Source: Candidatus Omnitrophota bacterium
GTDB taxonomy: Bacteria > Omnitrophota > Gorgyraeia > Gygaellales > JBFMHM01
Direction of reading: 5' to 3'
Length of the DNA: 64,000 nt
Assembly (NCBI GenBank): GCA_040753015.1
Contig: JBFMHM010000001.1
Coordinates: 82,731 to 146,730 of the forward strand
Part shown: positions 1 through 64,000 of the stretch, piece by piece
Numbering within the stretch: position 1 is the stretch's first letter
Layout of the letters: the number at the start of each line of letters is the position of its first letter
Program-made: the position numbers and the translations under genes
Notes under the pieces: model-generated
Databases searched by the model: none
The model's input: the letters and a program-made list of their open reading frames with translations, nothing else
What the model was told of the DNA's origin: nothing

Positions 1-299
1 CCAAAATCCCTTAAAACTAACTGCAATAATTGCACTTCGGAAAAAGCAGGATTTAAAATAAAAGCTGTCTTTATATTAGAATTAGCCTCGCTAAGGAATC
101 TTTTACACAGAGTAGTTTTACCAGCTCCAACCTCACCGGTAATTTTTATAATTCCTTTTCGCTCCTTTACTCCGTATAGCAAATGACTATAAGCTTCTTT
201 ATGTTTTTTGCTTAGAAAAAAAAAGCTTGGATCAGAAGTAACACTAAAAGGTTTTTCTTTTAAATTAAAAAAGTTTCTATACATATCTTTATCATACAT
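1..299 (-). CDS. ExeA/GspA-like AAA ATPase (type II secretion / MSHA MshM-like), 3'-partial at window edge
   Basis: Reverse translation from 299 gives MYDKDMYRNFFNLKEKPFSVTSDPSFFFLSKKHKEAYSHLLYGVKERKGIIKITGEVGAGKTTLCKRF, with a Walker A (GEVGAGKTT) and the typical ExeA N-terminus (PF..tPDp.fff.s..h.eal..L). Not in the ORF track because it is truncated. Confidence 0.6.
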   Translation of the reverse strand, partial: MYDKDMYRNFFNLKEKPFSVTSDPSFFFLSKKHKEAYSHLLYGVKERKGIIKITGEVGAGKTTLCKRFLSEANSNIKTAFILNPAFSEVQLLQLVLRDF

Positions 300-311
300 G
301 ATTTTATATTT

Positions 312-338
312 ATTATACCAATATTTATACCTTTGTCA
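312..338 (-). promoter_or_regulatory. sigma-70-like promoter for the exeA-like gene
   Basis: On the minus strand, TGACAA then a 16-nt spacer then TATAAT, about 12 nt upstream of the ATG at 299. No Shine-Dalgarno sequence. Confidence 0.35.
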
Positions 339-475
339 TTAAAAAATAATCTCGGTTGCTCATCATTATTTAACTTGTTATAATACATAAAACTTTTTTT
401 TATTAAATATAAGGGAGGATGCATGCAAATTCTAATAATCTATTTATCGCGGAATTTTTAAATACGCCATTAACT

Positions 476-1474
476 CTACCACCTAAAACCGACTCCGGCT
501 ACAACAGATAATTCCTTGTTATTTTTTAGTGCTTGCATAAATAATTGGCCATGATTATCAGGAAAAATTTTGGATAGCTTTAAGTTAACGCCTAAATCTT
601 CGCATAAATCATTTCTTAATCTAAGCTCTGCTTCGTAGTTATTTATAAATTTGCAGCTTGCGCCAAAGATAATGCTTCGAATCCTGTTTTGCTCATAAGG
701 CATTTCAAATACTATCCCTAATCTTTCATTAATCTTCCAAGAGCCAAAAATAACAAATTCTTTATTAAACGGTGCTCGGCTGCCAATACCTATTTCATAT
801 TGCAGGCCGCGCCTTGCCGGCTTTGCCACGCTTACCTTAAACTCAAAAAAAGAATTTATTTTTTTATCAAGCACATAAATAATTCTATGTCTGCCAGCAA
901 TTTCCCAAAAACCTTTAAATATAATTTCTCTCTCAATCTTTATTTTCCTTTTTAAAATTGTTTTTGTATATGTGTAGACAATTTGATTTTGCTTATTTAC
1001 CTGCCAAGCACCATTAAAAATAAGCTTATCGTGTAAATCCTTCTCTCGTGAAACAAAAAAAGTTAAACAATTATATCTATCTGTCTGCCATGCGCCAGAA
1101 ATATGTAAAATATAAAAATGGTAATTTCCCTTGGAATCTTTCATTGAAACAGAAAATCCAAGCTCATTCGATCTAGCATCGATAACTTCAGATTTAAAGA
1201 TAATCTTGCTATCTCTAAACTGGCCATCTTTATTTAAACTAAATACAATGTTATGATCCTTATCTAAAGACCAACTGCCCTTAAGCTTTATTTGCTTGGG
1301 GCAATCAGAGAAAGAAGAAAATTTAACCTGATAAATAAGATTATTATTTTTATCTATTTTATAAACTCCGTCAAGAATATTCCTAAATTTAGGAAGACCG
1401 GGGTGTTTTGCCGATTTAAAAATAAGACGATTAGATGGATCAATTTCGTAGGTTAATTTTTTATCTTTTCTCAT
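476..1474 (-). CDS. hypothetical beta-rich repeat protein
   Basis: 332-aa ORF with about six internal repeats around an aromatic G(S/A)W motif (KGSWSLDKDHN, SGAWQTDRYN, NGAWQVNKQN, KGFWEIAGRH, FGSWKINERL). No recognisable catalytic motif. Confidence 0.5.
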   Translation of the reverse strand: MRKDKKLTYEIDPSNRLIFKSAKHPGLPKFRNILDGVYKIDKNNNLIYQVKFSSFSDCPKQIKLKGSWSLDKDHNIVFSLNKDGQFRDSKIIFKSEVIDARSNELGFSVSMKDSKGNYHFYILHISGAWQTDRYNCLTFFVSREKDLHDKLIFNGAWQVNKQNQIVYTYTKTILKRKIKIEREIIFKGFWEIAGRHRIIYVLDKKINSFFEFKVSVAKPARRGLQYEIGIGSRAPFNKEFVIFGSWKINERLGIVFEMPYEQNRIRSIIFGASCKFINNYEAELRLRNDLCEDLGVNLKLSKIFPDNHGQLFMQALKNNKELSVVAGVGFRW

Positions 1475-1502
1475 CGCTAGATCATAGCATTTTTATTTTC
1501 TT

Positions 1503-1530
1503 TGAACAAGGAAGAAATTAAAGTATAATA
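1503..1530 (+). promoter_or_regulatory. putative promoter (TTGAAC, 16 nt, TATAAT) upstream of 1538
   Basis: TTGAAC aaggaagaaattaaag TATAAT lies about 8 nt before the ATG, giving a near-leaderless transcript. Confidence 0.35.
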
Positions 1531-1537
1531 ATAAAAG

Positions 1538-2467
1538 ATGAAAACTACCGAAACAATAAAAGCATGGGCATTATTAAGCCGGCTACCATTTCTTTCGGGT
1601 GGAATAGTGCCTTTTTTATTAGGCTCGCTGATTGCTTTTAAATTCCTACCTATCTTCAATCTACAAATATTTTTATTAGCCCTATTAGCTGTTATTTTAA
1701 TAATGATCATCACTAATTTTAACGGAGAAATTTATGATGTAGCAGAAGACACCTTATCAAGAAAACTTGGTAAGAGTCAATTTGGCGGCGGAAGTCAAAT
1801 GATTATAGAAAATAAGATCAAGTCAAAACATGTAAAAATTGTAAATTTTGTTTTTTTAATTATAACAATTACTATTGGCTGTGTTTTACAATTCTATTAT
1901 CAAACCGGATTATGGACGCTGCCGCTTGGAATAACCGGAATTATATTTGGATTTTTTTATTCTAAACCGCCGTTTCGCTGGGTAAAACGCGGAATAGGCG
2001 AAATAATGATAGGTTATAGCTATGGTTGGCTGCCTGTTATTGTAGGTTTTTATATACAAACTCAAACGATAATTCCAATTTTACATTGGATATCTTTACC
2101 TATTTCCTGCACAATATTCAACGTAATCCTTATTAACGAATTCCCCGACCATTTTGCTGATAAAGAAACAGGAAAGAATAATTTGACTGTACGGCTAGGA
2201 AAGAAAAAGGCTAGTTGGCTATACATATTTGTATCTTTAAGCGCTATTGCTTTATTTTTTATATCTATAAATAAAGGTGCGCCAAAACCTTCATTAATAC
2301 TTTATGTGCCTGTATGCGTATTATCTTTAATTGTATCTTTTATGATGTATAAAAGTCGATATGATGAAAAAAATACACTTGAGAAAATGTGTGCATCTAC
2401 AATAATCATAAACTTAGGCACATCATTAAGTTATATCTTAGGATTTCTAATAACTGAATTCCAATAA
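1538..2467 (+). CDS. UbiA-family prenyltransferase (integral membrane)
   Basis: 309 aa with about 8-9 hydrophobic helices. The second Asp-rich motif reads NEFPDHFADKETGKNN (N..xD..xD, UbiA type), and an earlier YDVAED region is present. Confidence 0.55.
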   Translation: MKTTETIKAWALLSRLPFLSGGIVPFLLGSLIAFKFLPIFNLQIFLLALLAVILIMIITNFNGEIYDVAEDTLSRKLGKSQFGGGSQMIIENKIKSKHVKIVNFVFLIITITIGCVLQFYYQTGLWTLPLGITGIIFGFFYSKPPFRWVKRGIGEIMIGYSYGWLPVIVGFYIQTQTIIPILHWISLPISCTIFNVILINEFPDHFADKETGKNNLTVRLGKKKASWLYIFVSLSAIALFFISINKGAPKPSLILYVPVCVLSLIVSFMMYKSRYDEKNTLEKMCASTIIINLGTSLSYILGFLITEFQ

Positions 2468-2650
2468 ATGGAAGCAAAAATAGGACATCTTAAAGTTAGT
2501 ATATTTAAGATTGAAAACAGAAGAGGATATGCTGCTGTTTGCTATAACCATCTCACTGAAGGAAAAACTGCCCAAGAAGCATATGCGCGGATGATCAAGG
2601 CATTAAACCGCACTAATAAAAAAGATCTAAAAAACCCATATAACAATTGA
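2468..2650 (+). CDS. hypothetical small protein (60 aa)
   Basis: The ORF immediately follows the upstream stop. There is no recognisable motif. Confidence 0.25.
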   Translation: MEAKIGHLKVSIFKIENRRGYAAVCYNHLTEGKTAQEAYARMIKALNRTNKKDLKNPYNN

Positions 2651-2717
2651 CAACTACCTATATTTATGTTAAACTTTTTATTATTTTAATACCCTAATTT
2701 TAAAGGAAAGGTGGGTT

Positions 2718-3878
2718 ATGGGTGAATGGATAGGTATAAATAAGCGCGCAAGACGGTGTTATGGCTTTGACGAAGTAGCACTTGTTCCGGGTAAAATTAC
2801 AATTAATCCTAATGAAGTAGATACAAATTTCATCCTTGCAGGAAAAAAAATCCGTATCCCAATAATCGCAGCAGCTATGGATGGAGTTGTCGACGTCAAA
2901 TTTGCTATTGCCATGGGTAAACTAGGCGGCCTTGCGATATTAAACCTTGAAGGCGTACAAACTAGATACGATAATCCTAGCGAAGTTTTAGACAGGATTG
3001 CCAAATCATCTCCCGAAGAAGCTACTGAACTCATTCAAAGTATTTATACCCACCCAATTAAAGAAAAATTAATCGCAAAAAGAATAGAAGAAATCAAAAA
3101 AGAAAAAGTAATTGCTGCGGTAAGCTGTACTCCTCAAAACGCGATTAAATTCGGAGAGATAGCACAAAAGGCAAAAGCAGATTTTTTCGTTATACAATCA
3201 ACGGTTACAACAATCACCCATATATCAAGCGAATACAAAACGCTCGATCTCCATAAATTTTGTAAAAAAATTAAACTACCGGTAATCATTGGAAATTGTG
3301 TCACTTATCAAACAACTCTAGAGCTACTTGAAACAGGATGCGCAGGGCTATTAATTGGTATAGGGCCAGGCGCGGCTTGTACCACCAGAGGGGTTCTAGG
3401 AATAGGCGTCCCGCAGGTAACATCAACCATCGATGCTGCCTGCGCAAGAGACTTTCATTATAAAAGAACTGGAAAATATATTCCCATAATAACTGATGGT
3501 GGAATGCGCATCGGCGGCGAAATTTGTAAAGCATTTGCTGCAGGAGCCGATGCAGTAATGGTTGGTTCTGCATTTGCAAGGGCCAAAGAAGCTCCGGGCC
3601 GTGGTTTTCATTGGGGCATGGCAACAAGCCACAGAAATTTACCTCGCGGAACACGCGTAAAGGTAGGCGTAAGCGGTAGCCTTCAAAATATATTATTCGG
3701 ACCTGCAAAAACCGATGATGGTTCACAAAACCTAATGGGAGCGTTAATGACATCTATGGGTTCACTGGGAGCAAAAAATATTAAAGAAATGCATGACGTT
3801 GAAATTATAATTGCACCATCAATTCAAACAGAAGGAAAGATCTTCCAAGCAGTACAAAAAGTTGGAATGGGAAAATAA
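2718..3878 (+). CDS. IMP dehydrogenase/GMP reductase family protein lacking the CBS pair (GuaB3-like)
   Basis: FDEVALVPGK, IIAAAMDGVVD and GIGPGAACTTRGVLGIGVPQVTS are TIM-barrel IMPDH motifs. The 386-aa length has no room for a CBS subdomain. It sits immediately upstream of guaA. Confidence 0.75.
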   Translation: MGEWIGINKRARRCYGFDEVALVPGKITINPNEVDTNFILAGKKIRIPIIAAAMDGVVDVKFAIAMGKLGGLAILNLEGVQTRYDNPSEVLDRIAKSSPEEATELIQSIYTHPIKEKLIAKRIEEIKKEKVIAAVSCTPQNAIKFGEIAQKAKADFFVIQSTVTTITHISSEYKTLDLHKFCKKIKLPVIIGNCVTYQTTLELLETGCAGLLIGIGPGAACTTRGVLGIGVPQVTSTIDAACARDFHYKRTGKYIPIITDGGMRIGGEICKAFAAGADAVMVGSAFARAKEAPGRGFHWGMATSHRNLPRGTRVKVGVSGSLQNILFGPAKTDDGSQNLMGALMTSMGSLGAKNIKEMHDVEIIIAPSIQTEGKIFQAVQKVGMGK

Positions 3879-3883
3879 AAAAT

Positions 3884-5512
3884 ATGAAAAAGGCAAAAAG
3901 ATCAGCAAAAAAAATATCCAAACCAAGATCAAAGCTAAGAAAAATCGCACCACGTATTAAAAAAAATAAAAAAATAGAAACTAATAAACCATCTTTGCAA
4001 AAAGAAACAATCCTAATCCTTGATTTTGGTTCACAATATACACAATTAATCGCAAGAAGAATAAGAGAAAGTCATGTCTACAGCCAGATTGTACCATATT
4101 CTATATCTATTGAAAAAATTAAAGAAATTAAACCCAAAGGTATAATCTTATCTGGCGGGCCTGCATCGGTTTATAAAGAGAAAGCGCCATTACCAGCAAG
4201 CCAAATATTTAAATTAGGAATACCTATATTAGGCATCTGCTATGGAATGCAGGTTATTGCTCAAGAATTTGGCGTTAAGGTTAAAACTACAGATCGAAGA
4301 GAATTTGGAAAAACTGAACTTTTTGTTGATGATCCAAAAGATATTTTCTTCAGACTTCCGTCAAATTTTACCTGTTGGATGAGCCATGGAGATTCAATAA
4401 CTAAACTTCCATCTGGTTTTATCAGCTTAGGGCATACTTTAAATACATCTTTTACAGCTATTGCAAACCGCTCAAAAAGAATCTATGGAGTACAATTCCA
4501 TCCAGAAGTAGCCCACACGACAAAAGGCAACGAAATACTATCAAATTTTCTATTTCAGGTATGTTCATGCCGCGGAAACTGGTTAATTAAATCATTTATA
4601 AAAGACTCTATAGAAAATATTAGAAATACAGTCGGTAATAAATCTGTTGTCTTAGGATTAAGCGGAGGAGTTGATTCCTCAGTAGCAGCATCGCTTCTTT
4701 ATAAAGCAATAAAGAAAAATTTGAGGTGTATTTTTATAAATAACGGGCTCTTAAGAGATGGTGAAGCAGAAGAAGTAAAAAGGGTATTTAAAGATGAATT
4801 AAAAATGAACCTTGACTATGTCGATGCTGAAAATAGATTTTTAAAAAGACTCGAAGGTATAATAGACCCTGAAGAGAAAAGAAAAATAATCGGCGAGGAG
4901 TTTGTCAGAGTTTTCGAAGAAAGGGCGCGAAAATTCAAAAAAGCATCTTTTCTCGCGCAAGGTACACTTTACCCGGATGTTATTGAGTCAACCGGCATAA
5001 AAACACACCACAATGTCGGAGGTATCCCAAAAGACCTAAAATTACAACTAATTGAACCACTACGCGATCTTTTTAAAGACGAGGTTAGAGAGATAGGTAA
5101 AGCATTAGGCCTTGCAACTGAAATTATTAACCGGCAGCCATTTCCCGGCCCAGGCCTAGCTGTCCGTATAATTGGGGAAGTAACACCTGAAAGGCTTAGA
5201 TTATTAAGGCATGCCGACAAAAAGGTAAATGAAATATTAAAATCATCTCAAGTAGATACTCCTATATGGCAATCATTTGCTGTGCTTTTGCCGATAAAAA
5301 CTGTCGGAGTTATGGGAGATGACCGCACTTATGAAAATGTTATCGCTATACGCTGTGTAAGCTCAAGCGATGGCATGACTGCTGACTGGGTAAAACTACC
5401 TTACGAAATTCTGGAAAAAATCTCAAACCGTATTGTTAACGAAGTAAAAGGAATAAATCGAGTAGTCTACGACGTATCTACTAAACCTCCTGCAACTATT
5501 GAGTGGGAATGA
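3884..5512 (+). CDS. guaA: GMP synthase (glutamine-hydrolysing)
   Basis: ILILDFGSQYTQLIARRIRE marks the GATase domain and GLSGGVDSSVAA the ATP-PPase P-loop. The C-terminal dimerisation region ends ...PATIEWE. An unusual 40-aa Lys/Arg-rich extension precedes the conserved start. Confidence 0.9.
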   Translation: MKKAKRSAKKISKPRSKLRKIAPRIKKNKKIETNKPSLQKETILILDFGSQYTQLIARRIRESHVYSQIVPYSISIEKIKEIKPKGIILSGGPASVYKEKAPLPASQIFKLGIPILGICYGMQVIAQEFGVKVKTTDRREFGKTELFVDDPKDIFFRLPSNFTCWMSHGDSITKLPSGFISLGHTLNTSFTAIANRSKRIYGVQFHPEVAHTTKGNEILSNFLFQVCSCRGNWLIKSFIKDSIENIRNTVGNKSVVLGLSGGVDSSVAASLLYKAIKKNLRCIFINNGLLRDGEAEEVKRVFKDELKMNLDYVDAENRFLKRLEGIIDPEEKRKIIGEEFVRVFEERARKFKKASFLAQGTLYPDVIESTGIKTHHNVGGIPKDLKLQLIEPLRDLFKDEVREIGKALGLATEIINRQPFPGPGLAVRIIGEVTPERLRLLRHADKKVNEILKSSQVDTPIWQSFAVLLPIKTVGVMGDDRTYENVIAIRCVSSSDGMTADWVKLPYEILEKISNRIVNEVKGINRVVYDVSTKPPATIEWE

Positions 5513-8500
5513 GCTTTGTCCATTTACATGTTCATACACAATTCAGCTTACTTGATGGCGCCTGCCGCTTAAAAGATTTATTTAAAAAAGCTCAAGATTT
5601 TAAAATGCCCGCCCTTGCAATTACTGACCATGGTAATATGTTTGGCGCAATCGATTTCTATCTTGAAGCAAAAAATTTTAATATAAAGCCAATTATTGGC
5701 TGCGAAATATATATTGCCCCTGGTTCACGCTTCGATAAAAAATTGAGCGCAAGCAAATCAGGTAATACCCGCGAAGAAGCTTCATACCATTTTATCCTTT
5801 TAGCAAAAAACGAGGCTGGCTACAAAAACTTAATGAAATTAGTCAGCATCGGCTATCTGGAAGGATTTTATTATAAACCAAGAATTGATAAAGAAATTTT
5901 AAGCGCACATTCTAACGGCCTAATTGGCCTATCTGCATGCCTAAAAGGGGAAATTCCTCAGGCCCTGCAATTTGATAATTTTAATGATGCGCTAAAAATT
6001 GCTGATGATTTTAGTGCTATATTTGGAAAAGGAAATTTTTATCTCGAGCTACAGGAAAATGGAATTAGAGAACAAAAAAAGGTAAATATCGATCTTTTAA
6101 AAATTGCGAAAAAATTATCGCTGCCAGTTGTTGCAACAAATGATGTGCACTACATAACAAGAGAAACCGCCAAAGCGCACGATGCTCTTTTATGCGTTCA
6201 AACTCAAAATGTCTTAAGCAATTCGAATCGTCTAAAACTTGAAACGGATGAATTTTATTTTAAAAGCGCCGAAGAAATGAAAAACCTATTTAAAGATTAT
6301 CCTCAAGAGATTATTTCTAATACACTAACTATTGCTGAAAGCTGTAATTTAAAACTAGACTTTTCTGAAACTCACTTACCAAAATTTGAACAAGACCAAT
6401 TCTCAAGTAACGAAGAATTTTTAAAGGATTTATGTCTCAAGGGCCTTACAAAAAGGTTCGATAAAATCACTCCGCAAATAAAGGAACGGCTTGACTATGA
6501 ATTAGAAGTTATTAATAAAACAGGATTTATAAGCTACTTTCTAATTGTCTGGGATTTTGTTAATTACGCAAAAAATAATAATATATCCGTCGGCCCAGGC
6601 AGAGGTTCAGCATCAGGCAGTTTAGTTAGTTATTTATTAAACATTACGGATATTGATCCTTTAAAATATGGCTTACTATTTGAAAGATTCCTAAATCCCC
6701 AACGTATAACTATGCCTGATATTGATATTGACTTCTGTTACGAAAGAAGACAAGAAGTAATTAATTATGTGACTAAAAAATATGGGCAGGAGAATGTTGC
6801 TCAAATTATAACTTTTGGAACTATGCAAGCGCGTGCAGCAGTGCGCGATGTAGGCAGAGTTATGGGCTTAAGTTATGCCGACGTCGATAAAATTGCAAAA
6901 ATGATACCACCCGATCCAGGCATCGATTTATCTACCGCGATAAAATCAGAACCCGAGCTAGAAAACATACAAAAAAATGACCCTAATATCAACCAATTAA
7001 TTGAAACAGCGCTCGCCCTTGAAGGCTTAAATAGGCATGCGTCAGTACATGCTGCAGGAGTTCTTATCGCAGATAAAGCATTAACAGAATATACGCCTTT
7101 GTATAAAACTTCTGACGATCAAATTACAACCGGCTATTCAATGGGAATATTAGAAAAAATCGGCTTATTAAAAGTTGATTTTCTGGGCTTACGGACATTA
7201 ACTGTTATTGAAAAAACCTTAAAGATTATTGAACAAACAAAAAATAAAAAAATCTCAATTAACGATATTCCTCTTGACGATAAAAAAACGTTTAGGCTTT
7301 TGGCCAGTGCGGAAACCTATGGTGTTTTTCAGCTGGAAAGTTCGGGAATGAGGGATCTTCTTAAAAAATTAAATCCTGATAGATTCGAAGACTTAATTTC
7401 TTTACTTGCGCTTTATAGGCCTGGGCCTATTGGTTCTGGAATGCTCGATGATTTTATGCAGAGAAAACATGGTAAGATACCGATAAAATATGACCACCCA
7501 AAGCTTGAGCCTATTTTAAAAGATACATATGGCATAATAATATTCCAAGAACAGGTTATGCGTATTGCAAGTGAACTTGCCGGATTCAGCCTTGCCCAAG
7601 CAGATTTGCTTCGCCGAGCAATGGGTAAAAAAATTCCTGAAGTTATGGAAAAACAAAGGATTGATTTTGTTAAAGGCTGCCATAAAAATACAATTGGTGA
7701 AAAACTTGCTAATAAAATATTCGATCTTATGGAATATTTTTCCGGCTACGGTTTTAATTTAAGCCATAGTGCTGCTTATGCAATGATTTCTTATCGCACA
7801 GCATATCTTAAAGCAAACTACTTAGTTGAATTTATGGCCGCGCTTCTAAATAGCGAAAAAAATAATACTGATAAAATTGTTGAATATGTTAGCGAAGCAA
7901 GCCGCTTAAATATAAATGTATTGCCTCCGGATATAAATGAAAGTTTTTCTGATTTTACTGTCATTAACGAAAAAACGATCCGCTTTGGCTTATTGGCAAT
8001 AAAAAACACAGGGGAGGGTGCGATAGAATCAATTGTTAAAGCAAGAGATGATGGAAAATTTAAAACTCTTGAAGACTTATCCCAAAGAATTGATTTAAGA
8101 CTTGCTAACAAAAAAGTTTTAGAGAGCTTAATCAAATCTGGGGCATGTGATTCTTTTGGGCTTTATCGCGCGCAATTAATGATGATACTTGAAGAAGTGC
8201 TTGCTAAATCGCAACGGCTAAACCGCGAACGCGATAAGGGGCAGCTTAGTTTGTTTGACTTTAATATTGACGTAGTAAAAACACCCAATGTGCAAGAATG
8301 GCCAAGTCAACAATTGCTTGCATTTGAAAAAGATTTCTTGGGTTTTTATATAAGCGACCACCCGCTAAACAGCTATTCAAGCACAATTAAAAAATTCAGC
8401 ACACCGCAAATAAACAAGCTTCCCCAACTTAAAGACGGCCAAGATATAAGAATCATTGGCCTAATTTCAAAAATCAAGCATACACTAACACGAGCAAAAA

Positions 8501-8940
8501 GCGAAAAAATGGCGATAATTAGGATAGAAGATTTATCGGGAAATGTTGAGGTTTTAGTTTTTCCAAAAACTTTTAATAAGACTCAAAATAATCTTGGCGC
8601 AAATAACATTGTAGTTGCGTCAGGAAAATTAAACCTAAAAGAAGATTCGCCTAAAATAATTGCTGACGATATTGTGTTGTTAGATGATGCCTTTAGGCTG
8701 ATATCGGGAATCAACATTAGAGTAAAAACACTTACCGAAGATACCCTACAAAATATTAAACAAAGGCTTTCGCTGTTTCCGGGAAAAACTCCAGTGAACC
8801 TATTAATTGAAAATAATCACCCAGAAAAAAAATGCGTCCACATCCGCGTTGGACAAAACCTTTATGTAAACCCAAGCGAAGACTTAATTAGCCAGTTAGA
8901 AAGCTTTATTGGCGAAGATCACCTAAGCTTCTCTTTGTAA
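5503..8940 (+). CDS. dnaE: DNA polymerase III alpha subunit
   Basis: 1145 aa. FVHLHVHTQFSLLDGA is the PHP domain. The polymerase core (GPGRGSASGSLVSYLL, ITMPDIDIDF) and a C-terminal OB fold are present. Confidence 0.92.
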   Translation: MGMSFVHLHVHTQFSLLDGACRLKDLFKKAQDFKMPALAITDHGNMFGAIDFYLEAKNFNIKPIIGCEIYIAPGSRFDKKLSASKSGNTREEASYHFILLAKNEAGYKNLMKLVSIGYLEGFYYKPRIDKEILSAHSNGLIGLSACLKGEIPQALQFDNFNDALKIADDFSAIFGKGNFYLELQENGIREQKKVNIDLLKIAKKLSLPVVATNDVHYITRETAKAHDALLCVQTQNVLSNSNRLKLETDEFYFKSAEEMKNLFKDYPQEIISNTLTIAESCNLKLDFSETHLPKFEQDQFSSNEEFLKDLCLKGLTKRFDKITPQIKERLDYELEVINKTGFISYFLIVWDFVNYAKNNNISVGPGRGSASGSLVSYLLNITDIDPLKYGLLFERFLNPQRITMPDIDIDFCYERRQEVINYVTKKYGQENVAQIITFGTMQARAAVRDVGRVMGLSYADVDKIAKMIPPDPGIDLSTAIKSEPELENIQKNDPNINQLIETALALEGLNRHASVHAAGVLIADKALTEYTPLYKTSDDQITTGYSMGILEKIGLLKVDFLGLRTLTVIEKTLKIIEQTKNKKISINDIPLDDKKTFRLLASAETYGVFQLESSGMRDLLKKLNPDRFEDLISLLALYRPGPIGSGMLDDFMQRKHGKIPIKYDHPKLEPILKDTYGIIIFQEQVMRIASELAGFSLAQADLLRRAMGKKIPEVMEKQRIDFVKGCHKNTIGEKLANKIFDLMEYFSGYGFNLSHSAAYAMISYRTAYLKANYLVEFMAALLNSEKNNTDKIVEYVSEASRLNINVLPPDINESFSDFTVINEKTIRFGLLAIKNTGEGAIESIVKARDDGKFKTLEDLSQRIDLRLANKKVLESLIKSGACDSFGLYRAQLMMILEEVLAKSQRLNRERDKGQLSLFDFNIDVVKTPNVQEWPSQQLLAFEKDFLGFYISDHPLNSYSSTIKKFSTPQINKLPQLKDGQDIRIIGLISKIKHTLTRAKSEKMAIIRIEDLSGNVEVLVFPKTFNKTQNNLGANNIVVASGKLNLKEDSPKIIADDIVLLDDAFRLISGINIRVKTLTEDTLQNIKQRLSLFPGKTPVNLLIENNHPEKKCVHIRVGQNLYVNPSEDLISQLESFIGEDHLSFSL

Positions 8941-8978
8941 GTTCTTGTGCTATAATAAAAAATAAAAAAGGAGGGTAT

Positions 8979-9089
8979 ATGAGTTGGGGATTGTTTGGAC
9001 AAATCGTATTACTAATAATTATATTTTCTTTTGTAAAAACATTTGTGAAATGTATGCACGACACCTGCTGCATAAAGTGTAAAAAATAA
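8979..9089 (+). CDS. putative small Cys-rich membrane peptide (36 aa)
   Basis: Hand-translated as MSWGLFGQIVLLIIIFSFVKTFVKCMHDTCCIKCKK. AGGAGG sits 5 nt upstream and a TATAAT at 8951. It is not in the ORF track (under 60 aa). Confidence 0.3.
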   Translation: MSWGLFGQIVLLIIIFSFVKTFVKCMHDTCCIKCKK

Positions 9090-9091
9090 TT

Positions 9092-9361
9092 ATGCAAATA
9101 AAAATTGAGCAATTAAGCGAAGAAGAATTGAAAAAGCGAAAAGTTCCATCTTGGCCGATATGGGAAAAAGAAATATCCACTTTTGACTGGCATTATGACG
9201 ATATGGAAGAGTGTTTATTTCTTGAAGGCGATGTTACCGTTACAACGAAAGACGGCAAAAGCGTAAATATTAAGCCCGGCGACTTCGTCACCTTCCCAAA
9301 AGGTTTATCTTGTAGTTGGAATATAAAGAAACCAGTTAAGAAATATTATAGGCTGTTCTGA
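9092..9361 (+). CDS. cupin-fold protein (DUF861/cupin_3 family)
   Basis: WPIWEKEISTFDWHYDDMEECLFLEGDVTVTTKDGKSVNIKPGDFVTFPKGLSCSWNIKKPVKKYY matches the cupin_3 pattern end to end. Confidence 0.7.
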   Translation: MQIKIEQLSEEELKKRKVPSWPIWEKEISTFDWHYDDMEECLFLEGDVTVTTKDGKSVNIKPGDFVTFPKGLSCSWNIKKPVKKYYRLF

Positions 9362-9375
9362 AGCCATGCCTAACT

Positions 9376-9539
9376 CTGCTAAGAAAAATATCGAGTGTTT
9401 TATAGCGAGAAATTTTTTTAGCGTTTAGAGTTTGGCATAGTTATTTTGAATTTGCAGTTGTACTTGTAGGGACAGGCCTGTGTGCCTGTCCGAAATAATG
9501 AGATTGAAGAATAATTAAGTTGTGTGTGCCCCCGGAATT
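9376..9539 (+). repeat. 165-nt repeated leader element, copy 1, with conserved hairpin GTAGGGACAGGCCTGTGTGCCTGTCC (9466-9491) and 3' CCGGAATT site
   Basis: About 80% identical to 10175-10340. The 5' and 3' thirds are near-identical and the centre has indels. It lies directly upstream of the CDS at 9573. Confidence 0.7.
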
Positions 9540-9548
9540 TCTTATAAT
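9529..9548 (+). promoter_or_regulatory. CCCCCGGAATT operator-like site abutting a -10 TATAAT
   Basis: CCGGAATT at 9532-9539 and TATAAT at 9543-9548. AGGAGG and the ATG follow at 9573. Confidence 0.45.
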
Positions 9549-9572
9549 CTAGTATTATCTGTAAGGAGGAAG

Positions 9573-9998
9573 ATGAGAAAACTAATTAAGCATAAGAATG
9601 TTTCAGAATCAACAGATTTAGCAAGTTTAGTTAATAAAATATATGAACAGTTGGTTAGTCTGGAGAAAAAAGTTGATACATTAATCAATCGGTCTTCAGT
9701 TAGCACCCATAATAGCGGTGATCGTTTCCAAAGGGCTAATTCGCATTTTAGGCGCTCTGATCGCTTTCAAGGGGCAAGATATGAGGAAAGACCCAGAGAA
9801 ATAAATTTTACGCAGGCGGTTTGCGCAGAATGTGGTAAAGAATGCGAAGTTCCTTTTAGGCCCACAGGAGATCGTCCAGTATATTGTAGCGATTGTTTTT
9901 CGGTGCGTAATGATTCTGGATCATCTAGAGGAAAATTCAATAATAATAAGAGAAAGGGTTCATTTTTCCGAAGAAGAAAAGAGCACTCTCGATCTTAA
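9573..9998 (+). CDS. zinc-ribbon protein, Arg/Lys-rich (CxxC-x17-CxxC)
   Basis: The start is revised to MRKLIKHKN, with AGGAGG 6 nt upstream; the track ORF begins at 9522. The sequence contains CAECGKECEVPFRPTGDRPVYCSDCF, RFQ/RR repeats and a basic tail. Confidence 0.5.
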   Translation: MRKLIKHKNVSESTDLASLVNKIYEQLVSLEKKVDTLINRSSVSTHNSGDRFQRANSHFRRSDRFQGARYEERPREINFTQAVCAECGKECEVPFRPTGDRPVYCSDCFSVRNDSGSSRGKFNNNKRKGSFFRRRKEHSRS

Positions 9999-10174
9999 TG
10001 TTGCTTGCTTGCTCGCCTCGCGGCGAAGCCGAGGGCCGGCAGGGAGGCAGGTGTTCCCGGAATTCTAGGATTAATAACCCGATGGCAAAGATAAAGCTAG
10101 ATTTGCACAACAAAAACTCCGGCCGAATCTTTGTGCATTTTAGGTTTTAGGCCGTTTTTCGGCCATGTCGAATT

Positions 10175-10340
10175 CTGCTAAGAAAAATATCGAGTGTTTT
10201 ATAGCGAGAAATTTTTCTAGCGATTAGAGTTCGACGAAGTTGCATTTGTAGGGACAGGCCTGTGTGCCTGTCCGAAATGATTGATATTCGGATGATGGAA
10301 TAATTAAGTGTCGTGTCCCCGGAATTAAATTTCCGGAATT
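10175..10340 (+). repeat. 165-nt repeated leader element, copy 2 (hairpin at 10248-10273; inverted CCGGAA-6-TTCCGG at 10319-10336)
   Basis: See copy 1. Tandem TTACCAAACAAA(R)TATAAT modules follow at 10352-10371 and 10409-10427, then AGGAGG and the ATG at 10460. Confidence 0.7.
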
Positions 10341-10459
10341 TCAAAAACCTATTACCAAACAAAAATATAATATCTAATAAATTGTTAGGTAAAAATAACT
10401 TGATTTTTTTACCAAACAAAGTATAATTTTATTAGTTAAATGTTTGGTAAGGAGGATGT

Positions 10460-10774
10460 ATGAGCGTTATTAAGGGTGTATTAAAAGAAGAGCTACAAAA
10501 TTCTCTCGATATGCTGAAGGGATATAAAAGAGAGATAGTCAAAATAAAAGGCTGTCTTGTTAGGAAAAAAGTTGGTAAACATTATTATTACTACTTGGCT
10601 AAGAGGCAAGGAAAAAAGATAAAGTTTACATACAAAGGTCCGATTTCAGAAGAGATAAGAAAAGCCTATACTCAGCAAAGAAAAATGCTTAATAAATATA
10701 AGAAATTATTACTACAGGTTAAAAATCAAATTAAATTTATAAGGAGAGCTCTGCGTGGAAAAGAAACAGCGTGA
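10460..10774 (+). CDS. hypothetical small basic protein, partner of the downstream nucleotidyltransferase-fold protein
   Basis: 104 aa, Lys-rich. It overlaps the next ORF by 20 nt, so the two are translationally coupled. Confidence 0.5.
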   Translation: MSVIKGVLKEELQNSLDMLKGYKREIVKIKGCLVRKKVGKHYYYYLAKRQGKKIKFTYKGPISEEIRKAYTQQRKMLNKYKKLLLQVKNQIKFIRRALRGKETA

Positions 10775-11453
10775 GTTATGCCTTGAAATATTAAGACGGT
10801 TTAATGAATCTGGTATACTTGAAAATTTTATTTTAATCGGTAGCTGGGCTGCATATTTCTATAATGAATATTTTTCAGGTACTTCGTATTTAGATCGCCT
10901 CGCTGTAAAAACCAGAGACATTGATTTCTTAATTGATAATCCTCGAAAAATAAAAAGAGATGTTAATATACCCAAGCTCCTTGAAGATTTAGGTTTTATT
11001 GTTATATATAAAGGCAGCGGAGGATATATAAAATTAGATCACCCTGATTTGCTACTTGAATTTTTATCTCCTGAATTAGGTAAAGGCACAGGCAAGCCAA
11101 TACCTCTACCAAAATTAGGAGTAAATGCTGTTGCGCTAAGATTCTTAAGTTTTTTATCTAGTAATACAATTGAAGTTAAGGTTGAGAATTTCTATGTAAC
11201 TTTACCTCACCCAGCTAATTTTGCCTTACATAAATTGATTATTTTCCAACGTAGGTTTAAAGAAGAAAAAGCGCTAAAAGATAGAAATACTGCGATTGAA
11301 GTTTTAAAAGCTTTGATTAATAAGGGCGAGTCAGATACAATTAAGCAAGTTTTTGATTCAATGCCTAAAAAATGGCAAAACAAAATAGTTAATGGCTTAG
11401 ATAAAAACCAAGATAAGAATATATTAATCATATTGCAAAAAATAATTAAATAA
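10755..11453 (+). CDS. putative minimal nucleotidyltransferase-fold protein
   Basis: LIGSWAAYFY...TRDIDFLID fits the pol-beta superfamily G[SG]x(n)DhD pattern. The assignment is tentative. Confidence 0.4.
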   Translation: MEKKQRELCLEILRRFNESGILENFILIGSWAAYFYNEYFSGTSYLDRLAVKTRDIDFLIDNPRKIKRDVNIPKLLEDLGFIVIYKGSGGYIKLDHPDLLLEFLSPELGKGTGKPIPLPKLGVNAVALRFLSFLSSNTIEVKVENFYVTLPHPANFALHKLIIFQRRFKEEKALKDRNTAIEVLKALINKGESDTIKQVFDSMPKKWQNKIVNGLDKNQDKNILIILQKIIK

Positions 11454-11463
11454 GAGTAAGTCA

Positions 11464-11547
11464 TGCAAATAAAAATTGAAAGATTAAGTTATAATGTGTT
11501 GATAGAATTAATGTTACGCAGAAACGACACTGGATTTCTATGCTAGA
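11464..11547 (+). pseudogene. truncated duplicate of the cupin gene 5' end
   Basis: atgcaaataaaaattga is a 17/17 match to 9092-9108, and attaag follows after 3 mismatches. It translates MQIKIERLSYN... and stops after 27 codons. Confidence 0.4.
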
Positions 11548-11678
11548 GAAAAAAGTGTTGCGTCAATTGCCAGGTAAAGGCCGCAGTGTGCATTACGATT
11601 TAGCCTGGCCAGAGAATAAATCGTGAAGAGGTAAAATTTAGTGTTAAAATAAAGGGGAAATAATTATAGTAGCTGTCC

Positions 11679-11731
11679 CCGGAATTTCCCGGAATTCCTA
11701 GATTGCTGCTTAGTTTTTCAAATGGTATAAT
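11679..11731 (+). promoter_or_regulatory. partial third copy of the leader-element 3' end (tandem CCGGAATT, GGAATTCC) plus extended -10 TGGTATAAT
   Basis: aataattatagtagctgtccccggaatttcccggaattcc parallels the 3' ends of copies 1 and 2. TGGTATAAT lies at 11723-11731, upstream of 11790. Confidence 0.5.
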
Positions 11732-11789
11732 AAAGAAAATTTGCTAGGCTTAATGAAAACAAAAACTTTCTTAAATTGGAAATAAAGTT

Positions 11790-12401
11790 ATGAGTGAAAT
11801 TATTTATATTCTCACAAATGAAGCGATGAGTGGCTATGTAAAAATCGGTAAAACAACCAATAATCTTGAGCAACGGGTTAGAGAATTGAGCGCGTCAACA
11901 AGCGTTCCATTGCCTTTTACGGTTTTTTATGCTTGCACAGTAAAAAATGCTCAATTTGTTGAACATCAACTTCACGATGCTTTTGATGATAATCGTGTCA
12001 ACCCAAAAAGAGAATTTTTCCGAGTCGCTCCAGAACGAGTAGTCGCGGCTCTAAAGCTTGCAGAAATTGAGAATATAACACCAAAGAAAGACTTTGTTGA
12101 ATCTAAGGAAGATCAGGCGGCATTAAATGCCGCAAGAAAAATAAGAAGTAGATTTAACTTCGAAATGGTAAAAATTCCCGTAGGAGCTGAATTGTATTTT
12201 AGTCGCGATGAAAGCAGTAAGGCAAAAGTCATTGATACGCGTACCGCCAATTCTATTGAATTTAACGGAAAAAAAACAAGTCTATCTCGTTCAGCCCAAA
12301 AAATACTCGGCTATCAATACGGTGTATCAGGCACAGATTACTGGATGTATGAAGGCGAGACGCTCGATGAGCGCCGCAGGAGATTTGAAAGCGGAAAATG
12401 A
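11790..12401 (+). CDS. T5orf172/MUG113 (GIY-YIG-like) domain protein
   Basis: The N-terminus IIYILTNEAMSGYVKIGKTTNNLEQRVRELS...PLPFTV...EHQLHDAF matches the T5orf172 domain pattern. Confidence 0.6.
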   Translation: MSEIIYILTNEAMSGYVKIGKTTNNLEQRVRELSASTSVPLPFTVFYACTVKNAQFVEHQLHDAFDDNRVNPKREFFRVAPERVVAALKLAEIENITPKKDFVESKEDQAALNAARKIRSRFNFEMVKIPVGAELYFSRDESSKAKVIDTRTANSIEFNGKKTSLSRSAQKILGYQYGVSGTDYWMYEGETLDERRRRFESGK

Positions 12402-12405
12402 TTTT

Positions 12406-13449
12406 ATGAAAACTAAATCTTTAAATAGAAACTTACACAAAGCAAGCCAAGCCAAAAAAGACGAGTTTTATACTCAACTTGCCGATATTGAAAATGAATT
12501 GAAATATTATAAAGATCAATTCCGCGGTAAAGTAGTTTTTTGCAACTGTGATGATCCTAGAGAAAGTAATTTCGTCAAATATTTCAGCATGAATTTTGAG
12601 CATTTAGGGCTAAAAAAATTGATAGCCACACATTATAAAGAAGCAAATTTATTTTCCCAAGAACCGCCTTATAAATTAGAATACACAGGCGATAAAAATG
12701 GTAATCGCACACCTGATCCAAGTGAGTTTATGACTGAGATGATAGGAACGGGCGATTTTCGTAGCGTGGAGTGTATTGAACTACTCAAAGAAGCGGATAT
12801 TGTTATGACTAATCCGCCATTTTCGCTGTTTCGTGAATATGTTGCACAGCTCGTGAAGTACAAAAAAAAGTTTTTGATTATAGGCAATACAAATTCACTA
12901 ACCTATAAAGAGATTTTTAAGCTAATTAAAGACAACAAGCTCCGTACTGGTTACACGAATTTTAATGTAGGAATGTTTTTTATTGTGCCAGACGATTGGG
13001 AGCATTTTCATCATATCGATGAAGATGGCAAGAAAATTGTGCGTGTCTCAACTTCGTGTTGGTTTACGAATCTTGTAGTTGAGAAGCATAAGCAAGATAT
13101 CACTCTTTATAAGAAATATTCACGTAAAGAATATCCAAAGTACTACAATTATGATGCAATTAACGTAGACAAATATACCGACATACCTTGCGACTATGAC
13201 GGTGCGATTGGTGTACCCATTACTTTCCTTGATAAATATAATCCGGAACAATTTGAGGTTATTGGTTTGGGTATATCTAATTCAGGGATAGAAATTGGAG
13301 TTAAACCATATAAAGAGGAACATAAAAAATACAGAAGAGAAGTTCAAAAAAGAGGTGCAGTTGATGGTGATTTATATATGATTAAAAATGGAATTGTTGA
13401 TGTTCCTTACGCTCGAGTTATTATAAAAAACAAGAAGGTGAAAAAATAA
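12406..13449 (+). CDS. N6-adenine DNA methyltransferase (EcoRI-methylase-like family, NPPF motif)
   Basis: The start is revised to MKTKSLN, 4 nt after the upstream stop; the track ORF begins at 12208 in an overlapping frame. The sequence contains DEFYTQ..., CNCDDPRESNFVKYF and DIVMTNPPF (motif IV). Confidence 0.7.
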   Translation: MKTKSLNRNLHKASQAKKDEFYTQLADIENELKYYKDQFRGKVVFCNCDDPRESNFVKYFSMNFEHLGLKKLIATHYKEANLFSQEPPYKLEYTGDKNGNRTPDPSEFMTEMIGTGDFRSVECIELLKEADIVMTNPPFSLFREYVAQLVKYKKKFLIIGNTNSLTYKEIFKLIKDNKLRTGYTNFNVGMFFIVPDDWEHFHHIDEDGKKIVRVSTSCWFTNLVVEKHKQDITLYKKYSRKEYPKYYNYDAINVDKYTDIPCDYDGAIGVPITFLDKYNPEQFEVIGLGISNSGIEIGVKPYKEEHKKYRREVQKRGAVDGDLYMIKNGIVDVPYARVIIKNKKVKK

Positions 13450-13450
13450 T

Positions 13451-14557
13451 ATGAAAATTGAACTACACAAAATTAAAATTCATAGAGTGATAGCGGGCTA
13501 CAAAGATAGCGCAGAAGAAGGCGTAGTGGCTTATGATGGTAAACTTGATATTCGTCCAAAATATCAGCGTGAATTTGTGTACAAGGAAAAACAACGTAAT
13601 GCCGTAATCGAAACCATCAAAAACAGCTTTCCACTGAATGTGATGTATTGGATGATCAGAGAAGATGGTGGCTACGAAATGCTAGATGGCCAACAGCGCA
13701 CTATCAGTATCGGTCAATATGTGAATGGCGATTTTTCACTGAACGACCGGTTTTTTCATAATCTGACCAAAGAAGAGCAAGATAAAATTTTGGATTATGA
13801 ATTGATGATTTACTTTTGCGAAGGCACGGATAAAGAGCGATTAGACTGGTTCACGGTCATCAATACATATGGGGAAAAAGTGAACGAACAAGAAATTCGC
13901 AACGCGGTTTACACGGGGCCATGGCTCTCGGATGCTAAATTAAAGTTTAGCAAATCAAATTGCGCGGCATATCTTTTGGCAAATGACGGTGGGCAATTGG
14001 TAAACGGTTCGCCGATCCGCCAGGAATACTTAGAAACTGCACTTTCTTGGATAAACGATGGCAAAATAGAAGATTATATGGCCAAGCATCAGCATAAAAA
14101 AAATGCTGATGAATTATGGCAATATTTTCAGGATGCTATTGCATGGACAAGAAAGACGTTTACGCATTACCGCAAGGAAATGAGTAGTGTACAATGGGGC
14201 GAATTGTATAACCAATTCAAAGACAAAAAACTCAACGCCAATAAACTCGAAGCTGAGATTAAAGAGCTAATGCAAGACGAAGATGTTACCAAGAAATCAG
14301 GTATTTATCCATATGTTTTAACGCGGCAAGAAAAACATCTCTCAATACGCGCGTTTAATGACAAAATGAAGCGCGAAGCATACGAAAGGCAAAAAGGTAT
14401 TTGCCCACACTGCAAAAGCGAGAACAAGAAAAAGAAATGGGAAATTGAAGAAATGGAGGCCGACCATATTACCCCTTGGCATGAGGGTGGAAAGACAACC
14501 ACAGAAAATTGTCAAATGTTATGCAAGCAATGCAACCGGACTAAGTCTGGAAAATAA
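13451..14557 (+). CDS. DUF262 (ParB/GmrS-like) - HNH fusion endonuclease
   Basis: The N-terminal DUF262 hallmarks are QREFVY, LDGQQRT and DWFTVINTYGEKVNEQEIRNA. The C-terminal canonical HNH is CPHCKSE...ADHITPWHEGGKTTTENCQMLCKQCNRTK. It starts 1 nt after the methyltransferase stop. Confidence 0.7.
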   Translation: MKIELHKIKIHRVIAGYKDSAEEGVVAYDGKLDIRPKYQREFVYKEKQRNAVIETIKNSFPLNVMYWMIREDGGYEMLDGQQRTISIGQYVNGDFSLNDRFFHNLTKEEQDKILDYELMIYFCEGTDKERLDWFTVINTYGEKVNEQEIRNAVYTGPWLSDAKLKFSKSNCAAYLLANDGGQLVNGSPIRQEYLETALSWINDGKIEDYMAKHQHKKNADELWQYFQDAIAWTRKTFTHYRKEMSSVQWGELYNQFKDKKLNANKLEAEIKELMQDEDVTKKSGIYPYVLTRQEKHLSIRAFNDKMKREAYERQKGICPHCKSENKKKKWEIEEMEADHITPWHEGGKTTTENCQMLCKQCNRTKSGK

Positions 14558-14561
14558 AAGC

Positions 14562-15260
14562 ATGAATTCATTTAAAGGCGTTATCTATACGGTTTTGAAA
14601 AAAATTAAAAATTTGATTATTGGATTTTTAAGATGGGTGCATAGAGTAGCAAAATTTCTAAATAAACACGCAAAGATTAGGTGGCCAGAGACCATGATGG
14701 CTGTGGCTAATATAATTCTTGCAATAGTAACTTGGCGTTATGTCGTTCTTACTAAATACATCGTTCAGCAACAAATAAATCAAACTAACCAACAAAAAGA
14801 GCAATTTGAGTTGGTTAATAGAGCTAAGGTGTGGTTTCAAGGCTTATCAGGAGATATACAAAAAGGAAATTTATTATTTATTAATTCTGGCAATTTGCCA
14901 GCAAAATATTGTAAATTTTTATGGAGAATAGTTAAAGTAGATGGTGAACAAGTTTTACAAGAATTTAAGGAACAAAGTAATATAATCAAAATTGATAGCC
15001 TTGATCAAGAAGAGATTTTTTCACTCCCATATTCTTCGAATTTTAGTCTAAAAGATCAGATTGTTTTTCTTGTTGTCGTATGGAAATATAGTGGAAAAGG
15101 AATAGAAGATTCGACCCCAAAAGAAAAAGTTCTACTATGGAATATTGACCAGAAGCCTAATGCAGCATGGGTTATTCCATCTTCTAGTATGGGCTCGAAT
15201 CATGTAAGCACACTGGATGCTATAAAGAAAGAATTAAGATCTGCTTTAGATAAAGAATAA
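14562..15260 (+). CDS. hypothetical membrane-anchored protein
   Basis: The start is revised to MNSFKG, 4 nt after the HNH stop. One TM helix (MMAVANIILAIVTWRYVVL) is followed by a 150-aa soluble domain. Confidence 0.45.
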   Translation: MNSFKGVIYTVLKKIKNLIIGFLRWVHRVAKFLNKHAKIRWPETMMAVANIILAIVTWRYVVLTKYIVQQQINQTNQQKEQFELVNRAKVWFQGLSGDIQKGNLLFINSGNLPAKYCKFLWRIVKVDGEQVLQEFKEQSNIIKIDSLDQEEIFSLPYSSNFSLKDQIVFLVVVWKYSGKGIEDSTPKEKVLLWNIDQKPNAAWVIPSSSMGSNHVSTLDAIKKELRSALDKE

Positions 15261-15350
15261 GATAACAAGCAATAAGTAAAAAAGTAAAATGGGGGCGTTT
15301 CTAATTTTTAAAAAAATAAACGTCCCAATTTTCTAACACCGTTTTATTTT

Positions 15351-16268
15351 ATGTTTGATCAAGTTAATATTCCAGATGAATTTATTACAGAAAAAATTTC
15401 TTGGGAAGAAATAAAGAAGATCTTTGGTAAATTTAGTGATCAATGGATTTTTCGCGGGCAAAGTAATGATAGCATTCCAGAATCTATTCTTTATCGAAAT
15501 GAAAAATGTCTCAATTACGGCTCCGAAGAAGAAAGAGCTATAAACGATTTTAAAAATGAGATTGATAAGTATCCCGGTGTCGAATGTAGCCCGGTAACAA
15601 AAGTTGATTGGTTATGTTTGATGAGGCATTACGGCTATCCTAGTAGAATTCTAGATTGGACGAGTTGTCCGTACATAGCAACTTTTTTCGCATTTAAAGA
15701 AGATAAAATTAATTCTGGAGCACCTGTTGTTTGGGCTGTAAACAAGGATTGGCTAAAATATTGGGCTATTCGTAGAATAAAAACTATAGAAAAATATATA
15801 AATTGCACAGAAACTGATTTAACAACAGATGAATGTTTCAATGATATATTTATATTTAATAATGATTATTTGAATTTTGTATATCCATTTTTACCGAGTA
15901 GTAATATTTCAAAATCAGGTAGAATCTCTAAACAAAAATCAGTATTTTTGTGCCCAGGAAATCCCATTAGGGATTTTATGACTAACCTATGTTGCGAGTT
16001 TAGTTCACAAAATAATATAAACAGAGAAATATCCGATGGTTTGATTAGTCAATTCACAGATGAAAAAAATAAATATATTTATAAATTACGAATTAATATT
16101 GAAGATAAAGATAAAATCATAAATGATCTGAAAAATAAAAATATAACAGAGCACAGTCTATCTTTAAATCCACATTCTCTTGATGAAGCCGGTAAAAAAT
16201 TTAAAGAAATGGCACTAAAAAGAGACGAATATTGGCGTAATTGGCTATCAGAAGAAATAAATATATGA
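15351..16268 (+). CDS. FRG-domain protein
   Basis: WIFRGQSNDSIPESILYR...DWLCLMRHYGYPSRILDWTSCPYIATFFAF contains the FRG-domain signature motifs. Confidence 0.6.
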   Translation: MFDQVNIPDEFITEKISWEEIKKIFGKFSDQWIFRGQSNDSIPESILYRNEKCLNYGSEEERAINDFKNEIDKYPGVECSPVTKVDWLCLMRHYGYPSRILDWTSCPYIATFFAFKEDKINSGAPVVWAVNKDWLKYWAIRRIKTIEKYINCTETDLTTDECFNDIFIFNNDYLNFVYPFLPSSNISKSGRISKQKSVFLCPGNPIRDFMTNLCCEFSSQNNINREISDGLISQFTDEKNKYIYKLRINIEDKDKIINDLKNKNITEHSLSLNPHSLDEAGKKFKEMALKRDEYWRNWLSEEINI

Positions 16269-16284
16269 GAGAGGCGGGAGACTG

Positions 16285-17037
16285 ATGACCCAATATTATA
16301 ACTCAAAACGAAAATATAATTTGTATACGCCAAACGGCGCGGAGGCGTATAAACTTAGCCGCTCGCAAATTGAGCTTTACATAAATTGCCCAAGATGTTT
16401 TTATCTCGATAGAAAACTTGGTGTGGGAAGACCGCCGGGGTTTCCTTTTGCCTTAAATAGCGCAGTCGATATCCTTCTTAAAAAAGAATTTGACCTATTG
16501 CGGGCAAACGGCGAGGCTCACCCGTTAATGAAAAAATATAAAGTAGATGCAATTCCTGCAAAACACCCTGACCTTGAAGATTGGCGAAATAATCGAAAGG
16601 GAGTGCAATATTTGCATAAGCCGACTAATTTTCTTATTACTGGCGCAATTGACGACTTATGGGAAAACTCCGCTAAAGAATTTATCGTTGTGGATTATAA
16701 GTCTACTGCGAAAGCAGAAGAAATTGTTGAGCTTAAAGAAGACTGGCAAGATTCATATAAACGCCAAATGGAAATATATCAATGGCTTATTCGTCAAAAT
16801 GGGCATAAAGTATCCAACACAGGTTATTTTGTATATTGCAACGGGAAAATAGGCCAAGATAAGTTTGACGGAAAACTTGAATTTGATATTGCGCTAATTG
16901 CACACGTAGGCAAGGACGATTGGATAGAAGGCGTTATTAAGAATATCCACTGCTGCTTGTCTAAAGACGAAATACCGCCTGCTGATAAAAACTGCGACTA
17001 TTGTGCTTATCGTGAATCAGCCAATATGGTTCGTTAA
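16285..17037 (+). CDS. PD-(D/E)XK nuclease, Cas4/RecB-like, with Cys clusters
   Basis: The N-terminus has CPRC and the centre has GAIDDL...VVDYKST (D..D/E.K). The C-terminus carries HCC...CDYC, a possible 4Fe-4S site as in Cas4. Confidence 0.55.
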   Translation: MTQYYNSKRKYNLYTPNGAEAYKLSRSQIELYINCPRCFYLDRKLGVGRPPGFPFALNSAVDILLKKEFDLLRANGEAHPLMKKYKVDAIPAKHPDLEDWRNNRKGVQYLHKPTNFLITGAIDDLWENSAKEFIVVDYKSTAKAEEIVELKEDWQDSYKRQMEIYQWLIRQNGHKVSNTGYFVYCNGKIGQDKFDGKLEFDIALIAHVGKDDWIEGVIKNIHCCLSKDEIPPADKNCDYCAYRESANMVR

Positions 17038-17045
17038 AAGCGATA

Positions 17046-17525
17046 TTGCAAATGAATAAAATCAAAAAATATTTATGTTGGTTGGGTGGTGGCATAGCCA
17101 CTGTTCTTTGGTATATCTTTGCCGAAGGATGGCTTATTTTAATGGTTGACTTATTCGGGTTTTTTGGTTCAACGATAATCGTAACATTAGTTACGGTTAT
17201 TTTATCATGGCTTATTATCTATGCATCTAAAAACTCTAGTAAACTTGATCGCCTGCAGAATTGGTTAGTAGGCAAAGAAGGCGACCTATCTAAAAAAGCG
17301 CAAGCAGCAATGAAAAGCGGTAAGATATTAGTTGTAGCTAATACGGCAATTTTTTTAGGGCCAATGGTTGCTACATTTTTGATGCTTATGATGGGAATCA
17401 AAGCTAAGAAAGTTTATATTTATTCTATTTTTTGTGCTTTACTATGCGCAATTGTCTGGTGCGGGCTTTACTCGGGCATATTTTGGGAAATTCATAAAAT
17501 ATTTCACAAACCACCAATTACATAA
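17046..17525 (+). CDS. hypothetical small membrane protein (3-4 TM helices)
   Basis: 159 aa. It starts 8 nt after the upstream stop and is hydrophobic throughout. Confidence 0.5.
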   Translation: MQMNKIKKYLCWLGGGIATVLWYIFAEGWLILMVDLFGFFGSTIIVTLVTVILSWLIIYASKNSSKLDRLQNWLVGKEGDLSKKAQAAMKSGKILVVANTAIFLGPMVATFLMLMMGIKAKKVYIYSIFCALLCAIVWCGLYSGIFWEIHKIFHKPPIT

Positions 17526-17527
17526 AA

Positions 17528-17683
17528 ATGCAAACCATTACTGCAAAAGAAATGAGAAAGTTAGATGCTTTGGCGACAAGCCGATACGGAATTCCCAGCT
17601 TGATTCTGATGGAAAATGCGGGAAGATCAGCCAAAGAAGAAGCCTTAAAGATGCTACCAAAAAATGCGCCAAGAAAACAGTAA
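17528..17683 (+). pseudogene. truncated N-terminal fragment of NAD(P)H-hydrate epimerase (nnr/yjeF_N)
   Basis: MQTITAKEMRKLDALATSRYGIPSLILMENAGRSAKEEALKML matches the YjeF_N start pattern (T..EMR..D..A....GIP...LMENAG). It stops at codon 52, before the GxGNNGGDG motif. Confidence 0.45.
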
Positions 17684-17785
17684 CCTTTGGCTTATTGAAA
17701 AAAGGCTTGATTAAAAAACAAGCAAATAAATTTACCGGTGGGGTAGTAGTTGGAGATATTTCCCTCCCACAAAATTAAAGGGGCT

Positions 17786-18568
17786 ATGAAAACAGTTATA
17801 TTTTATTTTTCCGGGACAGGAAATTGTTTGAAGGTTGCGCAGGATATTGCCGCAGGACTTAAGGATACCGAAATTATCGCTATTCCTAAAGTAATCGATG
17901 AAAGCGAAATTTCTACCAAGGCAAATAATGTCGGAATAATTTATCCTGTTTACATGTTCGGAATGCCTTTAATTCTTAGCCGGTTTATAAAAAAACTTAA
18001 ATTTAATAGTGCTCAATATATTTTTAGCGTGGCAACATACGGCGGAATGATGGGAAGCACGCTTATACAAACAAAACGAGAACTCAAAAAACAGGGGATA
18101 AAATTATCCGCGGGATTTGGCATAAAGATGCCGGGAAATTATACGCCGCTTTACGGAGCATTGCCTTTAGATAAACAAGAAAAAATGTTCGCGAAAGAAA
18201 ATGAGAAGATTAAGCTTATTTGCGAAATCGTGAAAGCATCTAAAGAAGCACCTATAGAAAAAGGTTTAATTCTCGAAAATCTGTTACTAAGCGGTATTAT
18301 TTACAACGTTTGTTCGCCACAGATACCCAGCATGGATAAATCTTTCTGGGTAAATGATAAATGTAACAGCTGTGGCATCTGCCAAAAAGTTTGCCCGGTG
18401 AAGAATATTAAAATTGTAGACGCAAAGCCAGCGTGGCTAGGTAAATGCGAGCAATGTATGGCATGTTTACAGTGGTGCCCCAAAGAAGCAATCCAATACG
18501 GCAAAAGGACAATCGGACGCAAACGCTATCATCATCCGCAAATATCTCTAGACGATATTATTTTTTAA
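17786..18568 (+). CDS. EFR1-family ferrodoxin (flavodoxin-like domain plus 2x[4Fe-4S])
   Basis: The start is revised to MKTVIFYFSGTGNCLKVAQ; the track ORF begins at 17750. Two cysteine clusters are present: CNSCGICQKVCP and CEQCMACLQWCP. Confidence 0.6.
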   Translation: MKTVIFYFSGTGNCLKVAQDIAAGLKDTEIIAIPKVIDESEISTKANNVGIIYPVYMFGMPLILSRFIKKLKFNSAQYIFSVATYGGMMGSTLIQTKRELKKQGIKLSAGFGIKMPGNYTPLYGALPLDKQEKMFAKENEKIKLICEIVKASKEAPIEKGLILENLLLSGIIYNVCSPQIPSMDKSFWVNDKCNSCGICQKVCPVKNIKIVDAKPAWLGKCEQCMACLQWCPKEAIQYGKRTIGRKRYHHPQISLDDIIF

Positions 18569-19738
18569 ATGGAAAATAATAGATTTATTGTCCATGTTGA
18601 TATGGACGCATTTTTTGCAAGCATAGAACAGCGCGATAATCCTGTATATCAGGGAAAACCAGTTGTTGTTGGCGCCAACCCAAAAGCAGGTAACGGCCGT
18701 GGTGTTGTTTCAACCTGCTCTTACGAAGCAAGAAAATTTGGCATACACTCCGCAATGCCAATTTCAATTGCTTATCGAAAATGCCCAAATGCAATATTTG
18801 TGCCAGTTAATTATTCAAAATATGTTGAAGTTTCCAACCAAATTGTTGATATATTTAACACATTTTCTCCGGATGTTGAACAAGTAAGCATTGACGAGGC
18901 ATTCATAGATATTAGCGACACATATAAACTGCATCATTCTGCCCATCAAACTTGTGTTGAAATGAAAAAGCAAATAAAAAAAGAAACCGGCTTAACTGCT
19001 TCTGTTGGCTTAGCGCCCACTAAAATGGCAGCGAAAATTGCATCAGGGCTTAAAAAACCAGATGGCCTAGTTGAAGTAACAAAAGATAAATTGCTTAATT
19101 TTCTTTGGCCCCTTGATGTTGACAAATTGTGGGGCATAGGAGAAAAAACAAAAATTGCTCTAAACCAAATGGGGATTTATAAAATAAAAGACCTGGCCCA
19201 AAAAACCAAAAATGAACTTATTAGTGTATTCGGCAAAAACGGAGCTTGGTTTTGGGAGGCAAGCCATGGCATAGATGAAAGCGAAGTTATAAGCGAACAT
19301 CAGACAAAATCAATCAGTAACGAAACTACATTTGAAAAAGATACCTCTGACAAAACAGAAATAGAAAGAGAGCTTGCCTGGCTTTGCGAGCTTGTCGCAA
19401 GCCGCCTGCGAAAAGAAATGTTTAAGTGCAGAACAATTACTTTAAAAATCCGCCTTGAAGGATTTCAAACTTATACACGCGCAAAAACAGTTGCAGAGCC
19501 AACTAACTTTCCTGAAATTCTAATTAAAGAAATAAAACAGCTTCTTGAGAACTTCAAACTGAACGATAAAAAGGTAAGGCTTTTAGGGGTGCGCACCTCA
19601 AACTTATCTAATGCCTCTGATGAACTTCTTTTTAAAACTAACGATGAAATAAAAAAAGAAAAAGTAAACAAAGCCGTAGATAAAATAAAAAATAAATTTG
19701 GCAAAAGTTGTATTTTGCGCGCAATTAGCGTAAAATAA
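18569..19738 (+). CDS. dinB: DNA polymerase IV (Y-family)
   Basis: FIVHVDMDAFFASIEQRDNP, SIDEAFIDIS and a little-finger domain are present. Length is 389 aa. Confidence 0.88.
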   Translation: MENNRFIVHVDMDAFFASIEQRDNPVYQGKPVVVGANPKAGNGRGVVSTCSYEARKFGIHSAMPISIAYRKCPNAIFVPVNYSKYVEVSNQIVDIFNTFSPDVEQVSIDEAFIDISDTYKLHHSAHQTCVEMKKQIKKETGLTASVGLAPTKMAAKIASGLKKPDGLVEVTKDKLLNFLWPLDVDKLWGIGEKTKIALNQMGIYKIKDLAQKTKNELISVFGKNGAWFWEASHGIDESEVISEHQTKSISNETTFEKDTSDKTEIERELAWLCELVASRLRKEMFKCRTITLKIRLEGFQTYTRAKTVAEPTNFPEILIKEIKQLLENFKLNDKKVRLLGVRTSNLSNASDELLFKTNDEIKKEKVNKAVDKIKNKFGKSCILRAISVK

Positions 19739-19761
19739 ACTATAAAGATTACGAGGTATAT

Positions 19762-20244
19762 ATGCAAATTATAATAATGTATTATTCGAGGTCAGGCAAT
19801 ACTGAAAAATTAGCACACGAAATTGCAAAAGGCGTAGAGAAAGTAAAAGATATAAAATGTATAATAAAACCTTCATCAGCTATTACAAAAGACGACCTTA
19901 TAGCATCAGATGGCATAATTGCTGGCTCTCCAGTATATTTTGGCACAATGGCAGCAGAATTAAAACAAGTATTCGATAAATTTGTTGCAATACGCAAACA
20001 AATGGGTGATAAAATAGGCGCGGCATTCGCAACTTCCGGAGATAATTCCGGAGGCAAAGAAACAACGCTTATTTCAATCATACAAGCAATGCTAATATAC
20101 GGCATGATAATTGTAGGTGATCCGCTTGATGCAACCGGCCATTATGGGGTAAGCTGCACAGGCGCGCCGGATAGCAAAACCTGCCAAAATGCGTTTAAGC
20201 TTGGCAAACGCGTTGCAACTCTAGTAAAAAAATTAAAAAGCTAG
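19762..20244 (+). CDS. flavodoxin-family protein (WrbA/NADPH-FMN reductase-like)
   Basis: IIMYYSRSGNTEKLAHEIAKG is the flavodoxin FMN-binding loop. Length is 160 aa. Confidence 0.6.
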   Translation: MQIIIMYYSRSGNTEKLAHEIAKGVEKVKDIKCIIKPSSAITKDDLIASDGIIAGSPVYFGTMAAELKQVFDKFVAIRKQMGDKIGAAFATSGDNSGGKETTLISIIQAMLIYGMIIVGDPLDATGHYGVSCTGAPDSKTCQNAFKLGKRVATLVKKLKS

Positions 20245-20246
20245 TA

Positions 20247-21458
20247 ATGTTTTCCTCTCCTGAATTAATTTCTCCAGCTGGCAGCTGGGCGTCACTACAA
20301 AGCGCAATAAAAGCTGGCGCAGACGCAGTTTATTTTGGTATAAAAGAATTAAATATGCGCGACTCAGCAGATAATTTCGATGTGCTTGAGATAAAAAAAA
20401 TAATGCAATTACTGCACAGCAATCAGAAAAAAGGCTATCTAACCCTAAACTGCCTTATTTATAATAATGAAATAGAAAAGCTAGAAAAAATTTTAGCGCA
20501 TGCTAAAGCTGCCAAAGTTGATGCAATAATTGCCTGGGATATGGCAGTAATAGAACTTGCCAAAAAATTTAACATACCTATACACCTATCAACACAGGCA
20601 AGCGTTTCAAATTTTCTTTCATTAAAGTTTTTCGTTAATCTTGGCATTAAAAGAATAGTTTTAGCCAGAGAATGTTCTCTTGCTGATATAAAAAATATGG
20701 TTGCTAAAATTAAGGCGTTTAAATTAGATTGCCAAATTGAAACATTTATTCATGGGGCAATGTGTGTTAGTATTTCAGGCAGGTGCCTATTGTCAGAGCA
20801 TGCCTTTGATAAATCAGCAAATAGAGGAGAATGCCTACAACCATGCCGTAGAGAATATTTGATTAAAGATAGTGAATTAGGCGATGAATATAATTTAGGC
20901 AAAAACTATATTCTTAGCACAAAAGACCTCTGCACAATTAATTTTATTGATAAACTAATAAAAGCAGGTGTAAGCGCATTTAAAATTGAGGGAAGAATGC
21001 GTTCTCCAGAATATGTCAGCACAGTCACTTTTACTTATCGGCAAGCAATTGATGCATTTTTTAAAGGTAAGCTAAATGCTGCATTAAAAAAATCATTGCG
21101 AAATAAACTAAAAACTGTTTTTAACCGCGATTTTGATGAAGGCTTTTATTTGTCACCTCCTAAAGAAACAGGCATTCCTAATGGCACAAGTGATTATGAA
21201 AAGATTTTTATCGGTGAAGTAAAGAATTTTTATAAGCGCATAAATGTTGCAGAGGTCTTGCTCTATAGCGGTAAAATTTCTCTAGGTGATAAAATACTAA
21301 TTTTTGGTAAAAAAACACCTGCTTTATTTATAAAAATTTCTGAACTGCAAATAGAACATAAAAATGTAGAAAACGCACAAAAAGGAGATTTAGTTGGAAT
21401 AAAAGTAAAATCTCCACTTAAGCCCAAAGATAAAGTTTTTCTATGGAGAAAAAAATAG
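20247..21458 (+). CDS. peptidase U32 family protein
   Basis: LSTQASVSNFLSLKFFVNLGIKRIVLARECSL, the E..C..C motif (CLQPCRREY) and a C-terminal barrel are present. Confidence 0.8.
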   Translation: MFSSPELISPAGSWASLQSAIKAGADAVYFGIKELNMRDSADNFDVLEIKKIMQLLHSNQKKGYLTLNCLIYNNEIEKLEKILAHAKAAKVDAIIAWDMAVIELAKKFNIPIHLSTQASVSNFLSLKFFVNLGIKRIVLARECSLADIKNMVAKIKAFKLDCQIETFIHGAMCVSISGRCLLSEHAFDKSANRGECLQPCRREYLIKDSELGDEYNLGKNYILSTKDLCTINFIDKLIKAGVSAFKIEGRMRSPEYVSTVTFTYRQAIDAFFKGKLNAALKKSLRNKLKTVFNRDFDEGFYLSPPKETGIPNGTSDYEKIFIGEVKNFYKRINVAEVLLYSGKISLGDKILIFGKKTPALFIKISELQIEHKNVENAQKGDLVGIKVKSPLKPKDKVFLWRKK

Positions 21459-21481
21459 AAGTGTTATAATAGCACAATAAT

Positions 21482-21949
21482 ATGAACAAAAAACTAAGTC
21501 AATTAATTATGGTATGGTTTTTGCCGCTAATAATTTTTGGTGGTTTATTTTTTTCGCTATTAGGCTACATTGTCTTTTTAATGATGATTTTTATGTTAAT
21601 TTTATCTTACTTTAAGGGGAGATTTTGGTGCTGGAATTTATGCCCGCGCGGAGCATTTTTAGATTTAGCCTTGAGTAAATTTAGCCGTAAAAATAAATTT
21701 CCAAAAATATTTTCTAGCATAAAGTTCAGGTGGGCTTTTTTTGCATTATTTATGTCGTTTTTTATTTTCCAATTAATCATCGCGCCTAAAAACATATATG
21801 CAATTGGCTTTGTATTTGTAAGAATGTGCTTATTAACTACCCTAATTGCAATTTTACTTGGCATTCCTTTATTAGAACGCGCATGGTGCATAATTTGCCC
21901 AATGGGCACACTGCAACACAAAATCTCACAATTAAATAAAAGAAAATAG
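21482..21949 (+). CDS. hypothetical membrane protein with two CxxCP motifs
   Basis: Four TM helices. CWNLCPRGAF and CIICPMGT suggest a metal or Fe-S site. Confidence 0.45.
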   Translation: MNKKLSQLIMVWFLPLIIFGGLFFSLLGYIVFLMMIFMLILSYFKGRFWCWNLCPRGAFLDLALSKFSRKNKFPKIFSSIKFRWAFFALFMSFFIFQLIIAPKNIYAIGFVFVRMCLLTTLIAILLGIPLLERAWCIICPMGTLQHKISQLNKRK

Positions 21950-21967
21950 CTAAAAAACAGATTTATC

Positions 21968-21996
21968 TTGACTTCGTAACCTTTTGATGATACAGT
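21968..21996 (+). promoter_or_regulatory. sigma-70-like promoter for hup (TTGACT, 17 nt, TACAGT)
   Basis: TTGACT tcgtaaccttttgatga TACAGT is followed by an 84-nt leader to the hup ATG. Confidence 0.4.
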
Positions 21997-22080
21997 AGTT
22001 ATCGTAAATAAGCCCCTCGTTCCGACACTTGCCTTAACTCGGGGTCAATTTTACAAACCGAAATTGAGAGGACTAAAAAA

Positions 22081-22353
22081 ATGACAAAAAAAGATATTGT
22101 AATAAAAATTAGCGAGCAAACTGGGTTAAAACAAATTGATGTAAAAAAAGTAGTGCAAAAAACTTTTGACACTATAGTTGATGCATTATCAAAGGGCGAG
22201 AAGATTGAATTGCGTAATTTTGGCGTATTTAAGACAAAAGAGCGCCGGGCGCGAGCTGGTAGGAATCCCCGTACAGGCGAAATCGTCCCTGTACCCGCAA
22301 GAAAAGTAGTCGTGTTCAAATCTGGCCTTGTAATGAAACAACAAACAAAATAA
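22081..22353 (+). CDS. hup: DNA-binding protein HU
   Basis: 90 aa. ELRNFGVFKTKERRARAGRNPRTGEIVPVPARKVVVFKSG is the HU arm. Confidence 0.9.
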   Translation: MTKKDIVIKISEQTGLKQIDVKKVVQKTFDTIVDALSKGEKIELRNFGVFKTKERRARAGRNPRTGEIVPVPARKVVVFKSGLVMKQQTK

Positions 22354-22371
22354 TCCCTTCTTAGTAAATTA

Positions 22372-23619
22372 ATGTATACTTCACCCAGAGGAACGCAAGA
22401 CAGGATAGGTCAAGATTTAACCGTTTTAAGATTTATAGAAAAACAGGCCCGCCAAATTTTTAAAAAATATAATTACAATGAAATCTCAACCCCAATAATT
22501 GAAGAAGAAAAACTTTTCATGCGTTCGCTTGGTAAAACTACAGAAGTTGTAAAAAAACAAATGCTCACAATCAAAAAAAGCGGAGAAACACTTGTGCTTA
22601 GGCCTGAAGCGACTGCTGGTGTAATCAGAGCTTATCTAGAAAATAACCTTGATAAATGCGGCGAATTCACTAAATTATTTTATATTGGCCAAATGTACCG
22701 CGGAGAACGGCCACAAAAAGGCCGACTACGAGAATTTTATCAATTCGGCGTTGAGGCAATAGGCAGCAGTAGTCCATTTATTGATGCTGAAGTAATTGCA
22801 TTAGCCAGTCAAATCCTTGATAACATAAATGTCTGCGGATACAGAATCATCATAAATACGCTTGGCTGCTTAAATGATAAAGATAAATTTGCACAAATTC
22901 TTAAGAAAATATTATCTACAAAAATAAAAATATTTTGCCCAGACTGCAAGCGCCGTATAAAAGAGAATGTCTTTCGTGTGCTTGACTGTAAAAATGAAAC
23001 ATGTAAAGAAGCAGTAAGAAATTTAAATATCAACAGAAAAGATTATCTTTGCAATGACTGCCAGAACCATTATGAAAGCGTAAAAGATAATTTAAAACAA
23101 ATTGATATAGGTTTTGAAGAAGATATTTGCTTGGTCCGCGGGCTTGATTATTATACAAAAACTGTATTTGAAATTAAACATGCCTCGCTGGGGTCACAAG
23201 ATACACTTGGTGCAGGCGGAAGATATGACAACTTGGTTCAAGAGCTCGGAGGAAAACCTACTGCAGCAGTTGGCTTTGCTTTCGGTATCGAACGTGTAAT
23301 TTTAGTCAGCGATATAGCTGAAAAAATCAAGGATCAGGAAGAAAAATTACGAGTATTTATTGCATGCCTTGGAGACAATGCATTAAAGTGTGGATTTAAA
23401 TTACTGCAAAATTTGAGAAAAAATAATATCAACGCAGAAGCTGATTTACGCCAGAGTTCTTTAAAATCTCAAATGCGCCAGGCGAATAAATTAAATGCAA
23501 GATTTGTTATAATTATCGGGGATAATGAACTAGAAAAAGGAACCGTAGTATTAAAAAATATGGCTTCGGGAGAACAGAAAGAAATAAAGAAAGAAGAATT
23601 GATAGGAGCAATATGTTAA
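22372..23619 (+). CDS. hisS: histidyl-tRNA synthetase
   Basis: PRGTQDRIGQD, LRPEATAGVIRAY, the class II motifs GGRYDNL, and a C-terminal anticodon-binding domain are present. Confidence 0.88.
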   Translation: MYTSPRGTQDRIGQDLTVLRFIEKQARQIFKKYNYNEISTPIIEEEKLFMRSLGKTTEVVKKQMLTIKKSGETLVLRPEATAGVIRAYLENNLDKCGEFTKLFYIGQMYRGERPQKGRLREFYQFGVEAIGSSSPFIDAEVIALASQILDNINVCGYRIIINTLGCLNDKDKFAQILKKILSTKIKIFCPDCKRRIKENVFRVLDCKNETCKEAVRNLNINRKDYLCNDCQNHYESVKDNLKQIDIGFEEDICLVRGLDYYTKTVFEIKHASLGSQDTLGAGGRYDNLVQELGGKPTAAVGFAFGIERVILVSDIAEKIKDQEEKLRVFIACLGDNALKCGFKLLQNLRKNNINAEADLRQSSLKSQMRQANKLNARFVIIIGDNELEKGTVVLKNMASGEQKEIKKEELIGAIC

Positions 23620-24998
23620 GAACACATACATGCAATGAATTAAATATAAATAATCTAGATAAAGAAGTTATTTTATGCGGTTGGGTACACAGAAGAAGGG
23701 ATCATGGAAAATTAATTTTTATTGATTTAAGAGATAGATACGGAATAACTCAAGTTGTATTTTTCCCAGATAAAAAAAACCCCATCCTTTATGAAAGGGC
23801 TCAAACATTGCGTTCGGAATTCGTAATATCTGTTAAGGGTAAAGTTGGAAAAAGGCCAAAAGGTAACGAGAACCCAAATATTGCTACAGGTGAAATCGAG
23901 CTTCAATCGCTAGAATTACAGATATTAAATACCTCTGAAACTCCGCCATTTGAGATTGATGAAAATCTAGATATAACAGAGGAACTTCGCTTAAAATATC
24001 GCTATCTTGACTTAAGGCGCTGTAATGTTTTAAATAATCTTATAACCAGGTCAAATGTTTGCAATATAATCCGCAAAATACTTTTAAAAGAAAATTTTGT
24101 AGAAGTAGAAACGCCAATTTTAACCAAGTCTACGCCTGAAGGTGCGCGCGATTATCTAGTGCCATCAAGATTAAACCCAGGACATTTTTATGCCCTGCCG
24201 CAATCTCCGCAGTTATTTAAACAAATCCTTATGGTAGGCGGAATGGATCGTTATTTTCAGATTGCGAAATGTTTCCGCGATGAAGACTTAAGAGCAGATA
24301 GGCAACCAGAATTTACACAGCTCGACCTAGAAATGTCATTTGTCGATGAAAACGATATCTATTGTATAATTGAAGAAATTTTTAAACAAATTTTTAAACT
24401 GGTAAAAGGCATTGATATAAAAACTCCGTTTAGGAAAATAACATATGATGAAGCAATATCAAAATATAATTCTGATAAACCAGACCTGCGGCCTGAGACA
24501 AAAGAAGAATTTAGTTTTACATGGATCGTAGATTTTCCGCTATTTAAATACAATGAAGATGAAAAAAGATGGGAATCCGAACATCATCCATTTACAGCAC
24601 CAGCAATCGAAGAATTAGATAAACTGTGCCTGGATGATCTATCGAAAATAAAATCCCGCTCTTACGATCTTGTATTAAACGGCCAAGAGATTGGATCTGG
24701 ATCAATCAGGATACATAGTCAAGATTTACAAGAAAAGATTTTTGAAATAATTGGTATAAATAAAGAAGAGGCAAAAGTAAGATTTGGATTTATGCTTGAG
24801 GCGTTTAAATATGGCGCGCCGCCGCATGGAGGTTTTGCTTTTGGACTAGATAGACTACTTGCAATTCTTTGTAATTCTGAGACTATAAGGAATGTGATCG
24901 CATTCCCAAAGACACAGAAAGCAGCATGCTCCATGACTGAAGCCCCAAGCACAGTAGACATAAAACAATTAAAGGAATTAGGAATTGATATAAAGTAG
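23613..24998 (+). CDS. aspS: aspartyl-tRNA synthetase, short form lacking the GAD insertion
   Basis: The N-terminus is LRTHTCNEL...WVHRRRDHGKLIFIDLRDRYGITQVV. Bacterial-type motifs FRDEDLRADRQPEFTQLDLEMSF are present. Only about 12 residues separate SDKPDLRPE and FSFTWIVDFPLF, where E. coli has a 130-aa GAD domain. Length is 461 aa. Confidence 0.85.
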   Translation: MLRTHTCNELNINNLDKEVILCGWVHRRRDHGKLIFIDLRDRYGITQVVFFPDKKNPILYERAQTLRSEFVISVKGKVGKRPKGNENPNIATGEIELQSLELQILNTSETPPFEIDENLDITEELRLKYRYLDLRRCNVLNNLITRSNVCNIIRKILLKENFVEVETPILTKSTPEGARDYLVPSRLNPGHFYALPQSPQLFKQILMVGGMDRYFQIAKCFRDEDLRADRQPEFTQLDLEMSFVDENDIYCIIEEIFKQIFKLVKGIDIKTPFRKITYDEAISKYNSDKPDLRPETKEEFSFTWIVDFPLFKYNEDEKRWESEHHPFTAPAIEELDKLCLDDLSKIKSRSYDLVLNGQEIGSGSIRIHSQDLQEKIFEIIGINKEEAKVRFGFMLEAFKYGAPPHGGFAFGLDRLLAILCNSETIRNVIAFPKTQKAACSMTEAPSTVDIKQLKELGIDIK

Positions 24999-25018
24999 AG
25001 GCACATACGAGGAGAATT

Positions 25019-25267
25019 ATGAAAAATATAAATATATTTTTGTTAATGATGTTCACTGTACTGCTTGTATCGGGTTGTCTTATGCGGACTTATTCTATAA
25101 AAAAAGAACGTGTTGATCAAACTATATCTGGCAACTGCGGTTATATTACAGGAACTCCCAGCGATAAAGAAAAACAGCCGTCAAATAAAACACATCGCCA
25201 GATAAATATATTAGAGATAGAATTAGGGCCGCACAACATTGATGGAACAACTAATACAATAAAATAA
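25019..25267 (+). CDS. small lipoprotein
   Basis: The signal peptide MKNINIFLLMMFTVLLVSGC ends in a lipobox Cys. Confidence 0.45.
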   Translation: MKNINIFLLMMFTVLLVSGCLMRTYSIKKERVDQTISGNCGYITGTPSDKEKQPSNKTHRQINILEIELGPHNIDGTTNTIK

Positions 25268-25272
25268 TTTTT

Positions 25273-26637
25273 ATGCAAAGATTGCTTCCGGAAAGTAAAA
25301 ATAAAATATCTACGCTTATTGGATATTTTATCCTGCTAACATCAGCCTATCTTTTAGGTTTTAACATGCTTGTTGTGTTTTTTATTATTGGTATCCTAAG
25401 CTACCTATGGCTTTCATCTAAAAAAATAAAATATAACTTATATCAGTTTAGTCTTTTAATTTTACTCCTTCTTTTCGCAAGCAAGTTAATTATAGAAAAT
25501 AAGCTTTCGGCATACTTTATTCCAATTTCTGCAATTGCAATGTTAGCTACATTATTATTCAATAACCTCAATATTGCATTTTTAATGACAATTATATCAT
25601 CCATACTAGTATCACTTTTTATTAGAAGCGATCTTTACTTATTTTTAATATTCTTAATTTCTGGCATCACGAGCGTTATCCTAAGCTTTAAGGCGAGAAG
25701 GCGCATACAAATTATAAATGCAGGGATCATAGTTGGGATAGTTCAAGTTATATGTATTTTATTTGTTAATGATTTTCAAATTTTAGATTTTAAGCGCTCG
25801 ATTCTGCCTAGTATATTAAATGGCTTCTTATCAAGTATTTTTGTTCTAGGTACATTGCCAATTTTTGAATATCTATTCGGCGTTTTAACTGATATAAGTT
25901 TATTAGAACTGACCGATTTTAATCATCCTCTGCTAAAAAGACTTACATTAGAAGCACCCGGCACATATCACCACTCGCTTATTGTAGGCAATCTTAGCGA
26001 AGCTGCTTGTGATGCAATAGGGGCCAATTCTCTTTTGGCCAGGGTAGGCGCATACTATCACGATATTGGCAAACTAGCCAAACCTGAATATTTCAACGAA
26101 AACCAACTTAAAACAAATAAACATGATAACATTTCTCCGAATTTAAGCAGGATGATTATCATGAACCATGTTAAAGAAGGCATTAACCTTGGAAAAAAAT
26201 ATAGGATTAATCCTATAATCTCAAGTTTTATTGAACAGCATCATGGCACAAGCATGATCTATTATTTTTATCGCAAAGCGCAAGAAACGGGATTAGATAA
26301 GAATATTAAAGAAGATGCGTTTAGATACCAAGGGCCGAAACCAAAAACTATTGAAACAGCGGTCGTTCTTTTGGCAGATTCTGCTGAAGCTGCAACTCGC
26401 GCAATAGAAGATCCAACTCCTTCAAAAATTCAAGAAACGGTACATAAAATAATTAATAATAAATTTACTGACGGCCAACTTGATGAATGCGAATTAACCT
26501 TAAAAGACTTAGAAAAAATTGCCAAAACTTTTATCCGCCTTCTTAATGTCGTATATCATACAAGAATAGAATATCCTGATGAAAATAAAGCTGCAAAACA
26601 TACAGAAAAAAATTTGCCTAAACCAAAAAATAATTAA
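25273..26637 (+). CDS. 7TM-receptor HD/HDIG phosphohydrolase (PgpH/YqfF-like)
   Basis: Seven N-terminal TM helices. The HD domain reads HHSLIVGNLSEAACDAIGANSLLARVGAYYHDIGK. Confidence 0.75.
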   Translation: MQRLLPESKNKISTLIGYFILLTSAYLLGFNMLVVFFIIGILSYLWLSSKKIKYNLYQFSLLILLLLFASKLIIENKLSAYFIPISAIAMLATLLFNNLNIAFLMTIISSILVSLFIRSDLYLFLIFLISGITSVILSFKARRRIQIINAGIIVGIVQVICILFVNDFQILDFKRSILPSILNGFLSSIFVLGTLPIFEYLFGVLTDISLLELTDFNHPLLKRLTLEAPGTYHHSLIVGNLSEAACDAIGANSLLARVGAYYHDIGKLAKPEYFNENQLKTNKHDNISPNLSRMIIMNHVKEGINLGKKYRINPIISSFIEQHHGTSMIYYFYRKAQETGLDKNIKEDAFRYQGPKPKTIETAVVLLADSAEAATRAIEDPTPSKIQETVHKIINNKFTDGQLDECELTLKDLEKIAKTFIRLLNVVYHTRIEYPDENKAAKHTEKNLPKPKNN

Positions 26638-27031
26638 TGAGGCAATAAAAAAGTTAGAGAAAATTAAATTATTTAAAAACTATTCATTTTCAGTTTCGCT
26701 TATTTCTAATAATCAAATAAAAAAAATAAATAAAGATTATCATAAAAAAAATTATCCTACAGATGTACTTAGCTTTGAAATAAACCAACCTGAATTTATT
26801 AAAAAGAAGGTAAAAGTCTTCGATGGCGACATCATAATATCTGTTGATACCGCAAAGGATAATTCTAAAATCTATAATAAAAGCATAGAAGAAGAAATTT
26901 TACTTTATATTATTCACGGCATATTACACCTAACTGGTTTTAACGATAAAACAAGGAAAGAGGCAGAAATAATGCATAAAAAACAAGAAAAAATTCTAAA
27001 TAAAGTTATAAAGATTAAGAATCAAGGATAA
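26579..27031 (+). CDS. ybeY: rRNA maturation RNase YbeY
   Basis: PTDVLSF...IIHGILHLTGFND is the H..H.....H zinc motif. The first ATG in frame overlaps the upstream gene by 59 nt, so the true start may lie downstream. Confidence 0.8.
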   Translation: MKIKLQNIQKKICLNQKIINEAIKKLEKIKLFKNYSFSVSLISNNQIKKINKDYHKKNYPTDVLSFEINQPEFIKKKVKVFDGDIIISVDTAKDNSKIYNKSIEEEILLYIIHGILHLTGFNDKTRKEAEIMHKKQEKILNKVIKIKNQG

Positions 27032-27774
27032 TGGCTATTGTTAAGACTGAAGCGTTTGTATTAAATAAAAAAGATTTACGCGAAACAAGCATACTAGCGA
27101 CTTTTTTAACAAGAAATTTTGGTAAAATAAAGGGAGAACTAAAAGGTATAAGAACAACCCCTAAAAAATTCGGCTCAAGCCTTGAAATCGGCTCTTTAAA
27201 TGAAATTGTTTTTTATCAAAAACGTAGCCTTATACACCTAATTGATCAATGTGATTTAAAAGAAAGTTTTGATTTTATAAAAACGAATCATAAAATAATG
27301 TCTTTAGCATTTTATTTAATTGAATTAATTGACCTAATCATGCCGCTTGAAGAAAGAAATGAAGCTGTGTTTGATTTATTAAATAAGAGTTTAATTGCTT
27401 TATCAACAAAAGATGCGCTTAATTCACTGCATATATTCCAAATTAAACTATTAAAATTATCGGGGTTTAAACCTCATATTGACTCTTGCTTGTCATGCAA
27501 CAACGATATCGGGCAAAACTGCGCTTTATTCAGTTTAAGGTTAGGCGGGCTGCTTTGTCAAAATTGTTCCACGCGGGATAAAAATGCAAATCCAATTCTT
27601 GGAGGTACTATTGCATCTTTAAAACATATCGAAAAAAGTGACTGGCCAGGATCACTTCGCCTTAAATTAATGCCTGCTATACATAATGAATTGAATAAAC
27701 TCTTATTTAGTTTTTTTGATTTTCATTTAGAAAAACATCCTAGAAGTATAAAATTTTTGAAATATGCTGAATAA
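27031..27774 (+). CDS. recO: DNA repair protein RecO
   Basis: An N-terminal OB fold (AIVKTEAFVL) and a C-terminal zinc site (CLSCN...CQNC) are present. An ATGG overlap couples it to ybeY. Confidence 0.8.
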   Translation: MAIVKTEAFVLNKKDLRETSILATFLTRNFGKIKGELKGIRTTPKKFGSSLEIGSLNEIVFYQKRSLIHLIDQCDLKESFDFIKTNHKIMSLAFYLIELIDLIMPLEERNEAVFDLLNKSLIALSTKDALNSLHIFQIKLLKLSGFKPHIDSCLSCNNDIGQNCALFSLRLGGLLCQNCSTRDKNANPILGGTIASLKHIEKSDWPGSLRLKLMPAIHNELNKLLFSFFDFHLEKHPRSIKFLKYAE

Positions 27775-29485
27775 ACAAGTTGCAGATATATTTAATGAAA
27801 TAGCTAAAATTCTTGAGCTAAAAGGAGATAACGTATTTAGAATACGCGCCTACGGACGGGCTGCATTAAATATTGAATCGCTTGATGAAGATTTAAAAAA
27901 AATAGTAGATGAAGATAGGCTAGATAAAATCCCAGGGGTTGGCAAAGACCTGGCTGAAAAAATTAGGGAAATCGCAAAAACTGGAAAATTGAAATCTCTA
28001 GATGAATTAAAAAGAACCGTTCCTTACGGCCTTATCGAAATGTTAGATATACCTGGTATTGGACCAAAAAAAATAAAACTATTTTATGATAAATTAAAAA
28101 TTAAGAACATTGGAGAACTTCAAGAAAAGGCAAAAACCAAACAACTCCTAAAACTAGAAGGCATAAAAGAAAAAACAATTTATAACATTTTAAAAGGAAT
28201 TGAAATATTTAAAAAGGGCAAAGAGCGAATGCCACTAGCAACTGCAATAAAAATTGCAAATGAATTTATTGAAGAGTTAAAAAAAATACCATATATAAAA
28301 AAAATTATGCCTGCTGGCTCTCTCCGCCGTTGTAAAGAGAGTATTCGCGATATCGATATTCTGGTAATTTCAAAAAAACCTCACGAAGTTATGGATGCAT
28401 TTACAAAATTACCACAGGTTACTCGAATTATTGCCAAAGGCCAAACGAAATCATCTGTCTTAACAAGCGACAATACTCAAGTAGACCTACGAGTCCTAGA
28501 AGAGAGCTCTTACGGCGCAGCTTTAATTTATTTTACTGGATCAAAAGAATTTAATATAAAACTGCGGCAACTTGCAATTAAAAAAAATTTTAAAATTAAT
28601 GAATATGGCATATTCTCTGCGAAGGGGAAGAATAATAAACGAATTGCCGGTAAAACAGAAGAAGAATTATTTAAAACGCTTGGGCTTAAATATATTGAAC
28701 CAGAATTAAGAGAAGACCGAGGAGAAATTGAAGCAGCGCAAAAAAATAAACTGCCGAAACTAATTGAACTTAAAGATATAATCGGTGACTTTCATGTGCA
28801 TTCAAAATGGTCTGACGGTAAAAGCACAATCCAAGAAATGGCCGAAACGGCGCAAAAATTAGGGCTTAAATACATTAATTCAACGGACCACTCTAAAAGT
28901 CTAAAAATTGCGCGCGGATTATCAATAGCAGACTTAAAAAAGAAAAGAAAAGAAATTGATAAATTAAATAAAAAAAACAAGAATTTCAACATTCTTTTTG
29001 GCACAGAAGTTGATATTGATAGCAATGGAAAAATAGACTATCCAAATGAAGTTTTAAAACAGTTTGATGTTGTTGTTGCAGGAATTCATACGGGCTTTAA
29101 GCAATCAAGAGAGAGGCTTACAAGAAGAATAGTTATGGCTTGCCAAAATAAATATGTCCATATAATTGCTCATCCCAGCGGCCGGCTTTGGGGACAAAGA
29201 GAAGCCTATGATTTAGATTTTGAACAAATACTAAAAATATGCAGCGAAACTAATACAGCCCTAGAAGTCAGCGCATCTCCGAGCAGGCTTGACCTTAATG
29301 ATATAAATGCCCGAATGGCCAAAGAAAAAAAAGTAATGCTAGCTATTGGAAGTGATTCACATATTTATGAACAATTAACTTCACTAAAATTTGGCATAAT
29401 GGTGGCCCGGCGCGCATGGTTAGAAAAAAAAGATGTCTTAAATACCTTAGAGGTTAATGAATTATTAAGGAGAATTAAAAAATGA
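27764..29485 (+). CDS. DNA polymerase X family protein with C-terminal PHP domain
   Basis: ADIFNEIAKILELKGDNVFRIRAYGRAA (HhH), GSLRRCKESIRDIDILV (NTase), and the PHP motif HVHSKWSDGK are present. Confidence 0.85.
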   Translation: MLNKQVADIFNEIAKILELKGDNVFRIRAYGRAALNIESLDEDLKKIVDEDRLDKIPGVGKDLAEKIREIAKTGKLKSLDELKRTVPYGLIEMLDIPGIGPKKIKLFYDKLKIKNIGELQEKAKTKQLLKLEGIKEKTIYNILKGIEIFKKGKERMPLATAIKIANEFIEELKKIPYIKKIMPAGSLRRCKESIRDIDILVISKKPHEVMDAFTKLPQVTRIIAKGQTKSSVLTSDNTQVDLRVLEESSYGAALIYFTGSKEFNIKLRQLAIKKNFKINEYGIFSAKGKNNKRIAGKTEEELFKTLGLKYIEPELREDRGEIEAAQKNKLPKLIELKDIIGDFHVHSKWSDGKSTIQEMAETAQKLGLKYINSTDHSKSLKIARGLSIADLKKKRKEIDKLNKKNKNFNILFGTEVDIDSNGKIDYPNEVLKQFDVVVAGIHTGFKQSRERLTRRIVMACQNKYVHIIAHPSGRLWGQREAYDLDFEQILKICSETNTALEVSASPSRLDLNDINARMAKEKKVMLAIGSDSHIYEQLTSLKFGIMVARRAWLEKKDVLNTLEVNELLRRIKK

Positions 29486-30354
29486 GGAAAAACATTTGGA
29501 TATCTTTTATATTACTATTATTGGCAATTAATTGTTTTGCACAAACGGAAGAGCCAACATTATACCGTCAAAGAGAAATGATGCTAGGAACTTTTGTTGA
29601 GATAGTTTCACCAGATAAAAATGCAATAAAAACTGCATTTAGTGAAATAAAACGTTTAGAAGATATTACAACTAAGTTTAAAGAGGGAGCTGATATCTAC
29701 GAGCTAAATAAAAAGCGCTCTTTAAAAGTGCAACCAGAAACAATCGAGATAATTGAAAAAGCAAAATATTTTTATGATCTAACTAATGGCGCATTTGATA
29801 TCACGGCGGAGCTTGGCAAGAAGTCAAGAGGGCTTAGCGCAATTATAATTGATAAACAAAATCAAACTGTTACCCTAAAAGATCCTAACATAAATATTGA
29901 CTTAGGTGGAATTGGTGATGGCTATATTTTGGATAAAGTTGTTGCACTAGTGAAGAAACAAGGCGTAAGTTCAATGCTTATAAATGCTGGAGGAGATATT
30001 TACTGTTTAGGAAAAAAGTCAAAAGATAAACCTTGGGAAATTGGTATACAAAATCCTTATATAGAAAAAGATGTCTTGAAAATTATATCTTTGGAAAATA
30101 AAGCAATAACTACTTCCGGAACTTATCAACAACCAAAGCACATAATTAATCCAAAAACGGGTAAACCAGCCCAATCAAATATCGTGTCAGTAAGCATTAT
30201 TACGAATGATTGCATAACCGCAGACGCCTTAGCAACAGCGGCTTTTGTTTTAGGAAAAGATAAAGCTCTAAAAATGATATCTGCTATAGGCGGTAAAAAA
30301 ATAGACGCATATATTTATACAAAAAAAGATATAATAAAAATAATGAATGGATAG
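29482..30354 (+). CDS. apbE: FAD:protein FMN transferase ApbE (lipoprotein)
   Basis: Signal peptide. IDLGGIGDGYILDKV and the C-terminal DALATAAFVLG match ApbE. Confidence 0.75.
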   Translation: MRKNIWISFILLLLAINCFAQTEEPTLYRQREMMLGTFVEIVSPDKNAIKTAFSEIKRLEDITTKFKEGADIYELNKKRSLKVQPETIEIIEKAKYFYDLTNGAFDITAELGKKSRGLSAIIIDKQNQTVTLKDPNINIDLGGIGDGYILDKVVALVKKQGVSSMLINAGGDIYCLGKKSKDKPWEIGIQNPYIEKDVLKIISLENKAITTSGTYQQPKHIINPKTGKPAQSNIVSVSIITNDCITADALATAAFVLGKDKALKMISAIGGKKIDAYIYTKKDIIKIMNG

Positions 30355-31183
30355 AAAATTAACTATTGAAGATATCCTGTCGTTAAAAGGCAAGCGAAAA
30401 ATTACCATGCTCACCGCCTATGATTACCCGTTTGCATCAATAATTGATGAAGCGGGAGTTGATATAATTTTAGTAGGGGACTCTTTAGCAAATGTTGTAC
30501 TTGGACTTAACAGCACTACCGAAATCGGAATGAGCGAAATGTTGGTTGCTGCAAAAGCAGTTACACGCGCTGTAAAAAAATCTCTCGTCGTTGGTGATAT
30601 GCCTTATGAGGCATATCAATTAGGTAAGGGCACATCGCGATATGCCCCTACGGTTAACGCAAGACGCTTTATCGATGAAGCAAAATGTGATGCGATAAAA
30701 CTAGAATGGTTTGATAATTGTATCGAAGTAACTCGTGAAATTATAAAAGAAAATATTCCTGTTATGGGGCACATCGGGATTACTCCGCAAACCGCTGATA
30801 AATTAGGCGGGTTTAAAGTGCAAGGCAAAGATATCGAAAGTGCAAAAACATTAATTGATGAAGCGAAAAAATTAGAAGACGCTGGCTGTTTTTCAATTGT
30901 CTTAGAATGCATTCCAGATACTGTTTCAAAAATAATTACATCTAAGCTATCAATACCAACGATTGGAATTGGTGCAGGTTTAAATTGTGATGGACAAGCG
31001 CTAGTTACCTATGATATACTTGGTTTGTTTAAACGCTTTCAACCAAAATTTGTTAAACAATACGTAGATTTATCGAAAGAAATTGAAAAAGCAGTAAATG
31101 ATTTTAAGCTTGAAGTGGAATCACAAAAATTTCCCGATAAAGCTCACAGTTTTAATTCAAACATAAAAGAAAAAGACTTATAA
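30347..31183 (+). CDS. panB: 3-methyl-2-oxobutanoate hydroxymethyltransferase
   Basis: ITMLTAYDYPFASIIDEAGVDIILVGDSLANVVLG and GHIGITPQ are present. Confidence 0.88.
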   Translation: MDRKLTIEDILSLKGKRKITMLTAYDYPFASIIDEAGVDIILVGDSLANVVLGLNSTTEIGMSEMLVAAKAVTRAVKKSLVVGDMPYEAYQLGKGTSRYAPTVNARRFIDEAKCDAIKLEWFDNCIEVTREIIKENIPVMGHIGITPQTADKLGGFKVQGKDIESAKTLIDEAKKLEDAGCFSIVLECIPDTVSKIITSKLSIPTIGIGAGLNCDGQALVTYDILGLFKRFQPKFVKQYVDLSKEIEKAVNDFKLEVESQKFPDKAHSFNSNIKEKDL

Positions 31184-31192
31184 ATTTTTACA

Positions 31193-32491
31193 ATGGAAAA
31201 AATAATTTCATTATGTAAACGCCGGGGTTTTATTTTTCAAGGGTCAGAAATTTATGGCGGCCTTGCAAATACTTGGGATTATGGCCCACTAGGCGTAGAA
31301 TTAAAAAATAATGTAAAACGCGCTTGGTGGAAGGCAAGCATTTATGACCGCTTTGATATGTATGGGCTAGATAGCGCAATTTTAATGCATCCAAAAACTT
31401 GGGAAGCATCAGGCCACACAAAAAACTTTTCAGATATTTTAGTAGATTGCAAGACGTGTAAAAAACGCTTACGGGCCGATAAGATTAAAGGAATCTGTCC
31501 GGAATGTGGCGGCAAAGAATTTACAGAAGGCCGGCCGTTTAATTTAATGTTTAAAACCGAGATTGGCGTAGTTAGCGACGCAACATCAATTGCTTATCTT
31601 CGCCCAGAAACTGCCCAAGGAATATTTGTAAACTTTCTAAATATACTTGATTCAATGCATCCAAAACTTCCTTTTGGAATTGCCCAAATTGGAAAATCTT
31701 TCCGCAATGAAATTACTCCGGGAAATTATACCTTTCGCACGCGCGAATTCGAACAAATGGAAATTGAATATTTCGTTAAGCCAGAGGCTGCGGAAAAATA
31801 TTATAATGAGTGGATAGAATCAAGATTCAATTGGTATACCAGTTTAGGTATAAAAAAAGAAAACTTAAGGATTAGGCCGCACGAAAAAAATGAACTTGCA
31901 CACTATGCTCTTGCCTGCTCTGATATTGAATATAAATTCCCCTTTGAAGGCGGAGATTGGCAAGAGCTTGAAGGAATTGCCAACCGTACAGATTTTGATT
32001 TAAAACAACATTCTGAATTCAGCGGAAAGAAATTAGAATATTTCGATGAGGCAACGAAAGAAAGATTCTTACCTTATATTATAGAACCTTCTGGAGGAGT
32101 TGACCGGGCAACGCTTGCATTCTTAGTTGATGCGTATTGCGAAGAGGAAGTAAAAGAGGCAACGCGAGTAGTCCTAAAATTGCACCATAAACTATCCCCA
32201 TATAAAATTGCTGTTTTTCCACTTTTGAAAAATAGGCCGCAAGTAGTTGAGCTTGCAAAAAAAATCGCACTTGATTTGAAAAAATATTTTATTACAATTT
32301 ATGATGATACTGGAGCAATTGGAAAACTTTACCGCAGGCAAGATGAAATAGGAACGCCTTTTTGCGTAACAGTAGATGTGCAATCAACGGAAGATCAAAA
32401 AGTTACAATTAGAAATCGCGACACAATGTTACAAGACAGAATAGATATTAATAACTTAAAAAAATATTTTGAAGAAAAAATAATTATATAA
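31193..32491 (+). CDS. glyQS: glycyl-tRNA synthetase (alpha2 type)
   Basis: RRGFIFQGSEIYGGLANTWDYGPLG and FRNEITPGNYTFRTREFEQME are present, with a C-terminal anticodon-binding domain. Confidence 0.88.
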   Translation: MEKIISLCKRRGFIFQGSEIYGGLANTWDYGPLGVELKNNVKRAWWKASIYDRFDMYGLDSAILMHPKTWEASGHTKNFSDILVDCKTCKKRLRADKIKGICPECGGKEFTEGRPFNLMFKTEIGVVSDATSIAYLRPETAQGIFVNFLNILDSMHPKLPFGIAQIGKSFRNEITPGNYTFRTREFEQMEIEYFVKPEAAEKYYNEWIESRFNWYTSLGIKKENLRIRPHEKNELAHYALACSDIEYKFPFEGGDWQELEGIANRTDFDLKQHSEFSGKKLEYFDEATKERFLPYIIEPSGGVDRATLAFLVDAYCEEEVKEATRVVLKLHHKLSPYKIAVFPLLKNRPQVVELAKKIALDLKKYFITIYDDTGAIGKLYRRQDEIGTPFCVTVDVQSTEDQKVTIRNRDTMLQDRIDINNLKKYFEEKIII

Positions 32492-32546
32492 ATGTAGGAA
32501 ACGGTTTACAAACCGCTCCCTACGCAAATTGAAAGGGGCAGAAAAA

Positions 32547-35276
32547 ATGGCAACAAAAAAATATGTTTACTTCTTTGGTGGTGGAAAAGCAGATGGTAAC
32601 GCAAGTATGAAAAATTTACTCGGAGGAAAAGGGGCAAATCTAGCTGAAATGGCAGGACATAAAGATTTAAGGCTTCCTGTTCCGCCCGGTTTTACAATTA
32701 CAACTGAAGTTTGCACATATTACTATAAAAATGGAAAAAAATACCCAAAAGAATTAAAAGCCCAAGTGCAAAAATCTCTGGCTAAAGTCGAAACTTTAAT
32801 GGGTAAAAAATTTGGCTCAACCGAAGACCCACTTTTAGTTTCAGTGCGTTCTGGCGCAAGAAAATCAATGCCGGGTATGATGGAAACAGTTTTAAATGTC
32901 GGCCTTACAGAAAAAACAATACCCGGATTAATTAAAAAAACTGGCAATGAAAGATTTGCCTATGATGCCTACAGAAGGCTTCTTACAATGTACTCTGATG
33001 TTGTTATGGAAAAAGCAGCAGGCATTGAACCAAAAAGCGATCATTTAGGTATTCGTAAACAACTTGAAAAAATAATGGATACGGTTAAAGAAGAAAAAGG
33101 TTGTACACAAGATACTGACTTAACTGTTGAAGATTTAAAAAAAATTTGTTCTGCCTACAAATCAAAGATTAAAGAAGTTCTAGGTAAAGAATTTCCTGAT
33201 GACCCCTATTTGCAACTTTGGGGTGGCATTGGCGCAGTGTTTGCATCATGGAATGGCAAAAGAGCAATTTCCTATCGCAAAATCGAAGGCATACCAGAAG
33301 AATGGGGCACAGCAGTAAACGTGCAATCTATGGTGTTTGGAAACATGGGCAATGCATCCGCTACTGGTGTTGCATTCAGCAGAAATCCAGCAAATGGTGA
33401 GAATAAATTTTACGGAGAATATCTAATTAATGCTCAGGGTGAAGACGTTGTTGCTGGCATTAGAACTCCCGCGCCAGTAAACGAAGATTCAAAAAATGAA
33501 CAAAACAAAGCATTGACTAGCCTAGAAAAAGCAATGCCTAAGCTCTATAAAGAATTGTTCGAAATTAAAAAACGCCTCGAGAATCATTATCGCGATATGC
33601 AAGACATTGAGTTTACAATTGAAAATGGCGTACTTTATATGCTGCAATGCCGCGTTGGAAAACGCAACGGGCCTGCTGCTGTTAAAATGGCAGTAGATAT
33701 GCATAAAGAAAAATTCATTTCAAAAGAAGAAGCTGTATCTAGAGTAACACCGTCACAGCTTGATGAATTGCTCCATCCAATGATCGACCCAAAAGAAGAA
33801 TTGAAAGTTAAACCGCTTGCAAAAGGGCTTCCTGCAGGCCCAGGTGGTGCTGTTGGCATGGCTGTGTTTAATGCAAAAGATGCTGTTGAATGGGCAAAAC
33901 AAGGTAAAAAAGTAATTTTAGTGCGTGAAGAAACAAACCCTGAAGACGTCGAAGGCATGCGTGCAGCACAAGCAATTCTTACATCGCGCGGCGGCATGAC
34001 ATCGCACGCAGCGCTTGTTGCCCGTGGTTGGGGAAAATGCTGCATTGTAGGTTGTGGCGCATTAGAGGTAGACGCACATAAAAAAGAATTACACGTAGAT
34101 GGAAAAATTATCAAAGAAGGAGGCTGGCTCACATTAAACGGCACAAAAGGCGCTGTTTATGAAGGCAAGCTTGCAATGATAGATGCAACCGAAGAAAATA
34201 AACTGCTTAATGATTTTTTAAAACTTGCTGATGGTATTCGTAAACTTAAAGTCCGGACAAATGCTGATACTCCAGAAGATGCAAAAAAAGCCCGCGCCTT
34301 TGGAGCAGAAGGCATTGGCTTATTTAGAACCGAACATATGTTTTACGGTGCTGGTTCTGATGAACCGCTTTTTAAACTTCGTAAAATGATTGTTTCATCA
34401 ACACAAGAAGAGCGCCAAAAAGCAGTTGATGAATTATTTCCTCACGTAAAACATGATATAAAACAAACGCTTGAAGCAATGGCAGGTTATCCTGTAACTA
34501 TTCGACTACTTGATCCGCCGCTTCATGAGTTTATTCCAAAAGAAAAAGATAAACTAGAAGAGCTCGCAAAAAGCTTAAATATTACAATGGAACAGCTTGA
34601 AAAACGCGCAGAAGCATTACACGAATCAAACCCAATGATGGGCCACCGCGGGGTAAGGCTTGGCGTAACCTATCCAGAAGTAACTAAAATGCAAGTACGC
34701 GCAATTCTAGAGTCTGCAGCAGAGTTAGTAAAAGCGGGATTAAAAGTTGAGCCAGAAATAATGATTCCTGTTGTCTGCGATAAAAAAGAGCTTGATAATC
34801 AATATACACTGATTACTTCCATATATAAAGAAGTTCTTGCAAAATACGGAATGAAGAAACTTAATTATATGGTCGGCACAATGATTGAAATTCCGCGCGC
34901 AGCCTTAATGGCAAGCGAAATCGCTCAAAGCGCTGAATTTTTCTCATTTGGCACAAATGACTTAACACAAATGACTTTTGGTTTTTCAAGAGATGATATT
35001 GGCGGGTTTTTGCCAGATTATCTGAATAAAGGAATCTTGCCGGGTGATCCATTCCAAAGTATTGATAAGAATGGCGTAGGTGAATTAATTGATATCGGCA
35101 TTAAACGCGGAAGAAAAACAAAACCAAACTTAAAAATAGGCATCTGCGGTGAACATGGCGGCGAACCACAATCGGTTGAATTCTGCCACAAGGTTGGAAT
35201 GAATTATGTCAGCTGTTCGCCGTTTAGAGTGCCAATTGCGCGCCTAGCAGCTGCACAAGCAGTATTGAAGAGGTAA
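32547..35276 (+). CDS. ppdK: pyruvate, phosphate dikinase
   Basis: The start is revised to [13 protein letters not shown]; the track ORF begins at 32529. The catalytic His region reads [15 protein letters not shown], the C-terminal PEP-utilising domain has GICGEHGG, and the length matches. Confidence 0.92.
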
Positions 35277-35277
35277 C

Positions 35278-36099
35278 ATGGAAGCGATACGCGCTTACCT
35301 TAAAGAAATAAAGAATATCCCTCTTCTTAAACCTGAGGAAGAAATTGAACTTGCAATAAAAATTAAAAAAGGCAATAAAGCCGCGCGTAAAAAGATGATA
35401 CAGTCAAACCTACGGCTTGTTATTAATGTTGCAAAGCGCTATATTCATTTTGGCGTTCCTTTAATGGATTTGATAGAAGAAGGGAATATAGGGCTAATGA
35501 GAGCAGTAGACAAATTTAATCATAAAAAAGGATTTCGCTTCTCTACTTATGCAACATGGTGGATAAGACAAGCAATAACACGTTTTATTGCCGATCATGG
35601 TAAATTAATCCGTGTTCCTGTTTATATGAACGATCAGCTCGTGCAATGGAAAAAGACAATTAATGATTTAAAACAAAAGTTAGGCCGTGAACCATTACAA
35701 GAAGAAATAGCAAAAAAAATGCAAGTACCAATATCAAAAGTAGAAGAAATTAGCAAATGGGTCATTAAAACAGGTTCCCTAGAAGCCCCTATTGGCGACA
35801 ACGAAGAAGGCCAAATTATAGACCTCGTTGAAAATACCCAGGTAGCCAGCCCAGACGAAGAAGTAACCAAGCTTTTAAAACATGAACGTATAGGTAATTT
35901 ATTAGCAAAGGTAACTGATAAAGAAAAAAAGGTTCTAAATCTACGATTTGGCCTAATCGATCAAAAACCAATGACGCTTGCACAAGTAGCTAATAAACTT
36001 AAAGTTTCTCGTGAACGAATAAGGCAAATCGAAGAAAATGCACTTTCAAAATTAAAAAACATGATAAATCAAGAAAATAGAGAACAAAAGGTATATTAA
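35278..36099 (+). CDS. RNA polymerase sigma-70 family factor (group 1/2-like, short)
   Basis: Region 2 reads [37 protein letters not shown]. Region 4 reads [15 protein letters not shown]...[20 protein letters not shown]. Confidence 0.85.
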
Positions 36100-36100
36100 A

Positions 36101-36634
36101 ATGAGCAAGCAATCTGATTTTAAAAAATATATTCGTAATATACCCGACTTCCCGAAAAAAGGAATAATTTTTCGCGATATTACTACGTTAATTGAAAATA
36201 AAATTGCTTTTAAAAAAGCAATTGACTTAATGGCGAAACAATTTAAAAATGTAAAAATTGATAAAGTTGCTGGCGTTGAAGCGCGAGGGTTTATTTTTGG
36301 CGGGGCAATTGCCTATAAGCTAGGTGTTGGTTTTGTACCAATCAGAAAAAAAGGGAAACTTCCATATAAAACTAAAAGCATTAGCTATTCGCTAGAGTAC
36401 GGCGTAGATACTTTAGAAATACATGAAGATGCAATTAAAAAAGGCGAACGAGTTTTAATTATCGATGACCTTTTAGCAACCGGGGGTACAGTAAAAGCAG
36501 TTTGCGATTTAATTGATAGTGTCGGCGGAAAGATCATTGGTATAGAGTTTTTAATTGAGCTTGTTGATTTAAAAGGCCGCCAGAAATTAAGCAAATATCC
36601 GATTGTTTCATTTGTTGAGTTTGAAGGCGAATAG
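36101..36634 (+). CDS. apt: adenine phosphoribosyltransferase
   Basis: FRDITTLIENK and VLIIDDLLATGGT (the PRPP motif) are present. Length is 177 aa. Confidence 0.88.
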   Translation: MSKQSDFKKYIRNIPDFPKKGIIFRDITTLIENKIAFKKAIDLMAKQFKNVKIDKVAGVEARGFIFGGAIAYKLGVGFVPIRKKGKLPYKTKSISYSLEYGVDTLEIHEDAIKKGERVLIIDDLLATGGTVKAVCDLIDSVGGKIIGIEFLIELVDLKGRQKLSKYPIVSFVEFEGE

Positions 36635-36635
36635 C

Positions 36636-36743
36636 GCCCCCGTAGCTTCAGCCAAAGGCTGATAGGATAGACTAAGTTATGCCCCCGTAGCTTCAGCCAA
36701 AGGCTGATCCGCCTCTGGCGGACAATAGGATAGACTAAGTTAT
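36636..36743 (+). repeat. two tandem partial copies of the tRNA-Arg 5' half with palindromic inserts (45-nt and 63-nt units)
   Basis: Unit 1 (36636-36680) reads GCCCCCGTAGCT, then the hairpin TCAGCCAAAGGCTGA, then TAGGATAGACTAAGTTAT. Unit 2 (36681-36743) is the same plus an extra hairpin, TCCGCCTCTGGCGGA. The tRNA acceptor, D-stem and D-loop parts are identical to the downstream tRNA. Confidence 0.7.
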
Positions 36744-36816
36744 GCCCCCGTAGCTCAATAGGATAGAGCAGCGGTTTCCTAAACCGCGCGCGGGCGTTCG
36801 AATCGTCCCGGGGGCA
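36744..36816 (+). tRNA. tRNA-Arg (anticodon CCT)
   Basis: Folded by hand. Acceptor GCCCCCG/CGGGGGC, D-arm GCTC-AATAGGATA-GAGC, anticodon arm GCGGT-TTCCTAA-ACCGC, a 4-nt variable loop, T-arm GGGCG-TTCGAAT-CGTCC and discriminator A. No CCA is encoded. Confidence 0.8.
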
Positions 36817-36878
36817 CATAAATACAGAATTAAGAGTTAAGAAATAAGAATTAAGATAAAATCAAATACAAATAATTT

Positions 36879-37520
36879 ATGTTTGATTTACACACGCATT
36901 CAATATTAAGTGATGGGCATTTACTTCCAAGCGAAGTTGCCCGTCGATATGAAGAAAAAGGTTACAAAATAATTGCCATAACCGACCATGTTGACCGTTC
37001 AAACATAGAATTTGTCTGCAGTTCAATTCTAGAGTTCACAAATTCATTTAGGAACAATAAAATTAAAGTTTTACCAGGAGTAGAACTCAGTCACATTCCA
37101 CCTGACCAGTTCCTGCCGCTTGCAGAATATGCTCGTTCCCGTGGAATAAAAATTATTATTGGCCACGGAGAAACTATAGTTGAGCCGGTAATCCCCGGCA
37201 CAAATCGCGCAGCAATTCAAGCTGATGTAGATATTTTAGCCCACCCCGGATTAATTAGTAAAGAAGATGTAAAACTTGCTGTAAAAAAAGGCACATTTTT
37301 AGAAATTACTTCCCGCCGCGGCCACTCATTAACTAACGGACACATTGCAAAACTTGCTTTAAAATATAAAGCAAAAATTTCTATTGACTCCGATTCCCAC
37401 GGCCCAGAAGATATCTTAAATCCCGAAGACAAATTAAAAATCGCTCAAGGCAGCGGCCTATCCTTAGAACAAATAGCCCTCGCTTATAAAAATTTAGAAA
37501 ATTTTCTAAAAAATAAATAA
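36879..37520 (+). CDS. PHP-domain metal-dependent phosphoesterase (histidinol-phosphatase family)
   Basis: MFDLHTHSILSDGH, ITDHVD and HPG are the PHP His/Asp motifs. Confidence 0.65.
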   Translation: MFDLHTHSILSDGHLLPSEVARRYEEKGYKIIAITDHVDRSNIEFVCSSILEFTNSFRNNKIKVLPGVELSHIPPDQFLPLAEYARSRGIKIIIGHGETIVEPVIPGTNRAAIQADVDILAHPGLISKEDVKLAVKKGTFLEITSRRGHSLTNGHIAKLALKYKAKISIDSDSHGPEDILNPEDKLKIAQGSGLSLEQIALAYKNLENFLKNK

Positions 37521-37609
37521 TCTGTGGTATAATATATTGCAAAAATAAGAGGATATTAGAATGCCTGAGATATCAAGATTTTATTGAGCCATTAAATTAG
37601 GAGAAGGCA

Positions 37610-37876
37610 ATGATAGATTTAAAAAAAGCAGAATATTTAGGTGATTACAAAATAAGACTTACTTTTGAAGACGGTAAAAGTGGCGTAGTTGACTTTGCGT
37701 CTTATATTGATAAAAAAGGAGTCTTTAAAAAATTCGAGGATTTATCTTTTTTTAAAAATTTTGTTATTGATCCTGAAGTTAAAACACTTATGTGGGGGAA
37801 TGAAATTGATATAGCACCTGAAATACTTTATTCTCAAGCAACCCACTCTTGTCTTCCAAAATGGATGCAGAGTTAA
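37610..37876 (+). CDS. DUF2442-family protein
   Basis: EYLGDYKIRLTFEDGKSGVVDFASYI is the typical DUF2442 N-terminus. Confidence 0.55.
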   Translation: MIDLKKAEYLGDYKIRLTFEDGKSGVVDFASYIDKKGVFKKFEDLSFFKNFVIDPEVKTLMWGNEIDIAPEILYSQATHSCLPKWMQS

Positions 37877-37889
37877 CCCGGAGGAGAAA

Positions 37890-40445
37890 ATGAAAAAAAT
37901 ATTTTTTAGTTTGGTTGTTTCTATAACTTTAATTTGTTTGGGCACTATGTCCGCTGATGCACAAATCAAGAAACAACCTTATAATACAAAAGGTAATCCC
38001 GTGGCTATGCCAAGGCTTTCTATGGAAATAAGTTTACAAAATCAAAATCAACAAGCAATCAATGAAATTCGCGCGGGGCAGCCATTTAATATTCGTGCGA
38101 TCGTAACAAATAGCGGTAACGCTGAAGGTAGAATAACGCGACTTGAACTTTCAGATAATGGGCAGCGTATTAATCCACCGCTCAATACAATTGAAGTTCA
38201 AAATAATGGCCGTATGCCTTATAAAGCAACTAGTTGTGAAGTAATTATTCGTAATATAGTTATTCAGCAACAAGGCCAGCATACAATAACTTTACAACTA
38301 CGAGATGGCAATAATAACATTATCCCGGGTAATAATTCAGTTCCTTTACAAGTAATCGCCCCACAAGTTCAGCAACCAGCCGGAAGAGCTAGTATTGATA
38401 TTATTGATCCCATAGAAATAAATCCTAATCCCCTACGACCTGAGGATATATTTATTATTAATATTAATGCAAGAAACTTTGGTGCCGCGCACGGAATAAT
38501 AGAAAGAGTAGAAGTTACAGATAATTTTAATGTTATTCCTAACCTAATTCTTAATGTTAATGCACAACACGGACGCATCGTAATTCCTAACGATAATCAG
38601 AGTTACCCAATTTCGGTTCAATGCCAGCCGTTACAAACAGGAAGACATACAATACGTGTTAGATTTTTTTACAGCAGTGCTGCAGAACATCAAGAACATA
38701 TTTTTGATAGTCCGTACTCTGATCCAGTTATTCTAGAAATATCTGAACCGCAAGCACAGCCAAGCTTTGATAATCCCCAGCCTAGAATAATTGCGATAGC
38801 ACCAAGTCGCCCCAGTATCAATGAACCTTTTGGCGTAACTACAAGAATTACAAATTCCGGCAATGGTCCAGCTACAATAACTATGTCACGAATCTTTGAA
38901 GGCGATAATACTATTGGCACTAATAATGAAAGATTTGAAATAAACCCCAATATTACTATTAATAAAAATATAGCTTGCCAAGGTATAAGGCATCCCGGCG
39001 AACATACTATAGTTACTAAATTTTTTGATATTAATAATACGCCTATTTCAAGCGAACCGTTTACTTTTAATGTTATAGCAGCTAATTTTAACGAATCTTC
39101 TATATCGCGAGCTAGCCATTCAATCATTGCGAATCAATTATTTACAGTAACAGCAAACATTACGAATTCTGGAAACGGCCTAGGTACAATAAATACATCG
39201 ACAATTTTGTTACCAAACGGCAACCCTATAAGCACAGGAAGAAATGTATCACAACGTATTAATATCAAACCAGGCGAAACTGTTACTAAAGATATACAAT
39301 GTTTTATTATGCAGCAAGGTGAATATGATATAATTTTGGAACTAACTGACTCTAATAATAATGTTTATCGAAGCACGCCATTTCATATTGTCGTTGAACC
39401 TGCGCCACAAAGATTACCTAATCTTTCTATTGCCCGCGTATTTGCTACGATAGAAAACCGAGAAATCGATATAGTGCCGTCCAATACACCTTTTACTATT
39501 TCTATCGTAGTAAGCAATAGAGAAGGACAAGCAGATGGAATACTCTCTAATATCGAAATCAGAGATAATAATGCAATAATACCCTTGCCTGCGCCAAATC
39601 GTAATGTAACTGTTACTCGCGGCCAAGAACTAACTATACCAATCCGTATTCCAAACGGCATACAACAACCTGGTGAGCATAGGATAATGGTAACCCTTAT
39701 CGATAACAATAATAATTCTATTCCCGGCAATAATTTAGTTGCTCTACAAGTCCAAGAAGCACCTCGGCCACAGCCCCAGCTTGCTATATCTAACATTGCC
39801 ATAACAAATTTACAAAATCAGCCAATTAACTCCATTATCGCAGGCCAGCCTTTTAATATTGCCGTAACCGTAAATAATTCAGGCAACGCAGAGGGTGTTA
39901 TACAACGGGCGGAAGCGATAGATAACAATAATCTCATGAATCCGCAACCTCAAGTTAATCTTTCGAATAATGGACGCATTCCCGCTGGTGAACGAAATTA
40001 TAGAATAGAGTTTCTTAATGCAATAATTCAAAATCCCGGACCTCATCAAATCAACGTAAGGCTTACTGATTCAAGTGGAAATAGATACGATGTTAACCCG
40101 ATTATCCTACAAGTCCAAGAAGAACCCCGGCCAGAGGTTATAATTAATTCTGTAACTGCTACAGCTAATATCAACCTAAGAGATAGGCCCCAACCAGTTA
40201 CAGTAAATATTGAAGCAAGAAGCAATAATGCTCCTAGTACAATTAATGTAGAAATATTAGACCCGGATAACAACAGGCTAGAATTAGTTAGAAACATATT
40301 GCTTAATGTAAATGTAGATACCAGAGTACCACCAATAACAACATCACAAAACGCCCCTAGATCAACAAGACAAGTAAGGATTATAATCACCAGAGAAGAT
40401 AACACTGTTATTTTTGATCAACAGATAGATATTGCAAATCAATAG
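37890..40445 (+). CDS. secreted multi-domain CARDB-like repeat protein
   Basis: Signal peptide MKKIFFSLVVSITLICLGTMSADAQ. At least seven modules each contain a (T/V)N(S/F)GN(A/G)xG(R/T/V)I strand (NSGNAEGRI, NSGNGPATI, NSGNGLGTI, ...). The modules are separated by LQVQEAPRP-type linkers. Confidence 0.65.
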   Translation: MKKIFFSLVVSITLICLGTMSADAQIKKQPYNTKGNPVAMPRLSMEISLQNQNQQAINEIRAGQPFNIRAIVTNSGNAEGRITRLELSDNGQRINPPLNTIEVQNNGRMPYKATSCEVIIRNIVIQQQGQHTITLQLRDGNNNIIPGNNSVPLQVIAPQVQQPAGRASIDIIDPIEINPNPLRPEDIFIININARNFGAAHGIIERVEVTDNFNVIPNLILNVNAQHGRIVIPNDNQSYPISVQCQPLQTGRHTIRVRFFYSSAAEHQEHIFDSPYSDPVILEISEPQAQPSFDNPQPRIIAIAPSRPSINEPFGVTTRITNSGNGPATITMSRIFEGDNTIGTNNERFEINPNITINKNIACQGIRHPGEHTIVTKFFDINNTPISSEPFTFNVIAANFNESSISRASHSIIANQLFTVTANITNSGNGLGTINTSTILLPNGNPISTGRNVSQRINIKPGETVTKDIQCFIMQQGEYDIILELTDSNNNVYRSTPFHIVVEPAPQRLPNLSIARVFATIENREIDIVPSNTPFTISIVVSNREGQADGILSNIEIRDNNAIIPLPAPNRNVTVTRGQELTIPIRIPNGIQQPGEHRIMVTLIDNNNNSIPGNNLVALQVQEAPRPQPQLAISNIAITNLQNQPINSIIAGQPFNIAVTVNNSGNAEGVIQRAEAIDNNNLMNPQPQVNLSNNGRIPAGERNYRIEFLNAIIQNPGPHQINVRLTDSSGNRYDVNPIILQVQEEPRPEVIINSVTATANINLRDRPQPVTVNIEARSNNAPSTINVEILDPDNNRLELVRNILLNVNVDTRVPPITTSQNAPRSTRQVRIIITREDNTVIFDQQIDIANQ
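40134..40445 (+). repeat. 312-bp segment identical to 41553-41864 (shared 3' end of the two CARDB-like genes)
   Basis: Compared base by base, with a constant offset of 1419. Only the stop codons differ (TAG versus TAA). Confidence 0.8.
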
Positions 40446-40478
40446 ATAGTACGTAAGATTATAATGAATGGAGGCTGC

Positions 40479-41864
40479 ATGAAAAAAATATTTTTTGTTT
40501 TTGTTGTACACGTAGTATTAACTTGTTTAATTAATACTACAGCATACTCACAAGGAATTTTAAACCAAGATAACCAAAATCTTATTATTAATTCAGTTAT
40601 TATTGATCCTCAAATACCAGAGGCTAACCAACTTTTTAATATAAATGTTGAATTAAAAAATATTGGTAAGCAAAATCTTACTTTTGATGTCATAGAAGCA
40701 CAGACCCAACCCGAAGGAGTTATTTGGCGTCTAAGCTTTCCGAATGCAAGAACCATATCTCCAAAAACTAGTTTTTATTCCGGGCTAATTGAATGTCGTC
40801 CATTAGTCAATTCCGGGAAGCGAACATTAACAATAGTTGTAAAAAGTAGGAATAGAATAATTACACAAAAAAATATTGAAATAAAAGTTAGAAATGCAGC
40901 TGGGCCACTACTTTCAATTACTAATGTAATCGCTAGTCCTATTAATCAAAATCAGGGTTTTACCGTCACGGCTACAGTAAGAAATAGCGGGAATGCCGAA
41001 GGACGTATTATATCTACAACACTGCGAGCACAAGGAAATAATTTTATACTACAAAATAATATTGATAGGCTTGTAAGATCGCGATCAGAAGAACAAATTG
41101 AAATACGTTCACCAAATGGTTTTCCTACTCCAGGATTCAAAAATATGCTTTTAATTATTGAAACTGCCGATAACGCAAGAATACCTCCATTTCCTTTTGT
41201 AATAGAAGTTATTGAAACCAGAGCGCAAATTGGAATTATTAATCCTATTGAGATAAATCCTAATCCCGCTAACACAGGACAAGCATTTGATATTCTTACA
41301 AGAGTGCAAAATATCGGAAATGAAGGAGGAAGCATACGACACTTAATCGTAACGGATAACAATTTTCATCTTTTTGATGAAAGACCCAATGAAGTTATTC
41401 CCGCGGGTGAAAATCGAGTAATTACAACACGTATCCAAAACGGCATTCAAAATCTCGGCCCGCACCAGGTAAGCGTGCGCCTAACTGACTCAAATAATTA
41501 TCTCCATACCAGTAACCCAGTTATTATCCAAGTCCAAGAAGCACCTCGGCCCGAGGTTATAATTAATTCTGTAACTGCTACAGCTAATATCAACCTAAGA
41601 GATAGGCCCCAACCAGTTACAGTAAATATTGAAGCAAGAAGCAATAATGCTCCTAGTACAATTAATGTAGAAATATTAGACCCGGATAACAACAGGCTAG
41701 AATTAGTTAGAAACATATTGCTTAATGTAAATGTAGATACCAGAGTACCACCAATAACAACATCACAAAACGCCCCTAGATCAACAAGACAAGTAAGGAT
41801 TATAATCACCAGAGAAGATAACACTGTTATTTTTGATCAACAGATAGATATTGCAAATCAATAA
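40479..41864 (+). CDS. secreted CARDB-like repeat protein, paralogue of 37890-40445
   Basis: The start is revised to MKKIFFVFVV, with GGAGG 5 nt upstream. The signal peptide, NSGNAEGRI and NIGNEGGSI modules, and a C-terminal 104 aa identical to the upstream gene are present. Confidence 0.65.
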   Translation: MKKIFFVFVVHVVLTCLINTTAYSQGILNQDNQNLIINSVIIDPQIPEANQLFNINVELKNIGKQNLTFDVIEAQTQPEGVIWRLSFPNARTISPKTSFYSGLIECRPLVNSGKRTLTIVVKSRNRIITQKNIEIKVRNAAGPLLSITNVIASPINQNQGFTVTATVRNSGNAEGRIISTTLRAQGNNFILQNNIDRLVRSRSEEQIEIRSPNGFPTPGFKNMLLIIETADNARIPPFPFVIEVIETRAQIGIINPIEINPNPANTGQAFDILTRVQNIGNEGGSIRHLIVTDNNFHLFDERPNEVIPAGENRVITTRIQNGIQNLGPHQVSVRLTDSNNYLHTSNPVIIQVQEAPRPEVIINSVTATANINLRDRPQPVTVNIEARSNNAPSTINVEILDPDNNRLELVRNILLNVNVDTRVPPITTSQNAPRSTRQVRIIITREDNTVIFDQQIDIANQ

Positions 41865-42131
41865 CATTGAAGCTGACTTTAAAAAATTTTATATATTTTA
41901 TAAAAAAAACTTGACAATATCAATTTAATATGATAAAAATTAAATATAATATATAATTTTAAACACTAGAGATAACTTAAATTATGGCAGAAAGGAGGGA
42001 TGAAAAAATCTTTTTCTTAAAGATTATGCGCCTAGAGTTATCAAAATCTAGTGATATATAAAAGAAAATACCTTAGGGTTTAACCCTAGTTCTAAAATAT
42101 AACAAACGTTTTTTTAATGTGGAGGATTCAA

Positions 42132-43784
42132 ATGAAAAAAAGTTTATTAATCGCATGTTTAGCGATACTTGCATTTATCGCTATAACTATGCCCTCATAC
42201 GCCGCTGTGCAAAATATTAAGCTAAGCGGTGATTTGTTGATGAGAGGCATCTCTCGCTGGCAATTTGATTTTGTCGGTGACAAAACTGATGACGGAGCAA
42301 CCGTAATGGCTGGCGCAGGGGCTTGGAATGAAAATGGTCAAAATTATTTTATGACAACTGCCAGAGTAAGACTTGATGCTGATTTAACTGATAATGTTTC
42401 TGCAACTGTTAGAGTTCTAAATGAAAGAAAATGGGGTAACAAAGGAACTGATTCAAATCATGCTAATGGAAACCCTGGCTATAAAGCAGGAAGCGGTATC
42501 GATACTAATGATGATAATGTTAGGATTGATCTTGCTTATGCCACGTTAAAAGAATTCCTTTATGCACCATTAACATTAACTATCGGCCGGCAAAGAATGC
42601 AATTCGGCAATGGCATGATTGTTGGTGATTGGGATACAAATCTTGCCGCAACAACTGGTTATGCTACAGCACCTAACCCATCAACAGTAGCTCAAGCTGG
42701 CGGCCCACAAGGCGCTGTTATGAACAGATGGGGCAATTTTGGTTATTATAATCCTGCTCCTGATTTAAGCGAAGATAAATCGTTTGATGCAATCAGAGCA
42801 ACTATTAATTTAGATCCTTTAACAATGGATCTTTTATATGCAAAGTTAGATGAACAAGATCCTGCATTAGCCGATGATCTCGATCTCTGGGGTTTAAATA
42901 CCGGCTATAAGTTTGATTTACCTATACCATTTTTTTCTGAAATTTATTATTTTGGAAAATACCGTGGTAAAGATTATGTTAATGATGATACCGGTGTACT
43001 CTCAGCAGCAGCCGGCGCTACCCGTGAAATCAATAAAAATGATCAAGTACATACGCTCGGTGCAAGAGTGAGCCTCGATCCAGCTGAAAATCTTAATGTT
43101 CAATTTGAACTTGCTGGCCAGGTTGGTAGATACAATCCTCGGTTAGATCCAAATGATAGTGGTGCTTCTACTGTAAATGGTGTAGCAAGAGCTGCATGGG
43201 CAACTGAATTATCTGTTAATTATGATATACCAAAGTGGAAATTCAACCCAAAATTTATGGGTAGTTATGCATTTTTCTCTGGTGATCCGAAAGCAGCTAA
43301 CAGAGATCCTTCTATCGCCCCTGTCGCAGGAAATGCAGCATCATCAACTTCAGGCGCAGAAACATATAATGGATGGGATCCAATGTTTGAAAATCAAACA
43401 TTTGGCCATATTGCCAATGCTTTATTCAAACAAACCAATATGCACATATGGATGCTAAAAAGTTCCTTTACGCCATTACAGGATATCAATGTTGACCTTG
43501 GCTATAGCTATTACAGATTAAATAGGGGTTTTAATCAAGGTGATAGAGTTATCTTAAATGGTTTATTTGGCGGCCGTGCATATTTTATGAATGCACACGA
43601 TCATCTTGGACAAGAACTCGATGCAAACATCACTTACGACTACACTGAAGATGTTCAATTCGGGCTATTAGGAGGATTATTCTTCCCCGGAAATGCATTT
43701 ATGGAAAGTGGTAACGGTGGGCAATTCTTAACAAACCACAAAACAGCATCTGAAGTTATCGGTTCAATGAAAGTAACCTTCTAA
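42132..43784 (+). CDS. putative outer-membrane beta-barrel protein (porin/alginate-export-like)
   Basis: The start is revised to MKKSLLIACLAILAFIAITMPSYA, with GGAGG 6 nt upstream. The body has alternating amphipathic strands rich in Gly, Asn, Tyr and Asp. The C-terminal ...SMKVTF ends in Phe, as in an OMP beta-signal. Confidence 0.55.
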   Translation: MKKSLLIACLAILAFIAITMPSYAAVQNIKLSGDLLMRGISRWQFDFVGDKTDDGATVMAGAGAWNENGQNYFMTTARVRLDADLTDNVSATVRVLNERKWGNKGTDSNHANGNPGYKAGSGIDTNDDNVRIDLAYATLKEFLYAPLTLTIGRQRMQFGNGMIVGDWDTNLAATTGYATAPNPSTVAQAGGPQGAVMNRWGNFGYYNPAPDLSEDKSFDAIRATINLDPLTMDLLYAKLDEQDPALADDLDLWGLNTGYKFDLPIPFFSEIYYFGKYRGKDYVNDDTGVLSAAAGATREINKNDQVHTLGARVSLDPAENLNVQFELAGQVGRYNPRLDPNDSGASTVNGVARAAWATELSVNYDIPKWKFNPKFMGSYAFFSGDPKAANRDPSIAPVAGNAASSTSGAETYNGWDPMFENQTFGHIANALFKQTNMHIWMLKSSFTPLQDINVDLGYSYYRLNRGFNQGDRVILNGLFGGRAYFMNAHDHLGQELDANITYDYTEDVQFGLLGGLFFPGNAFMESGNGGQFLTNHKTASEVIGSMKVTF

Positions 43785-43815
43785 TTAATCAGAAGGAAGC
43801 AATTTATCCCCCGCA

Positions 43816-43847
43816 GAGTTTCTGCGGGGGATTTTTTATTGACAAAA
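43816..43847 (+). terminator. rho-independent terminator
   Basis: CCCCCGCAGAG-TTT-CTGCGGGGG is followed by ATTTTTTATT. Confidence 0.75.
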
Positions 43848-43888
43848 TCTATTGTAGTATATACAATAAGAATAAAGAGAGGAATCAA

Positions 43889-44206
43889 ATGCAGAATGAT
43901 GATGAAATAAAAGAAGGTAAAATATTTGCCTTAATGGGTTATTTGTCAATACTTTGTTTGATTCCGCTTATTCTCAAGAAAGATAATAAATTCGTTTTAT
44001 ATCATGCTAAGCAAGGGCTCGTTATATTTATTATTGAACTAATTCTTATGCTTATAGGAATTTTACCATTTATTGGCTGGCTAATAAGTGTTTTAGGAAC
44101 ATTTTTATGTATGTTAATTTCACTATATGGTATTATTGAATGTTTAATAGGAAACTACGTTAAAATTCCTCTGGTTAGCTATATTGCTTCAAAAATTGAT
44201 TTATAA
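43889..44206 (+). CDS. DUF4870-family small membrane protein
   Basis: ALMGYLSILCLIPLILKKDNKFVLYHAKQGLVIFII matches the DUF4870 (F)HAKQ signature. Confidence 0.6.
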   Translation: MQNDDEIKEGKIFALMGYLSILCLIPLILKKDNKFVLYHAKQGLVIFIIELILMLIGILPFIGWLISVLGTFLCMLISLYGIIECLIGNYVKIPLVSYIASKIDL

Positions 44207-44208
44207 TA

Positions 44209-44685
44209 ATGAATAAAATGAAATTATTAATATTTGTATTATCTACGGTTTTTTTATTTATTAATCCTTATATTTCTTATAGCGAAAAAGCGAAGGACTT
44301 GCAAGCAGTGGTTAGTGAAAACATAACTAATGCAAGATCCCTAAAACAAGAAATTGAATCATTAAATAATTCCTTAAATTGCCAAAGTTTAACAAAAATT
44401 AAATTAGCTTATAAAACACTTTATTCTAAATTTGGCCTGTACGATAAAGAGTTAACTGATTTACTACAAGTATTAATAAACCTGCAAGGCATAGCTCAAA
44501 AAGTTGATGGCCTGTCAAACGGCCTACTTTTACTTACAGTAAGAAATAGCATCGCAAGCGACCTCGATCTATTAAAAAATAATATCTTTAGTATTGAACT
44601 AAATACACTCTTCAAAAAATATCTATTATTAATTAGCTCTCTATTGATTACCCTAATTATCTATTTATACTTTAGAAAACGCTAA
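44209..44685 (+). CDS. hypothetical protein with N- and C-terminal TM helices
   Basis: 158 aa, with a signal/anchor sequence plus a C-terminal TM helix. It starts 3 nt after the upstream stop. Confidence 0.4.
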   Translation: MNKMKLLIFVLSTVFLFINPYISYSEKAKDLQAVVSENITNARSLKQEIESLNNSLNCQSLTKIKLAYKTLYSKFGLYDKELTDLLQVLINLQGIAQKVDGLSNGLLLLTVRNSIASDLDLLKNNIFSIELNTLFKKYLLLISSLLITLIIYLYFRKR

Positions 44686-44687
44686 TA

Positions 44688-45020
44688 ATGGAGTTTGATA
44701 AACGCTCGATCAAGGTTGAATTTTTTAAATCAAGCGGCCCTGGTGGACAGCATAAGAATAAGAAAAAGACTGCTGTGAAGCTTACCTATATACCCACAAG
44801 GGTAACTATCAGAGAAACTCGAGAGCGCTCCCAAACCCAAAACCTCAAAAATGCTCTAAACAAGCTCGATATCAAACTTAAAAAACTGCACAAAAAGGGG
44901 AAAAAGAGGGTAGCAACTAAACCTACAAAAATATCCAGAGAAAACAGACTAAAATATAAAAAATTCATTAGCAAAAAGAAAAAGATGCGGCTAAAAAATA
45001 TTAAACTAGATAATTTATAA
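44688..45020 (+). CDS. arfB: ArfB-like ribosome rescue factor (GGQ peptidyl-tRNA hydrolase domain with basic tail)
   Basis: KSSGPGGQHKNKKKTAV is the GGQ motif. The Lys-rich C-terminal tail is typical of ArfB/YaeJ. Length is 110 aa. Confidence 0.65.
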   Translation: MEFDKRSIKVEFFKSSGPGGQHKNKKKTAVKLTYIPTRVTIRETRERSQTQNLKNALNKLDIKLKKLHKKGKKRVATKPTKISRENRLKYKKFISKKKKMRLKNIKLDNL

Positions 45021-45051
45021 TCTTTGTAGTATAAATAAAAAAGGAGGCTAT

Positions 45052-45333
45052 ATGTTATGTTGTTGTGCAATTATGCCTATAATAAAGGCAGTATTTATGC
45101 TCGTATTGGCTTTTTTTGTATTCTTGGCTGTAAGTAAAACAGAGTTAAAAGGCCTGAAACTATTTGGAAAAATCTTAGGGGTTATATTATTAATATTGGC
45201 AGGATACATGATTGCCATGAATGTATGTTCGCGCATGTCAAATGGCCGATGCCCAATGAAATACAATAAAGATAAAGGTAATATTCATATGAAAATGCAT
45301 CACCAACAAATGATACAGCAAGAAGTAAAATAA
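45052..45333 (+). CDS. hypothetical small membrane protein with His-rich C-terminus
   Basis: Two TM helices, followed by HMKMHHQQM. AGGAGG lies upstream. Confidence 0.4.
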   Translation: MLCCCAIMPIIKAVFMLVLAFFVFLAVSKTELKGLKLFGKILGVILLILAGYMIAMNVCSRMSNGRCPMKYNKDKGNIHMKMHHQQMIQQEVK

Positions 45334-45352
45334 ACAATAAATAAAAGTAGAA

Positions 45353-45392
45353 TTATCTATAGGCATCCATAAATTGGGTGCCTATTTTTATA
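45353..45392 (+). terminator. rho-independent terminator
   Basis: ATAGGCATCC-ataaatt-GGGTGCCTAT is followed by TTTTTAT. Confidence 0.55.
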
Positions 45393-45730
45393 TTGCTTTA
45401 CTTCCTATAATATATCTTATGTTAACTACGATAAATAGCAATATATTCCATAACACATTGTTTTATAAGGATTTATGTAATTGTAGGGATTTCCTGTTAA
45501 TAAGCACTTCTTGGCTTACTGAGACTTACTTATTCTTAACAGGCAAGCTGCTATCTCTTTACATTTAATTTAGTTATGAATAATCTGTTATCTTATCTAA
45601 ACTTACTTTTATTTCACTTACCCTAACTTACTTATTATTTCAAAAAAATCTACCTCTGGCTGGTACCAGAAAGTATATACTCTAAATCGCCGTTTGTTAA
45701 GTTTATTTTCAAAAAAGATGGTATATATTA

Positions 45731-46033
45731 TTAAGTAATAATAGCAATTTGAATTAGTGATAAATCAATACCACCTGTAGGCTCTACTGAAGCCATTTTG
45801 GTACCAGATTGACCTGGATTTGGTAAGGCTTTTTGGGCTTGATTGGCTATAATTTCTAGTGCTTCTTGACCGCTAGGATTACCCGCAACCAACTGCGCAG
45901 TATCCGGCTTAACCCCGGCTTTAAGAAGTTTGGTTATAGCTAGATTCGTAAACATATTAATAAATTGTTTTATATCCTTTCCTAGCACAAGTATCTGCCT
46001 GGTCAGGAGCGCCGGGGGTGACGTGCCAGTCAC
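45731..46033 (-). CDS. hypothetical ORF overlapping the 3' end of the giant gene (possibly a frameshifted continuation)
   Basis: 100-aa ORF that overlaps 45957-51140 by 77 nt in another frame. No motif is recognised. Confidence 0.2.
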   Translation of the reverse strand: MTGTSPPALLTRQILVLGKDIKQFINMFTNLAITKLLKAGVKPDTAQLVAGNPSGQEALEIIANQAQKALPNPGQSGTKMASVEPTGGIDLSLIQIAIIT

Positions 46034-49000
46034 GACCCTCTTTACCTCTGTTAAAGAATTGTTGAGTTAGGCGGATGATTTGATAGTGATCTAGGTCTGT
46101 ATTTTCAAGTAATTCGTGGAGGATATATTCGTCAATTAAGTCATTTGGTAAACCATTCACTCCCTCCCTTTCACTTAAATATTGTATTAGATTAATTGCA
46201 AGAGCACTTTCAGCGCCTAAGAAGTAACGGTTAGGGCTTTCTACTTCGGCGTTAAACCAGTTAAATGGACAAGTTTCAGCTTCAGGCAGACCGAAGGCCT
46301 CGCCAGTTTTTAGTGGCGGGCCGCGTAAGCGATTGAGTAAACCTTGCGCGTCTTGTTGTGACATGCCTGCGTTGATCAATAAAGCTTCTATTTCAGCCCC
46401 TCTGTTATCCAACAACGCCTGTATTCGCCTATGCGCTAAAACAACAACTTCGCGGTTATCTTGTGCTACTTGGCTTGAGTTTGCCTTGATTGCTTCCCTC
46501 TTCCGCGCAAGTTCCTCTTCGCTGTAGCCACGCGATATTTCGCCGGTAGGAGTTTTAGTCCTCGCGTTATTAATATCGCGAATTATTCTCTCTATATCAT
46601 TTCTGACTTCCCTAGAACCTCGATTAAAAGCTGTTTCTAATGCAGGTAATGCTACTTTGCCGATTTTAATAAGGGATTCGATCGCAGAGTCGCGAACAGT
46701 AGGATCTTTCAAACACTCAATTAAAGACTCAACTGCTGGCCGACCGGTTTTAATAAGTGCTTCTCTGGCGTTATAGCGGACAGACCCATCCTCATCCTTC
46801 AAACATTTAATCAAAGGCTCAACTGCACGAGGATCGCCGATTTCGCCAAGGGCTTTGATAGCGGATTGACTGAGCAAATTGTTATCATATCTCAAGCATG
46901 CAATCAGACGCTCGACTGCTGGCCGACCAATTTTAATAAAGGCCTTAACGGCAGCTTGACGAACATTTTTATCCTCATCTCTCAGACACACAATTAGAGG
47001 ATCGACTGCCGGCTGGCCAATTTTAGCAAGGGCCTGGGCAGCTGCGTGGCGGATATCTTCGTTTTCATCTCTTAAGCACGTAATTAACGGTTCGACTATC
47101 AATGGATGACGACTCTCGCCAAGATTACGAATAATAGATTTGCGATCTGTTTCATCATCGGGATTAAGAAAACTGACCTGCCTTGCAACATCTTCTGGCA
47201 TCCCCAAATTACTTAAAAGTGTAATTAACCTACCCGTATCTATCATTAGATTTAGGAGATGAGGCGCATTAACTCTAGTAAAATCCAAATTAGTATGTGA
47301 TAATATATTGATTAAATTTCTACGCCAAGTAGCCCATTGTTCAATTTCTGGATTAAATGAGCGTTTTAATAATTGTAATAAATGTTTGTCCATAAGTTTT
47401 CGAGCTTCATCAGTACTTATCGCAGCTTCGGCATACGCAATTAAATCATTCACAACGTATGCATTACCTCTTTGCGCTAGAATGACAAGGATATCTTCTA
47501 TGTCATCCTTTGCCCGGGAAAGCCGCCATAATCTTTTACACTGTTCCTCTGTAAAATTTTTAGGATGATGTTCTGCTATTTGTCTAAGGCTAGTAGATAT
47601 TTCAGCGCTATATTTTGTAGTTTCTTGTTTATGTAGTCGGATAATTTGTAGTACCTTACGCATAGTATTTTTCGACTCTATTAACTCTAGGTATTCCAAC
47701 ATTACATCAATTGCCTTTAACCTCCCCAACTCAGCAATTGCATCTTTGCGCGCTTGATCTAAGTCAGTGCGTAAAGCAATAAGCACACGAAAGTCTGCTT
47801 TTAGTTTATGCCAATTATCATCAGTAGTTTCGATGATTTGAGCACATCTTTTAACTGCTTGCTCTCTTTGGCCTTTAGTCAAGTCGGCTGCAAGTAACAC
47901 GCCAGTTAGCTGGAATTCAAGCTCTGTGTTATATTCTTGAGGCCGTGTTTTAATAAGCGCCTCATGGAGTTCTCTTGCTTGATCTAGCGCTTCTACTGCC
48001 GGGCCGAGAAGAATACGTTCTGCTAATCTGCGTGAGTCTTGATCATATAGCTGTTGATTATGAACCATAACATCAAGCGTGCCTACTGCTTTAGGCTGGT
48101 TTATTCTAGCTAAGAGCAATGATAAAAATTCAACGCATCTTATTTTATCCGATAAGTCATAACCAGCTACAGCTAATCTAGGCTGGTTTTGGCCTAGTGT
48201 ATTAACAAAAATAGCTATTGCCTGAGGTTCTTGTACGGTTATAAGCTCTACCAAAAGATCAAAAGCAACAATGCCTTTATCTTTGGCAAAGCCTGCTAGT
48301 GCCTTAACAACATCTGCTGGTAGACGGCCAAGCATACATATATCCGAGACTCTTCTTAGTTCTCTTGCGTATATCTGTTGCGGTGAGTCACTATCTGTTG
48401 TTCTTGCTATAGCTGCAGCACTGGCTTGTTGTTTTAATTCTTGCAGCTTATTATAACTTCTACTAAGTTCAGTTTGTATTGCTTCTATGTCATCAATACT
48501 CTTTTGAAAGCTTATAGTTTGTGTTTGGCCTCTAGTTATAGTTCCTTGTTGCCTTATTGTATCTACTAAAACAATAAGCCTAGCTACAGTAGCAAGCCCA
48601 GCAATCTTATCTTCAGTTTTCATATGGGTTCTAATAGCAGCAATGTAAGGCTTGTATCTTCTTGTTTCCATCATATGGGCAAGAACATAACAAGATAATG
48701 GTAGATTAGCAAGGACTTCTTCAGTAAGCATTCCTTTGTATTGAGCAAGGCAAAGCCTAGCCCTTGCAGAGTCTAAAAAACTTAGCCAAGTTATTAGGCT
48801 TACCACATCATCAGAAGTCCTGGCAAAGCTTTTCATAAATACTAAAGTTGCTGTTTCTGTATCTAAGTAAGTGAGTAATTCTAATACAGCTGGTTGTATA
48901 TCTAACTGTCTTGTGAGATTAATTAGCATCTTAACAGCTTGCTCTCTATCACGGTTAGTACTCATAAGCAGCGCTGTTTGGCTAAACGCTTCTTGTCTTT

Positions 49001-51140
49001 GGGAATTAGTAAGACAAGTTGCTTCTTGAAGCAATGTTCTTAGCCTTTGAGCAAGCGGTAGGTTTGTAACAGGCCAGGCTCTATTTCTTAGAGAGAACAT
49101 ATCCATAACTCGTCTGGCTATACCTAATTTTTGCGGTTTTTCTTCATTTTCTGATGCTTGAGCTTCTGGAACAGCTAAAGCAGTTGTTGGTGCTATTACT
49201 TCAACAACATAATCTTCAGATAAAATACCAGCTGCTTGTAATTGTAATTCTGACCGTCTTTCATCTGTTATGGCCTCTGTAACAACAGCTAATCCTGGCG
49301 TAGATAGTTCAGCATTAGTTACAAATATTGGCCTGTTGGCAATATACCTTAAGTTCCAACCAAGCTGGCCAATAAAATAACTAACCCTTTGAGCTGACGT
49401 ACCACTATCTGCTATTCTTGTTTCACTAACGCTTTCTATAGGTAAATGTTCACATAAATAAGTAAATAAATCTTGCTTGAGATTGTCTGTAGTAACGCTT
49501 TCAATAATAACACTAGTCAAATATTCAAAAACTAGCTTAAGATAATCCGCGGAAGGAACATTCAAACTATCAAGCACGCCTCTTGATAAAAGAGCGGTTT
49601 CTTGGCCGACATAATTCAAACCAGCTTCAAGAATTAATCTTTGTTCATAGCTACCACCTCTACTTGCACGAATCCTACGGTCAAAATCTAACAATGTATA
49701 TGCTAAATGCCTACGCTTCTGTTCTGAATAAGCTAGGCCCTTGGATAAGTCTAGGTCTTGAAGAATTGCATTAGATGTTTGAGGAACACCAGCTATTAAA
49801 ATTATGGGATAATGAACCTCATCAGAAACAGCCATATACATCTCACCAGTTTTTAAGAACCTCTCTGCTGCGCCTTTGTAACTACCACTAGCTAAAACTC
49901 TACCTAGGTCTCTTTCTAACCTTTCTTGTCCTAGATCTACTCTTACATTAATACCAGCATCTTGAATATATGTACCCAGACGCATTGATCCATTTGCAGT
50001 TACACCAGGAAAGTTTTTAGGATCAAAACCTACACCCCCACTCACATAACTTCTCCTGATATTCGCCTTTAGCTCTTCATTGTAGTTAGTCTTAGTAAGG
50101 TGGTATTCCCCTTGCTTAACAGAATCTAAATAAGCAGCAAAGATTTGTTCTTTTGTTACAGGCTCTTTGGAGATTAGGCCGTTTAGGTTATTGGTGTTGA
50201 TTATTGAAGAAAAGGCGTTCTTCAGTTCGTCCGTTCGCTGGTTCGTCAGTTCTTCTAACTTTTCGCTTTGACTTTTCCCGCCTGAGGCGGGTCCGCCTTT
50301 GGCGGATACGTTTTCTTTGTACCACTTCGCAAGAATAATTGCATTGTATATTTGTCTTAAAGGCTCATATGATGGATCATGGTTTACTTTATAGGTTAGG
50401 TTAGGAAGTATTAGTTCTTTTAGTTGAGCTTCGCAGTAGGATTGTAACTCTTGGTTGTTATCAAACTCCCCCTTTATCCCCCTCTTTGGTAAAGAGGGGG
50501 TCTGGGGGAGTTGTAGATACTCACTTTCCAGTAACACTTTCAGTGTTGATTTGGTAATTACACAGCTTCCTTTACCGTCTTCGTATACTTCTGCTTTGTC
50601 TGGGACTATCCAGACACGGAAGGTTGTGGGGATAGATACAGTTCGACTGTTCTTCAGTTCGTCAGTTCGTCGGTTAGATAATTGTTTTGCCTTGGCAAAC
50701 ACACGTTCCCAATAGGTAGTTGCTCCAGTAGATAATCCGGGAAATAGGCTAAAGGCTGTGTCTTTCTTAAGCTTTAGGTCTAGGAGTAGTAGATGCTTGC
50801 CCATGTCTGTGTAGGATAGATTAGTTCCTGTGAGCCTGTTAGGTTGGTTTGGGTTAAGGTTAACCCAGAATTCAGAGTCTTGTATGGTTAGAGCGGTTAG
50901 GAAGTAGTTTATGTTGGTTTGTAGATCTTTACGTTGGTCTAGGGAAAGAATGGTGCCTTTGGGGATGTTTAGATTGAATTGGATACCTGTAGGGACAGAC
51001 CCGTGTGTCTGTCCAAATGTTATGCCTAACAATATAGGCGCCTGTAAGGGTGCGGTAACCGTACCCTGAATAAAACCCAAGCCTATTTGGCTAAAAGCTA
51101 GCGTAAAAATTAAAACCACAGAAACTATACGACGTATCAT
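45957..51140 (-). CDS. giant secreted protein (1727 aa) with PBS-lyase-type HEAT repeats
   Basis: Signal peptide MIRRIVSVVLIFTLAFSQ. The long all-alpha body has at least six HEAT-like repeats of the pattern PLI.CL.DED..VR..A..AL.KIG.PAV. Duplicated TDELKN motifs and Gly/Pro-rich in-frame palindrome segments are present. Confidence 0.7.
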   Translation of the reverse strand: MIRRIVSVVLIFTLAFSQIGLGFIQGTVTAPLQAPILLGITFGQTHGSVPTGIQFNLNIPKGTILSLDQRKDLQTNINYFLTALTIQDSEFWVNLNPNQPNRLTGTNLSYTDMGKHLLLLDLKLKKDTAFSLFPGLSTGATTYWERVFAKAKQLSNRRTDELKNSRTVSIPTTFRVWIVPDKAEVYEDGKGSCVITKSTLKVLLESEYLQLPQTPSLPKRGIKGEFDNNQELQSYCEAQLKELILPNLTYKVNHDPSYEPLRQIYNAIILAKWYKENVSAKGGPASGGKSQSEKLEELTNQRTDELKNAFSSIINTNNLNGLISKEPVTKEQIFAAYLDSVKQGEYHLTKTNYNEELKANIRRSYVSGGVGFDPKNFPGVTANGSMRLGTYIQDAGINVRVDLGQERLERDLGRVLASGSYKGAAERFLKTGEMYMAVSDEVHYPIILIAGVPQTSNAILQDLDLSKGLAYSEQKRRHLAYTLLDFDRRIRASRGGSYEQRLILEAGLNYVGQETALLSRGVLDSLNVPSADYLKLVFEYLTSVIIESVTTDNLKQDLFTYLCEHLPIESVSETRIADSGTSAQRVSYFIGQLGWNLRYIANRPIFVTNAELSTPGLAVVTEAITDERRSELQLQAAGILSEDYVVEVIAPTTALAVPEAQASENEEKPQKLGIARRVMDMFSLRNRAWPVTNLPLAQRLRTLLQEATCLTNSQRQEAFSQTALLMSTNRDREQAVKMLINLTRQLDIQPAVLELLTYLDTETATLVFMKSFARTSDDVVSLITWLSFLDSARARLCLAQYKGMLTEEVLANLPLSCYVLAHMMETRRYKPYIAAIRTHMKTEDKIAGLATVARLIVLVDTIRQQGTITRGQTQTISFQKSIDDIEAIQTELSRSYNKLQELKQQASAAAIARTTDSDSPQQIYARELRRVSDICMLGRLPADVVKALAGFAKDKGIVAFDLLVELITVQEPQAIAIFVNTLGQNQPRLAVAGYDLSDKIRCVEFLSLLLARINQPKAVGTLDVMVHNQQLYDQDSRRLAERILLGPAVEALDQARELHEALIKTRPQEYNTELEFQLTGVLLAADLTKGQREQAVKRCAQIIETTDDNWHKLKADFRVLIALRTDLDQARKDAIAELGRLKAIDVMLEYLELIESKNTMRKVLQIIRLHKQETTKYSAEISTSLRQIAEHHPKNFTEEQCKRLWRLSRAKDDIEDILVILAQRGNAYVVNDLIAYAEAAISTDEARKLMDKHLLQLLKRSFNPEIEQWATWRRNLINILSHTNLDFTRVNAPHLLNLMIDTGRLITLLSNLGMPEDVARQVSFLNPDDETDRKSIIRNLGESRHPLIVEPLITCLRDENEDIRHAAAQALAKIGQPAVDPLIVCLRDEDKNVRQAAVKAFIKIGRPAVERLIACLRYDNNLLSQSAIKALGEIGDPRAVEPLIKCLKDEDGSVRYNAREALIKTGRPAVESLIECLKDPTVRDSAIESLIKIGKVALPALETAFNRGSREVRNDIERIIRDINNARTKTPTGEISRGYSEEELARKREAIKANSSQVAQDNREVVVLAHRRIQALLDNRGAEIEALLINAGMSQQDAQGLLNRLRGPPLKTGEAFGLPEAETCPFNWFNAEVESPNRYFLGAESALAINLIQYLSEREGVNGLPNDLIDEYILHELLENTDLDHYQIIRLTQQFFNRGKEGRDWHVTPGAPDQADTCARKGYKTIY

Positions 51141-51143
51141 TTA

Positions 51144-51191
51144 ATTCTCTCCGTATGTTCCCGTGGCTTATAATAAAGTATACACTATAAA
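51144..51191. repeat. 48-bp exact direct repeat (promoter/5'UTR of the giant gene), copy A
   Basis: ATTCTCTCCGTATGTTCCCGTGGCTTATAATAAAGTATACACTATAAA is identical at 55413-55460. Confidence 0.8.
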
Positions 51192-51222
51192 TACATATAT
51201 TTCAAGGCAATACGAATTTCGT

Positions 51223-51579
51223 TTACCCAGTAATATTTTCGTAGTGATTTAGGCGGTTTTGAGATAGATCTTCGTTAAGCACAATACATATTGCATCAAT
51301 GCGGCACGCTCCATTATATTTATTAATTACAACGTAAGTATTAACATTTTTTATGAGTTTCTTCATTTTTCGTTTATCAAGAGTCTCTTCTGGGCTGCCA
51401 AAATCCTTACCTATTTTTGTACGCACCTCAACAAAAACAAGAACACCTCTGTGTGTAGCGATTAAATCAATTTCTAAGTAGGGAGTTTTATAATTTTGAT
51501 CGACGACTTTATAACCTTTAGCTGTTAGATATTTTCTTGCAATATTTTCACCAATACGGCCGATTTCAACGGTTTCCAT
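51223..51579 (-). CDS. yraN: YraN family (UPF0102) endonuclease-like protein
   Basis: IGENIARKYLTAKGYKVVDQNYKTPYLEIDLIATHRGVLVFVEVRTK matches UPF0102. It is adjacent to comM, as in many bacteria. Confidence 0.7.
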   Translation of the reverse strand: METVEIGRIGENIARKYLTAKGYKVVDQNYKTPYLEIDLIATHRGVLVFVEVRTKIGKDFGSPEETLDKRKMKKLIKNVNTYVVINKYNGACRIDAICIVLNEDLSQNRLNHYENITG

Positions 51580-51580
51580 A

Positions 51581-53113
51581 TTATTCTTGTTTATTTTTCG
51601 GTCGGTATTGCAATGCCTCGGCTATATGTTTTACACCTATCTCCTCGCTATTATCCAAATCTGCAATTGTGCGTGCTACTTTTATTACTTTAAAATATGC
51701 CCGCGCAGAAAGTTGAAAAGTTACTGCTGCCTGATTAAGCAATTCTTTTATTTCTTTTGAAAGTTTACAATATTTTTTAATATGTTTATTGCGCATCTCT
51801 GCATTTACAAAAATGTCATCATTTATAAACCGTTCTTTCTGTATTTGGCGTGCTTTAATTACTCTTTCCCTGATTTTTTTCGACTGCTCTTGCGATTGAG
51901 CCTGTTCTGACTCTGAAAATTCTTTAATATCAACTACCGGTACCTCAACGTGCAAATCAATCCTATCTAAAAGCGGCCCAGAAATTCGCTTAGCATATTT
52001 TTTAATTTCTCGGCTGCTGCAGCTGCAAGCTTTTTTAGGATGATATAAATATCCGCACGGACAAGGGTTGGCTGAAGCAACTAATGTAAAACGTGATGGA
52101 AAAGTAACTCTATTCTTACTTCTTGAAATAGTTAAAAAGCCGTCTTCTAATGGCTGGCGCAAAACTTCCAGCACTGAACGCGGAAACTCATTTAGCTCAT
52201 CTAAAAATAGTACCCCTCTATGCGCCAAGCTTACATCGCCTGGCTGCGGATAAGTACCCCCTCCTATTAAACCAACGCGCGATGTTGTGTGATGTGGGCT
52301 ACGAAATGGAGGCAATTTTATTAGAGAACCTTGCGCTGGCATATGACCTGATGCTGAGTACATTTTAGTTACCTCCAAAGATTCACCATCAGTTAGTGGC
52401 GGTAAAATTCCCGGAAGTGCGCGCGCCATCATTGTCTTTCCAGAACCCGGACTTCCTACCATAAATAAATTATGCCCACCGCTTGCAGCAATCTCTAATG
52501 CTCGCTTTGCTTGTTCTTGGCCTAAAACCTCGGCCATATCAAACTCGACCTGCGCATCTAACTCTATCGTTTTTGTTTCTCGATATTTAACTGGCGCAAG
52601 CTTAACATTTCCCATTAAATAAGCAACAAGCTCGCTCAAATTTTCCACGCCATAGATATTTATTCCCTCAACTATTGCTGCTTCATTAGCAGAAGCTTTA
52701 GGCAAAAATATATTTTTGATACCGTTTTCTTTTGCAAATAAACTTAAGAGCAACGCTCCTTTTACATGGCGCAAAGATCCATCTAGTGATAATTCACCAA
52801 AAAACAGACTATCCTTTGGCAAGGCAACATCTAAAGTTAAACTTAAAATACCAACCGCAATTGGCAAATCATAAAACGACCCTTCTTTAGGAACATCCGC
52901 AGGGGCTAAATTAACAATAATTCTTTTTGCCGGAAAATCAACGTTTGAATTTATAATTGCCGTACGCACACGCTCTTTACTCTCATCTACAGCTTTAGTA
53001 GTTAAACCAACTATTTCAAAAATCGGCAGGCCGCGTAAGGCAACATTAATTTCTACATCTATTGCAATAGTTTGAAGCCCTAAATTTGCCGCTGACATTA
53101 CTTTAATTAACAT
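51581..53113 (-). CDS. comM: Mg-chelatase-like AAA ATPase YifB/ComM
   Basis: An N-terminal Lon-like domain, Walker A GSPGSGKTM, a CPCG zinc motif and the C-terminal domain are present. Length is 510 aa. Confidence 0.88.
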   Translation of the reverse strand: MLIKVMSAANLGLQTIAIDVEINVALRGLPIFEIVGLTTKAVDESKERVRTAIINSNVDFPAKRIIVNLAPADVPKEGSFYDLPIAVGILSLTLDVALPKDSLFFGELSLDGSLRHVKGALLLSLFAKENGIKNIFLPKASANEAAIVEGINIYGVENLSELVAYLMGNVKLAPVKYRETKTIELDAQVEFDMAEVLGQEQAKRALEIAASGGHNLFMVGSPGSGKTMMARALPGILPPLTDGESLEVTKMYSASGHMPAQGSLIKLPPFRSPHHTTSRVGLIGGGTYPQPGDVSLAHRGVLFLDELNEFPRSVLEVLRQPLEDGFLTISRSKNRVTFPSRFTLVASANPCPCGYLYHPKKACSCSSREIKKYAKRISGPLLDRIDLHVEVPVVDIKEFSESEQAQSQEQSKKIRERVIKARQIQKERFINDDIFVNAEMRNKHIKKYCKLSKEIKELLNQAAVTFQLSARAYFKVIKVARTIADLDNSEEIGVKHIAEALQYRPKNKQE

Positions 53114-53963
53114 AAAATTTTGCTCCTTCTTGCTGTATTAAACCCTTTATTTGCATAATCGAGATTGCACTGCTAATTTGCGAGGCAGAAACTTTAAGTT
53201 TACGTGCTAACACATCTATTTCTTGCGGCTCATTTTTTAATGTTTCAATTATGCTTGCCTCTAATTTGCTTAAATCTTGATTACCTGAGCGCGCATCTTT
53301 AGTAATAGTATTTGTTATTCCATAATGCAATAGTATATCCTCAGCAGAACTTACAACACTTGCCCCTTCTTTAATTAATTGTAATGTACCATAAGAAACA
53401 CTGCTGTTAATTGGCCCGGGAACACTAAAAATTTTTCTTTTAAATTTTTTAGCAAAACCTGCAGTAATTAATGAACCACTATTTTCGCCTGCTTCAACAA
53501 CTAACGTGCCTAAAGAAAGCCCGGCAATAATCCTATTTCTTTGTGGGTATGTCCAAAGCTGAGGTAGGGTAGCGCCTTCATATTCTGAAATAATTAGGCC
53601 ATTATTTTTCAAAATTTGAGTGTATAAATCTTCTTGGTATGCCGGGTGAATCATATTAATACCGCAAGGCATAACAGCAATAGTCCTACCTCCTCCCTCA
53701 AGGGCTGCCTTATGCGCTGTTGCGTCAATCCCATACATGAATCCTGATACTATTGTTACGCCTAAAGTTGCAATTTCAGAGACTATCTTTTGCGTAGCCT
53801 GTTTGCCATAAGTAGTCATCTTGCGAGAACCAACAACTGCTAAGCAATTTACAAAAATTTCTGAATCTAGTTTGCCTTTATAGTAAAGCTGCTTGGGAGG
53901 AGATTTTATCGTTTTAAGTAATGTGGGGTATTCTGAATCGCTAAATTTAACAACACCTTGCAT
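53103..53963 (-). CDS. dprA: DNA processing protein DprA
   Basis: The Rossmann-like domain reads LAVVGSRKMTTYGKQ...GLIISEYE...PQRNRIIAGLS. A C-terminal winged-helix-like domain follows. Length is 286 aa. Confidence 0.8.
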   Translation of the reverse strand: MQGVVKFSDSEYPTLLKTIKSPPKQLYYKGKLDSEIFVNCLAVVGSRKMTTYGKQATQKIVSEIATLGVTIVSGFMYGIDATAHKAALEGGGRTIAVMPCGINMIHPAYQEDLYTQILKNNGLIISEYEGATLPQLWTYPQRNRIIAGLSLGTLVVEAGENSGSLITAGFAKKFKRKIFSVPGPINSSVSYGTLQLIKEGASVVSSAEDILLHYGITNTITKDARSGNQDLSKLEASIIETLKNEPQEIDVLARKLKVSASQISSAISIMQIKGLIQQEGAKFYVN

Positions 53964-54002
53964 AGAGATTTTTTATCACACAAATACCGCTATGTCAAGG
54001 TA

Positions 54003-54509
54003 TTATAAAGATATTTTTTTAATATCTAGAGACTTGCAGAGCAACAATAATGTATTAAGCGTAATATTCTTTTTGCCCTCTTCAATTTTTGAAATATCCG
54101 GCTGATCAATACCGGTAACCAATGCTAAGTCCTTTTGACTTAAACCTTTCTCTATGCGCGCAATTTTAATTGTTTTTCCAATATTTAAAAATGATATTGG
54201 TACTGCCCCTTTAAATGTATGTTTTTTTTGAATACCTTTTTTTTCCAAAAGTTGATCGTAAACAGTTTGCCACCACTGCCGAAAATCTGATTTCTTTTCA
54301 ACTTTAATCCAATATAATTTTACCCTAGTCCAATTTTTAATAAATTCGTCTTTGGAAATAACAGAAAAAATTATTTTTGGCTCATCACATCGAGAAAATA
54401 AATTGACCAAGCGAATAATAAATTTAGGATGATTTGGATCTTTAAGAATTACTTTGGTTTCCTTTAAGGCCTTATCATTTAAGTCCCAAAAATATTTCGA
54501 TATATCCAT
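54003..54509 (-). CDS. XRE-family HTH protein with N-terminal domain of unknown function
   Basis: The C-terminal HTH reads IARIEKGLSQKDLALVTGIDQPDISKIEEGKKNITLNTLLLLCKSL. Its ATG overlaps the stop of the upstream gene (ATGA). Confidence 0.6.
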   Translation of the reverse strand: MDISKYFWDLNDKALKETKVILKDPNHPKFIIRLVNLFSRCDEPKIIFSVISKDEFIKNWTRVKLYWIKVEKKSDFRQWWQTVYDQLLEKKGIQKKHTFKGAVPISFLNIGKTIKIARIEKGLSQKDLALVTGIDQPDISKIEEGKKNITLNTLLLLCKSLDIKKISL

Positions 54510-55219
54510 TATTCAATTTCCTCCGCCATAAATTTTTTGACTTCGTTTTCTAGATAAATAATCATTTCTCGAGAATCAAAGTTTTTTATATAAATATCCA
54601 TATCAAGTAAATCAAATTTCAAATCCTGTCTAGAAAATGTTTGATACCAGTAAATCATGCCTCTTTGAATCTGACGGGGCAGTGTTTTTAAAAATAAATG
54701 CAGCGGCTCAATTTTCTTTGAAAGCATATAAATATCAAAAACATCTCGCGCTTTTCTCCTGCCCTCCATTATCTCAGCACCCACATCATTTTCTTTTATG
54801 CTTAAACCCGTAATAGTTGTGATTTTTTGCAAATAGATAATTTTCACATCGTAAACAGGCACTCCATCAAAATATTTTATTTTAGGTTTATCAAAAATAA
54901 CATCTTCAACAAAATCAAGTTTTAGGGATCTTTTTGTGCTTTTTATCGGGACAGAATAAAATCTCACTTTAGCCATATTTGGAGCTATAAACTCTGATTC
55001 AAGCTTTATATTAAGCCTTGTTTCTTTTTTAAATTCTTTTACAATCTCATTTATCTCTTTTACATCATATATCGGTGAAAAAAAATCCAAATCAACAGAA
55101 AACCTGTGATACAAATAATAAAGTTCGAGTGCGGTTCCACCCGTAAGTGCGAATGTTTTTGTTTTTTTCGCAAAAATATTTAAAATCTTATGCTGTAATT
55201 GCCTATTTTCCTTATCCAT
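54509..55219 (-). CDS. AbiEii-like nucleotidyltransferase (type IV toxin family, DUF1814)
   Basis: KTFALTGGTALELYYLYHRFSVDLDFF matches the AbiEii GGTAL...R.S.DLDF motif. Length is 236 aa. Confidence 0.65.
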   Translation of the reverse strand: MDKENRQLQHKILNIFAKKTKTFALTGGTALELYYLYHRFSVDLDFFSPIYDVKEINEIVKEFKKETRLNIKLESEFIAPNMAKVRFYSVPIKSTKRSLKLDFVEDVIFDKPKIKYFDGVPVYDVKIIYLQKITTITGLSIKENDVGAEIMEGRRKARDVFDIYMLSKKIEPLHLFLKTLPRQIQRGMIYWYQTFSRQDLKFDLLDMDIYIKNFDSREMIIYLENEVKKFMAEEIE

Positions 55220-55295
55220 ATCATCATAATTTTTATAGTTTATAAACTATATCTAATATAGAGTATAAACTATATTTTATGTTTTGTCAAGTTCT

Positions 55296-55460
55296 AATTT
55301 ACACAAGACTCCCCTTTCTTCGTATATTTTTGCTTCGTCTGGTACGATCCAGACACGGAAGATTGTGGGGATAGATACGGTTCGACTGTTCGTCAGTTCT
55401 TCAGTTCTTTTGATTCTCTCCGTATGTTCCCGTGGCTTATAATAAAGTATACACTATAAA
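55296..55460 (-). pseudogene. degenerate 5' remnant of a giant-gene paralogue: promoter copy B plus an internally deleted coding fragment
   Basis: 55413-55460 is identical to 51144-51191. 55300-55412 is about 85% identical to 50560-50680, which encodes ...EELTNSRTVSIPTIFRVWIVPDEAKIYEE, compared with NSRTVSIPTTFRVWIVPDKAEVYED in the intact gene. The first 450 nt or so of coding sequence are missing. Confidence 0.5.
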
Positions 55461-55519
55461 CTCAAAATTTTGCACTTTTTCTCTTTTATTTTTAATAATA
55501 TATTATATAATTTACTATT

Positions 55520-56935
55520 ATGCCAATTACACTAAAATTTTGTGGTGGAGCACGCACTGTCACTGGCTCCATGCACTTACTAACTGTAGACAGAGTAAAA
55601 ATTTTAATTGACTGTGGCTTATTTCAAGGCAGGCGCGATGAATTTTTTGCGGTAAACTCTGAATTTCCTTTTGAACCTTCAGGAATAGATAACTGTATTA
55701 TATCCCATGCCCATATTGACCACTGCGGAAATTTTCCAACTTTAGTTCGAAAAGGGTTTCGTGGAAAAGCCTATCTTACACCTCAAACGCGCGATCTCTT
55801 ACGCTACATGTTACCAGATTCTGGACATATACAAGAAGAAGATATTAAATATGTAAATAAAATTAATCGCAGACGAGGATTGCTTCCTCGTTGGCCGCTC
55901 TATACACAAGCTGATGCAGAAAAATCTTTAAAATTTCTTAGGCCAATTGAATACCGCAAAACTATCGATATAGCCAAGGGTACAGGCCTTACTTTATATG
56001 ACTCCGGGCATATCCTAGGCGCATCAATTCCTGTAATTGATATCGAAACTAATAAAGGAAAAATTAGAATTGCTTATGCTGTGGATCTTGGCCGGCCAAA
56101 CCTACCTTACTTAAAGAATCCGGAGATTCCTGAAGATATAGATTACATTATAATAGAAAGTACTTATGGCGGAAAATCACACTCTGCTATTGAAACCGCT
56201 GAGAAAAAATTAGAAATTGCAATAAATAAGACTGTAAGACGCGGTGGAAAAGTTATTATACCTGCATTCGCGTTAGAAAGATCTCAAGAAGTTTTATATT
56301 TCATTGCGCGACTTTTTAAACATAAAAAAATCGAAGATATACCTGTATATGTTGACTCTCCGCTTGCAGTAGATATCACAAAAGTATTTATGAGCCATTG
56401 GGATTATTTTGATGAGGAAACCAGAAATACTTTTCAAAAAGAACTAGGACCGCTTTCGCACCATAATATAAACTATATATCCAATGTGAATCAATCAAAA
56501 AAACTAAATGACAAGAAAGGCCCAATGATTATAATCTCTTCATCGGGAATGTGTGAAAACGGGCGTATATTGCACCATCTAAAAAATAATATCGAAAACC
56601 CTTACAACACAATAATCGTAGTAGGCTTTATGGCAAAAGATACTTTAGGTAGAAAAATTGTTGATAAAAAACCTTTCGTCAATATTTTTGGCAGGCCTTA
56701 TCAATTAAACGCAGAAGTAGTATTAGACGATGCCTTTAGTGCTCACGCTGATAGAGAATATCTTGTTAAATATATAAAAGAATGCCGTAAATACGGAAGG
56801 CTTAAAAAAATATTCATTGTTCACGGTGAACCTAATCAATCTGATGAACTCAGAAAATCATTAAAATCATTAAACCTGCGAGTCTCTGTACCTGAAAAAA
56901 ATGAAGTAGCATTTCTTAATGCAAACCAGAAATAA
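55520..56935 (+). CDS. beta-CASP family ribonuclease (MBL fold, RNA-specificity domain)
   Basis: PITLKFCGGARTVTGSMHLLTVDRVKILIDCGLFQG and HAHIDHCGNFP match the family. The C-terminal beta-CASP His motifs are present. Confidence 0.78.
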   Translation: MPITLKFCGGARTVTGSMHLLTVDRVKILIDCGLFQGRRDEFFAVNSEFPFEPSGIDNCIISHAHIDHCGNFPTLVRKGFRGKAYLTPQTRDLLRYMLPDSGHIQEEDIKYVNKINRRRGLLPRWPLYTQADAEKSLKFLRPIEYRKTIDIAKGTGLTLYDSGHILGASIPVIDIETNKGKIRIAYAVDLGRPNLPYLKNPEIPEDIDYIIIESTYGGKSHSAIETAEKKLEIAINKTVRRGGKVIIPAFALERSQEVLYFIARLFKHKKIEDIPVYVDSPLAVDITKVFMSHWDYFDEETRNTFQKELGPLSHHNINYISNVNQSKKLNDKKGPMIIISSSGMCENGRILHHLKNNIENPYNTIIVVGFMAKDTLGRKIVDKKPFVNIFGRPYQLNAEVVLDDAFSAHADREYLVKYIKECRKYGRLKKIFIVHGEPNQSDELRKSLKSLNLRVSVPEKNEVAFLNANQK

Positions 56936-56937
56936 AC

Positions 56938-57708
56938 TTACTCTTTAGACTCTTCTTTTTTTATACCACTAACTTTTTCTTCTAACATTGCTTGTAATTG
57001 CTTTCTACCTGCTTCAAACTGTCTGCTTACATCAATGAATTTTAAATTCAAATCATCGTATTTTTCTTTTAAAGCAATAAATTCTTCTTTCGAAACCCAC
57101 TGGCTTTCTTCCTGTTTCTTATTCATATCAGCAATCATATCTTGATAACCCTTTATTTGGCTAGAATAAGAATCAATATCTCTCAAATTATTTTCTATCT
57201 TTAATCTTAGATCACTAATCTCATTAATTTTTACCTTAATTTCTTTATCTTTTAAGCCTGCGCTATCTACGGCTTCTCTTAATTCTTTATTTAGCTTTAC
57301 ATTTTTTGAAAATTCTTTTTCTAGCTCTGCCTCTTTATTTTTTAGAGTGCTTTCTAACTCTATAATTTTTTCATTAGCTTTTTTAAAACGCACTTCATCA
57401 TTCACAACCCATTCCTTTTGTTTCAATAATTCATTTTTGAATTCTAAATTTACAGCTTCTAAATTTTTTAATTGTTTTTGTAAATTATTAAGTTCTTGTG
57501 ATTTTTTTTCTAATTCATTTTTTAATCCATCGGCTTGACGTTCAACCCTTAAAATATGATCTTGGTCAGAATAGATCTTTTGTCTATTATCTTGTTTTAT
57601 ATATCTTGACTTATCTCTCTTTCTGTATTTTTTATCTTCTAGAGATAATGCATATATTACAATAGCGATTACTCCAATAATTAATATTGAAAATAAAAAG
57701 GGCATCAT
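56938..57708 (-). CDS. membrane-anchored coiled-coil protein
   Basis: An N-terminal TM helix is followed by about 200 aa of heptad-like Lys/Glu/Leu-rich sequence. The start is revised to the internal MMPF to avoid a 62-nt overlap. Confidence 0.45.
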   Translation of the reverse strand: MMPFLFSILIIGVIAIVIYALSLEDKKYRKRDKSRYIKQDNRQKIYSDQDHILRVERQADGLKNELEKKSQELNNLQKQLKNLEAVNLEFKNELLKQKEWVVNDEVRFKKANEKIIELESTLKNKEAELEKEFSKNVKLNKELREAVDSAGLKDKEIKVKINEISDLRLKIENNLRDIDSYSSQIKGYQDMIADMNKKQEESQWVSKEEFIALKEKYDDLNLKFIDVSRQFEAGRKQLQAMLEEKVSGIKKEESKE

Positions 57709-57715
57709 AACTCCT

Positions 57716-58666
57716 TCAATAAATTGTCTTTTTCGGCTTAATATGAATACCAGCCAAATGGTCGAGCCCATAATCATCTTGAATCCAGCCGTTATCTAAA
57801 TCACATTCTTGCATAATCCTTTTTGCATCTTCATACTCTACGGAATTAATACGCCGGTTAATCTGCGAATAATTCATGGCTTTATAATATGGCGTATATT
57901 GACTCATTAGGCTAATATGAATATCTTTTGAAACCTTCTTTGTAATAAATCTCATAATTTCATATGTACCAGAAACATTATCAGGTAATACTAGATGCCT
58001 TATTATCATGCCTTTTTGCATAACATCATTTTTATTAAATTTTACCACGCCTACTTGCTTATACATCTCAATGACAGACTCTTGATTATGTTTTGGATAA
58101 TCAGGCGCGGAAGAGTATTTTATAGATTGATCTTTATCGGCATAGCGCATATCTACTAAATAAATATCTATAACCCCATCCAAAAGCTTAATTACATCTT
58201 CAAGTTCATAACCACTTGTATTATAAACTAATGGAATTTTAAGCCCAGCATCAATCGCTAGAACTAAAGCTTCTAGAATTTGCGGCATAAAATGTGTAGG
58301 AGTTACGAAATTTATATTGTGGCAACCTTGTCTTTGCAATTCAATCATATAATCAGCTAATACATTAATCGAAATTTCCTTACCTTTATCTAATTGGCTA
58401 AATTTATAATTCTGGCAATATACACATTTTAAATTACAATGAGAAAAAAATATTGTACCTGATCCATATGTGCCAGAAATTGGCGGTTCCTCACCGAAAT
58501 GCGGCGCATAACTATAAACAATGGGCAGCCTACCAACCCGACAAAATCCTCTATCGCCTTTTAGCCTATTTACTCCACAGCGACGCGGGCAAATTGAACA
58601 TTTTTCTAAAAGGCTAAGCGAAAAATCACGGCGTTGCTCTAGTATCTTTTTTGTTAATTTCTTCAT
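57716..58666 (-). CDS. radical SAM protein (AmmeMemoRadiSam-type / PflA-like)
   Basis: The N-terminus has CSICPRRCGVNRLKGDRGFCR. The CNLKCVYCQN triplet is the CxxxCxxC SAM cluster. Confidence 0.72.
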   Translation of the reverse strand: MKKLTKKILEQRRDFSLSLLEKCSICPRRCGVNRLKGDRGFCRVGRLPIVYSYAPHFGEEPPISGTYGSGTIFFSHCNLKCVYCQNYKFSQLDKGKEISINVLADYMIELQRQGCHNINFVTPTHFMPQILEALVLAIDAGLKIPLVYNTSGYELEDVIKLLDGVIDIYLVDMRYADKDQSIKYSSAPDYPKHNQESVIEMYKQVGVVKFNKNDVMQKGMIIRHLVLPDNVSGTYEIMRFITKKVSKDIHISLMSQYTPYYKAMNYSQINRRINSVEYEDAKRIMQECDLDNGWIQDDYGLDHLAGIHIKPKKTIY

Positions 58667-59177
58667 AGTACCGGTTTCTAATTTCGTTAAATATCTTAAT
58701 ATATTCCTGGCTTGTATAATCCGAATAAGTCAAAGGATTAGGATTAAACGTATTATTTTTAAAAGTAAGCGTTATTTCAGCAAAAATACCCCGGTTTAGA
58801 TAGATCCGATGCGAATAATTTTTTGTTGTTGCAAGAATCAGCTTTGCAAGGTCTATGTATCCAGGATCAATATTAATCGAACGCCTAGCTCCTATAGCCA
58901 ACTTTTGCTCTATTTTATTCGTAAAAATCTTTATACGGCTTATATCTTTGGGATTAATTAATTTTTTGAAAGAGGCAAACTTACGAATCAAATTTTTCCC
59001 AAACTCATCCTCATAATACTTAGTATAGATAAAAGCTAAATCATTTGATTCAAAATCAACCCGGCCAAATTTATTTTCGAGTATATTCTTAGCCTTTGTA
59101 TAATAATTTTGGTTACGAAAAATAAAACCGCAGATTAATTTTGTTTTATTAGGCAGGAAAATCTCACCCATTAACAC
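58626..59177 (-). CDS. hypothetical protein (possibly DUF4416 family)
   Basis: 183 aa. The N-terminus is PNKTKLICGFIF. It is translationally coupled to the downstream radical SAM gene. Confidence 0.4.
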   Translation of the reverse strand: MLMGEIFLPNKTKLICGFIFRNQNYYTKAKNILENKFGRVDFESNDLAFIYTKYYEDEFGKNLIRKFASFKKLINPKDISRIKIFTNKIEQKLAIGARRSINIDPGYIDLAKLILATTKNYSHRIYLNRGIFAEITLTFKNNTFNPNPLTYSDYTSQEYIKIFNEIRNRYYEEINKKDTRATP

Positions 59178-59509
59178 AAATTTTGTTTAATATATTCGGC
59201 TATTTTTTGTTGGTCGGTTTTCTTAATATCAGTAAAGAAAATTGCGATATGATTATCGCCGTCTGAATCAACTTCAGTTCTTACTACAACGCCAGAACAT
59301 ATTATCTTCTTATTGGCGCTTGACGGTAAAAACATTATAATTTTAAGCTTTGTCATCAGCTCAAAATGCTTACTTACTCGGCAATATAAACCAGACGCGC
59401 TAATATTTCTACTTTCGGCTTCGACGTCAAAACCTTCAAGTAAAAGTTTTAGGGGCATATCCTGATTGAGCCGTGGATATACCCTTCTCTCTAAAAAACT
59501 ATTCTTCAT
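59171..59509 (-). CDS. PilZ-domain protein
   Basis: RRVYPR (RxxxR) and NISASGLYC (D/NxSxGG) are the PilZ c-di-GMP binding motifs. Confidence 0.6.
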   Translation of the reverse strand: MKNSFLERRVYPRLNQDMPLKLLLEGFDVEAESRNISASGLYCRVSKHFELMTKLKIIMFLPSSANKKIICSGVVVRTEVDSDGDNHIAIFFTDIKKTDQQKIAEYIKQNLC

Positions 59510-59530
59510 TATCTTATTCCTGCCTATTAC

Positions 59531-59701
59531 TTAGGCTTTACTGGCAGATTTCTTCTGTTTTTCAGCGAATTTTCCATAGCAAGATTTACTACAATAATAT
59601 TTGCTATTTCTATAATAACGCTTAATTTTTTTAATACGCTTATTGCAAGCCGGGCAGTTAGTTACAACCGCCGCTGTCTCTTTCGCTGCTTCTTCGGGCA
59701 T
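59531..59701 (-). CDS. putative small zinc-ribbon protein (56 aa)
   Basis: Hand-translated as MPEEAAKETAAVVTNCPACNKRIKKIKRYYRNSKYYCSKSCYGKFAEKQKKSASKA. AGGAGG lies 6 nt upstream. It is not in the ORF track. Confidence 0.35.
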   Translation of the reverse strand: MPEEAAKETAAVVTNCPACNKRIKKIKRYYRNSKYYCSKSCYGKFAEKQKKSASKA

Positions 59702-59794
59702 ATACTTCCTCCTCTATAATTCATAAAATATTATTTGTATAAATATTATAATACAAATATATACAGCTAATTATTTAATATTATACCAAATTAT

Positions 59795-60478
59795 TCATCT
59801 CGGTTCAAATGAGATTATTATATCGAAAAACTCTTTGTCTTTACCCAGCTCTTTAGGAAATGATTGAAATGGCGATGCATTCCTAACTGACCTAGAGCCT
59901 GCCTTCTTTAAATTATTAGGTAAACTATTTATGCTATCTTCTATAATTTCTATATCTAGAATTTGGCCGATATTTGATATAGAAAATACTAAGCGAACTT
60001 CACCAGTTAAGCTTCTTTCATTATAAAGTTCTTGATAAGCAGAGTGCCTAATCTTTTCCCATATTTCAAAATAATATTTATTAAGCTCTGTTGGGTTTCT
60101 CCTGTATTCACTTTGGATATTGGTCAAATTTACGGCTTGTGCCATAGGCGGTTTTGATTCTACTTTAGGCTCAAGTAGTACGGTCTCAAGTTTTGCCTTG
60201 ATTATTTCTTGAGGAATTTTAGATAATATAAGCTTTTCTTGTTTAGGTTTAATATTATCGAGCGAATCTTTTTCTTTATAAACAGAAAATTGTTTTTCTT
60301 TATTAATAAAGCAATAACTTACTTCGATTTTCTTATCGGGAATAAAAGTAAACTGCCTAAATATAGGCATACGCCAAATAATCGCTCCATGAGCAATCAC
60401 TGAAATCCCAATCATTATTTTAAACAAATTTTTTGCATCCATTATCTTAATTAATATCGCTTTGCCTCTGCCCGGCAA
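59795..60478 (-). CDS. TM-anchored protein with TonB-C-like C-terminus; candidate Rhs immunity protein
   Basis: An N-terminal TM helix is followed by the C-terminal segment TGEVRLVFSISNIGQILDIEIIEDS. It lies immediately downstream of the Rhs toxin gene and overlaps it by 32 nt. Confidence 0.45.
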   Translation of the reverse strand: MPGRGKAILIKIMDAKNLFKIMIGISVIAHGAIIWRMPIFRQFTFIPDKKIEVSYCFINKEKQFSVYKEKDSLDNIKPKQEKLILSKIPQEIIKAKLETVLLEPKVESKPPMAQAVNLTNIQSEYRRNPTELNKYYFEIWEKIRHSAYQELYNERSLTGEVRLVFSISNIGQILDIEIIEDSINSLPNNLKKAGSRSVRNASPFQSFPKELGKDKEFFDIIISFEPR

Positions 60479-63400
60479 CCGCTATACCAGACATACCATA
60501 GCTGCCATTAATTCCATAAAGAGAAGTTGAAACTAAATAAGAAGTAGACCCGTGTGATAATGTAGTAGTAAAAGCCCCTACCGCACTCATGCCACCAGCC
60601 ATCAAAGTATTAAACGTTGCCTGATGACAAGTTGCTGTCCAAGGCATACCCCAAATAACACCTTTTGTCGGATCTAATAAGCTAAATTGAGCAGAATCAA
60701 CAAGAACACCATTAACATTAACCAAAGCATTTACATGTCTTATACCTAAAATATTAAACGTCTTTCCCAAAAATGGAACTTGACCAAAAGCAGCATCCGA
60801 CGTAACTAACCCTTGCTCCACAAAAGAAACTTTAGGATTAAGACCATTATGTGTTCTTATATAATTAGCTCCTGTACCCCCCAAATTATCTGGATTTAAT
60901 GTTTCTTTACCATATTCCATTATCGCCCCTTGTTGATTTTCTACCTTTGTATAGTTTGGGCCCGTATAATTTGCTGGCATAGTTATAGATGATAAACCTA
61001 TAAATAATGCAGAGGATAAAGCCGTATGCGATACTAGAGATGAAAAAAAATCAGCAAACCTAGGAGACATCCCCAATACATCATCAAAAAATTCTTTAGC
61101 AAACCATCTTACAAATTGCCTACCTATTCCAGTGTCCAATAATGCTGTTGCTCCGGCTGCAGCAGCTCCTGCAGTAAGTGCCACTGTAGCAAATCCAAAT
61201 TTTGTAATTAAAGGTGCAAACGATGGAACAAGTGCAACAGTTACTATAGCAAGCACAGCAGCAATAAGTGGTTTAAAAATTTTTTTCCAAAAATCCTTCC
61301 ATCCTAATCCAGTTGGATCTGTGTATTTTAACGGATTGTTTCTACAATAACTATAGCGATTGAAATCTTGTGGATCGTAAATCTTCTGAGTAGTTGGATC
61401 CGGAGTAATAAATCTTGCTAATTCTGGATCATAATATCTTGCTCCGTAAAAATATAAACCAGTATTATCAAGCTCTCTACCATTAAATTTATAATTCGTA
61501 AGGTTATCACCTTCTTCTTTTGCACTCAATCCATACGGATAATATTCATTAAGCTGAATAATTTCGCCTTGATCATTGGTAATAATATTTGAAGATCCTA
61601 AATGATCTCCGTGATAATATCTACGCGATATTAAACCTGACCCAGAAATAACTGAACATATTTTTTGCAAACCAAGGAAAATATGATTAGTTAAAACTGT
61701 ATCCTCATTTTTTGAATTAACTTCGTATAAATCACCCACATAAATAGTCGAATCTAAAATCTGGCCATTACTATTTATCAAATTTTTCTTATATCTTCCC
61801 CCATCTGAATCATAATAAAAACGTGCAACAACAGGCTGCTGTTCTTTTATTAGCTGCCCCGGAGCACTACAACGGATCAAATATCCCTTGCCAAGATTTA
61901 ATCGTGCATTAATTTGTGTTTGCTCAAATTGAGCTTGTTGATTATCAAACATGTATAGTGCCTCTATTAGATTATTTCCCGATAACTTAAAGTTAGCGCC
62001 AATAAAATTATACTGAGAAACAAAATTCACCTGAACCTGTTCATCAGGAATTCTGCCTCTAATGTGTACAACCTTAGGAACATTTGACGATATATAAATA
62101 AAATATCCTCTCCCGTATTCGAGTGAATTAAATTGATTATATATCACATCTTTTACAAAATGTTCGTAATTTTGTGTATAGGGATTAAGCCGCGAAACTT
62201 GAAGATAATCGCTTAGACTCAATTCATTAAGCACAGAAGTTACCGCTAAATCATTTGGAATAACACTTAAAGAAAATGTATTCCATCCTGGATTAAGAGT
62301 AACCTCAACAGTTTTTTCTAGTTGCTGTTCATTGCGCACTTCAACAAGTCGATTATTAACATCATAATCATAAGCGACTATAATTTGATCATTTAACAAC
62401 TTAGATTTTAAATTACCATTATAATCATATATAAAATTTCTTCCATCAGATAAAGATGTAAGCGCATGAGGCCCTCCATAAGATAGACCATTTCCTAAAT
62501 TCGGGAGGCCTTGTTTATCGTAAGAATAGTTTAAATAATTATTGCGAATCATGTTTCCTATTGAATCATAACGATAATCAATAAGCCCATAAGAAATTCC
62601 GTCTGCTTGTATAAGACGATTTAAAGAGTCATATCGGAAGCTTTGAGTATTAGTATGTATCTTATCCTGTATCTGAGTAATATTACCAACAGCATCAAAA
62701 ACATAAGTCAAATCCTGAAGTATGCGATTATTTTGATTTCGCGAAATCAAATGTTCTAATCTAATCGTATTTGGATTATAAGCGTATTCTCTTATATCGC
62801 CATTACCATATACAACACGGCTAATCTGCCCCAATTGGTTATAGTCAACTTCTTGCACATATTGAATATCATCACTAGCCACCCCGATTATTTGCCCTGT
62901 AACCGAATCATATGTATACCTTATTGTTGTATTGTCTGGGTAAATCAAAACTTTGGGTTGGCTCAATGCGTCAAACGTACGCCTCATTTCATATTGATTG
63001 GAATCTATTGTTTTTATTGTCCTTATTTCACGACCTAAAGCATCATAAAAAAATTCAACTTGACCATCAGGATATTCTATTGTCGAAATACGACCAATAG
63101 AATCTTGTTTCTGAATATCATCATATATATGTGTTGCTAAAATTGTTGGGTTATTTTGATTTGTAGAATCTCTCTTTTGCATTAAACGATTAAGTTCGTC
63201 ATACGCGAATTCAATAGTTTGCCCTTTTGCATCAATCTGGGCAACAAGGTTCCCAGCCAAATCATAACTATAATTATATAACCCCATATCCGAATCAATC
63301 ATTCTAATCTTCCTGCCCAAAGAATCGTAGGTAAAAATAATTTGATTGTTCTGATTATCTATTGCTTGGACTAAATTATTTTTTGTATCATATAAATAAG

Positions 63401-64000
63401 AAGTTCTATAATTTTCTACCGCACCACTATCAGGATTAACATAATGTTCCGTAATTTGAATTATCCTATTATATGCATCAGTTGTAAAAACAGTAGAATT
63501 CCCGTTTTCATCAATAATAGTTTTACTAAAACCATCATAATTTACACTTGATGAGCTATTGTCTGCATTTAGCGTTCTTATTACTCTCCCAAGCACATCA
63601 TAATCAATAACAATATGCGGCTGACTCAAATCTGGCTCTGAAAATTGGCCTTGGGGATCAAAGGAAAAATATGGCACATATTTCTCCTTCACTCTTCCTT
63701 GATAATCAAAAGTTTGCGTATCTTGAATTATATAACGGCTTTGATGAGTATTTGGATCGTTTTGCGCAGGAACCTTCGTTTGAATAAGCCTACCTAAACC
63801 ATCAAAAAAAGAAACAATCGTTAAATAGTTATTAAGATCAAAGTGATCTATATGATCTTTTTTAATTTTTTTAATAATTTTTGTCGGAGTCTCGCCTAAA
63901 CAATACTCATAGATTGCACTAGGATTATCTTCTGTATCAAAAGGCCCAATAACTTTAACAAGCCTACCCAAAGCATCATAAATATTACGACTTATCTGAT
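60447..64000 (-). CDS. Rhs/YD-repeat protein with novel hydrophobic C-terminal toxin domain (5'-partial; continues beyond window)
   Basis: Many YD repeats are present (YDSLGR, YDALGRE, YDYNGN; the frame stays open to the window edge with ...YDALGRL). The Rhs core reads GARYYDPELARFITPDPTT...YCRNNPLKYTDPTGL. About 290 aa follow, beginning with 2-3 predicted TM helices. Confidence 0.8.
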   Translation of the reverse strand, partial: QISRNIYDALGRLVKVIGPFDTEDNPSAIYEYCLGETPTKIIKKIKKDHIDHFDLNNYLTIVSFFDGLGRLIQTKVPAQNDPNTHQSRYIIQDTQTFDYQGRVKEKYVPYFSFDPQGQFSEPDLSQPHIVIDYDVLGRVIRTLNADNSSSSVNYDGFSKTIIDENGNSTVFTTDAYNRIIQITEHYVNPDSGAVENYRTSYLYDTKNNLVQAIDNQNNQIIFTYDSLGRKIRMIDSDMGLYNYSYDLAGNLVAQIDAKGQTIEFAYDELNRLMQKRDSTNQNNPTILATHIYDDIQKQDSIGRISTIEYPDGQVEFFYDALGREIRTIKTIDSNQYEMRRTFDALSQPKVLIYPDNTTIRYTYDSVTGQIIGVASDDIQYVQEVDYNQLGQISRVVYGNGDIREYAYNPNTIRLEHLISRNQNNRILQDLTYVFDAVGNITQIQDKIHTNTQSFRYDSLNRLIQADGISYGLIDYRYDSIGNMIRNNYLNYSYDKQGLPNLGNGLSYGGPHALTSLSDGRNFIYDYNGNLKSKLLNDQIIVAYDYDVNNRLVEVRNEQQLEKTVEVTLNPGWNTFSLSVIPNDLAVTSVLNELSLSDYLQVSRLNPYTQNYEHFVKDVIYNQFNSLEYGRGYFIYISSNVPKVVHIRGRIPDEQVQVNFVSQYNFIGANFKLSGNNLIEALYMFDNQQAQFEQTQINARLNLGKGYLIRCSAPGQLIKEQQPVVARFYYDSDGGRYKKNLINSNGQILDSTIYVGDLYEVNSKNEDTVLTNHIFLGLQKICSVISGSGLISRRYYHGDHLGSSNIITNDQGEIIQLNEYYPYGLSAKEEGDNLTNYKFNGRELDNTGLYFYGARYYDPELARFITPDPTTQKIYDPQDFNRYSYCRNNPLKYTDPTGLGWKDFWKKIFKPLIAAVLAIVTVALVPSFAPLITKFGFATVALTAGAAAAGATALLDTGIGRQFVRWFAKEFFDDVLGMSPRFADFFSSLVSHTALSSALFIGLSSITMPANYTGPNYTKVENQQGAIMEYGKETLNPDNLGGTGANYIRTHNGLNPKVSFVEQGLVTSDAAFGQVPFLGKTFNILGIRHVNALVNVNGVLVDSAQFSLLDPTKGVIWGMPWTATCHQATFNTLMAGGMSAVGAFTTTLSHGSTSYLVSTSLYGINGSYGMSGIAVAGQRQSDIN

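What the first reader, a model, noticed from the sequence alone, without database searches (positions are those of the whole stretch)
15351..17525. FRG-domain protein + Cas4-like Fe-S PD-(D/E)XK nuclease + small membrane protein as a possible three-gene defence module
The three genes are separated by 16 and 8 nt. The FRG domain is largely uncharacterised but recurs in defence neighbourhoods. The partner has the Cas4-like arrangement of an N-terminal Cys pair, a central D..D/E.K motif and a C-terminal Cys cluster, yet there is no CRISPR context. The third gene encodes a small polytopic membrane protein, which could act as an effector or sensor. I do not recognise this trio as a described system.
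Basis: inference. Interest (0 to 1): 0.7.

Follow-up and report, generated by a model that had tools for sequence, protein, structure and literature searches.

The report
Three unrelated neighbours, not a module
The three genes are real and correctly recognised, but they do not travel together in any other genome: a solitary candidate anti-phage gene (FRG) happens to sit next to a widespread, highly conserved Cas4-like nuclease and an unrelated small membrane protein.

Summary
Three co-directional ORFs (305, 250 and 159 aa; gaps 16 and 8 nt) encode an FRG-domain protein, a PD-(D/E)XK Cas4-like nuclease and a small protein with about four hydrophobic segments. The source is a Candidatus Omnitrophota MAG.

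- In 206 fetched loci (164 FRG, 34 nuclease, 8 membrane protein), no locus holds two of the three families.
- The closest relative found (79-87% aa) has the membrane gene next to a flavodoxin gene, with neither FRG nor the nuclease.
- Short gaps are uninformative here: 60% of same-strand gene pairs in the window are 20 nt or less apart.

The FRG gene matches PADLOC's single-gene candidate PDC-S15. It has no recurrent partner and the lowest GC in the region. It ends a defence island (T5orf172, type II RM).

The nuclease belongs to a large, tightly conserved "solo Cas4-like" (PF12705) family of Omnitrophota and Patescibacteria. Its four invariant Cys are CxxC...CxxC. In other genomes it lies beside different defence systems (Gabija, Ppl, CBASS, PDC-S19, HerA, RM, Thoeris), or beside UDG in Patescibacteria.

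Verdict: ordinary new members of known kinds. The nuclease's recurrent position in defence islands is the only mildly interesting lead.

The parts
15351..16268 (+). FRG-domain protein, 305 aa. It is a candidate single-gene anti-phage protein (PADLOC PDC-S15) and the last gene of the defence island.
   Evidence: PF08867 scores E=4e-19. PDC-S15 model PDLC04937 scores E=1e-26 over residues 17-270. Invariant residues are F34-R35-G36, H93, D102-W103-T104, R191 and Q195. GC is 29.4% and GC3 20%, the lowest in the region. The word-indexed search found 7 relatives besides the MAG's own entry. No recurrent neighbour was found.
16285..17037 (+). Stand-alone PD-(D/E)XK nuclease of the Cas4/AddB/RecB kind ('solo Cas4-like', PF12705), 250 aa, with invariant CxxC...CxxC.
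   Evidence: PF12705 scores E=2e-16. Cas4 profiles score below their cut-offs. At least 8000 90%-identity clusters exist; the 120 best listed are 64-74% identical to the query apart from the MAG's own entry. There are 282 50%-identity clusters at E<=1e-30. The motifs are conserved. The AF2 model has pLDDT 86. The best Foldseek matches are the AdnAB entries, Cas4 Pcal_0546, MGME1, a DinG, EXO5, a type I-C Cas4, AddB and SSO0001.
17046..17525 (+). Small membrane protein with about four hydrophobic segments (159 aa from TTG, 157 aa from the ATG at 17052). Its named homologues are from Omnitrophota, and it is unrelated to the other two genes.
   Evidence: There are 28 homologues; every one that carries a name is from Omnitrophota MAGs. 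In L012, L014, L017 and L034 it sits among metabolic or signalling genes and never beside FRG or the nuclease.
15291..15332 (+). Stable hairpin followed by a U-tract between the upstream gene and the FRG gene. It is terminator-like.
   Evidence: Fold of 15261-15350: -16.5 kcal/mol, z=-2.76 against shuffles. The sequence is shown. The consensus terminator scan did not list it because its loop is too long.
11790..14557 (+). Context: the defence island upstream. It comprises T5orf172 (PDC-S57), an EcoRI-like adenine methyltransferase, and a GmrSD_N+HNH type II restriction enzyme.
   Evidence: Pfam and PADLOC hits are. The REase is 78% identical to one in L124. There the RM pair lies directly upstream of a nuclease homologue, without the two intervening genes.
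14568..15260 (+). Context: unknown protein with a single hydrophobic segment. The ORF can be read from 14445. Its low GC resembles that of FRG.
   Evidence: No Pfam or PADLOC hit. GC is 31.6% and GC3 23%. It is absent from all fetched loci.
17528..17778 (+). Context: remnant of an NAD(P)H-hydrate epimerase gene (yjeF N-terminal domain) with an internal deletion, directly after the membrane gene.
   Evidence: TIGR00197 positions 3-43 match 17528-17683 (E=3e-4). Positions 173-206 match the end of the ORF 17434-17778 in another frame (E=7e-3).

Best explanation
The three genes are independent neighbours in a compact, co-directional stretch of an Omnitrophota chromosome. They are not one system.

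(1) The FRG gene is a solitary candidate anti-phage gene (PADLOC PDC-S15). It is the last cargo gene of a defence island that starts after dnaE: zinc-finger gene, NTP_transf_8 pair, T5orf172, type II RM, an unknown gene, then FRG. It was probably acquired separately, possibly together with the low-GC unknown gene before it. By inference from the published assignment of Frg to the ADP-ribosyltransferase superfamily, it would act alone as an NAD+-consuming or ADP-ribosylating effector.

(2) The nuclease is a member of a large, strongly conserved family of stand-alone Cas4-like PD-(D/E)XK nucleases of small-genome bacteria (Omnitrophota, Patescibacteria). It has an intact RecB-type active site and a four-Cys metal or Fe-S 'staple' in a CxxC...CxxC arrangement. 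It is a stable gene around which defence systems are swapped. Its most likely activity is DNA-end resection or degradation, serving repair and possibly the clearance of DNA cut by neighbouring systems. This activity is inferred, not shown.

(3) The membrane protein is an unrelated small membrane protein of unknown function.
For: Not co-conserved:
- 0 of 206 loci hold two of the three families. The set comprises 164 FRG loci (126 with at least 900 nt downstream), 34 nuclease loci (28 with at least 900 nt upstream) and 8 membrane loci (earlier subset).
- The families differ greatly in conservation. The nuclease has at least 8000 clusters, and its best 120 are 64-74% identical to it. The FRG protein has 7 word-index relatives at 43% identity or less.
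- The closest relative, L034 (79-87% aa identity), has flavodoxin followed by the membrane gene, with no FRG and no nuclease.

FRG acts alone:
- It matches PDC-S15 models.
- 113 neighbours of FRG homologues show no recurrent family.
- FRG-like genes occur in 32 plasmids and in a P2-like phage.
- Frg is assigned to the ART superfamily as a possible NADase effector (PMC9503650).
- Composition differs: FRG has 29% GC and the nuclease 39%.

The nuclease is a stable gene with interchangeable neighbours. Upstream genes in other loci are:
- AriA/Old-like (L001) and GajB-like UvrD (L005).
- GajA+GajB (L115) and Ppl (L116, L118).
- ResIII/TnsA (L119) and SMODS+SLATT (L120).
- PDC-S19 (L121) and HerA (L123).
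- The same type of RM pair (L124).
Thoeris or T5orf172 genes follow the nuclease in L124 and L121.

Related genomes keep the nuclease and the downstream core genes but swap the neighbours:
- L115 and L116 have nucleases 84% identical.
- L120 and L121 have nucleases 92% identical, with a SAM riboswitch and metK downstream.

Other contexts of the nuclease:
- In Patescibacteria it is followed by UDG in 4 of 10 loci and preceded by an ATP-cone protein in 4 of 10 (Mrr_cat also detected in 3).
- In L008 it lies ABC-F -> nuclease -> MscS -> M48 -> DinB, and DinB is also near it in the window.

The literature already notes solo Cas4 enrichment in CPR and small genomes, with 'uncharacterized defense or repair functions' (PMC5704561).
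Against: - Adjacency and co-orientation are compatible with co-transcription of the three genes in this genome. That was not tested, and no expression data exist.
- The sampling of nuclease loci is small (about 25 non-redundant). Ten come from IMG/VR, which may be enriched for islands.
- The nuclease's frequent position directly downstream of defence genes (gaps 0-15 nt) could reflect a functional link with whatever lies upstream, including FRG.
- Whether the nuclease is core in this particular genome is unclear. In L034 the stretch between NTP_transf_8 and the membrane gene lacks it.
- The FRG mechanism rests on literature inference. My structure model was poor (pLDDT 63) and gave no fold match.
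Confidence: 0.8

Rival explanations
1. One reading: FRG, the Cas4-like nuclease and the membrane protein form one dedicated three-gene defence system, acting as sensor, effector and membrane effector.
For: The genes are tightly spaced, co-directional and in a defence island. A terminator-like hairpin precedes the FRG gene, so the three could form a transcription unit.
Against: No co-occurrence of any pair was found in 206 loci. The closest relative lacks the arrangement. Membrane-protein homologues lie in housekeeping contexts. The three families differ widely in abundance and conservation. Tight spacing is the norm in this genome.
Confidence: 0.03
2. The nuclease is a promiscuous accessory enzyme. 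It works with whichever defence system is encoded directly upstream of it (here FRG), for example by degrading or resecting DNA after the upstream system has acted. The Cas4-family enzyme ACE1 assists Argonautes in a comparable way.
For: In 11 loci plus the window, the nuclease lies co-oriented and 0-16 nt downstream of a recognised defence gene of a different kind each time. Precedents exist: ACE1 with pAgo (PMC12094033), and UvrD-Cas4-like fusions in RM contexts (PMC5704561).
Against: - The upstream systems are ones described as complete without such a nuclease (Gabija, Ppl, CBASS, type II RM, PDC-S19); this is from my own knowledge.
- The nuclease stays 58-92% identical while its partners change completely.
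- In Patescibacteria and L008 the upstream gene is not a defence gene.
- Defence genes also lie downstream.
- An FRG/NADase-type effector has no obvious need for a DNA nuclease.
Confidence: 0.1
3. The nuclease is itself an autonomous single-gene defence system that simply resides in defence islands. FRG and the nuclease would then be two independent defence genes side by side.
For: It is embedded between defence systems on both sides in some loci (L124: RM, nuclease, Thoeris; L121: PDC-S19, nuclease, T5orf172). Guilt-by-association logic applies. Solo Cas4 next to RM genes in DPANN archaea has been interpreted this way (PMC5704561).
Against: - Conservation is very strong (the best 120 listed clusters are 64-74% identical to the window protein, and 46-58% across phyla in alignment A1), and the gene is retained while its neighbours are swapped. 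This is more typical of a housekeeping gene.
- It lies in repair-type and housekeeping contexts in Patescibacteria and L008.
- It is not in PADLOC except as weak Cas4 hits.
- It is absent from 50,697 phage records and present in only 1 of 72,556 plasmids.
- Solo-cas4 genes evolve like ordinary cellular genes (PMC5704561).
Confidence: 0.15

Closest known systems
PADLOC PDC-S15 (phage defence candidate, single gene; FRG-domain proteins, Pfam PF08867)
   Same: There is a full-length match to a PDC-S15 model (E=1e-26, residues 17-270). The FRG motif is invariant. The gene is solitary with no conserved partner and sits in a defence island.
   Different: It is a divergent subfamily, with 43% identity or less to anything in the 5.8-billion-protein collection apart from the MAG's own entry. 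PDC-S15 is itself only a candidate; I found no published activity test.
Solo Cas4 / Cas4-like nucleases of pfam12705 (Hudaiberdiev et al. 2017, PMC5704561)
   Same: It is a stand-alone PD-(D/E)XK nuclease with four conserved Cys, outside any CRISPR-cas locus. It is enriched in small-genome environmental bacteria including CPR, sometimes beside RM genes, with a function proposed as 'defense or repair'.
   Different: It falls below the curated Cas4 thresholds (PF01930 22.2 vs 22.7 bits; TIGR00372 38 vs 65 bits). Its Cys are arranged 2+2 (CxxC...CxxC) rather than 1+3. It is not fused to a helicase, unlike the largest pfam12705 branch.
Nuclease domains of AdnAB/AddAB, and Cas4 (Pcal_0546, SSO0001), MGME1, EXO5
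   Same: These are among the best structural matches to the AF2 model, with Foldseek probability 0.97-1.0. They share the RecB-type motifs D...D-x-K and Q-x3-Y.
   Different: TM-scores are only 0.32-0.48 and identity 10-16%. Even a family profile finds no PDB relative by sequence. There is no attached helicase.
ACE1, Argonaute-associated Cas4 family enzyme (PMC12094033)
   Same: It is a Cas4-family nuclease encoded beside, and cooperating with, a non-CRISPR defence protein. It is a weak structural match (ranks 26-27).
   Different: ACE1 has one specific, co-conserved partner (long-A pAgo). The nuclease here has no constant partner.
Defence islands and integration hot spots flanked by conserved genes
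   Same: Related genomes keep the nuclease and downstream core genes while the adjacent defence systems differ (L115/L116 and L120/L121).
   Different: I found no att-like repeat, tRNA or conserved junction sequence at the nuclease. The same gene family marks variable regions in several lineages, which ordinary hot spots do not do.

Membership tests
FRG domain (Pfam PF08867) | Profile match above Pfam's gathering score. | tested here: met
   69.7 bits against a cut-off of 25, E=4e-19, residues 31-119.
FRG domain (Pfam PF08867) | Conserved F-R-G motif and the other family-invariant residues. | tested here: met
   F34-R35-G36, H93, D102-W103-T104, R191 and Q195 are invariant in 8 sequences.
PADLOC PDC-S15 (single-gene defence candidate) | Match to a PDC-S15 HMM. 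| tested here: met
   13 PDC-S15 models match. The best is PDLC04937, E=1e-26, residues 17-270.
PADLOC PDC-S15 (single-gene defence candidate) | Stands alone, with no obligatory partner gene. | tested here: met
   No recurrent family was found among 113 neighbours of 80 FRG loci. The contexts of L019-L021 are unrelated to each other.
PADLOC PDC-S15 (single-gene defence candidate) | Protects against phage. | not testable with these tools
   This needs heterologous expression and phage challenge. I found no published test.
ADP-ribosyltransferase superfamily (the literature's assignment of Frg) | ART fold with an NAD+-binding catalytic triad. | tested here: inconclusive
Cas4 (PF01930 / TIGR00372) | Profile match above the curated cut-offs. 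| tested here: not met
   PF01930 scores 22.2 bits against 22.7. TIGR00372 scores 38.2 bits against 65.
Cas4 (PF01930 / TIGR00372) | Encoded in a CRISPR-cas adaptation module. | tested here: not met
   The 64-kb window has no CRISPR-like repeat array. The neighbours are FRG and a membrane protein. The rest of the window was not scanned for cas genes.
Cas4 (PF01930 / TIGR00372) | Fe-S 'staple' of one N-terminal Cys plus C-x2-C-x5-C at the C-terminus (canonical pattern from my own knowledge). | tested here: not met
   The family-invariant Cys are C35-x2-C38 and C237-x2-C240, with no third C-terminal Cys at +5 or +6. Whether the four Cys bind Fe-S or Zn cannot be told from sequence.
PD-(D/E)XK nuclease superfamily, PDDEXK_1 (PF12705) / RecB-like | Profile match, plus the catalytic D...(D/E)-x-K and Q-x3-Y motifs. 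| tested here: met
   61 bits against a cut-off of 22. D123, D124, D137, K139, Q161 and Y165 are invariant in 20 sequences from two phyla. Fold matches are to AdnAB, Cas4, MGME1, EXO5 and AddB.
Solo Cas4-like nucleases (sense of Hudaiberdiev et al. 2017) | Cas4-family nuclease encoded outside CRISPR-cas loci, in no constant gene context. | tested here: met
   About 25 non-redundant loci show varied contexts and no cas genes among the neighbours scanned.
Proposed FRG + nuclease + membrane protein three-gene system | The genes recur together in other genomes. | tested here: not met
   0 of 206 loci hold any two of the three families. The closest relative lacks the arrangement.

The most novel reading that the evidence does not exclude
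The CxxC...CxxC solo Cas4-like nuclease is more than a bystander. On this reading it is a conserved 'hub' gene of defence islands in small-genome bacteria (Omnitrophota, Patescibacteria and relatives). It could be a shared DNA-end degrader that finishes off DNA cut or marked by whichever neighbouring system is present, perhaps standing in for RecBCD/AddAB. Alternatively, its activity could make its own flanks a recombination hot spot where defence cassettes are exchanged. FRG would be one of many interchangeable neighbours.
Probability: 0.2. Interest if true: 0.6.

Novelty: new member of a known kind. Interest (0 to 1): 0.25.

Why it matters
As proposed, a new three-gene defence system would have been worth testing, but the evidence says it does not exist as a unit. 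Three smaller results remain:
- A divergent Omnitrophota member of the untested FRG/PDC-S15 candidate family.
- A clear description of a large, tightly conserved solo Cas4-like nuclease family with a 2+2 Cys arrangement.
- The observation that this nuclease is a fixed point beside which different defence systems (Gabija, Ppl, CBASS, RM, Thoeris, PDC-S19, HerA, FRG) are found in different genomes.

If the last point survives an unbiased survey, the nuclease could serve as a marker for finding defence islands in candidate phyla. It could also bear on the open question of what solo Cas4 proteins do.

Tried and rejected
- Exact-sequence look-ups of the window's FRG and nuclease proteins found no contig on record.
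- A 157-aa ORF upstream of the FRG homologue in L019 looked like the membrane protein by length. It is a TPR protein with no similarity.
- PDB sequence searches with the single nuclease, the nuclease family profile and the FRG protein gave only spurious hits.
- Consensus promoter and terminator scans of 9.0-18.7 kb were not above shuffled expectation.
- Rfam found nothing in 8.8-18.0 kb.
- I looked for att-like direct repeats bracketing the island or the trio. None flank FRG or the nuclease.
- I looked for a conserved DNA motif at the junction upstream of the nuclease start in 17 loci. None was found.
- I looked for tRNA genes near the nuclease in 13 loci as integration targets. None was found.
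- The island's unknown 271-aa protein has no homologue in any fetched locus, so an 'unknown + FRG' pair could not be supported.
- The nuclease is absent from GenBank phages and occurs in only one plasmid, at 41% identity and among hypothetical genes.
Full report
OBSERVATION

The three ORFs exist as described. They lie at 15351-16268 (305 aa), 16285-17037 (250 aa) and 17046-17525 (159 aa from a TTG start). The NCBI record starts the third gene at the ATG at 17052, giving 157 aa. All three are on the + strand, with gaps of 16 nt and 8 nt (14 nt with the ATG start). The exact proteins come from a 417-kb contig of a Candidatus Omnitrophota MAG.

Protein 1 has an FRG domain: PF08867, E=4e-19, well above the cut-off.

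Protein 2 is a PD-(D/E)XK nuclease: PF12705, E=2e-16. It is Cas4-like only in the loose sense.
- The Cas4 profile PF01930 scores 22.2 bits against a cut-off of 22.7.
- TIGR00372 scores 38 bits against a cut-off of 65.
- PADLOC Cas4 models reach E=1e-11.

Protein 3 has hydrophobic windows in four regions, which I read as about four transmembrane segments. It has no significant family hit.

No CRISPR array is present in the window.

The tight spacing carries little information here. 60% of same-strand neighbouring gene pairs in the window are 20 nt or less apart, and nearly all of the first 37 or so ORFs are on the + strand.

DO THE GENES BELONG TOGETHER?

The three families differ greatly in abundance and conservation.
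- The nuclease has at least 8000 90%-identity clusters. Apart from the MAG's own entry, the 120 best listed are 64-74% identical to it.
- A full HMMER scan of 1.84 billion representatives finds 282 nuclease clusters at 50% identity with E<=1e-30.
- The FRG protein has 7 relatives in the word-indexed search besides the MAG's own entry, the best at 43% identity.
- The membrane protein has 28 homologues. Every one that carries a name is from Omnitrophota MAGs.

I fetched genomic loci for each family.
- Nuclease.
- FRG.
- Membrane protein.

I then searched all six-frame ORFs of all 206 loci with HMMs of the nuclease and FRG alignments, and with the membrane protein sequence. The result was 164 loci with FRG only, 34 with the nuclease only and 8 with the membrane protein only. 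None held two families. Flanks were adequate:
- 126 FRG loci have at least 900 nt downstream of the gene.
- 28 nuclease loci have at least 900 nt upstream.
- 29 nuclease loci have at least 500 nt downstream.

A Pfam scan of 113 immediate neighbours of FRG homologues found no recurrent partner. No family was seen more than three times.

Membrane-protein homologues sit among metabolic and signalling genes. The closest relative I could find is L034, with proteins 79-87% identical to the window's. There the order is NTP_transf_8, two unknown genes, flavodoxin, membrane protein, RluA. Neither FRG nor the nuclease is present.

WHAT THE FRG GENE IS

It matches 13 models of PADLOC's single-gene candidate PDC-S15. 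The best match is full-length, E=1e-26 over residues 17-270.

It closes a run of defence-type genes that begins after dnaE.
- A CxxC zinc-finger protein.
- A small ORF plus an NTP_transf_8 protein.
- T5orf172 (PDC-S57).
- An EcoRI-like methyltransferase.
- A GmrSD_N+HNH type II restriction enzyme (PADLOC E=1e-126).
- An unknown protein with a single hydrophobic segment.
- FRG.

FRG has the lowest GC of the region: 29.4%, with GC3 of 20%. The unknown gene before it is similar at 31.6% (GC3 23%). The nuclease has 39.0% (GC3 35%).

In locus L124 a 78%-identical restriction enzyme and its methyltransferase lie directly upstream of a nuclease homologue that is only 50% identical. The window's unknown gene and FRG gene therefore look like an extra insertion between the RM pair and the nuclease. 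This is an inference.

A stable hairpin with a U-tract separates the unknown gene from FRG (z=-2.76).

FRG-like genes also occur on 32 plasmids and at the right end of a P2-like phage genome.

WHAT THE NUCLEASE IS

An alignment of 20 sequences from Omnitrophota and Patescibacteria (46-71% identical to the window protein) shows these invariant residues:
- D123, D124, D137, Y138 and K139.
- Q161 and Y165.
- Four Cys: C35-x2-C38 and C237-x2-C240.

The RecB-type active site is intact. The Cys arrangement is 2+2. From my own knowledge, the canonical Cas4/AddB/Dna2 pattern is one N-terminal Cys plus C-x2-C-x5-C. The second Cys pair of the window protein (C223, C224) is not conserved outside the close group.

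The AlphaFold model is good (pLDDT 86). Its best Foldseek matches in the PDB are the AdnAB entries, Cas4 Pcal_0546, MGME1, a DinG, EXO5, a type I-C Cas4, AddB and SSO0001. Probabilities are 0.97-1.0 but TM-scores only 0.32-0.48. Neither the single sequence nor the family profile finds a PDB relative by sequence.

This fits the 'solo Cas4 / pfam12705 Cas4-like' class described by Hudaiberdiev et al. They noted its over-representation in CPR and other small-genome organisms. They also noted its occasional adjacency to RM genes and proposed 'uncharacterized defense or repair functions' (PMC5704561). A Solo-Cas4 from Methanosarcina mazei has been shown to be a metal-dependent dsDNA nuclease with a [4Fe-4S] cluster (PMC12501428).

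NEIGHBOURS OF THE NUCLEASE

This is the most interesting thing I found. In many loci the nuclease lies co-oriented and 0-15 nt downstream of a recognised defence gene, and the gene differs each time.

| Locus | Gene(s) directly upstream of the nuclease |
|---|---|
| L001 | AriA/Old-like ATPase-TOPRIM protein, behind a type I HsdR |
| L005 | GajB-like UvrD helicase |
| L115 | Gabija-like pair (GajA-like + GajB-like) |
| L116, L118 | Ppl-like proteins |
| L119 | ResIII + TnsA-like protein |
| L120 | SMODS/AGS_C plus SLATT_4 (CBASS-like) |
| L121 | PDC-S19 |
| L123 | HerA |
| L124 | The RM pair |

Defence genes can also follow the nuclease: T5orf172 in L121, and ThsB-ThsA-ThsB (Thoeris-like) in L124.

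Related genomes keep the nuclease and the downstream core genes while the neighbours differ.
- L115 and L116 have nucleases 84% identical. Downstream synteny includes YceG.
- L120 and L121 have nucleases 92% identical. Downstream lie a conserved small acidic ORF, a SAM riboswitch (Rfam, 71 bits) and metK.

These IMG/VR 'viral' contigs therefore look like cellular islands.

In other genomes the context is not defensive.
- In 4 of 10 Patescibacteria loci a uracil-DNA glycosylase follows the nuclease.
- In 4 of 10 an ATP-cone protein precedes it, with Mrr_cat also detected in 3.
- In L008 the order is ABC-F, nuclease, MscS, M48 peptidase, DinB.
- DinB also lies 1.5 kb downstream of the nuclease in the window.

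I found no tRNA, att-like repeat or conserved junction sequence next to the nuclease. It is absent from 50,697 phage records and present in only one of 72,556 plasmids.

INTERPRETATION

The best-supported reading is that the trio is a chance adjacency.
- FRG is a solitary candidate defence gene at the end of a defence island.
- The nuclease is a stable, strongly conserved solo Cas4-like gene that often has defence systems as neighbours.
- The membrane protein is an unrelated small membrane protein.

I put 0.8 on 'not a functional three-gene unit'.

What the nuclease does remains inferred. The intact RecB-type site, the fold relatives (all DNA-end-processing enzymes) and the UDG/DinB neighbours point to DNA-end resection or degradation.

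Its recurrent place in defence islands leaves two live rivals.
- It is a promiscuous helper of adjacent systems (0.10).
- It is an autonomous defence gene (0.15).

Against both stand three observations. It is very strongly conserved and is retained while its neighbours are swapped. It occurs in housekeeping contexts. The literature finds that solo-cas4 genes evolve like ordinary cellular genes.

There is a caveat. My sample of nuclease loci is small (about 25 non-redundant), and the ten IMG/VR loci are probably enriched for islands. None of the GTDB-derived upstream neighbours I scanned matched a dedicated defence-system family. The ATP-cone proteins do, however, show weak Mrr_cat (restriction-endonuclease) matches at or just above that model's cut-off.

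NOVELTY AND VERDICT

Both recognisable genes are new members of known kinds: FRG/PDC-S15 and solo Cas4-like PF12705. The proposed three-gene system is not supported.

Interest is low for the finding as stated. The nuclease's role as a fixed point in variable defence neighbourhoods, and its 2+2 Cys variant, are modest leads that an unbiased genome survey could settle.

Noticed in passing
window 9346-9541, 10145-10328, 11674-11704: A direct repeat of about 190 nt (85-93% identical) contains the hairpin GGGACAGGCCTGTGTGCCTGTCC. A partial third copy carries TGTCCCCGGAATTTC and the palindrome TTCCCGGAATTC. Each copy sits just upstream of an island gene (zinc-finger gene, small ORF/NTP_transf_8 pair, T5orf172). 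It could be a repeated regulatory or cassette-boundary element. No Rfam match.
   Followed up: partly
window 17528-17778: Remnant of an NAD(P)H-hydrate epimerase gene (yjeF N-terminal domain). Profile positions 3-43 and 173-206 survive in two different frames and the middle is deleted. This is a sign of rearrangement right after the membrane gene.
   Followed up: partly
window 11790-14557; L124 2699-4947: T5orf172 (PDC-S57) is followed by an EcoRI-like methyltransferase and a GmrSD_N+HNH enzyme that PADLOC calls a type II REase (E=1e-126). A 78%-identical REase and a 49%-identical MTase lie directly upstream of a nuclease homologue in L124, followed there by Thoeris-like genes.
   Followed up: partly
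window 10460-11453; L034 3-428: A small ORF overlaps an NTP_transf_8 nucleotidyltransferase gene and looks like a toxin-antitoxin-type pair. The nucleotidyltransferase is 87% identical in the closest relative L034, which has different genes after it.
   Followed up: no
window 14568-15260: Unknown protein with a single hydrophobic segment, just before FRG. It has no family hit and no homologue in any fetched locus. Its low GC (31.6%) resembles FRG's (29.4%), so the two may have arrived together.
   Followed up: partly
window 16285-17037 and alignment A1: The family's four invariant Cys are C35-x2-C38 and C237-x2-C240. This is a 2+2 arrangement rather than the 1+3 'iron staple' I know from Cas4, AddB, Dna2 and EXO5. 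Whether they bind Fe-S or Zn is open.
   Followed up: partly
L029, L030, L031, L032 (Patescibacteria genomes), around the nuclease at about 5000-5780 (L030: 1438-2217): A recurrent arrangement: ATP-cone + Mrr_cat protein, then the nuclease, then a uracil-DNA glycosylase. UDG is present in all four loci and the ATP-cone + Mrr_cat protein in three of them. This may be a conserved repair-type neighbourhood.
   Followed up: partly
L120 6421-6714, L121 6411-6709, L122 5764-5937, L123 2381-2545: A conserved small acidic ORF (about 52 aa, MLEDKDPEEIIEIAE...) lies downstream of the nuclease in four loci. In L120 and L121 a SAM-I riboswitch and metK follow it. These IMG/VR 'viral' contigs therefore look like cellular DNA.
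   Followed up: partly
L126 320-1684 (Peduovirus P2_2H1, NC_049386.1 30979-32343): A 454-aa hypothetical protein with FRG-like similarity sits near the right end of a P2-like phage genome, after the replication gene. From memory, P2-like phages carry anti-phage cargo in that region.
   Followed up: no
P0157 (749 aa), P0250 (858 aa), P0185 (489 aa): A few relatives of the nuclease are much longer, with the nuclease part at the C-terminus. These may be fusions that could hint at partners. They were not examined.
   Followed up: no

Follow-up and report, generated by a model that had tools for sequence, protein, structure and literature searches.

What process could leave two truncated copies of the 5' part of a tRNA gene, each interrupted by GC-rich palindromes, directly upstream of the intact gene? 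This question is raised by the tRNA-Arg(CCT) locus in a 64-kb stretch of DNA from a Candidatus Omnitrophota bacterium (henceforth the window), which is a bacterial chromosome segment with a base composition of 35% GC. The tRNA gene lies downstream of an adenine phosphoribosyltransferase-type gene (apt), whose closest relatives in genome and metagenome collections come from Candidatus Omnitrophota MAGs, with 68-71% protein identity. The apt stop codon is separated by a single nucleotide from the first of two tandem units, and the 109-nt gap between apt and the tRNA gene consists of this 'C', unit 1 and unit 2, the two units together spanning 108 bases (36636-36743) immediately 5' of the tRNA gene (Table 1).

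The sequence-only reading of this DNA had described two serial copies of the tRNA 5' half ahead of tRNA-Arg(CCT), and this description is borne out by ARAGORN, Rfam and string identity. At the level of string identity, unit 1 can be written as tRNA[1-12] + TCAGCCAAAGGCTGA + tRNA[16-24] + CTAAGTTAT, and unit 2 as tRNA[1-12] + TCAGCCAAAGGCTGA + TCCGCCTCTGGCGGA + tRNA[13-24] + CTAAGTTAT; the additional hairpin that had been noted in unit 2 is accordingly TCCGCCTCTGGCGGA, and both units end in CTAAGTTAT as had been stated. Two further details of that description stand only in part. The 5' strand, D-stem and D-loop had been taken as copied exactly; the 5' bases of the tRNA are indeed identical, but the copies include only the first two bases of the 3' strand of the D-stem, and the D-arm is thus incompletely reproduced. 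Likewise, the CAA of the D-loop had been thought to be replaced by a hairpin in each unit, which is true of unit 1, whereas unit 2 retains CAA after its second hairpin. When the 30-mer comprising both hairpins is removed from unit 2, the remainder matches tRNA[1-24]+CTAAGTTAT exactly, and the hairpins are therefore clean insertions. The 9-nt linker CTAAGTTAT, which lies between the tRNA copies, is missing from the real gene. The 12-mer GCCCCCGTAGCT is found three times in the window (at 36636, 36681 and 36744) against an expectation of 0.05, and the hairpin motifs yield three to four matches where 0.09-0.12 are expected.

Table 1. Features of the tRNA-Arg(CCT) locus and of the giant gene in the 64-kb window.
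Feature	Position	Size	Strand	Evidence or remark
apt (adenine phosphoribosyltransferase-type) gene	36101..36634		+	Pfam Pribosyltran, E = 4e-20
Unit 1, pseudo 5' half of tRNA-Arg(CCT)	36636..36680	45 nt	+	String identity after removal of the 15-mer
A-type palindrome TCAGCCAAAGGCTGA in unit 1	36648..36662	15 nt (6-bp stem, 3-nt loop)		Same stem family in phage contigs
Unit 2, pseudo 5' half of tRNA-Arg(CCT)	36681..36743	63 nt	+	String identity
[A][C] double-hairpin module TCAGCCAAAGGCTGA + TCCGCCTCTGGCGGA in unit 2	36693..36722	30 nt		Identical 30-mer in phage contig L161
Intact tRNA-Arg(CCT) gene	36744..36816		+	ARAGORN (36744-36817); Rfam RF00005, 61.1 bits, full-length match
Double hairpin CCCGCCTGAGGCGGG + TCCGCCTTTGGCGGA	50277..50306			In frame in giant gene (45957-51140, minus strand); encodes SAKGGPASGG

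The units are not tRNAs. With default parameters, with introns of up to 200 nt allowed and with its pseudogene settings, ARAGORN returned the intact gene as the sole tRNA call in the region, and the units were not called under any setting, in agreement with their earlier description as non-functional fragments. An intron-containing tRNA over the units, a possibility that the sequence-only reading had also raised, and a permuted tRNA were both ruled out by the runs with introns and in pseudogene mode. Even at a permissive threshold, Rfam searches detected nothing credible in the units besides the intact tRNA, and the units, the palindromes and the phage modules described below have no match in Rfam 15, the tRNA itself excepted. 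Neither a sigma-70-like promoter nor an intrinsic terminator was predicted in the units. Compared with shuffled sequence, the region forms a markedly more stable fold (z = -3.97); in the minimum-energy fold the acceptor strand of unit 1 pairs with the real 3' acceptor strand, and this predicted pairing would hinder rather than help tRNA maturation.

Within the window the palindromes occur at two loci only, the second of which is a giant gene downstream of the tRNA. A near-identical hairpin had been reported in frame in this gene at 50286-50300; it is present, but its position is 50292-50306, and it is directly adjoined by a second hairpin, CCCGCCTGAGGCGGG, at 50277-50291. This pair is situated in a length-variable linker past a conserved ILAKWYK motif, and a homologue with 81% identity (P0001) is without the double hairpin. 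A near-identical pair is present in the phage contig L175; the pair of the giant gene departs from it by a change of T..A to C..G, which preserves the outermost pairing of the stem. A related protein record, P0004, marked 'partial', begins exactly at the hairpin-encoded peptide.

The copies in the giant gene and in phage contigs dispose of the possibility, considered by the sequence-only reading, that the palindromes are confined to the tRNA locus; they are a dispersed family present outside it. The family is defined by two stems, [A] TCAGCC-N3-GGCTGA and [C] TCCGCC-N3-GGCGGA, which are fixed while the loops are free, and its members usually form a tandem pair. A search of IMG/VR with a 21-mer spanning both hairpins of unit 2 gave a single exact match, in contig L161. 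There the full 30-mer of the window is present without change (2407-2436), between unrelated flanks and at the 3' terminus of a short ORF. As judged by PHROGs, L161 is a Mu-like phage contig encoding a transposase, a portal protein and a terminase. Besides the window 30-mer it contains a second palindrome, a 20-mer (CCTGCCTGCCGGTAGGCAGG, also written CCTGCCTGCCGGYAGGCAGG), which we encountered in a pseudo-tRNA of a related bacterium (see below) and which is found at 54 distinct sites in viral contigs, with up to six or more per contig. A search for relatives of L161 that might display an empty site recovered L161 itself only, and the window 30-mer had no significant match among GenBank phages and plasmids. 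The loops of the 30-mer are identical in the window and in L161, but this is a weak sign of recent exchange, as both the AAA and the TCT loop are frequent among members of the family; an argument for recent transfer from this identity was dropped for that reason.

When viral contigs were scanned with a degenerate pattern of two YCNGCC-N3-GGCNGR units in direct succession, 46 sites were recovered, 15 of which are perfect double hairpins. Nearly all of these perfect pairs combine TCAGCC-N3-GGCTGA with TCCGCC-N3-GGCGGA, in either orientation, with invariant stems and variable loops, and the contigs that carry them are mostly of 37-55% GC. Contigs with double hairpins have further single copies, several per contig. 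Most phage copies occupy gaps between genes of the same direction, at a distance of 5-25 nt before a ribosome-binding site, and some lie in frame in ORFs, where they read ...PPxADQPxAE.... Hairpins within one phage share longer flanks. In a pair of homologous phage ORFs with flanks of ~95% identity, an acidic linker has [C] in one and [C][A] in the other.

The clearest comparison of a filled with an empty site is provided by a tRNA-Met(CAT) gene in the phage contig L234, which carries the 20-mer in its variable loop and is called by ARAGORN both with the insert (92 nt, with a long arm) and without it (72 nt). Two related phages (L285 and L286), whose downstream genes are ~76% identical to those of L234, have tRNA-Met at the same locus with no 20-mer; these phages show the site filled and empty, and the target is not duplicated. 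In a fourth related phage (L207), the 20-mer is accompanied by the loss of 13 nt from the adjacent T-arm. At the level of sequence, unit 2 and its own live gene can be regarded as an equivalent pair of filled and empty sites for the [A][C] module. Target-site duplications are likewise missing from the insertions in the window and in L245, a viral contig. Direct repeats of 7 nt or more adjoin 9% of the 20-mer sites as against 1.2% of controls, often in DNA rich in tandem repeats; a general target-site duplication was rejected on the ground that it would apply to only ~9% of sites. We also considered hairpin loops as the insertion target and rejected this idea, as flank complementarity around the 20-mer was not significantly above control.

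The order apt followed by tRNA-Arg(CCT) is preserved in 25 of the 34 related loci that were scanned. In about 12 of these Omnitrophota loci, the comparison of which had been suggested by the sequence-only reading, the tRNA starts 6-41 nt past apt and there are no partial copies. As the units are missing from these relatives, they are a lineage-specific addition and not a conserved element, which in turn argues against a conserved function. Other relatives show rearrangements of a different kind: direct repeats of the tRNA-Arg(CCT) 3' end are found 100-250 nt downstream of the gene in L010, L020, L021, L084 and L085, and as a tandem pair in L086. Across the phylum, tRNA-Arg(CCT) is an unstable locus and, in these relatives, a hot spot of rearrangement.

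Interrupted pseudo-fragments of tRNAs were also recovered elsewhere. In an Omnitrophota-type genome (L059), a 5' pseudo-half comprising tRNA nt 1-28 is found 158 nt upstream of tRNA-Arg(CCT) with the 20-mer inserted in its D-loop, and downstream there is a 3' pseudo-fragment with TCCGCCACAAAGCTTTGGCGGA (TCCGCCA...TGGCGGA) in its T-loop. Three assemblies of one species (L066, L124 and L126) display a tandem duplication of the leader and nt 1-38 of tRNA-Arg, in which the 5' pseudo-half bears a 36-nt GC-rich hairpin as a clean insertion in the D-loop; in L066 the duplicated leader is ~20% diverged and the tRNA part identical. The same three assemblies and L128 possess a full-length pseudo-tRNA-Pro in which 9 nt are inserted into the anticodon stem and the T-arm is swapped for a GC hairpin, TCCCGATACATCGGGA. 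Between L066 and L128 a 5' segment has been replaced, and the breakpoint coincides with a 52-nt GC-rich insert in the D-loop. The viral contig L245 contains a 5' pseudo-half with a perfect 20-mer in the D-loop, between GGTA and GAGC, followed by a GIY-YIG ORF and then by the real tRNA gene, which is interrupted by a group I intron (RF00028, 86 bits) that includes an HNH ORF; an association of the GIY-YIG gene with the palindromes was seen in L245 only. Altogether, a GC-rich palindrome interrupts five of six independent longer tRNA pseudo-fragments, the exception being a 26-nt 3' copy in L010, while the type of palindrome, the insertion site and the length of the copy are different in each lineage. 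A search of viral contigs for [A] or [C] hairpins in tRNA D-loops gave 33 matches adjoining GTAGCT, none of them tRNA-like.

Based on these observations we propose, with a probability of roughly 0.6, that the 5' end of the tRNA gene was partly duplicated and then colonized by miniature palindromic insertion elements, and that the units are non-functional relics of these events. The sequence-only reading had offered the invasion of RNA genes and coding sequence by small palindromic elements as its second alternative, and this alternative is supported by the clean insertions, by the occurrence of a family with fixed stems in many phage contigs, both intergenic and in frame, and by the filled and empty sites of tRNA-Met. 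The order of events can be reconstructed tentatively from the units themselves. A tandem duplication of tRNA nt 1-24, with the 9-nt filler CTAAGTTAT at the junction, would have created a dead 5' half upstream of the intact tRNA gene, and the 30-nt [A][C] module would then have inserted cleanly at nt 12|13 of this dead copy. Subsequently the 63-nt unit would have been duplicated again, and its upstream copy would have lost 18 nt, namely [C] and CAA. As [A] occupies the same site with the same loop in both units, its insertion would predate the duplication of the unit; and as CAA is kept in unit 2 only and its exact regain is implausible, unit 1 probably arose by deletion. The module may have persisted in the dead copy for want of selection, and an equivalent insertion in the live gene would have been purged, so that selection probably keeps the live tRNA clean.

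Under this proposal the palindromes would be miniature insertion elements common to the bacterium and to uncultivated phages, whose landing sites may include intergenic DNA, tRNA or tRNA-like sequences, and the linkers of proteins, in which they are in frame and encode peptides rich in Ala, Gly and Pro. Their presence in proteins would be tolerated because either orientation encodes small or flexible residues. The elements are presumably actively mobile, and two mechanisms are candidates for their spread: a nuclease or transposase that recognizes hairpins and acts in trans, as has been proposed for REPs, or template switching in replication or repair. A point that runs counter to the insertion of mobile palindromes is that the regular position of the phage copies before ribosome-binding sites and their shared flanks would also fit a conserved regulatory cassette.

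The other alternative offered by the sequence-only reading, that the units are scars of repeated integration and excision, found no direct support, and we regard it as unlikely. In such a history the 5' part of tRNA-Arg(CCT) would have been an attachment site for which an integrating element supplied a replacement 5' half; the units would be left junctions whose hairpins are phage DNA, and the interior would later have been deleted. Several observations are compatible with this, including the hot spot at tRNA-Arg(CCT) in relatives with its 3'-end direct repeats, the GIY-YIG ORF between the 5' pseudo-half and the real intron-containing tRNA of L245, the residence of the hairpin family mainly in phage contigs and the segment replaced between L066 and L128 with its breakpoint in the D-loop. 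However, the ORFs examined between 31193 and 45020, a range that begins ~5.5 kb upstream of the tRNA and ends ~8 kb downstream of it, include no integrase, transposase or phage gene, and none was found in L059 and L012, where apt and the tRNA are further apart. Only nine bases, identical in both cases, lie between the copies, and two identical near-total deletions would be needed. Moreover, the hairpins are internal: they interrupt the tRNA homology, which resumes with tRNA[13-24], and neither flank nor end it. The tRNA-targeting integrases known so far duplicate the 3' part of the gene, whereas the copied part here is the 5' end. The junctions GTAGCTTCAGCC... and AAGTTATGCCCCCGTAGCT were found in no viral contig. 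Integration may nevertheless have given rise to the first duplication.

A function in cis appears distinctly improbable for the units. They might, for instance, signal processing or termination in the stretch from apt to the tRNA, divert a factor that binds tRNA, or be bound by a dimeric protein recognizing TCMGCC-N3-GGCKGA. The folding score, the strict stems and free loops seen in many phage contigs, often before ribosome-binding sites, the recurrence of a pseudo-half with a D-loop palindrome in four independent lineages, and the contrast in L066 between a diverged leader and an identical tRNA part are the kind of evidence that such a function would predict. Yet the units are missing from the ~12 related loci in which the tRNA abuts apt; the palindrome type, site and copy length vary by lineage; the units have no promoter-like or terminator-like site and belong to no Rfam family; the predicted pairing of unit 1 with the real 3' acceptor strand would be harmful to maturation; and the same hairpins occur inside ORFs. 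The conserved stems and the regular position in phages keep a functional reading alive, at least for the phage copies. It is also conceivable that strain variants or chimeric reads were joined into a false tandem array, since the organism is uncultivated and its sequence was very probably assembled from a metagenome, since palindromes and short repeats are known to cause trouble, and since the partial record P0004 starts where the hairpin-encoded peptide does. We consider such an artefact very improbable: the units differ in a structured way and have a 9-nt linker that is missing from the real gene, analogous structures are present in L066, L124, L126 and L128 (four contig records) as well as in L059 and L245, and the palindromes are in frame in coding sequence.

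The closest parallels in form to the insertion elements proposed here are the GC-rich hairpin and double-hairpin elements of AT-rich mitochondrial genomes, and there is a functional likeness to REP/BIME sequences and to the Rickettsia palindromic elements (RPE). The GC clusters of mitochondria, the double-hairpin elements of Allomyces and the hairpin elements of sponges and Volvox are likewise tiny, GC-rich and often paired in AT-rich genomes, and like the elements described here they occur in intergenic DNA, structural RNA genes and coding regions; they are, however, confined to organelles and unrelated in sequence. The double-hairpin elements of mitochondria were reportedly interpreted as selfish DNA by Paquin et al. 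in 2000. To our knowledge, neither sharing between phage and host nor a recurrent association with tRNA half-copies has ever been described for the mitochondrial elements. By analogy, and with no implication of homology, the present elements have the hallmarks of the mitochondrial double-hairpin type, namely a setting of 35% GC, tandem pairs, three contexts and a filled and empty site. Passages of two reports on such mitochondrial hairpin elements likewise read them as selfish DNA (PMC2800124, PMC2670323).

REPs are described, in the relevant passages of two further reports, as extragenic high-copy elements of 20-40 bp with a GTAG or CGTC tag (PMC3733652, PMC2817692). The elements described here resemble REP/BIME sequences mobilized by RAYTs in being short, GC-rich, dispersed palindromes in tandem or composite arrangements, and for both a hairpin-recognizing enzyme is presumed to act in trans as the mover. 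They differ in that they are perfect hairpins of 15 nt (6-bp stem, 3-nt loop) or 20 nt, in contrast to the imperfect REPs, and have no conserved GTAG/CGTC tag: the GTAG 2 nt upstream of the hairpin in the window is part of the tRNA, and the phage flanks are unrelated. Further, REPs number more than 100 per genome and are extragenic, whereas the present elements also lie within ORFs and tRNA sequences, with few copies in 64 kb; a scan of ~18 ORFs of the window revealed no RAYT. The RPEs are about 100-150 bp long and restricted to Rickettsia chromosomes, while the elements here are ten times shorter and common to phages and a free-living or episymbiotic phylum. Unlike MITEs, which have terminal inverted repeats and a target-site duplication of fixed length, the whole element here is the palindrome, and its insertions in the window, in L245 and in L234 have no duplication. 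The tRNA fragments at att sites are also direct repeats of part of a tRNA beside the intact gene, and the relatives do show 3'-end repeats; in the window, by contrast, it is the first 24 nt of the tRNA that recur, the copies lie 9 nt apart with no intervening element, and palindromes interrupt the homology. Finally, the non-canonical introns and split tRNAs of archaea similarly have extra sequence in the D-loop, T-loop or variable region, but these tRNAs are complete and spliced via a bulge-helix-bulge, whereas the copies here lack the 3' half and occur in a bacterium with no predicted intron-containing tRNA. Perfect 15-nt palindromes with fixed stems and free loops, shared by phages and a bacterial chromosome, are apparently undescribed, as is their recurrence in tRNA half-copies: our search of the literature found no description of the palindrome sequences, and none that links Omnitrophota, tRNA and palindromes.

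A broader proposition, which we put forward as a doubtful one, is that [A], [C] and the 20-mer are ultra-small mobile hairpins, hitherto undescribed, that circulate between phages and their hosts with a preference for the D-, variable and T-loops of tRNAs. The duplications of tRNA 5' halves might then be mechanistically coupled to them, either as by-products of insertion and repair or as a rescue of the damaged gene, and tRNA loci would record an ongoing conflict. In view of the phage tRNA-Met whose variable loop contains a 20-bp palindrome, insertions might sometimes yield functional long-arm tRNAs. In practical terms, the palindromes could provide a sequence tag that ties uncultivated phages to Omnitrophota hosts, they call for caution in tRNA and gene annotation and in assembly at palindromes, and they offer a tractable test case for whether tiny palindromes spread by a hairpin-recognizing nuclease or by template switching. 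If they are real insertion elements, with a 6-bp stem, a 3-nt loop and a usually paired arrangement, hardly any smaller discrete mobile units would have been seen in bacteria and phages; the palindromes would mark or create dead tRNA fragments and would cross the boundary between phage and host in a poorly known phylum.

The 9-nt linker CTAAGTTAT that ends each of the two defunct 5'-half copies upstream of the window tRNA-Arg(CCT) is partly complementary to a GTAGCTT motif shortly 3' of it, and the two are predicted to fold into a hairpin enclosing the GCCCCC of the next tRNA copy. This may hint that the 9-nt filler was templated by snap-back synthesis. Related Omnitrophota carry units of about 100-250 nt downstream of their tRNA-Arg(CCT), in tandem in the case of locus L086, each terminating in a copy of the tRNA 3' end; they could represent att scars or, alternatively, integrated elements of miniature size. 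Another gene, tRNA-Pro(GGG), is accompanied in L066 and L128 by a full-length pseudo-copy, which has 9 nt inserted into its anticodon stem and the hairpin TCCCGATACATCGGGA in place of its T-arm but is otherwise identical to the real gene, and whose 5' end is replaced at the strain level with a breakpoint in the D-loop. The conserved PHP-domain neighbor of tRNA-Arg(CCT) weakly matches the Pfam model of RNase P subunit p30, with a score of 27 bits that falls below the threshold of 35.

Positions of tRNA-associated copies, palindromes and neighboring features
Feature	Location	Remarks
Sites of predicted linker pairing with GTAGCTT	window 36735-36756, 36672-36693	
Units 3' of tRNA-Arg(CCT)	L086 3740-3955; L010 1860-2054; L020 10769-10885; L085 3606-3755	
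Pseudo-tRNA-Pro(GGG), full-length	L066 8057-8196; L128 1110-1200	about 200 nt upstream of real gene
213-aa PHP-domain protein	window 36879-37520; L059 17797-18438	conserved directly downstream of tRNA-Arg(CCT)
Third GC-rich palindrome, CCCCCTCTTTGGTAAAGAGGGGG	window 50478-50500	within giant gene, variable linker
Unannotated fragment	window 55301-55411 (minus)	68% protein-level identity to giant protein residues 157-193
AbiEii toxin gene	window 54509-55219	
Beta-CASP RNase gene	window 55520-56935	
Phage tRNA-Met(CAT) locus	L234 2239-2330; L285 12794-12829; L286 6831-6866; L207 around 8616	
Stacked elements in one tRNA gene	L245 494-1416	palindrome-bearing 5'-exon pseudo-copy; 88-aa GIY-YIG ORF; real 5' exon; group I intron
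Intergenic A/C hairpins	L169 4781, 8255, 11619; L193 8180; L182 3966; L272 around 1380	

Hairpins of the form CCCCTC...GAGGGG, which resemble the third palindrome of the giant gene, flank the separate 20-mer palindrome in three phage contigs (L228, L229 and the Mu-like L161). A homolog of the giant protein from an Omnitrophota MAG (P0004, locus tag AB1755_02240) is recorded as partial and begins exactly with the hairpin-encoded peptide NVSAKGGPASGG; it shows 97-99% identity to the window protein over about 94 residues and diverges thereafter, which may reflect either recombination or an assembly break at the palindromes. The unannotated fragment, lodged between the AbiEii toxin and beta-CASP RNase genes, has the appearance of a pseudogene or gene fragment.

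The variable loop of the phage L234 tRNA-Met(CAT) holds a perfect 20-bp palindrome, yet the gene continues to be recognized as a tRNA, with a long arm; the related phages L285 and L286 have an empty site, and in a further relative, L207, the palindrome insert is accompanied by a T-arm deletion. In phage contig L245 several mobile elements are stacked in a single tRNA gene, among them an intron of group I (RF00028 at 86 bits) with an HNH ORF inside it. Elsewhere in phage contigs the A (TCAGCC-N3-GGCTGA) and C (TCCGCC-N3-GGCGGA) hairpins typically separate co-directional genes, with the ribosome-binding site and start codon following 5-25 nt downstream. From this placement, the hairpins may additionally serve to punctuate the RNA, acting on its stability or processing.

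Follow-up and report, generated by a model that had tools for sequence, protein, structure and literature searches.

Short dispersed DNA repeats, probably fixed in frame within loops of a modular Omnitrophota protein

Organization of the locus

The gene described here lies in a 64-kb stretch of DNA (the window) from a metagenome-assembled genome (MAG) of Candidatus Omnitrophota. Its open reading frame (ORF) is unbroken within a 417-kb contig (Table 1). The product is identical to MEW5757977.1, which is annotated as a HEAT repeat domain-containing protein of a Candidatus Omnitrophota MAG. An earlier note, made from the sequence alone, had proposed this 1727-aa frame and had named an interruption of the gene as a ground against its reading; the frame is confirmed and no interruption was found. 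The description of the gene as AT-rich, on the other hand, is overstated, since its GC content is 38-45% against approximately 30-37% in the surroundings.

From the N-terminus, the protein would comprise a Sec-type leader, an N-terminal domain (N-domain) of unknown fold with approximately 330 aa, a lineage-specific helical region, PBS-type HEAT repeats and a small C-terminal module. The leader, recognized by hydropathy only, consists of MIRR followed by IVSVVLIFTLAF and S-Q. The 12-residue hydrophobic stretch after MIRR (KD 2.9) is the sole hydrophobic segment of the protein, and the leader may be an uncleaved signal anchor. The all-alpha body claimed earlier agrees with the DSSP assignment of the AF2 model, which contains helices only, although a mean pLDDT of 39 makes this a weakly supported prediction. 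The C-terminal module directly follows the N-domain in the paralogue P0005.

The PBS-lyase HEAT repeats of the earlier note are clearly recognized by Pfam. At aa ~1340-1480, the scores are 114 bits for HEAT_2 (PF13646; cut-off 27.7), 70.9 bits for HEAT_PBS (PF03130; cut-off 20.9) and 62.5 bits for HEAT. The region also shows strong similarity to alphaRep/MTH187-type repeats in the PDB (E down to 1e-78). The assignment as a phycobilin lyase (CpcE/F) or NblB was rejected: the protein shares the repeats of the PBS-lyase HEAT-like/alphaRep group, but the NCBIfam models of bilin lyases and NblB match the repeat region only, with 50-63 bits, far below the equivalog cut-offs of 220-330. Judged by its sequence, the HEAT region appears to be a generic repeat scaffold with no lyase function.

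Table 1. Features of the gene and related elements in the window (positions are those of the window).
Feature	Position	Strand	Details
Intact ORF	45957..51140	(-)	1727 aa, ATG start; NCBI MEW5757977.1
5' UTR/promoter region	51141..51202	(-)	GGAGAG ribosome-binding site; 89% conserved with paralogue remnant 55406-55471
Signal-peptide-like leader, aa 1-23	51072..51140	(-)	MIRR, then hydrophobic stretch; hydropathy; helix at residues 2-22
Conserved N-terminal family domain, aa ~35-370	50031..51038	(-)	Motifs FWVNL, RVWIVP, PLRQIY, R.Y.SGG
Helical middle region, aa ~430-1330	47151..49853	(-)	Sole detectable homologue is paralogue P0002, 63% identity; low-confidence model
PBS-lyase/alphaRep-type HEAT repeats (~5-6), aa ~1333-1500	46641..47144	(-)	DNA repeat period 90-93 nt
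C-terminal module, aa ~1530-1714	45999..46553	(-)	Motifs NWFNA, NRYFLG, DLIDEYILHE; common to paralogue P0005 only
Hairpin repeat, 27 nt, 8-bp stem, aa ~43-52	50988..51014	(-)	Translated GQTHGSVPT; copy of the intergenic hairpins with 3 mismatches, 2 compensatory
Period-8 tandem array, 4.6 copies, aa ~155-167	50639..50675	(-)	Unit TGACGAAC-like; encodes RRTDELKNSRT; tandem-repeat analysis
Nested GC-rich hairpin, 49 nt, aa ~210-226	50464..50512	(-)	9-bp outer and 10-bp inner stem; encodes LPQTPSLPKRGIKGEF; dG -19.2 kcal/mol, z -4.9
Two adjoining perfect 15-nt palindromes, aa 279-288	50277..50306	(-)	Coding strand TCCGCCAAAGGCGGA and CCCGCCTCAGGCGGG; encode SAKGGPASGG; palindrome search
Second period-8 tandem array, 4.5 copies, aa ~296-308	50217..50252	(-)	Encodes EELTNQRTDELKN; tandem-repeat analysis
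Lineage-specific, putatively inserted segment, aa 279-312	50205..50306	(-)	Palindromes, spacer, octamer array; family alignment
Intergenic copy of the 27-nt hairpin	9465..9491	(-)	Sequence match
Second intergenic copy of the 27-nt hairpin	10247..10273	(-)	Sequence match
Three 15-nt palindromes upstream of tRNA-Arg(CCT)	36648..36722	(+)	TCAGCCAAAGGCTGA twice, TCCGCCTCTGGCGGA once; pattern match
Decayed paralogue remnant	55280..55471	(-)	5' UTR joined directly to octamer array, then ~30 N-domain codons; sequence comparison

A multigene family defined by the N-domain

The N-domain begins directly after the hydrophobic leader and contains the invariant motifs FWVNL, RVWIVP, PLRQ[IV]Y and R.Y.SGG, with F80, W92-L95, W177-P180, L261-Q263, Y365, G368 and G369 as invariant alignment columns. 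The family is defined here by an alignment (A1), against whose profile the 1727-aa protein scores 356 bits. The profile search with the N-domain retrieved 8380 clusters at E<=1e-3, of which 7006 also pass E<=1e-30. Each of these proteins, 420-3340 aa long, has a single copy of the domain, which occupies residues ~1-370. Homologues span only positions ~50-375 of the query, always from their own N-terminus, and a hydrophobic leader is present in 231 of 245 family members. All matches with a phylum-level organism name are Omnitrophota, and one is labelled only 'bacterium'. The N-domain has no Pfam or NCBIfam model and no fold match in the PDB, and a keyword search of three Omnitrophota papers did not turn it up.

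The same MAG encodes at least seven paralogues with different C-terminal bodies. Among P0001, P0002 and P0003, the N-domain is 81-87% identical and includes long perfectly identical stretches, whereas the bodies differ. The contigs of P0003 and P0010 stop inside the N-domain and both proteins are partial there. The domain repertoire across the family includes PPDK_N, HATPase_c, radical SAM and response regulator, and many members bear typically cytoplasmic enzyme domains. The 1727-aa protein is a modular member of this Omnitrophota-specific multigene family. The very large, uncharacterised family and the position of the odd segments in its variable loops are absent from the earlier note.

The AF2 model of the N-domain has an overall pLDDT of 77.8 and a pTM of 0.74. 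The pLDDT falls to 55-64 exactly at residues 41-50, 161-170, 211-230 and 281-310, and these four stretches are all placed at boundaries of secondary-structure elements. In the HMM alignment of 258 family sequences, insertions of at least 8 aa cluster at few shared positions, after model positions 78, 167, 226 and 284.

Repeats within the coding sequence

According to the model, all the odd repeat segments of the gene are located in four variable N-domain loops of low AlphaFold confidence. The window has 11 perfect GC-rich hairpins (stem of at least 6 bp, loop of 3 nt), where 0.8 would be expected. Of these, 3 fall within the first 1200 nt of the gene against 0.04 expected, a count reached in none of 2000 simulations. 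The GC-rich hairpins reported earlier are thus real and beyond chance, although they had been placed up to ~13 nt away. The folding z-scores of the in-gene palindromes at the DNA level are -4.9 and -5.1. No U-run follows the in-gene hairpins on the coding strand, and no match was found in Rfam.

The two 15-nt palindromes are CCCGCCTGAGGCGGG (50277-50291) and TCCGCCTTTGGCGGA (50292-50306). Their family has the consensus YCMGCC-NNN-GGCKGR and is found singly or as a fixed tandem pair. The inner part of the nested hairpin is CCCCCTCTTTGGTAAAGAGGGGG (50478-50500; 23 nt, 10-bp stem), and the divergent paralogue P0005 contains the nested-hairpin peptide LPQTPSLPKRGIKGEF too. The duplicated TDELKN motif of the earlier note is confirmed (RTDELKN at aa 158-164 and 301-307) and corresponds to the translation of the two period-8 arrays, which are imperfect (71-79% matches). 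This origin and the third hairpin, at aa ~43-52, had gone unnoticed.

Copies outside the gene

The dispersal counts for this genome are a thin sample, as they come from 64 kb out of more than 1 Mb in the contigs listed for the MAG. In these 64 kb, the 27-nt hairpin has 3 copies (2 intergenic) against 0 expected, the pattern YCMGCCNNNGGCKGR has 5 matches against 0.02 expected and the octamer array has 4 matches at three sites against 0 expected. The intergenic 27-nt copies lie upstream of ORFs, and the copies differ by a compensatory stem change (G>A / C>T). The matches to YCMGCCNNNGGCKGR are confined to this gene and the tRNA-Arg locus. The palindrome family that had been proposed to link both loci therefore includes the two 15-nt palindromes of the gene; the 23-nt hairpin, which had been assigned to it as well, is part of the different, nested 49-nt palindrome.

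In other Omnitrophota loci, the 15-mer family has 17 matches in 1.02 Mb, mostly intergenic, and the tandem pair type of this gene recurs in one of them (L076). Direct repeats flank the tandem pair at the tRNA locus (27 nt) and the one in L076 (14 nt), with scores not attained by any of 300 random controls. The 15-mers in the gene show no significant flanking direct repeat (p~0.38), no terminal inverted repeats and no target-site duplication. No transposase or RAYT/IS200-like gene was found among the 10 neighbouring ORFs.

Absence from homologues and other repeats in relatives

The family alignments stop at query position 278 and resume near 313. Compared with the 258-sequence HMM alignment, the query contains the inserts GQT, SNRRTDEL, KG and GPASGGKSQSEKLEELTNQRTD, the last of which is shared only by the query, P0002 and P0003 (P0002 and P0003 being near-identical paralogues). 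The earlier note had named, as evidence against insertion, orthologues in which AT-rich codons specify the same peptide. None appeared at the protein level, as the homologues are devoid of the peptide. The note's proposal of an in-frame insertion is consistent with the absence of aa 279-312 from the rest of the aligned family.

Close paralogues hold different repeat peptides in the same loops. The peptide VGAIPCLAGRQARNRPITDGRKHGFAPT consists of two halves whose codons pair as reverse complements; P0004 has it twice and P0007 once, there at another loop. In an Omnitrophota contig from the Hainich groundwater (L003), the family gene contains 18 GC-rich hairpins, against 3 in the other 10 kb. 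This gene includes at least six copies of a composite hairpin element of ~105 nt that is open in the reading frame of the gene; five aligned copies are in one register and the sixth, a variant, is shifted. Two of the elements are located in N-domain loops. Over 82 family loci, the family ORFs show no enrichment of hairpins, with a density of 0.15 per kb inside them and 0.22 per kb elsewhere. The in-frame hairpin phenomenon is lineage-specific and not a property of the whole family.

Origin of the repeats

The gene is probably an intact, modular member of an Omnitrophota family in which dispersed short DNA repeats were fixed in frame in the N-domain loops, in a manner similar to the Rickettsia palindromic elements (RPEs). 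The repeats are non-random, dispersed and located in loops, and homologues lack them; from this we infer that they arrived by insertion. The preference for insertion over deletion in other lineages or convergent origin is one of parsimony, because the evidence consists of protein alignments and dispersed DNA copies. The palindromes and the TDELKN motifs would not be ancestral. They would have been copied from four or more types of short repeats (the 27-nt hairpin, the 15-nt mini-palindromes, the nested 49-nt hairpin and the period-8 tandem array) that are dispersed in the genome, partly across the phylum, and each became fixed within coding sequence. Such repeats probably survive because their net length preserves the reading frame, because GC-rich palindromes hold no stop codons and because the sites are four surface loops that tolerate length variation throughout the family. 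Their spread may have involved REP/MITE-like mobilisation in trans, or template-switch or duplication events. The protein itself may be exported, as its hydropathy suggests; the N-domain might then be a shared module by which family members are targeted to the envelope or anchored there, and the HEAT array might be a scaffold that binds proteins. The earlier note had named a secreted scaffold or adhesin as a possible function. The cytoplasmic enzyme domains of many family members fit poorly with secretion.

It is unlikely that the hairpins are instead cis-acting signals selected in place, with the encoded peptides as a by-product. They could be mRNA structures that pause translation for co-translational export or folding, RNase or attenuation sites, or binding sites for proteins on DNA. 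Their thermodynamic stability, the compensatory changes that keep the palindromic symmetry and the intergenic copies upstream of ORFs, which make a regulatory role elsewhere possible, are in line with such signals. Yet the segments are missing from nearly all homologues, the same loops in paralogues hold different and unrelated repeats, four unrelated repeat types are involved, and neither a U-run after the hairpins nor an Rfam match was found. Selection at the protein level, for a Gly/Pro/charged linker or low-complexity segment encoded by coincidentally palindromic DNA, is already disfavoured and very improbable. Although SAKGGPASGG resembles a flexible linker and the segments are in loops, copies also occur in non-coding DNA, the perfect palindromes show compensatory changes in their stems and are in large excess over shuffled sequence, and the same DNA family appears in other genomes mostly between genes.

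A slightly better, though still small, chance is given to the repeats being joints of recombination or gene conversion that shuffle N-terminal cassettes and C-terminal bodies, or period-8 on/off switches, for surface-protein diversity. The near-identical N-domains on different bodies, the different placement of the C-terminal module in P0005, the remnant with its 5' UTR fused exactly to an octamer array and the P0003 and P0010 contigs that end inside the N-domain are compatible with this. Furthermore, since 8 nt is not a multiple of 3, the gain or loss of a single unit would alter the reading frame. Nevertheless, the imperfection of the arrays (71-79% matches) disfavours slippage, a single deletion junction is the only one found, and the contig ends may merely be assembly breaks at repeats. 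Another reading is an assembly artefact, in which the short-read MAG assembly merged the near-identical N-termini of paralogues into collapsed or chimeric sequences, or joined contigs wrongly at repeats. The similarity of the three N-domains and the two proteins that are partial at contig ends within the N-domain would fit. This is very unlikely, as a 417-kb contig contains the ORF without a break, the repeats preserve the frame, L003 (an independent assembly from another site) has the same kind of in-frame elements and members of the 15-mer family are found in many independent assemblies.

Relation to known repeat systems and giant proteins

In Rickettsia, RPEs enter genes without breaking the reading frame, and the extra peptides that result are tolerated where the protein fold allows them (PMC10969869). 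In both cases, palindromic repeats are dispersed in the small AT-rich genome of a host-associated bacterium. The Omnitrophota repeats likewise lie in frame in an ORF and are translated, occur in multiple copies that include non-coding sites (15-mers, 5 copies at 2 loci; 27-nt hairpin, 3 copies of which 2 are intergenic; 64 kb sampled) and occupy loops, with the four segments in low-pLDDT stretches of the predicted model that are insertion hot spots family-wide. They differ from RPEs in length (15, 27 and 49 nt plus the 8-nt tandem array, against ~100-150 bp) and probably do not belong to the RPE sequence families. RPEs are defined Rickettsia families, and no sequence relationship is expected in a different phylum. 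RPEs also strike many unrelated housekeeping genes, whereas in this window a single family gene is affected. The Omnitrophota elements thus appear, from their sequences, to be RPE-like in-frame insertions with unusually small units.

REP/BIME elements with RAYT transposases and MITEs (Correia, ERIC, BOX) are short GC-rich imperfect palindromes in many copies, sometimes in tandem, that are thought to be mobilised in trans (MITE review PMC10969869). The Omnitrophota repeats share the short GC-rich palindromic nature, the copy number and the occasional tandem arrangement. REPs are extragenic by definition, whereas the gene copies here are intragenic, with no RAYT among the 10 neighbouring ORFs; of the marks of MITEs, neither terminal inverted repeats nor a target-site duplication was seen at the gene copy. 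The yeast mitochondrial GC clusters (e.g. in var1) are GC-rich palindromic mini-elements of a very AT-rich genome, some of them in frame in a protein gene. They are organellar and unrelated in sequence, and serve as an analogy only.

Archaeovorins exceed 30,000 aa (ORF >90 kb) and have many TM helices and glycosyl transferase, peptidase and NUDIX domains; the N-terminal regions of giant Omnitrophota proteins are generally without identifiable domains (West-Roberts et al. 2023, bioRxiv 10.1101/2023.11.21.568195). The likeness to archaeovorins and very long Omnitrophota proteins includes the phylum, an N-terminal signal peptide (here signal-peptide-like), HEAT as the most frequent domain and an overlapping repertoire (PPDK_N, HATPase_c, radical SAM, response regulator). 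The definition of an archaeovorin-type giant protein does not fit the present protein, which has 1727 aa, one hydrophobic segment and HEAT domains only.

Implications

The colonisation of genes in frame by palindromic repeats is best known from Rickettsia. The Omnitrophota case, with units down to 15 nt, suggests that small AT-rich genomes with GC-rich hairpin repeats generally come to contain such insertions. Loop insertions are natural markers for protein topology. They also lengthen and distort protein predictions for uncultured bacteria; where a peptide like VGAIP...RNRPI or GQTHGSVPT turns up, it ought to be read as a translated repeat. The N-domain defines a very large family (at least 8000 clusters at 50% identity) without Pfam model or structural relative, which fronts proteins with HEAT arrays, kinases and even glycolytic enzymes. 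Understanding it could reveal the means by which the many long proteins of Omnitrophota are targeted or anchored, a current question in the giant-gene literature.

To our knowledge, no described MITE or REP is as small as the 15-nt perfect palindromes. A bolder and unlikely idea is that these palindromes are the smallest self-propagating DNA insertion units described, spread across Omnitrophota by a dedicated hairpin-recognising enzyme. Combined with the octamer arrays, the palindromes would provide recombination sites at which this large family of exported proteins exchanges N-terminal cassettes and bodies, which would vary the cell surface of a host-dependent nanobacterium. The features cited for self-propagating 15-mers are the compensated stems and the occasional flanking duplications of 14-27 nt.

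Structure of the gene and its product

The open reading frame at 45957..51140 (-) is best read from its sequence as an intact member of a protein family whose conserved N-terminal domain (N-domain, aa ~35-370) appears here to have gathered several kinds of short GC-rich repeat in frame. The frame encodes 1727 aa and is not interrupted, as the earlier note had described it, and the product is identical to the NCBI entry MEW5757977.1, a "HEAT repeat domain-containing protein" from a Candidatus Omnitrophota MAG (417-kb contig). The HEAT repeats that the note had recognized are borne out as well, and they are the only Pfam matches of the protein (aa ~1340-1480; HEAT_2 114 bits, HEAT_PBS 70.9 bits). 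This region is similar to alphaRep/MTH187-type repeats in the PDB, and its scores fall far under the cut-offs of true bilin lyases. The leader MIRR-IVSVVLIFTLAF-SQ, placed at the N-terminus, is the sole strongly hydrophobic stretch. The middle region (aa 430-1340) may be all-alpha, as judged from a low-confidence AF2 model (pLDDT 39) used for helix content alone. Pfam and PDB sequence searches with the C-terminal and middle regions brought up nothing above noise, and their local matches are limited to P0005 and P0002, two paralogues from the same MAG. A homologue search with aa 1521-1727 yielded no match at all, the protein itself included.

No transposase turned up among the ten neighbouring ORFs, whose products are an Alginate_exp-like porin, an RF-1-domain protein, YraN, ComM, DprA and an HTH/AbiEii pair. 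A 100-aa ORF on the same strand (45731-46033, GTG start) extends, in a different frame, into the 3' end of the giant gene and is probably spurious. The overlap includes the GC-rich stretch 45994-46034, which corresponds to the peptide RDWHVTPGAPDQAD of the giant gene.

Hairpins and tandem arrays within the gene

The window is AT-rich, with a GC content of ~30-38% that rises somewhat in the 46-51 kb region, to 38-45%. The repeats of the gene are a 27-nt hairpin, 15-nt palindromes (15-mers), a nested 49-nt hairpin and period-8 (octamer) tandem arrays, defined by the patterns YCMGCCNNNGGCKGR, GGACAGRCACACRGGYCTGTCCCTACA, the nested CCCCCTCTTT...AAAGAGGGGG element and the GAACNNNN arrays. The palindromes that the earlier note had located are present, with slightly shifted coordinates; the nested form of the 23-nt hairpin and the period-8 arrays behind the RTDELKN motifs went unnoticed there. 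Peptide sequences predicted for the inserts include ENVSAKGGPASGGK, FGQTHGSVPTGIQ and LPQTPSLPK.

Hairpins and tandem arrays of the giant gene
Feature	Position	Strand	Peptide	Remarks
Two adjoining perfect 15-mers	50277-50306	-	SAKGGPASGG	
10-bp-stem 23-nt hairpin	50478-50500	-		core of the nested palindrome
Nested palindrome	50464-50512	-		outer stem 9 bp, inner stem 10 bp; folding energy -19.2 kcal/mol, z -4.9
Third hairpin	50988-51014	-	GQTHGSVPT	overlooked in the earlier note
Period-8 tandem array	50639-50675	-	RTDELKN	4.5-4.6 copies
Period-8 tandem array	50217-50252	-	RTDELKN	4.5-4.6 copies

Of GC-rich hairpins with a 3-nt loop and a stem of 6 bp or longer, the window has 11 vs 0.8 expected. 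Three of them fall in the gene's initial 1200 nt vs 0.04 expected, a number reached in 0 of 2000 simulations. Four phased GAAC repeats, a pattern with 0 expected matches, occur four times in the window, and a third period-8 array lies at 55380-55407, inside a decayed paralogue fragment. The tRNA is the single match of an Rfam scan of the window.

Dispersed copies of the repeats

Several of these repeats recur outside the gene, evidence that the segments are repeats of the DNA and not features of the protein. The third hairpin is a 27-nt copy, with 3 mismatches, of two identical intergenic hairpins (9465-9491 and 10247-10273), and two of the three mismatches form a compensatory stem pair (G>A / C>T). 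The 15-mer family YCMGCC-NNN-GGCKGR has 5 matches in the window vs 0.02 expected, divided between the gene and the stretch directly before tRNA-Arg, and the stem differences among these copies are compensatory. In 1.02 Mb of other Omnitrophota loci it has 17 matches, most of them intergenic and a few inside long ORFs. One such locus, L076, carries the tandem pair TCAGCC..GGCTGA + TCCGCC..GGCGGA, the pair type of the window's tRNA locus, and the order of the pair is the same at both places, which suggests that the pair is a unit.

The non-coding L076 segment (5915-5985) reads TCAGCCGTAGGCTGA + TCCGCCTGCGGCGGA, flanked by a direct repeat (AA[G/T]GGTCGATAGTC). No tRNA is detected there by ARAGORN, and an adjoining tRNA was rejected. 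Flanking direct repeats, tested as possible target-site duplications, are significant only at the two tandem-pair sites (27 nt at the tRNA locus, 14 nt in L076); at the gene's 15-mers they are not significant (p~0.38), nor are they at single copies. An octamer array in a further Omnitrophota locus (L052) was rejected as the same element: the GAAC periodicity falls there within native sequence of the domain (KNPRTQELENTSKEL), probably by coincidence.

Position of the segments in the N-domain

A profile alignment of 258 family sequences served as the reference for the inserts of the giant protein, which are GQT after model position 58, SNRRTDEL after 167, KG after 226 and GPASGGKSQSEKLEELTNQRTD after 284. 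Insertions of at least 8 aa concentrate across the family after positions 78, 167, 226 and 284. The predicted model loses confidence, down to 55-64, precisely over residues 41-50, 161-170, 211-230 and 281-310, and each of these stretches lies between secondary-structure elements. From these dips and the family insertion positions it follows that every palindrome and array sits in a length-tolerant loop. Pairwise alignments with most homologues break at residue 278 and restart near residue 313, and the segment aa 279-312 is present, among the 258 aligned sequences, in the giant protein and two paralogues only.

The repeat peptides in these loops differ among the close paralogues. Two copies of VGAIPCLAGRQARNRPITDGRKHGFAPT are found in paralogue P0004 and one, at another loop, in P0007; PEPE[HQ]STVQG also occurs twice in P0004, and the octamer-array peptides [RT][TD]EEL[TK]N occupy three different loops across different paralogues. 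The halves VGAIPCL and QARNRPI are reverse-complement codon partners, the outcome that the genetic code predicts when a long hairpin is translated. The paralogue P0005 is divergent (34% identity over the best local alignment), and despite this it has the nested-hairpin peptide LPQ[TA]PSLPKRGIKGEFD[NS]NQ in common with the giant protein. Parsimony, the distribution of the aa 279-312 segment and the dispersed DNA copies together argue that the segments were inserted. The reading of the palindromes as in-frame insertions of the family found at the tRNA locus, put forward in the earlier note, seems largely supported, except that the second (23-nt) hairpin is of a different repeat type.

A large N-terminal domain family

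Homologues from databases align with the giant protein over residues ~50-375 alone, and always from close to their own N-terminus. Their bodies vary and include HEAT, ankyrin, TPR, response-regulator, HATPase, radical-SAM, PPDK and even glycolytic-enzyme domains. A profile built from 32 N-terminal regions and searched against 1.84 billion representatives retrieved 8380 clusters at E<=1e-3 and 7006 at E<=1e-30, with the N-domain in single copy at residues ~1-370 of proteins of 420-3340 aa. All matches with a phylum-level organism name are Omnitrophota, and one is labelled just "bacterium". A hydrophobic leader is present in 231 of the 245 members with complete N-termini, and the motifs FWVNL, RVWIVP, PLRQ[IV]Y and R.Y.SGG are invariant. 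The domain has no match among Pfam and NCBIfam models. A side value of the finding is that it brings to light an N-terminal domain family of Omnitrophota that is very large and unannotated.

The MAG itself contains at least seven paralogues, among them AB1755_03975, _04905, _02660, _05200, _05820, _02935 and _04260. The N-domains of P0002 and P0003 are 81-87% identical to that of the giant protein, with long perfectly identical stretches, and the bodies differ; P0002 also has the helical middle region (63% identity). In P0005 the C-terminal module of the giant protein follows directly behind the N-domain. An N-domain search of genome contigs returned two distant Omnitrophota loci only, and a metagenome scan for close relatives found none. 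Very long HEAT-rich proteins ("Archaeovorins"), with N-terminal regions generally without identifiable domains, have been described in Omnitrophota (bioRxiv 10.1101/2023.11.21.568195). Keyword searches of three Omnitrophota papers found neither a description of the N-domain nor a mention of palindromes or hairpins.

Hairpins in other family genes

GC-rich hairpins number 18 in the family gene of L003, an independent assembly from Hainich groundwater, vs 3 in the other 10 kb. A composite hairpin element of ~105 nt is present in this gene in six or more copies that are open in its reading frame; five aligned copies are alike in register and the sixth, a variant, is shifted. Two copies are placed in N-domain loops. 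A family-wide enrichment of in-frame hairpins was rejected, with 0.15 per kb in family ORFs vs 0.22 per kb outside (82 loci). Hairpin abundance is a property of particular genomes and not of the whole family.

A GGGTTAAGGG-type repeat lies in L003 at 11087-11135, 11492-11540 and 13001-13049, one copy being intergenic and two within housekeeping genes, namely a Mur-ligase/FolC-like gene and trmE. The FolC-like gene also contains a 13-bp-stem hairpin (12028-12056). Intragenic repeats in L003 are therefore not confined to the long-protein family.

Origin of the repeats and role of the protein

Repeats of this kind would persist through lengths that preserve the reading frame, through GC-rich palindromes without stop codons and through landing in permissive loops. 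Their spread could have occurred by REP/MITE-like mobilisation in trans or by template-switch duplication, both being possible. In a less conventional view, the repeats might act as recombination joints for the shuffling of cassettes among paralogues, a tentative proposal at which the remnant at 55280-55471 hints, with its 5' UTR fused exactly to an octamer array. The proposed insertion of repeats into permissive sites in frame has a parallel in the Rickettsia palindromic elements, which are in-frame repeats inside genes (PMC10969869). Those elements measure 100-150 bp, whereas the units of this gene are of 15-49 nt, belong to a different phylum and involve an 8-nt tandem array.

The protein is most simply read, from its sequence, as Sec-exported or N-terminally anchored. 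The N-domain would then be a module that targets or anchors the family members in common, and the HEAT array would provide a scaffold for binding. This reading is uncertain because many relatives carry cytoplasmic-type enzyme domains.

Other repeat sites in the window

The first ~24 nt of tRNA-Arg(CCT) (36744-36817) are duplicated twice just upstream (36635-36743). One or two of the 15-mers interrupt each partial copy after GCCCCCGTAGCT, the tandem pair being enclosed by the 27-nt direct repeat. The structure could reflect repeated insertion and duplication, or an integration scar.

The 55280-55471 remnant is a decayed family paralogue that has lost its ATG. Its 5' UTR, 89% identical to that of the giant gene, is joined directly to the octamer array, followed by ~30 N-domain codons. 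The remnant is the immediate upstream neighbour of an AbiEii toxin / HTH antitoxin pair (54003-55219), an arrangement that looks like replacement of the paralogue's body by the toxin-antitoxin cassette.

An intergenic repeat of ~100-150 nt (9346-9499 and 10145-10281; 85-93% identity) terminates in a GTAGGGACAGGCCTGTGTGCCTGTCC hairpin, with its copies upstream of the small ORFs 9522..9998 and 10460..10774. It has no Rfam match at the gathering threshold and could represent a 5' leader common to both ORFs or a regulatory element. Directly after ORF 9522..9998, a stretch of at least 75% GC (10007-10060, GCTTGCTCGCCTCGCGGCGAAGCCGAGGGCCGGCAGGGAGGCAGG) may be a further hairpin-type repeat.

A 300-nt repeat with 97% identity (40094-40393 and 41513-41812) falls within the neighbouring ORFs 37890..40445 and 40464..41864, which start with similar MKKIFF leaders; this suggests a recent duplication or gene conversion between adjacent genes for putative exported proteins. 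Finally, a perfect 12-bp-stem hairpin (43806-43832, ATCCCCCGCAGAGTTTCTGCGGGGGAT) is placed 22 nt past the stop codon of gene 42117..43784, which encodes the Alginate_exp-like outer-membrane protein, and is probably the terminator of that gene.
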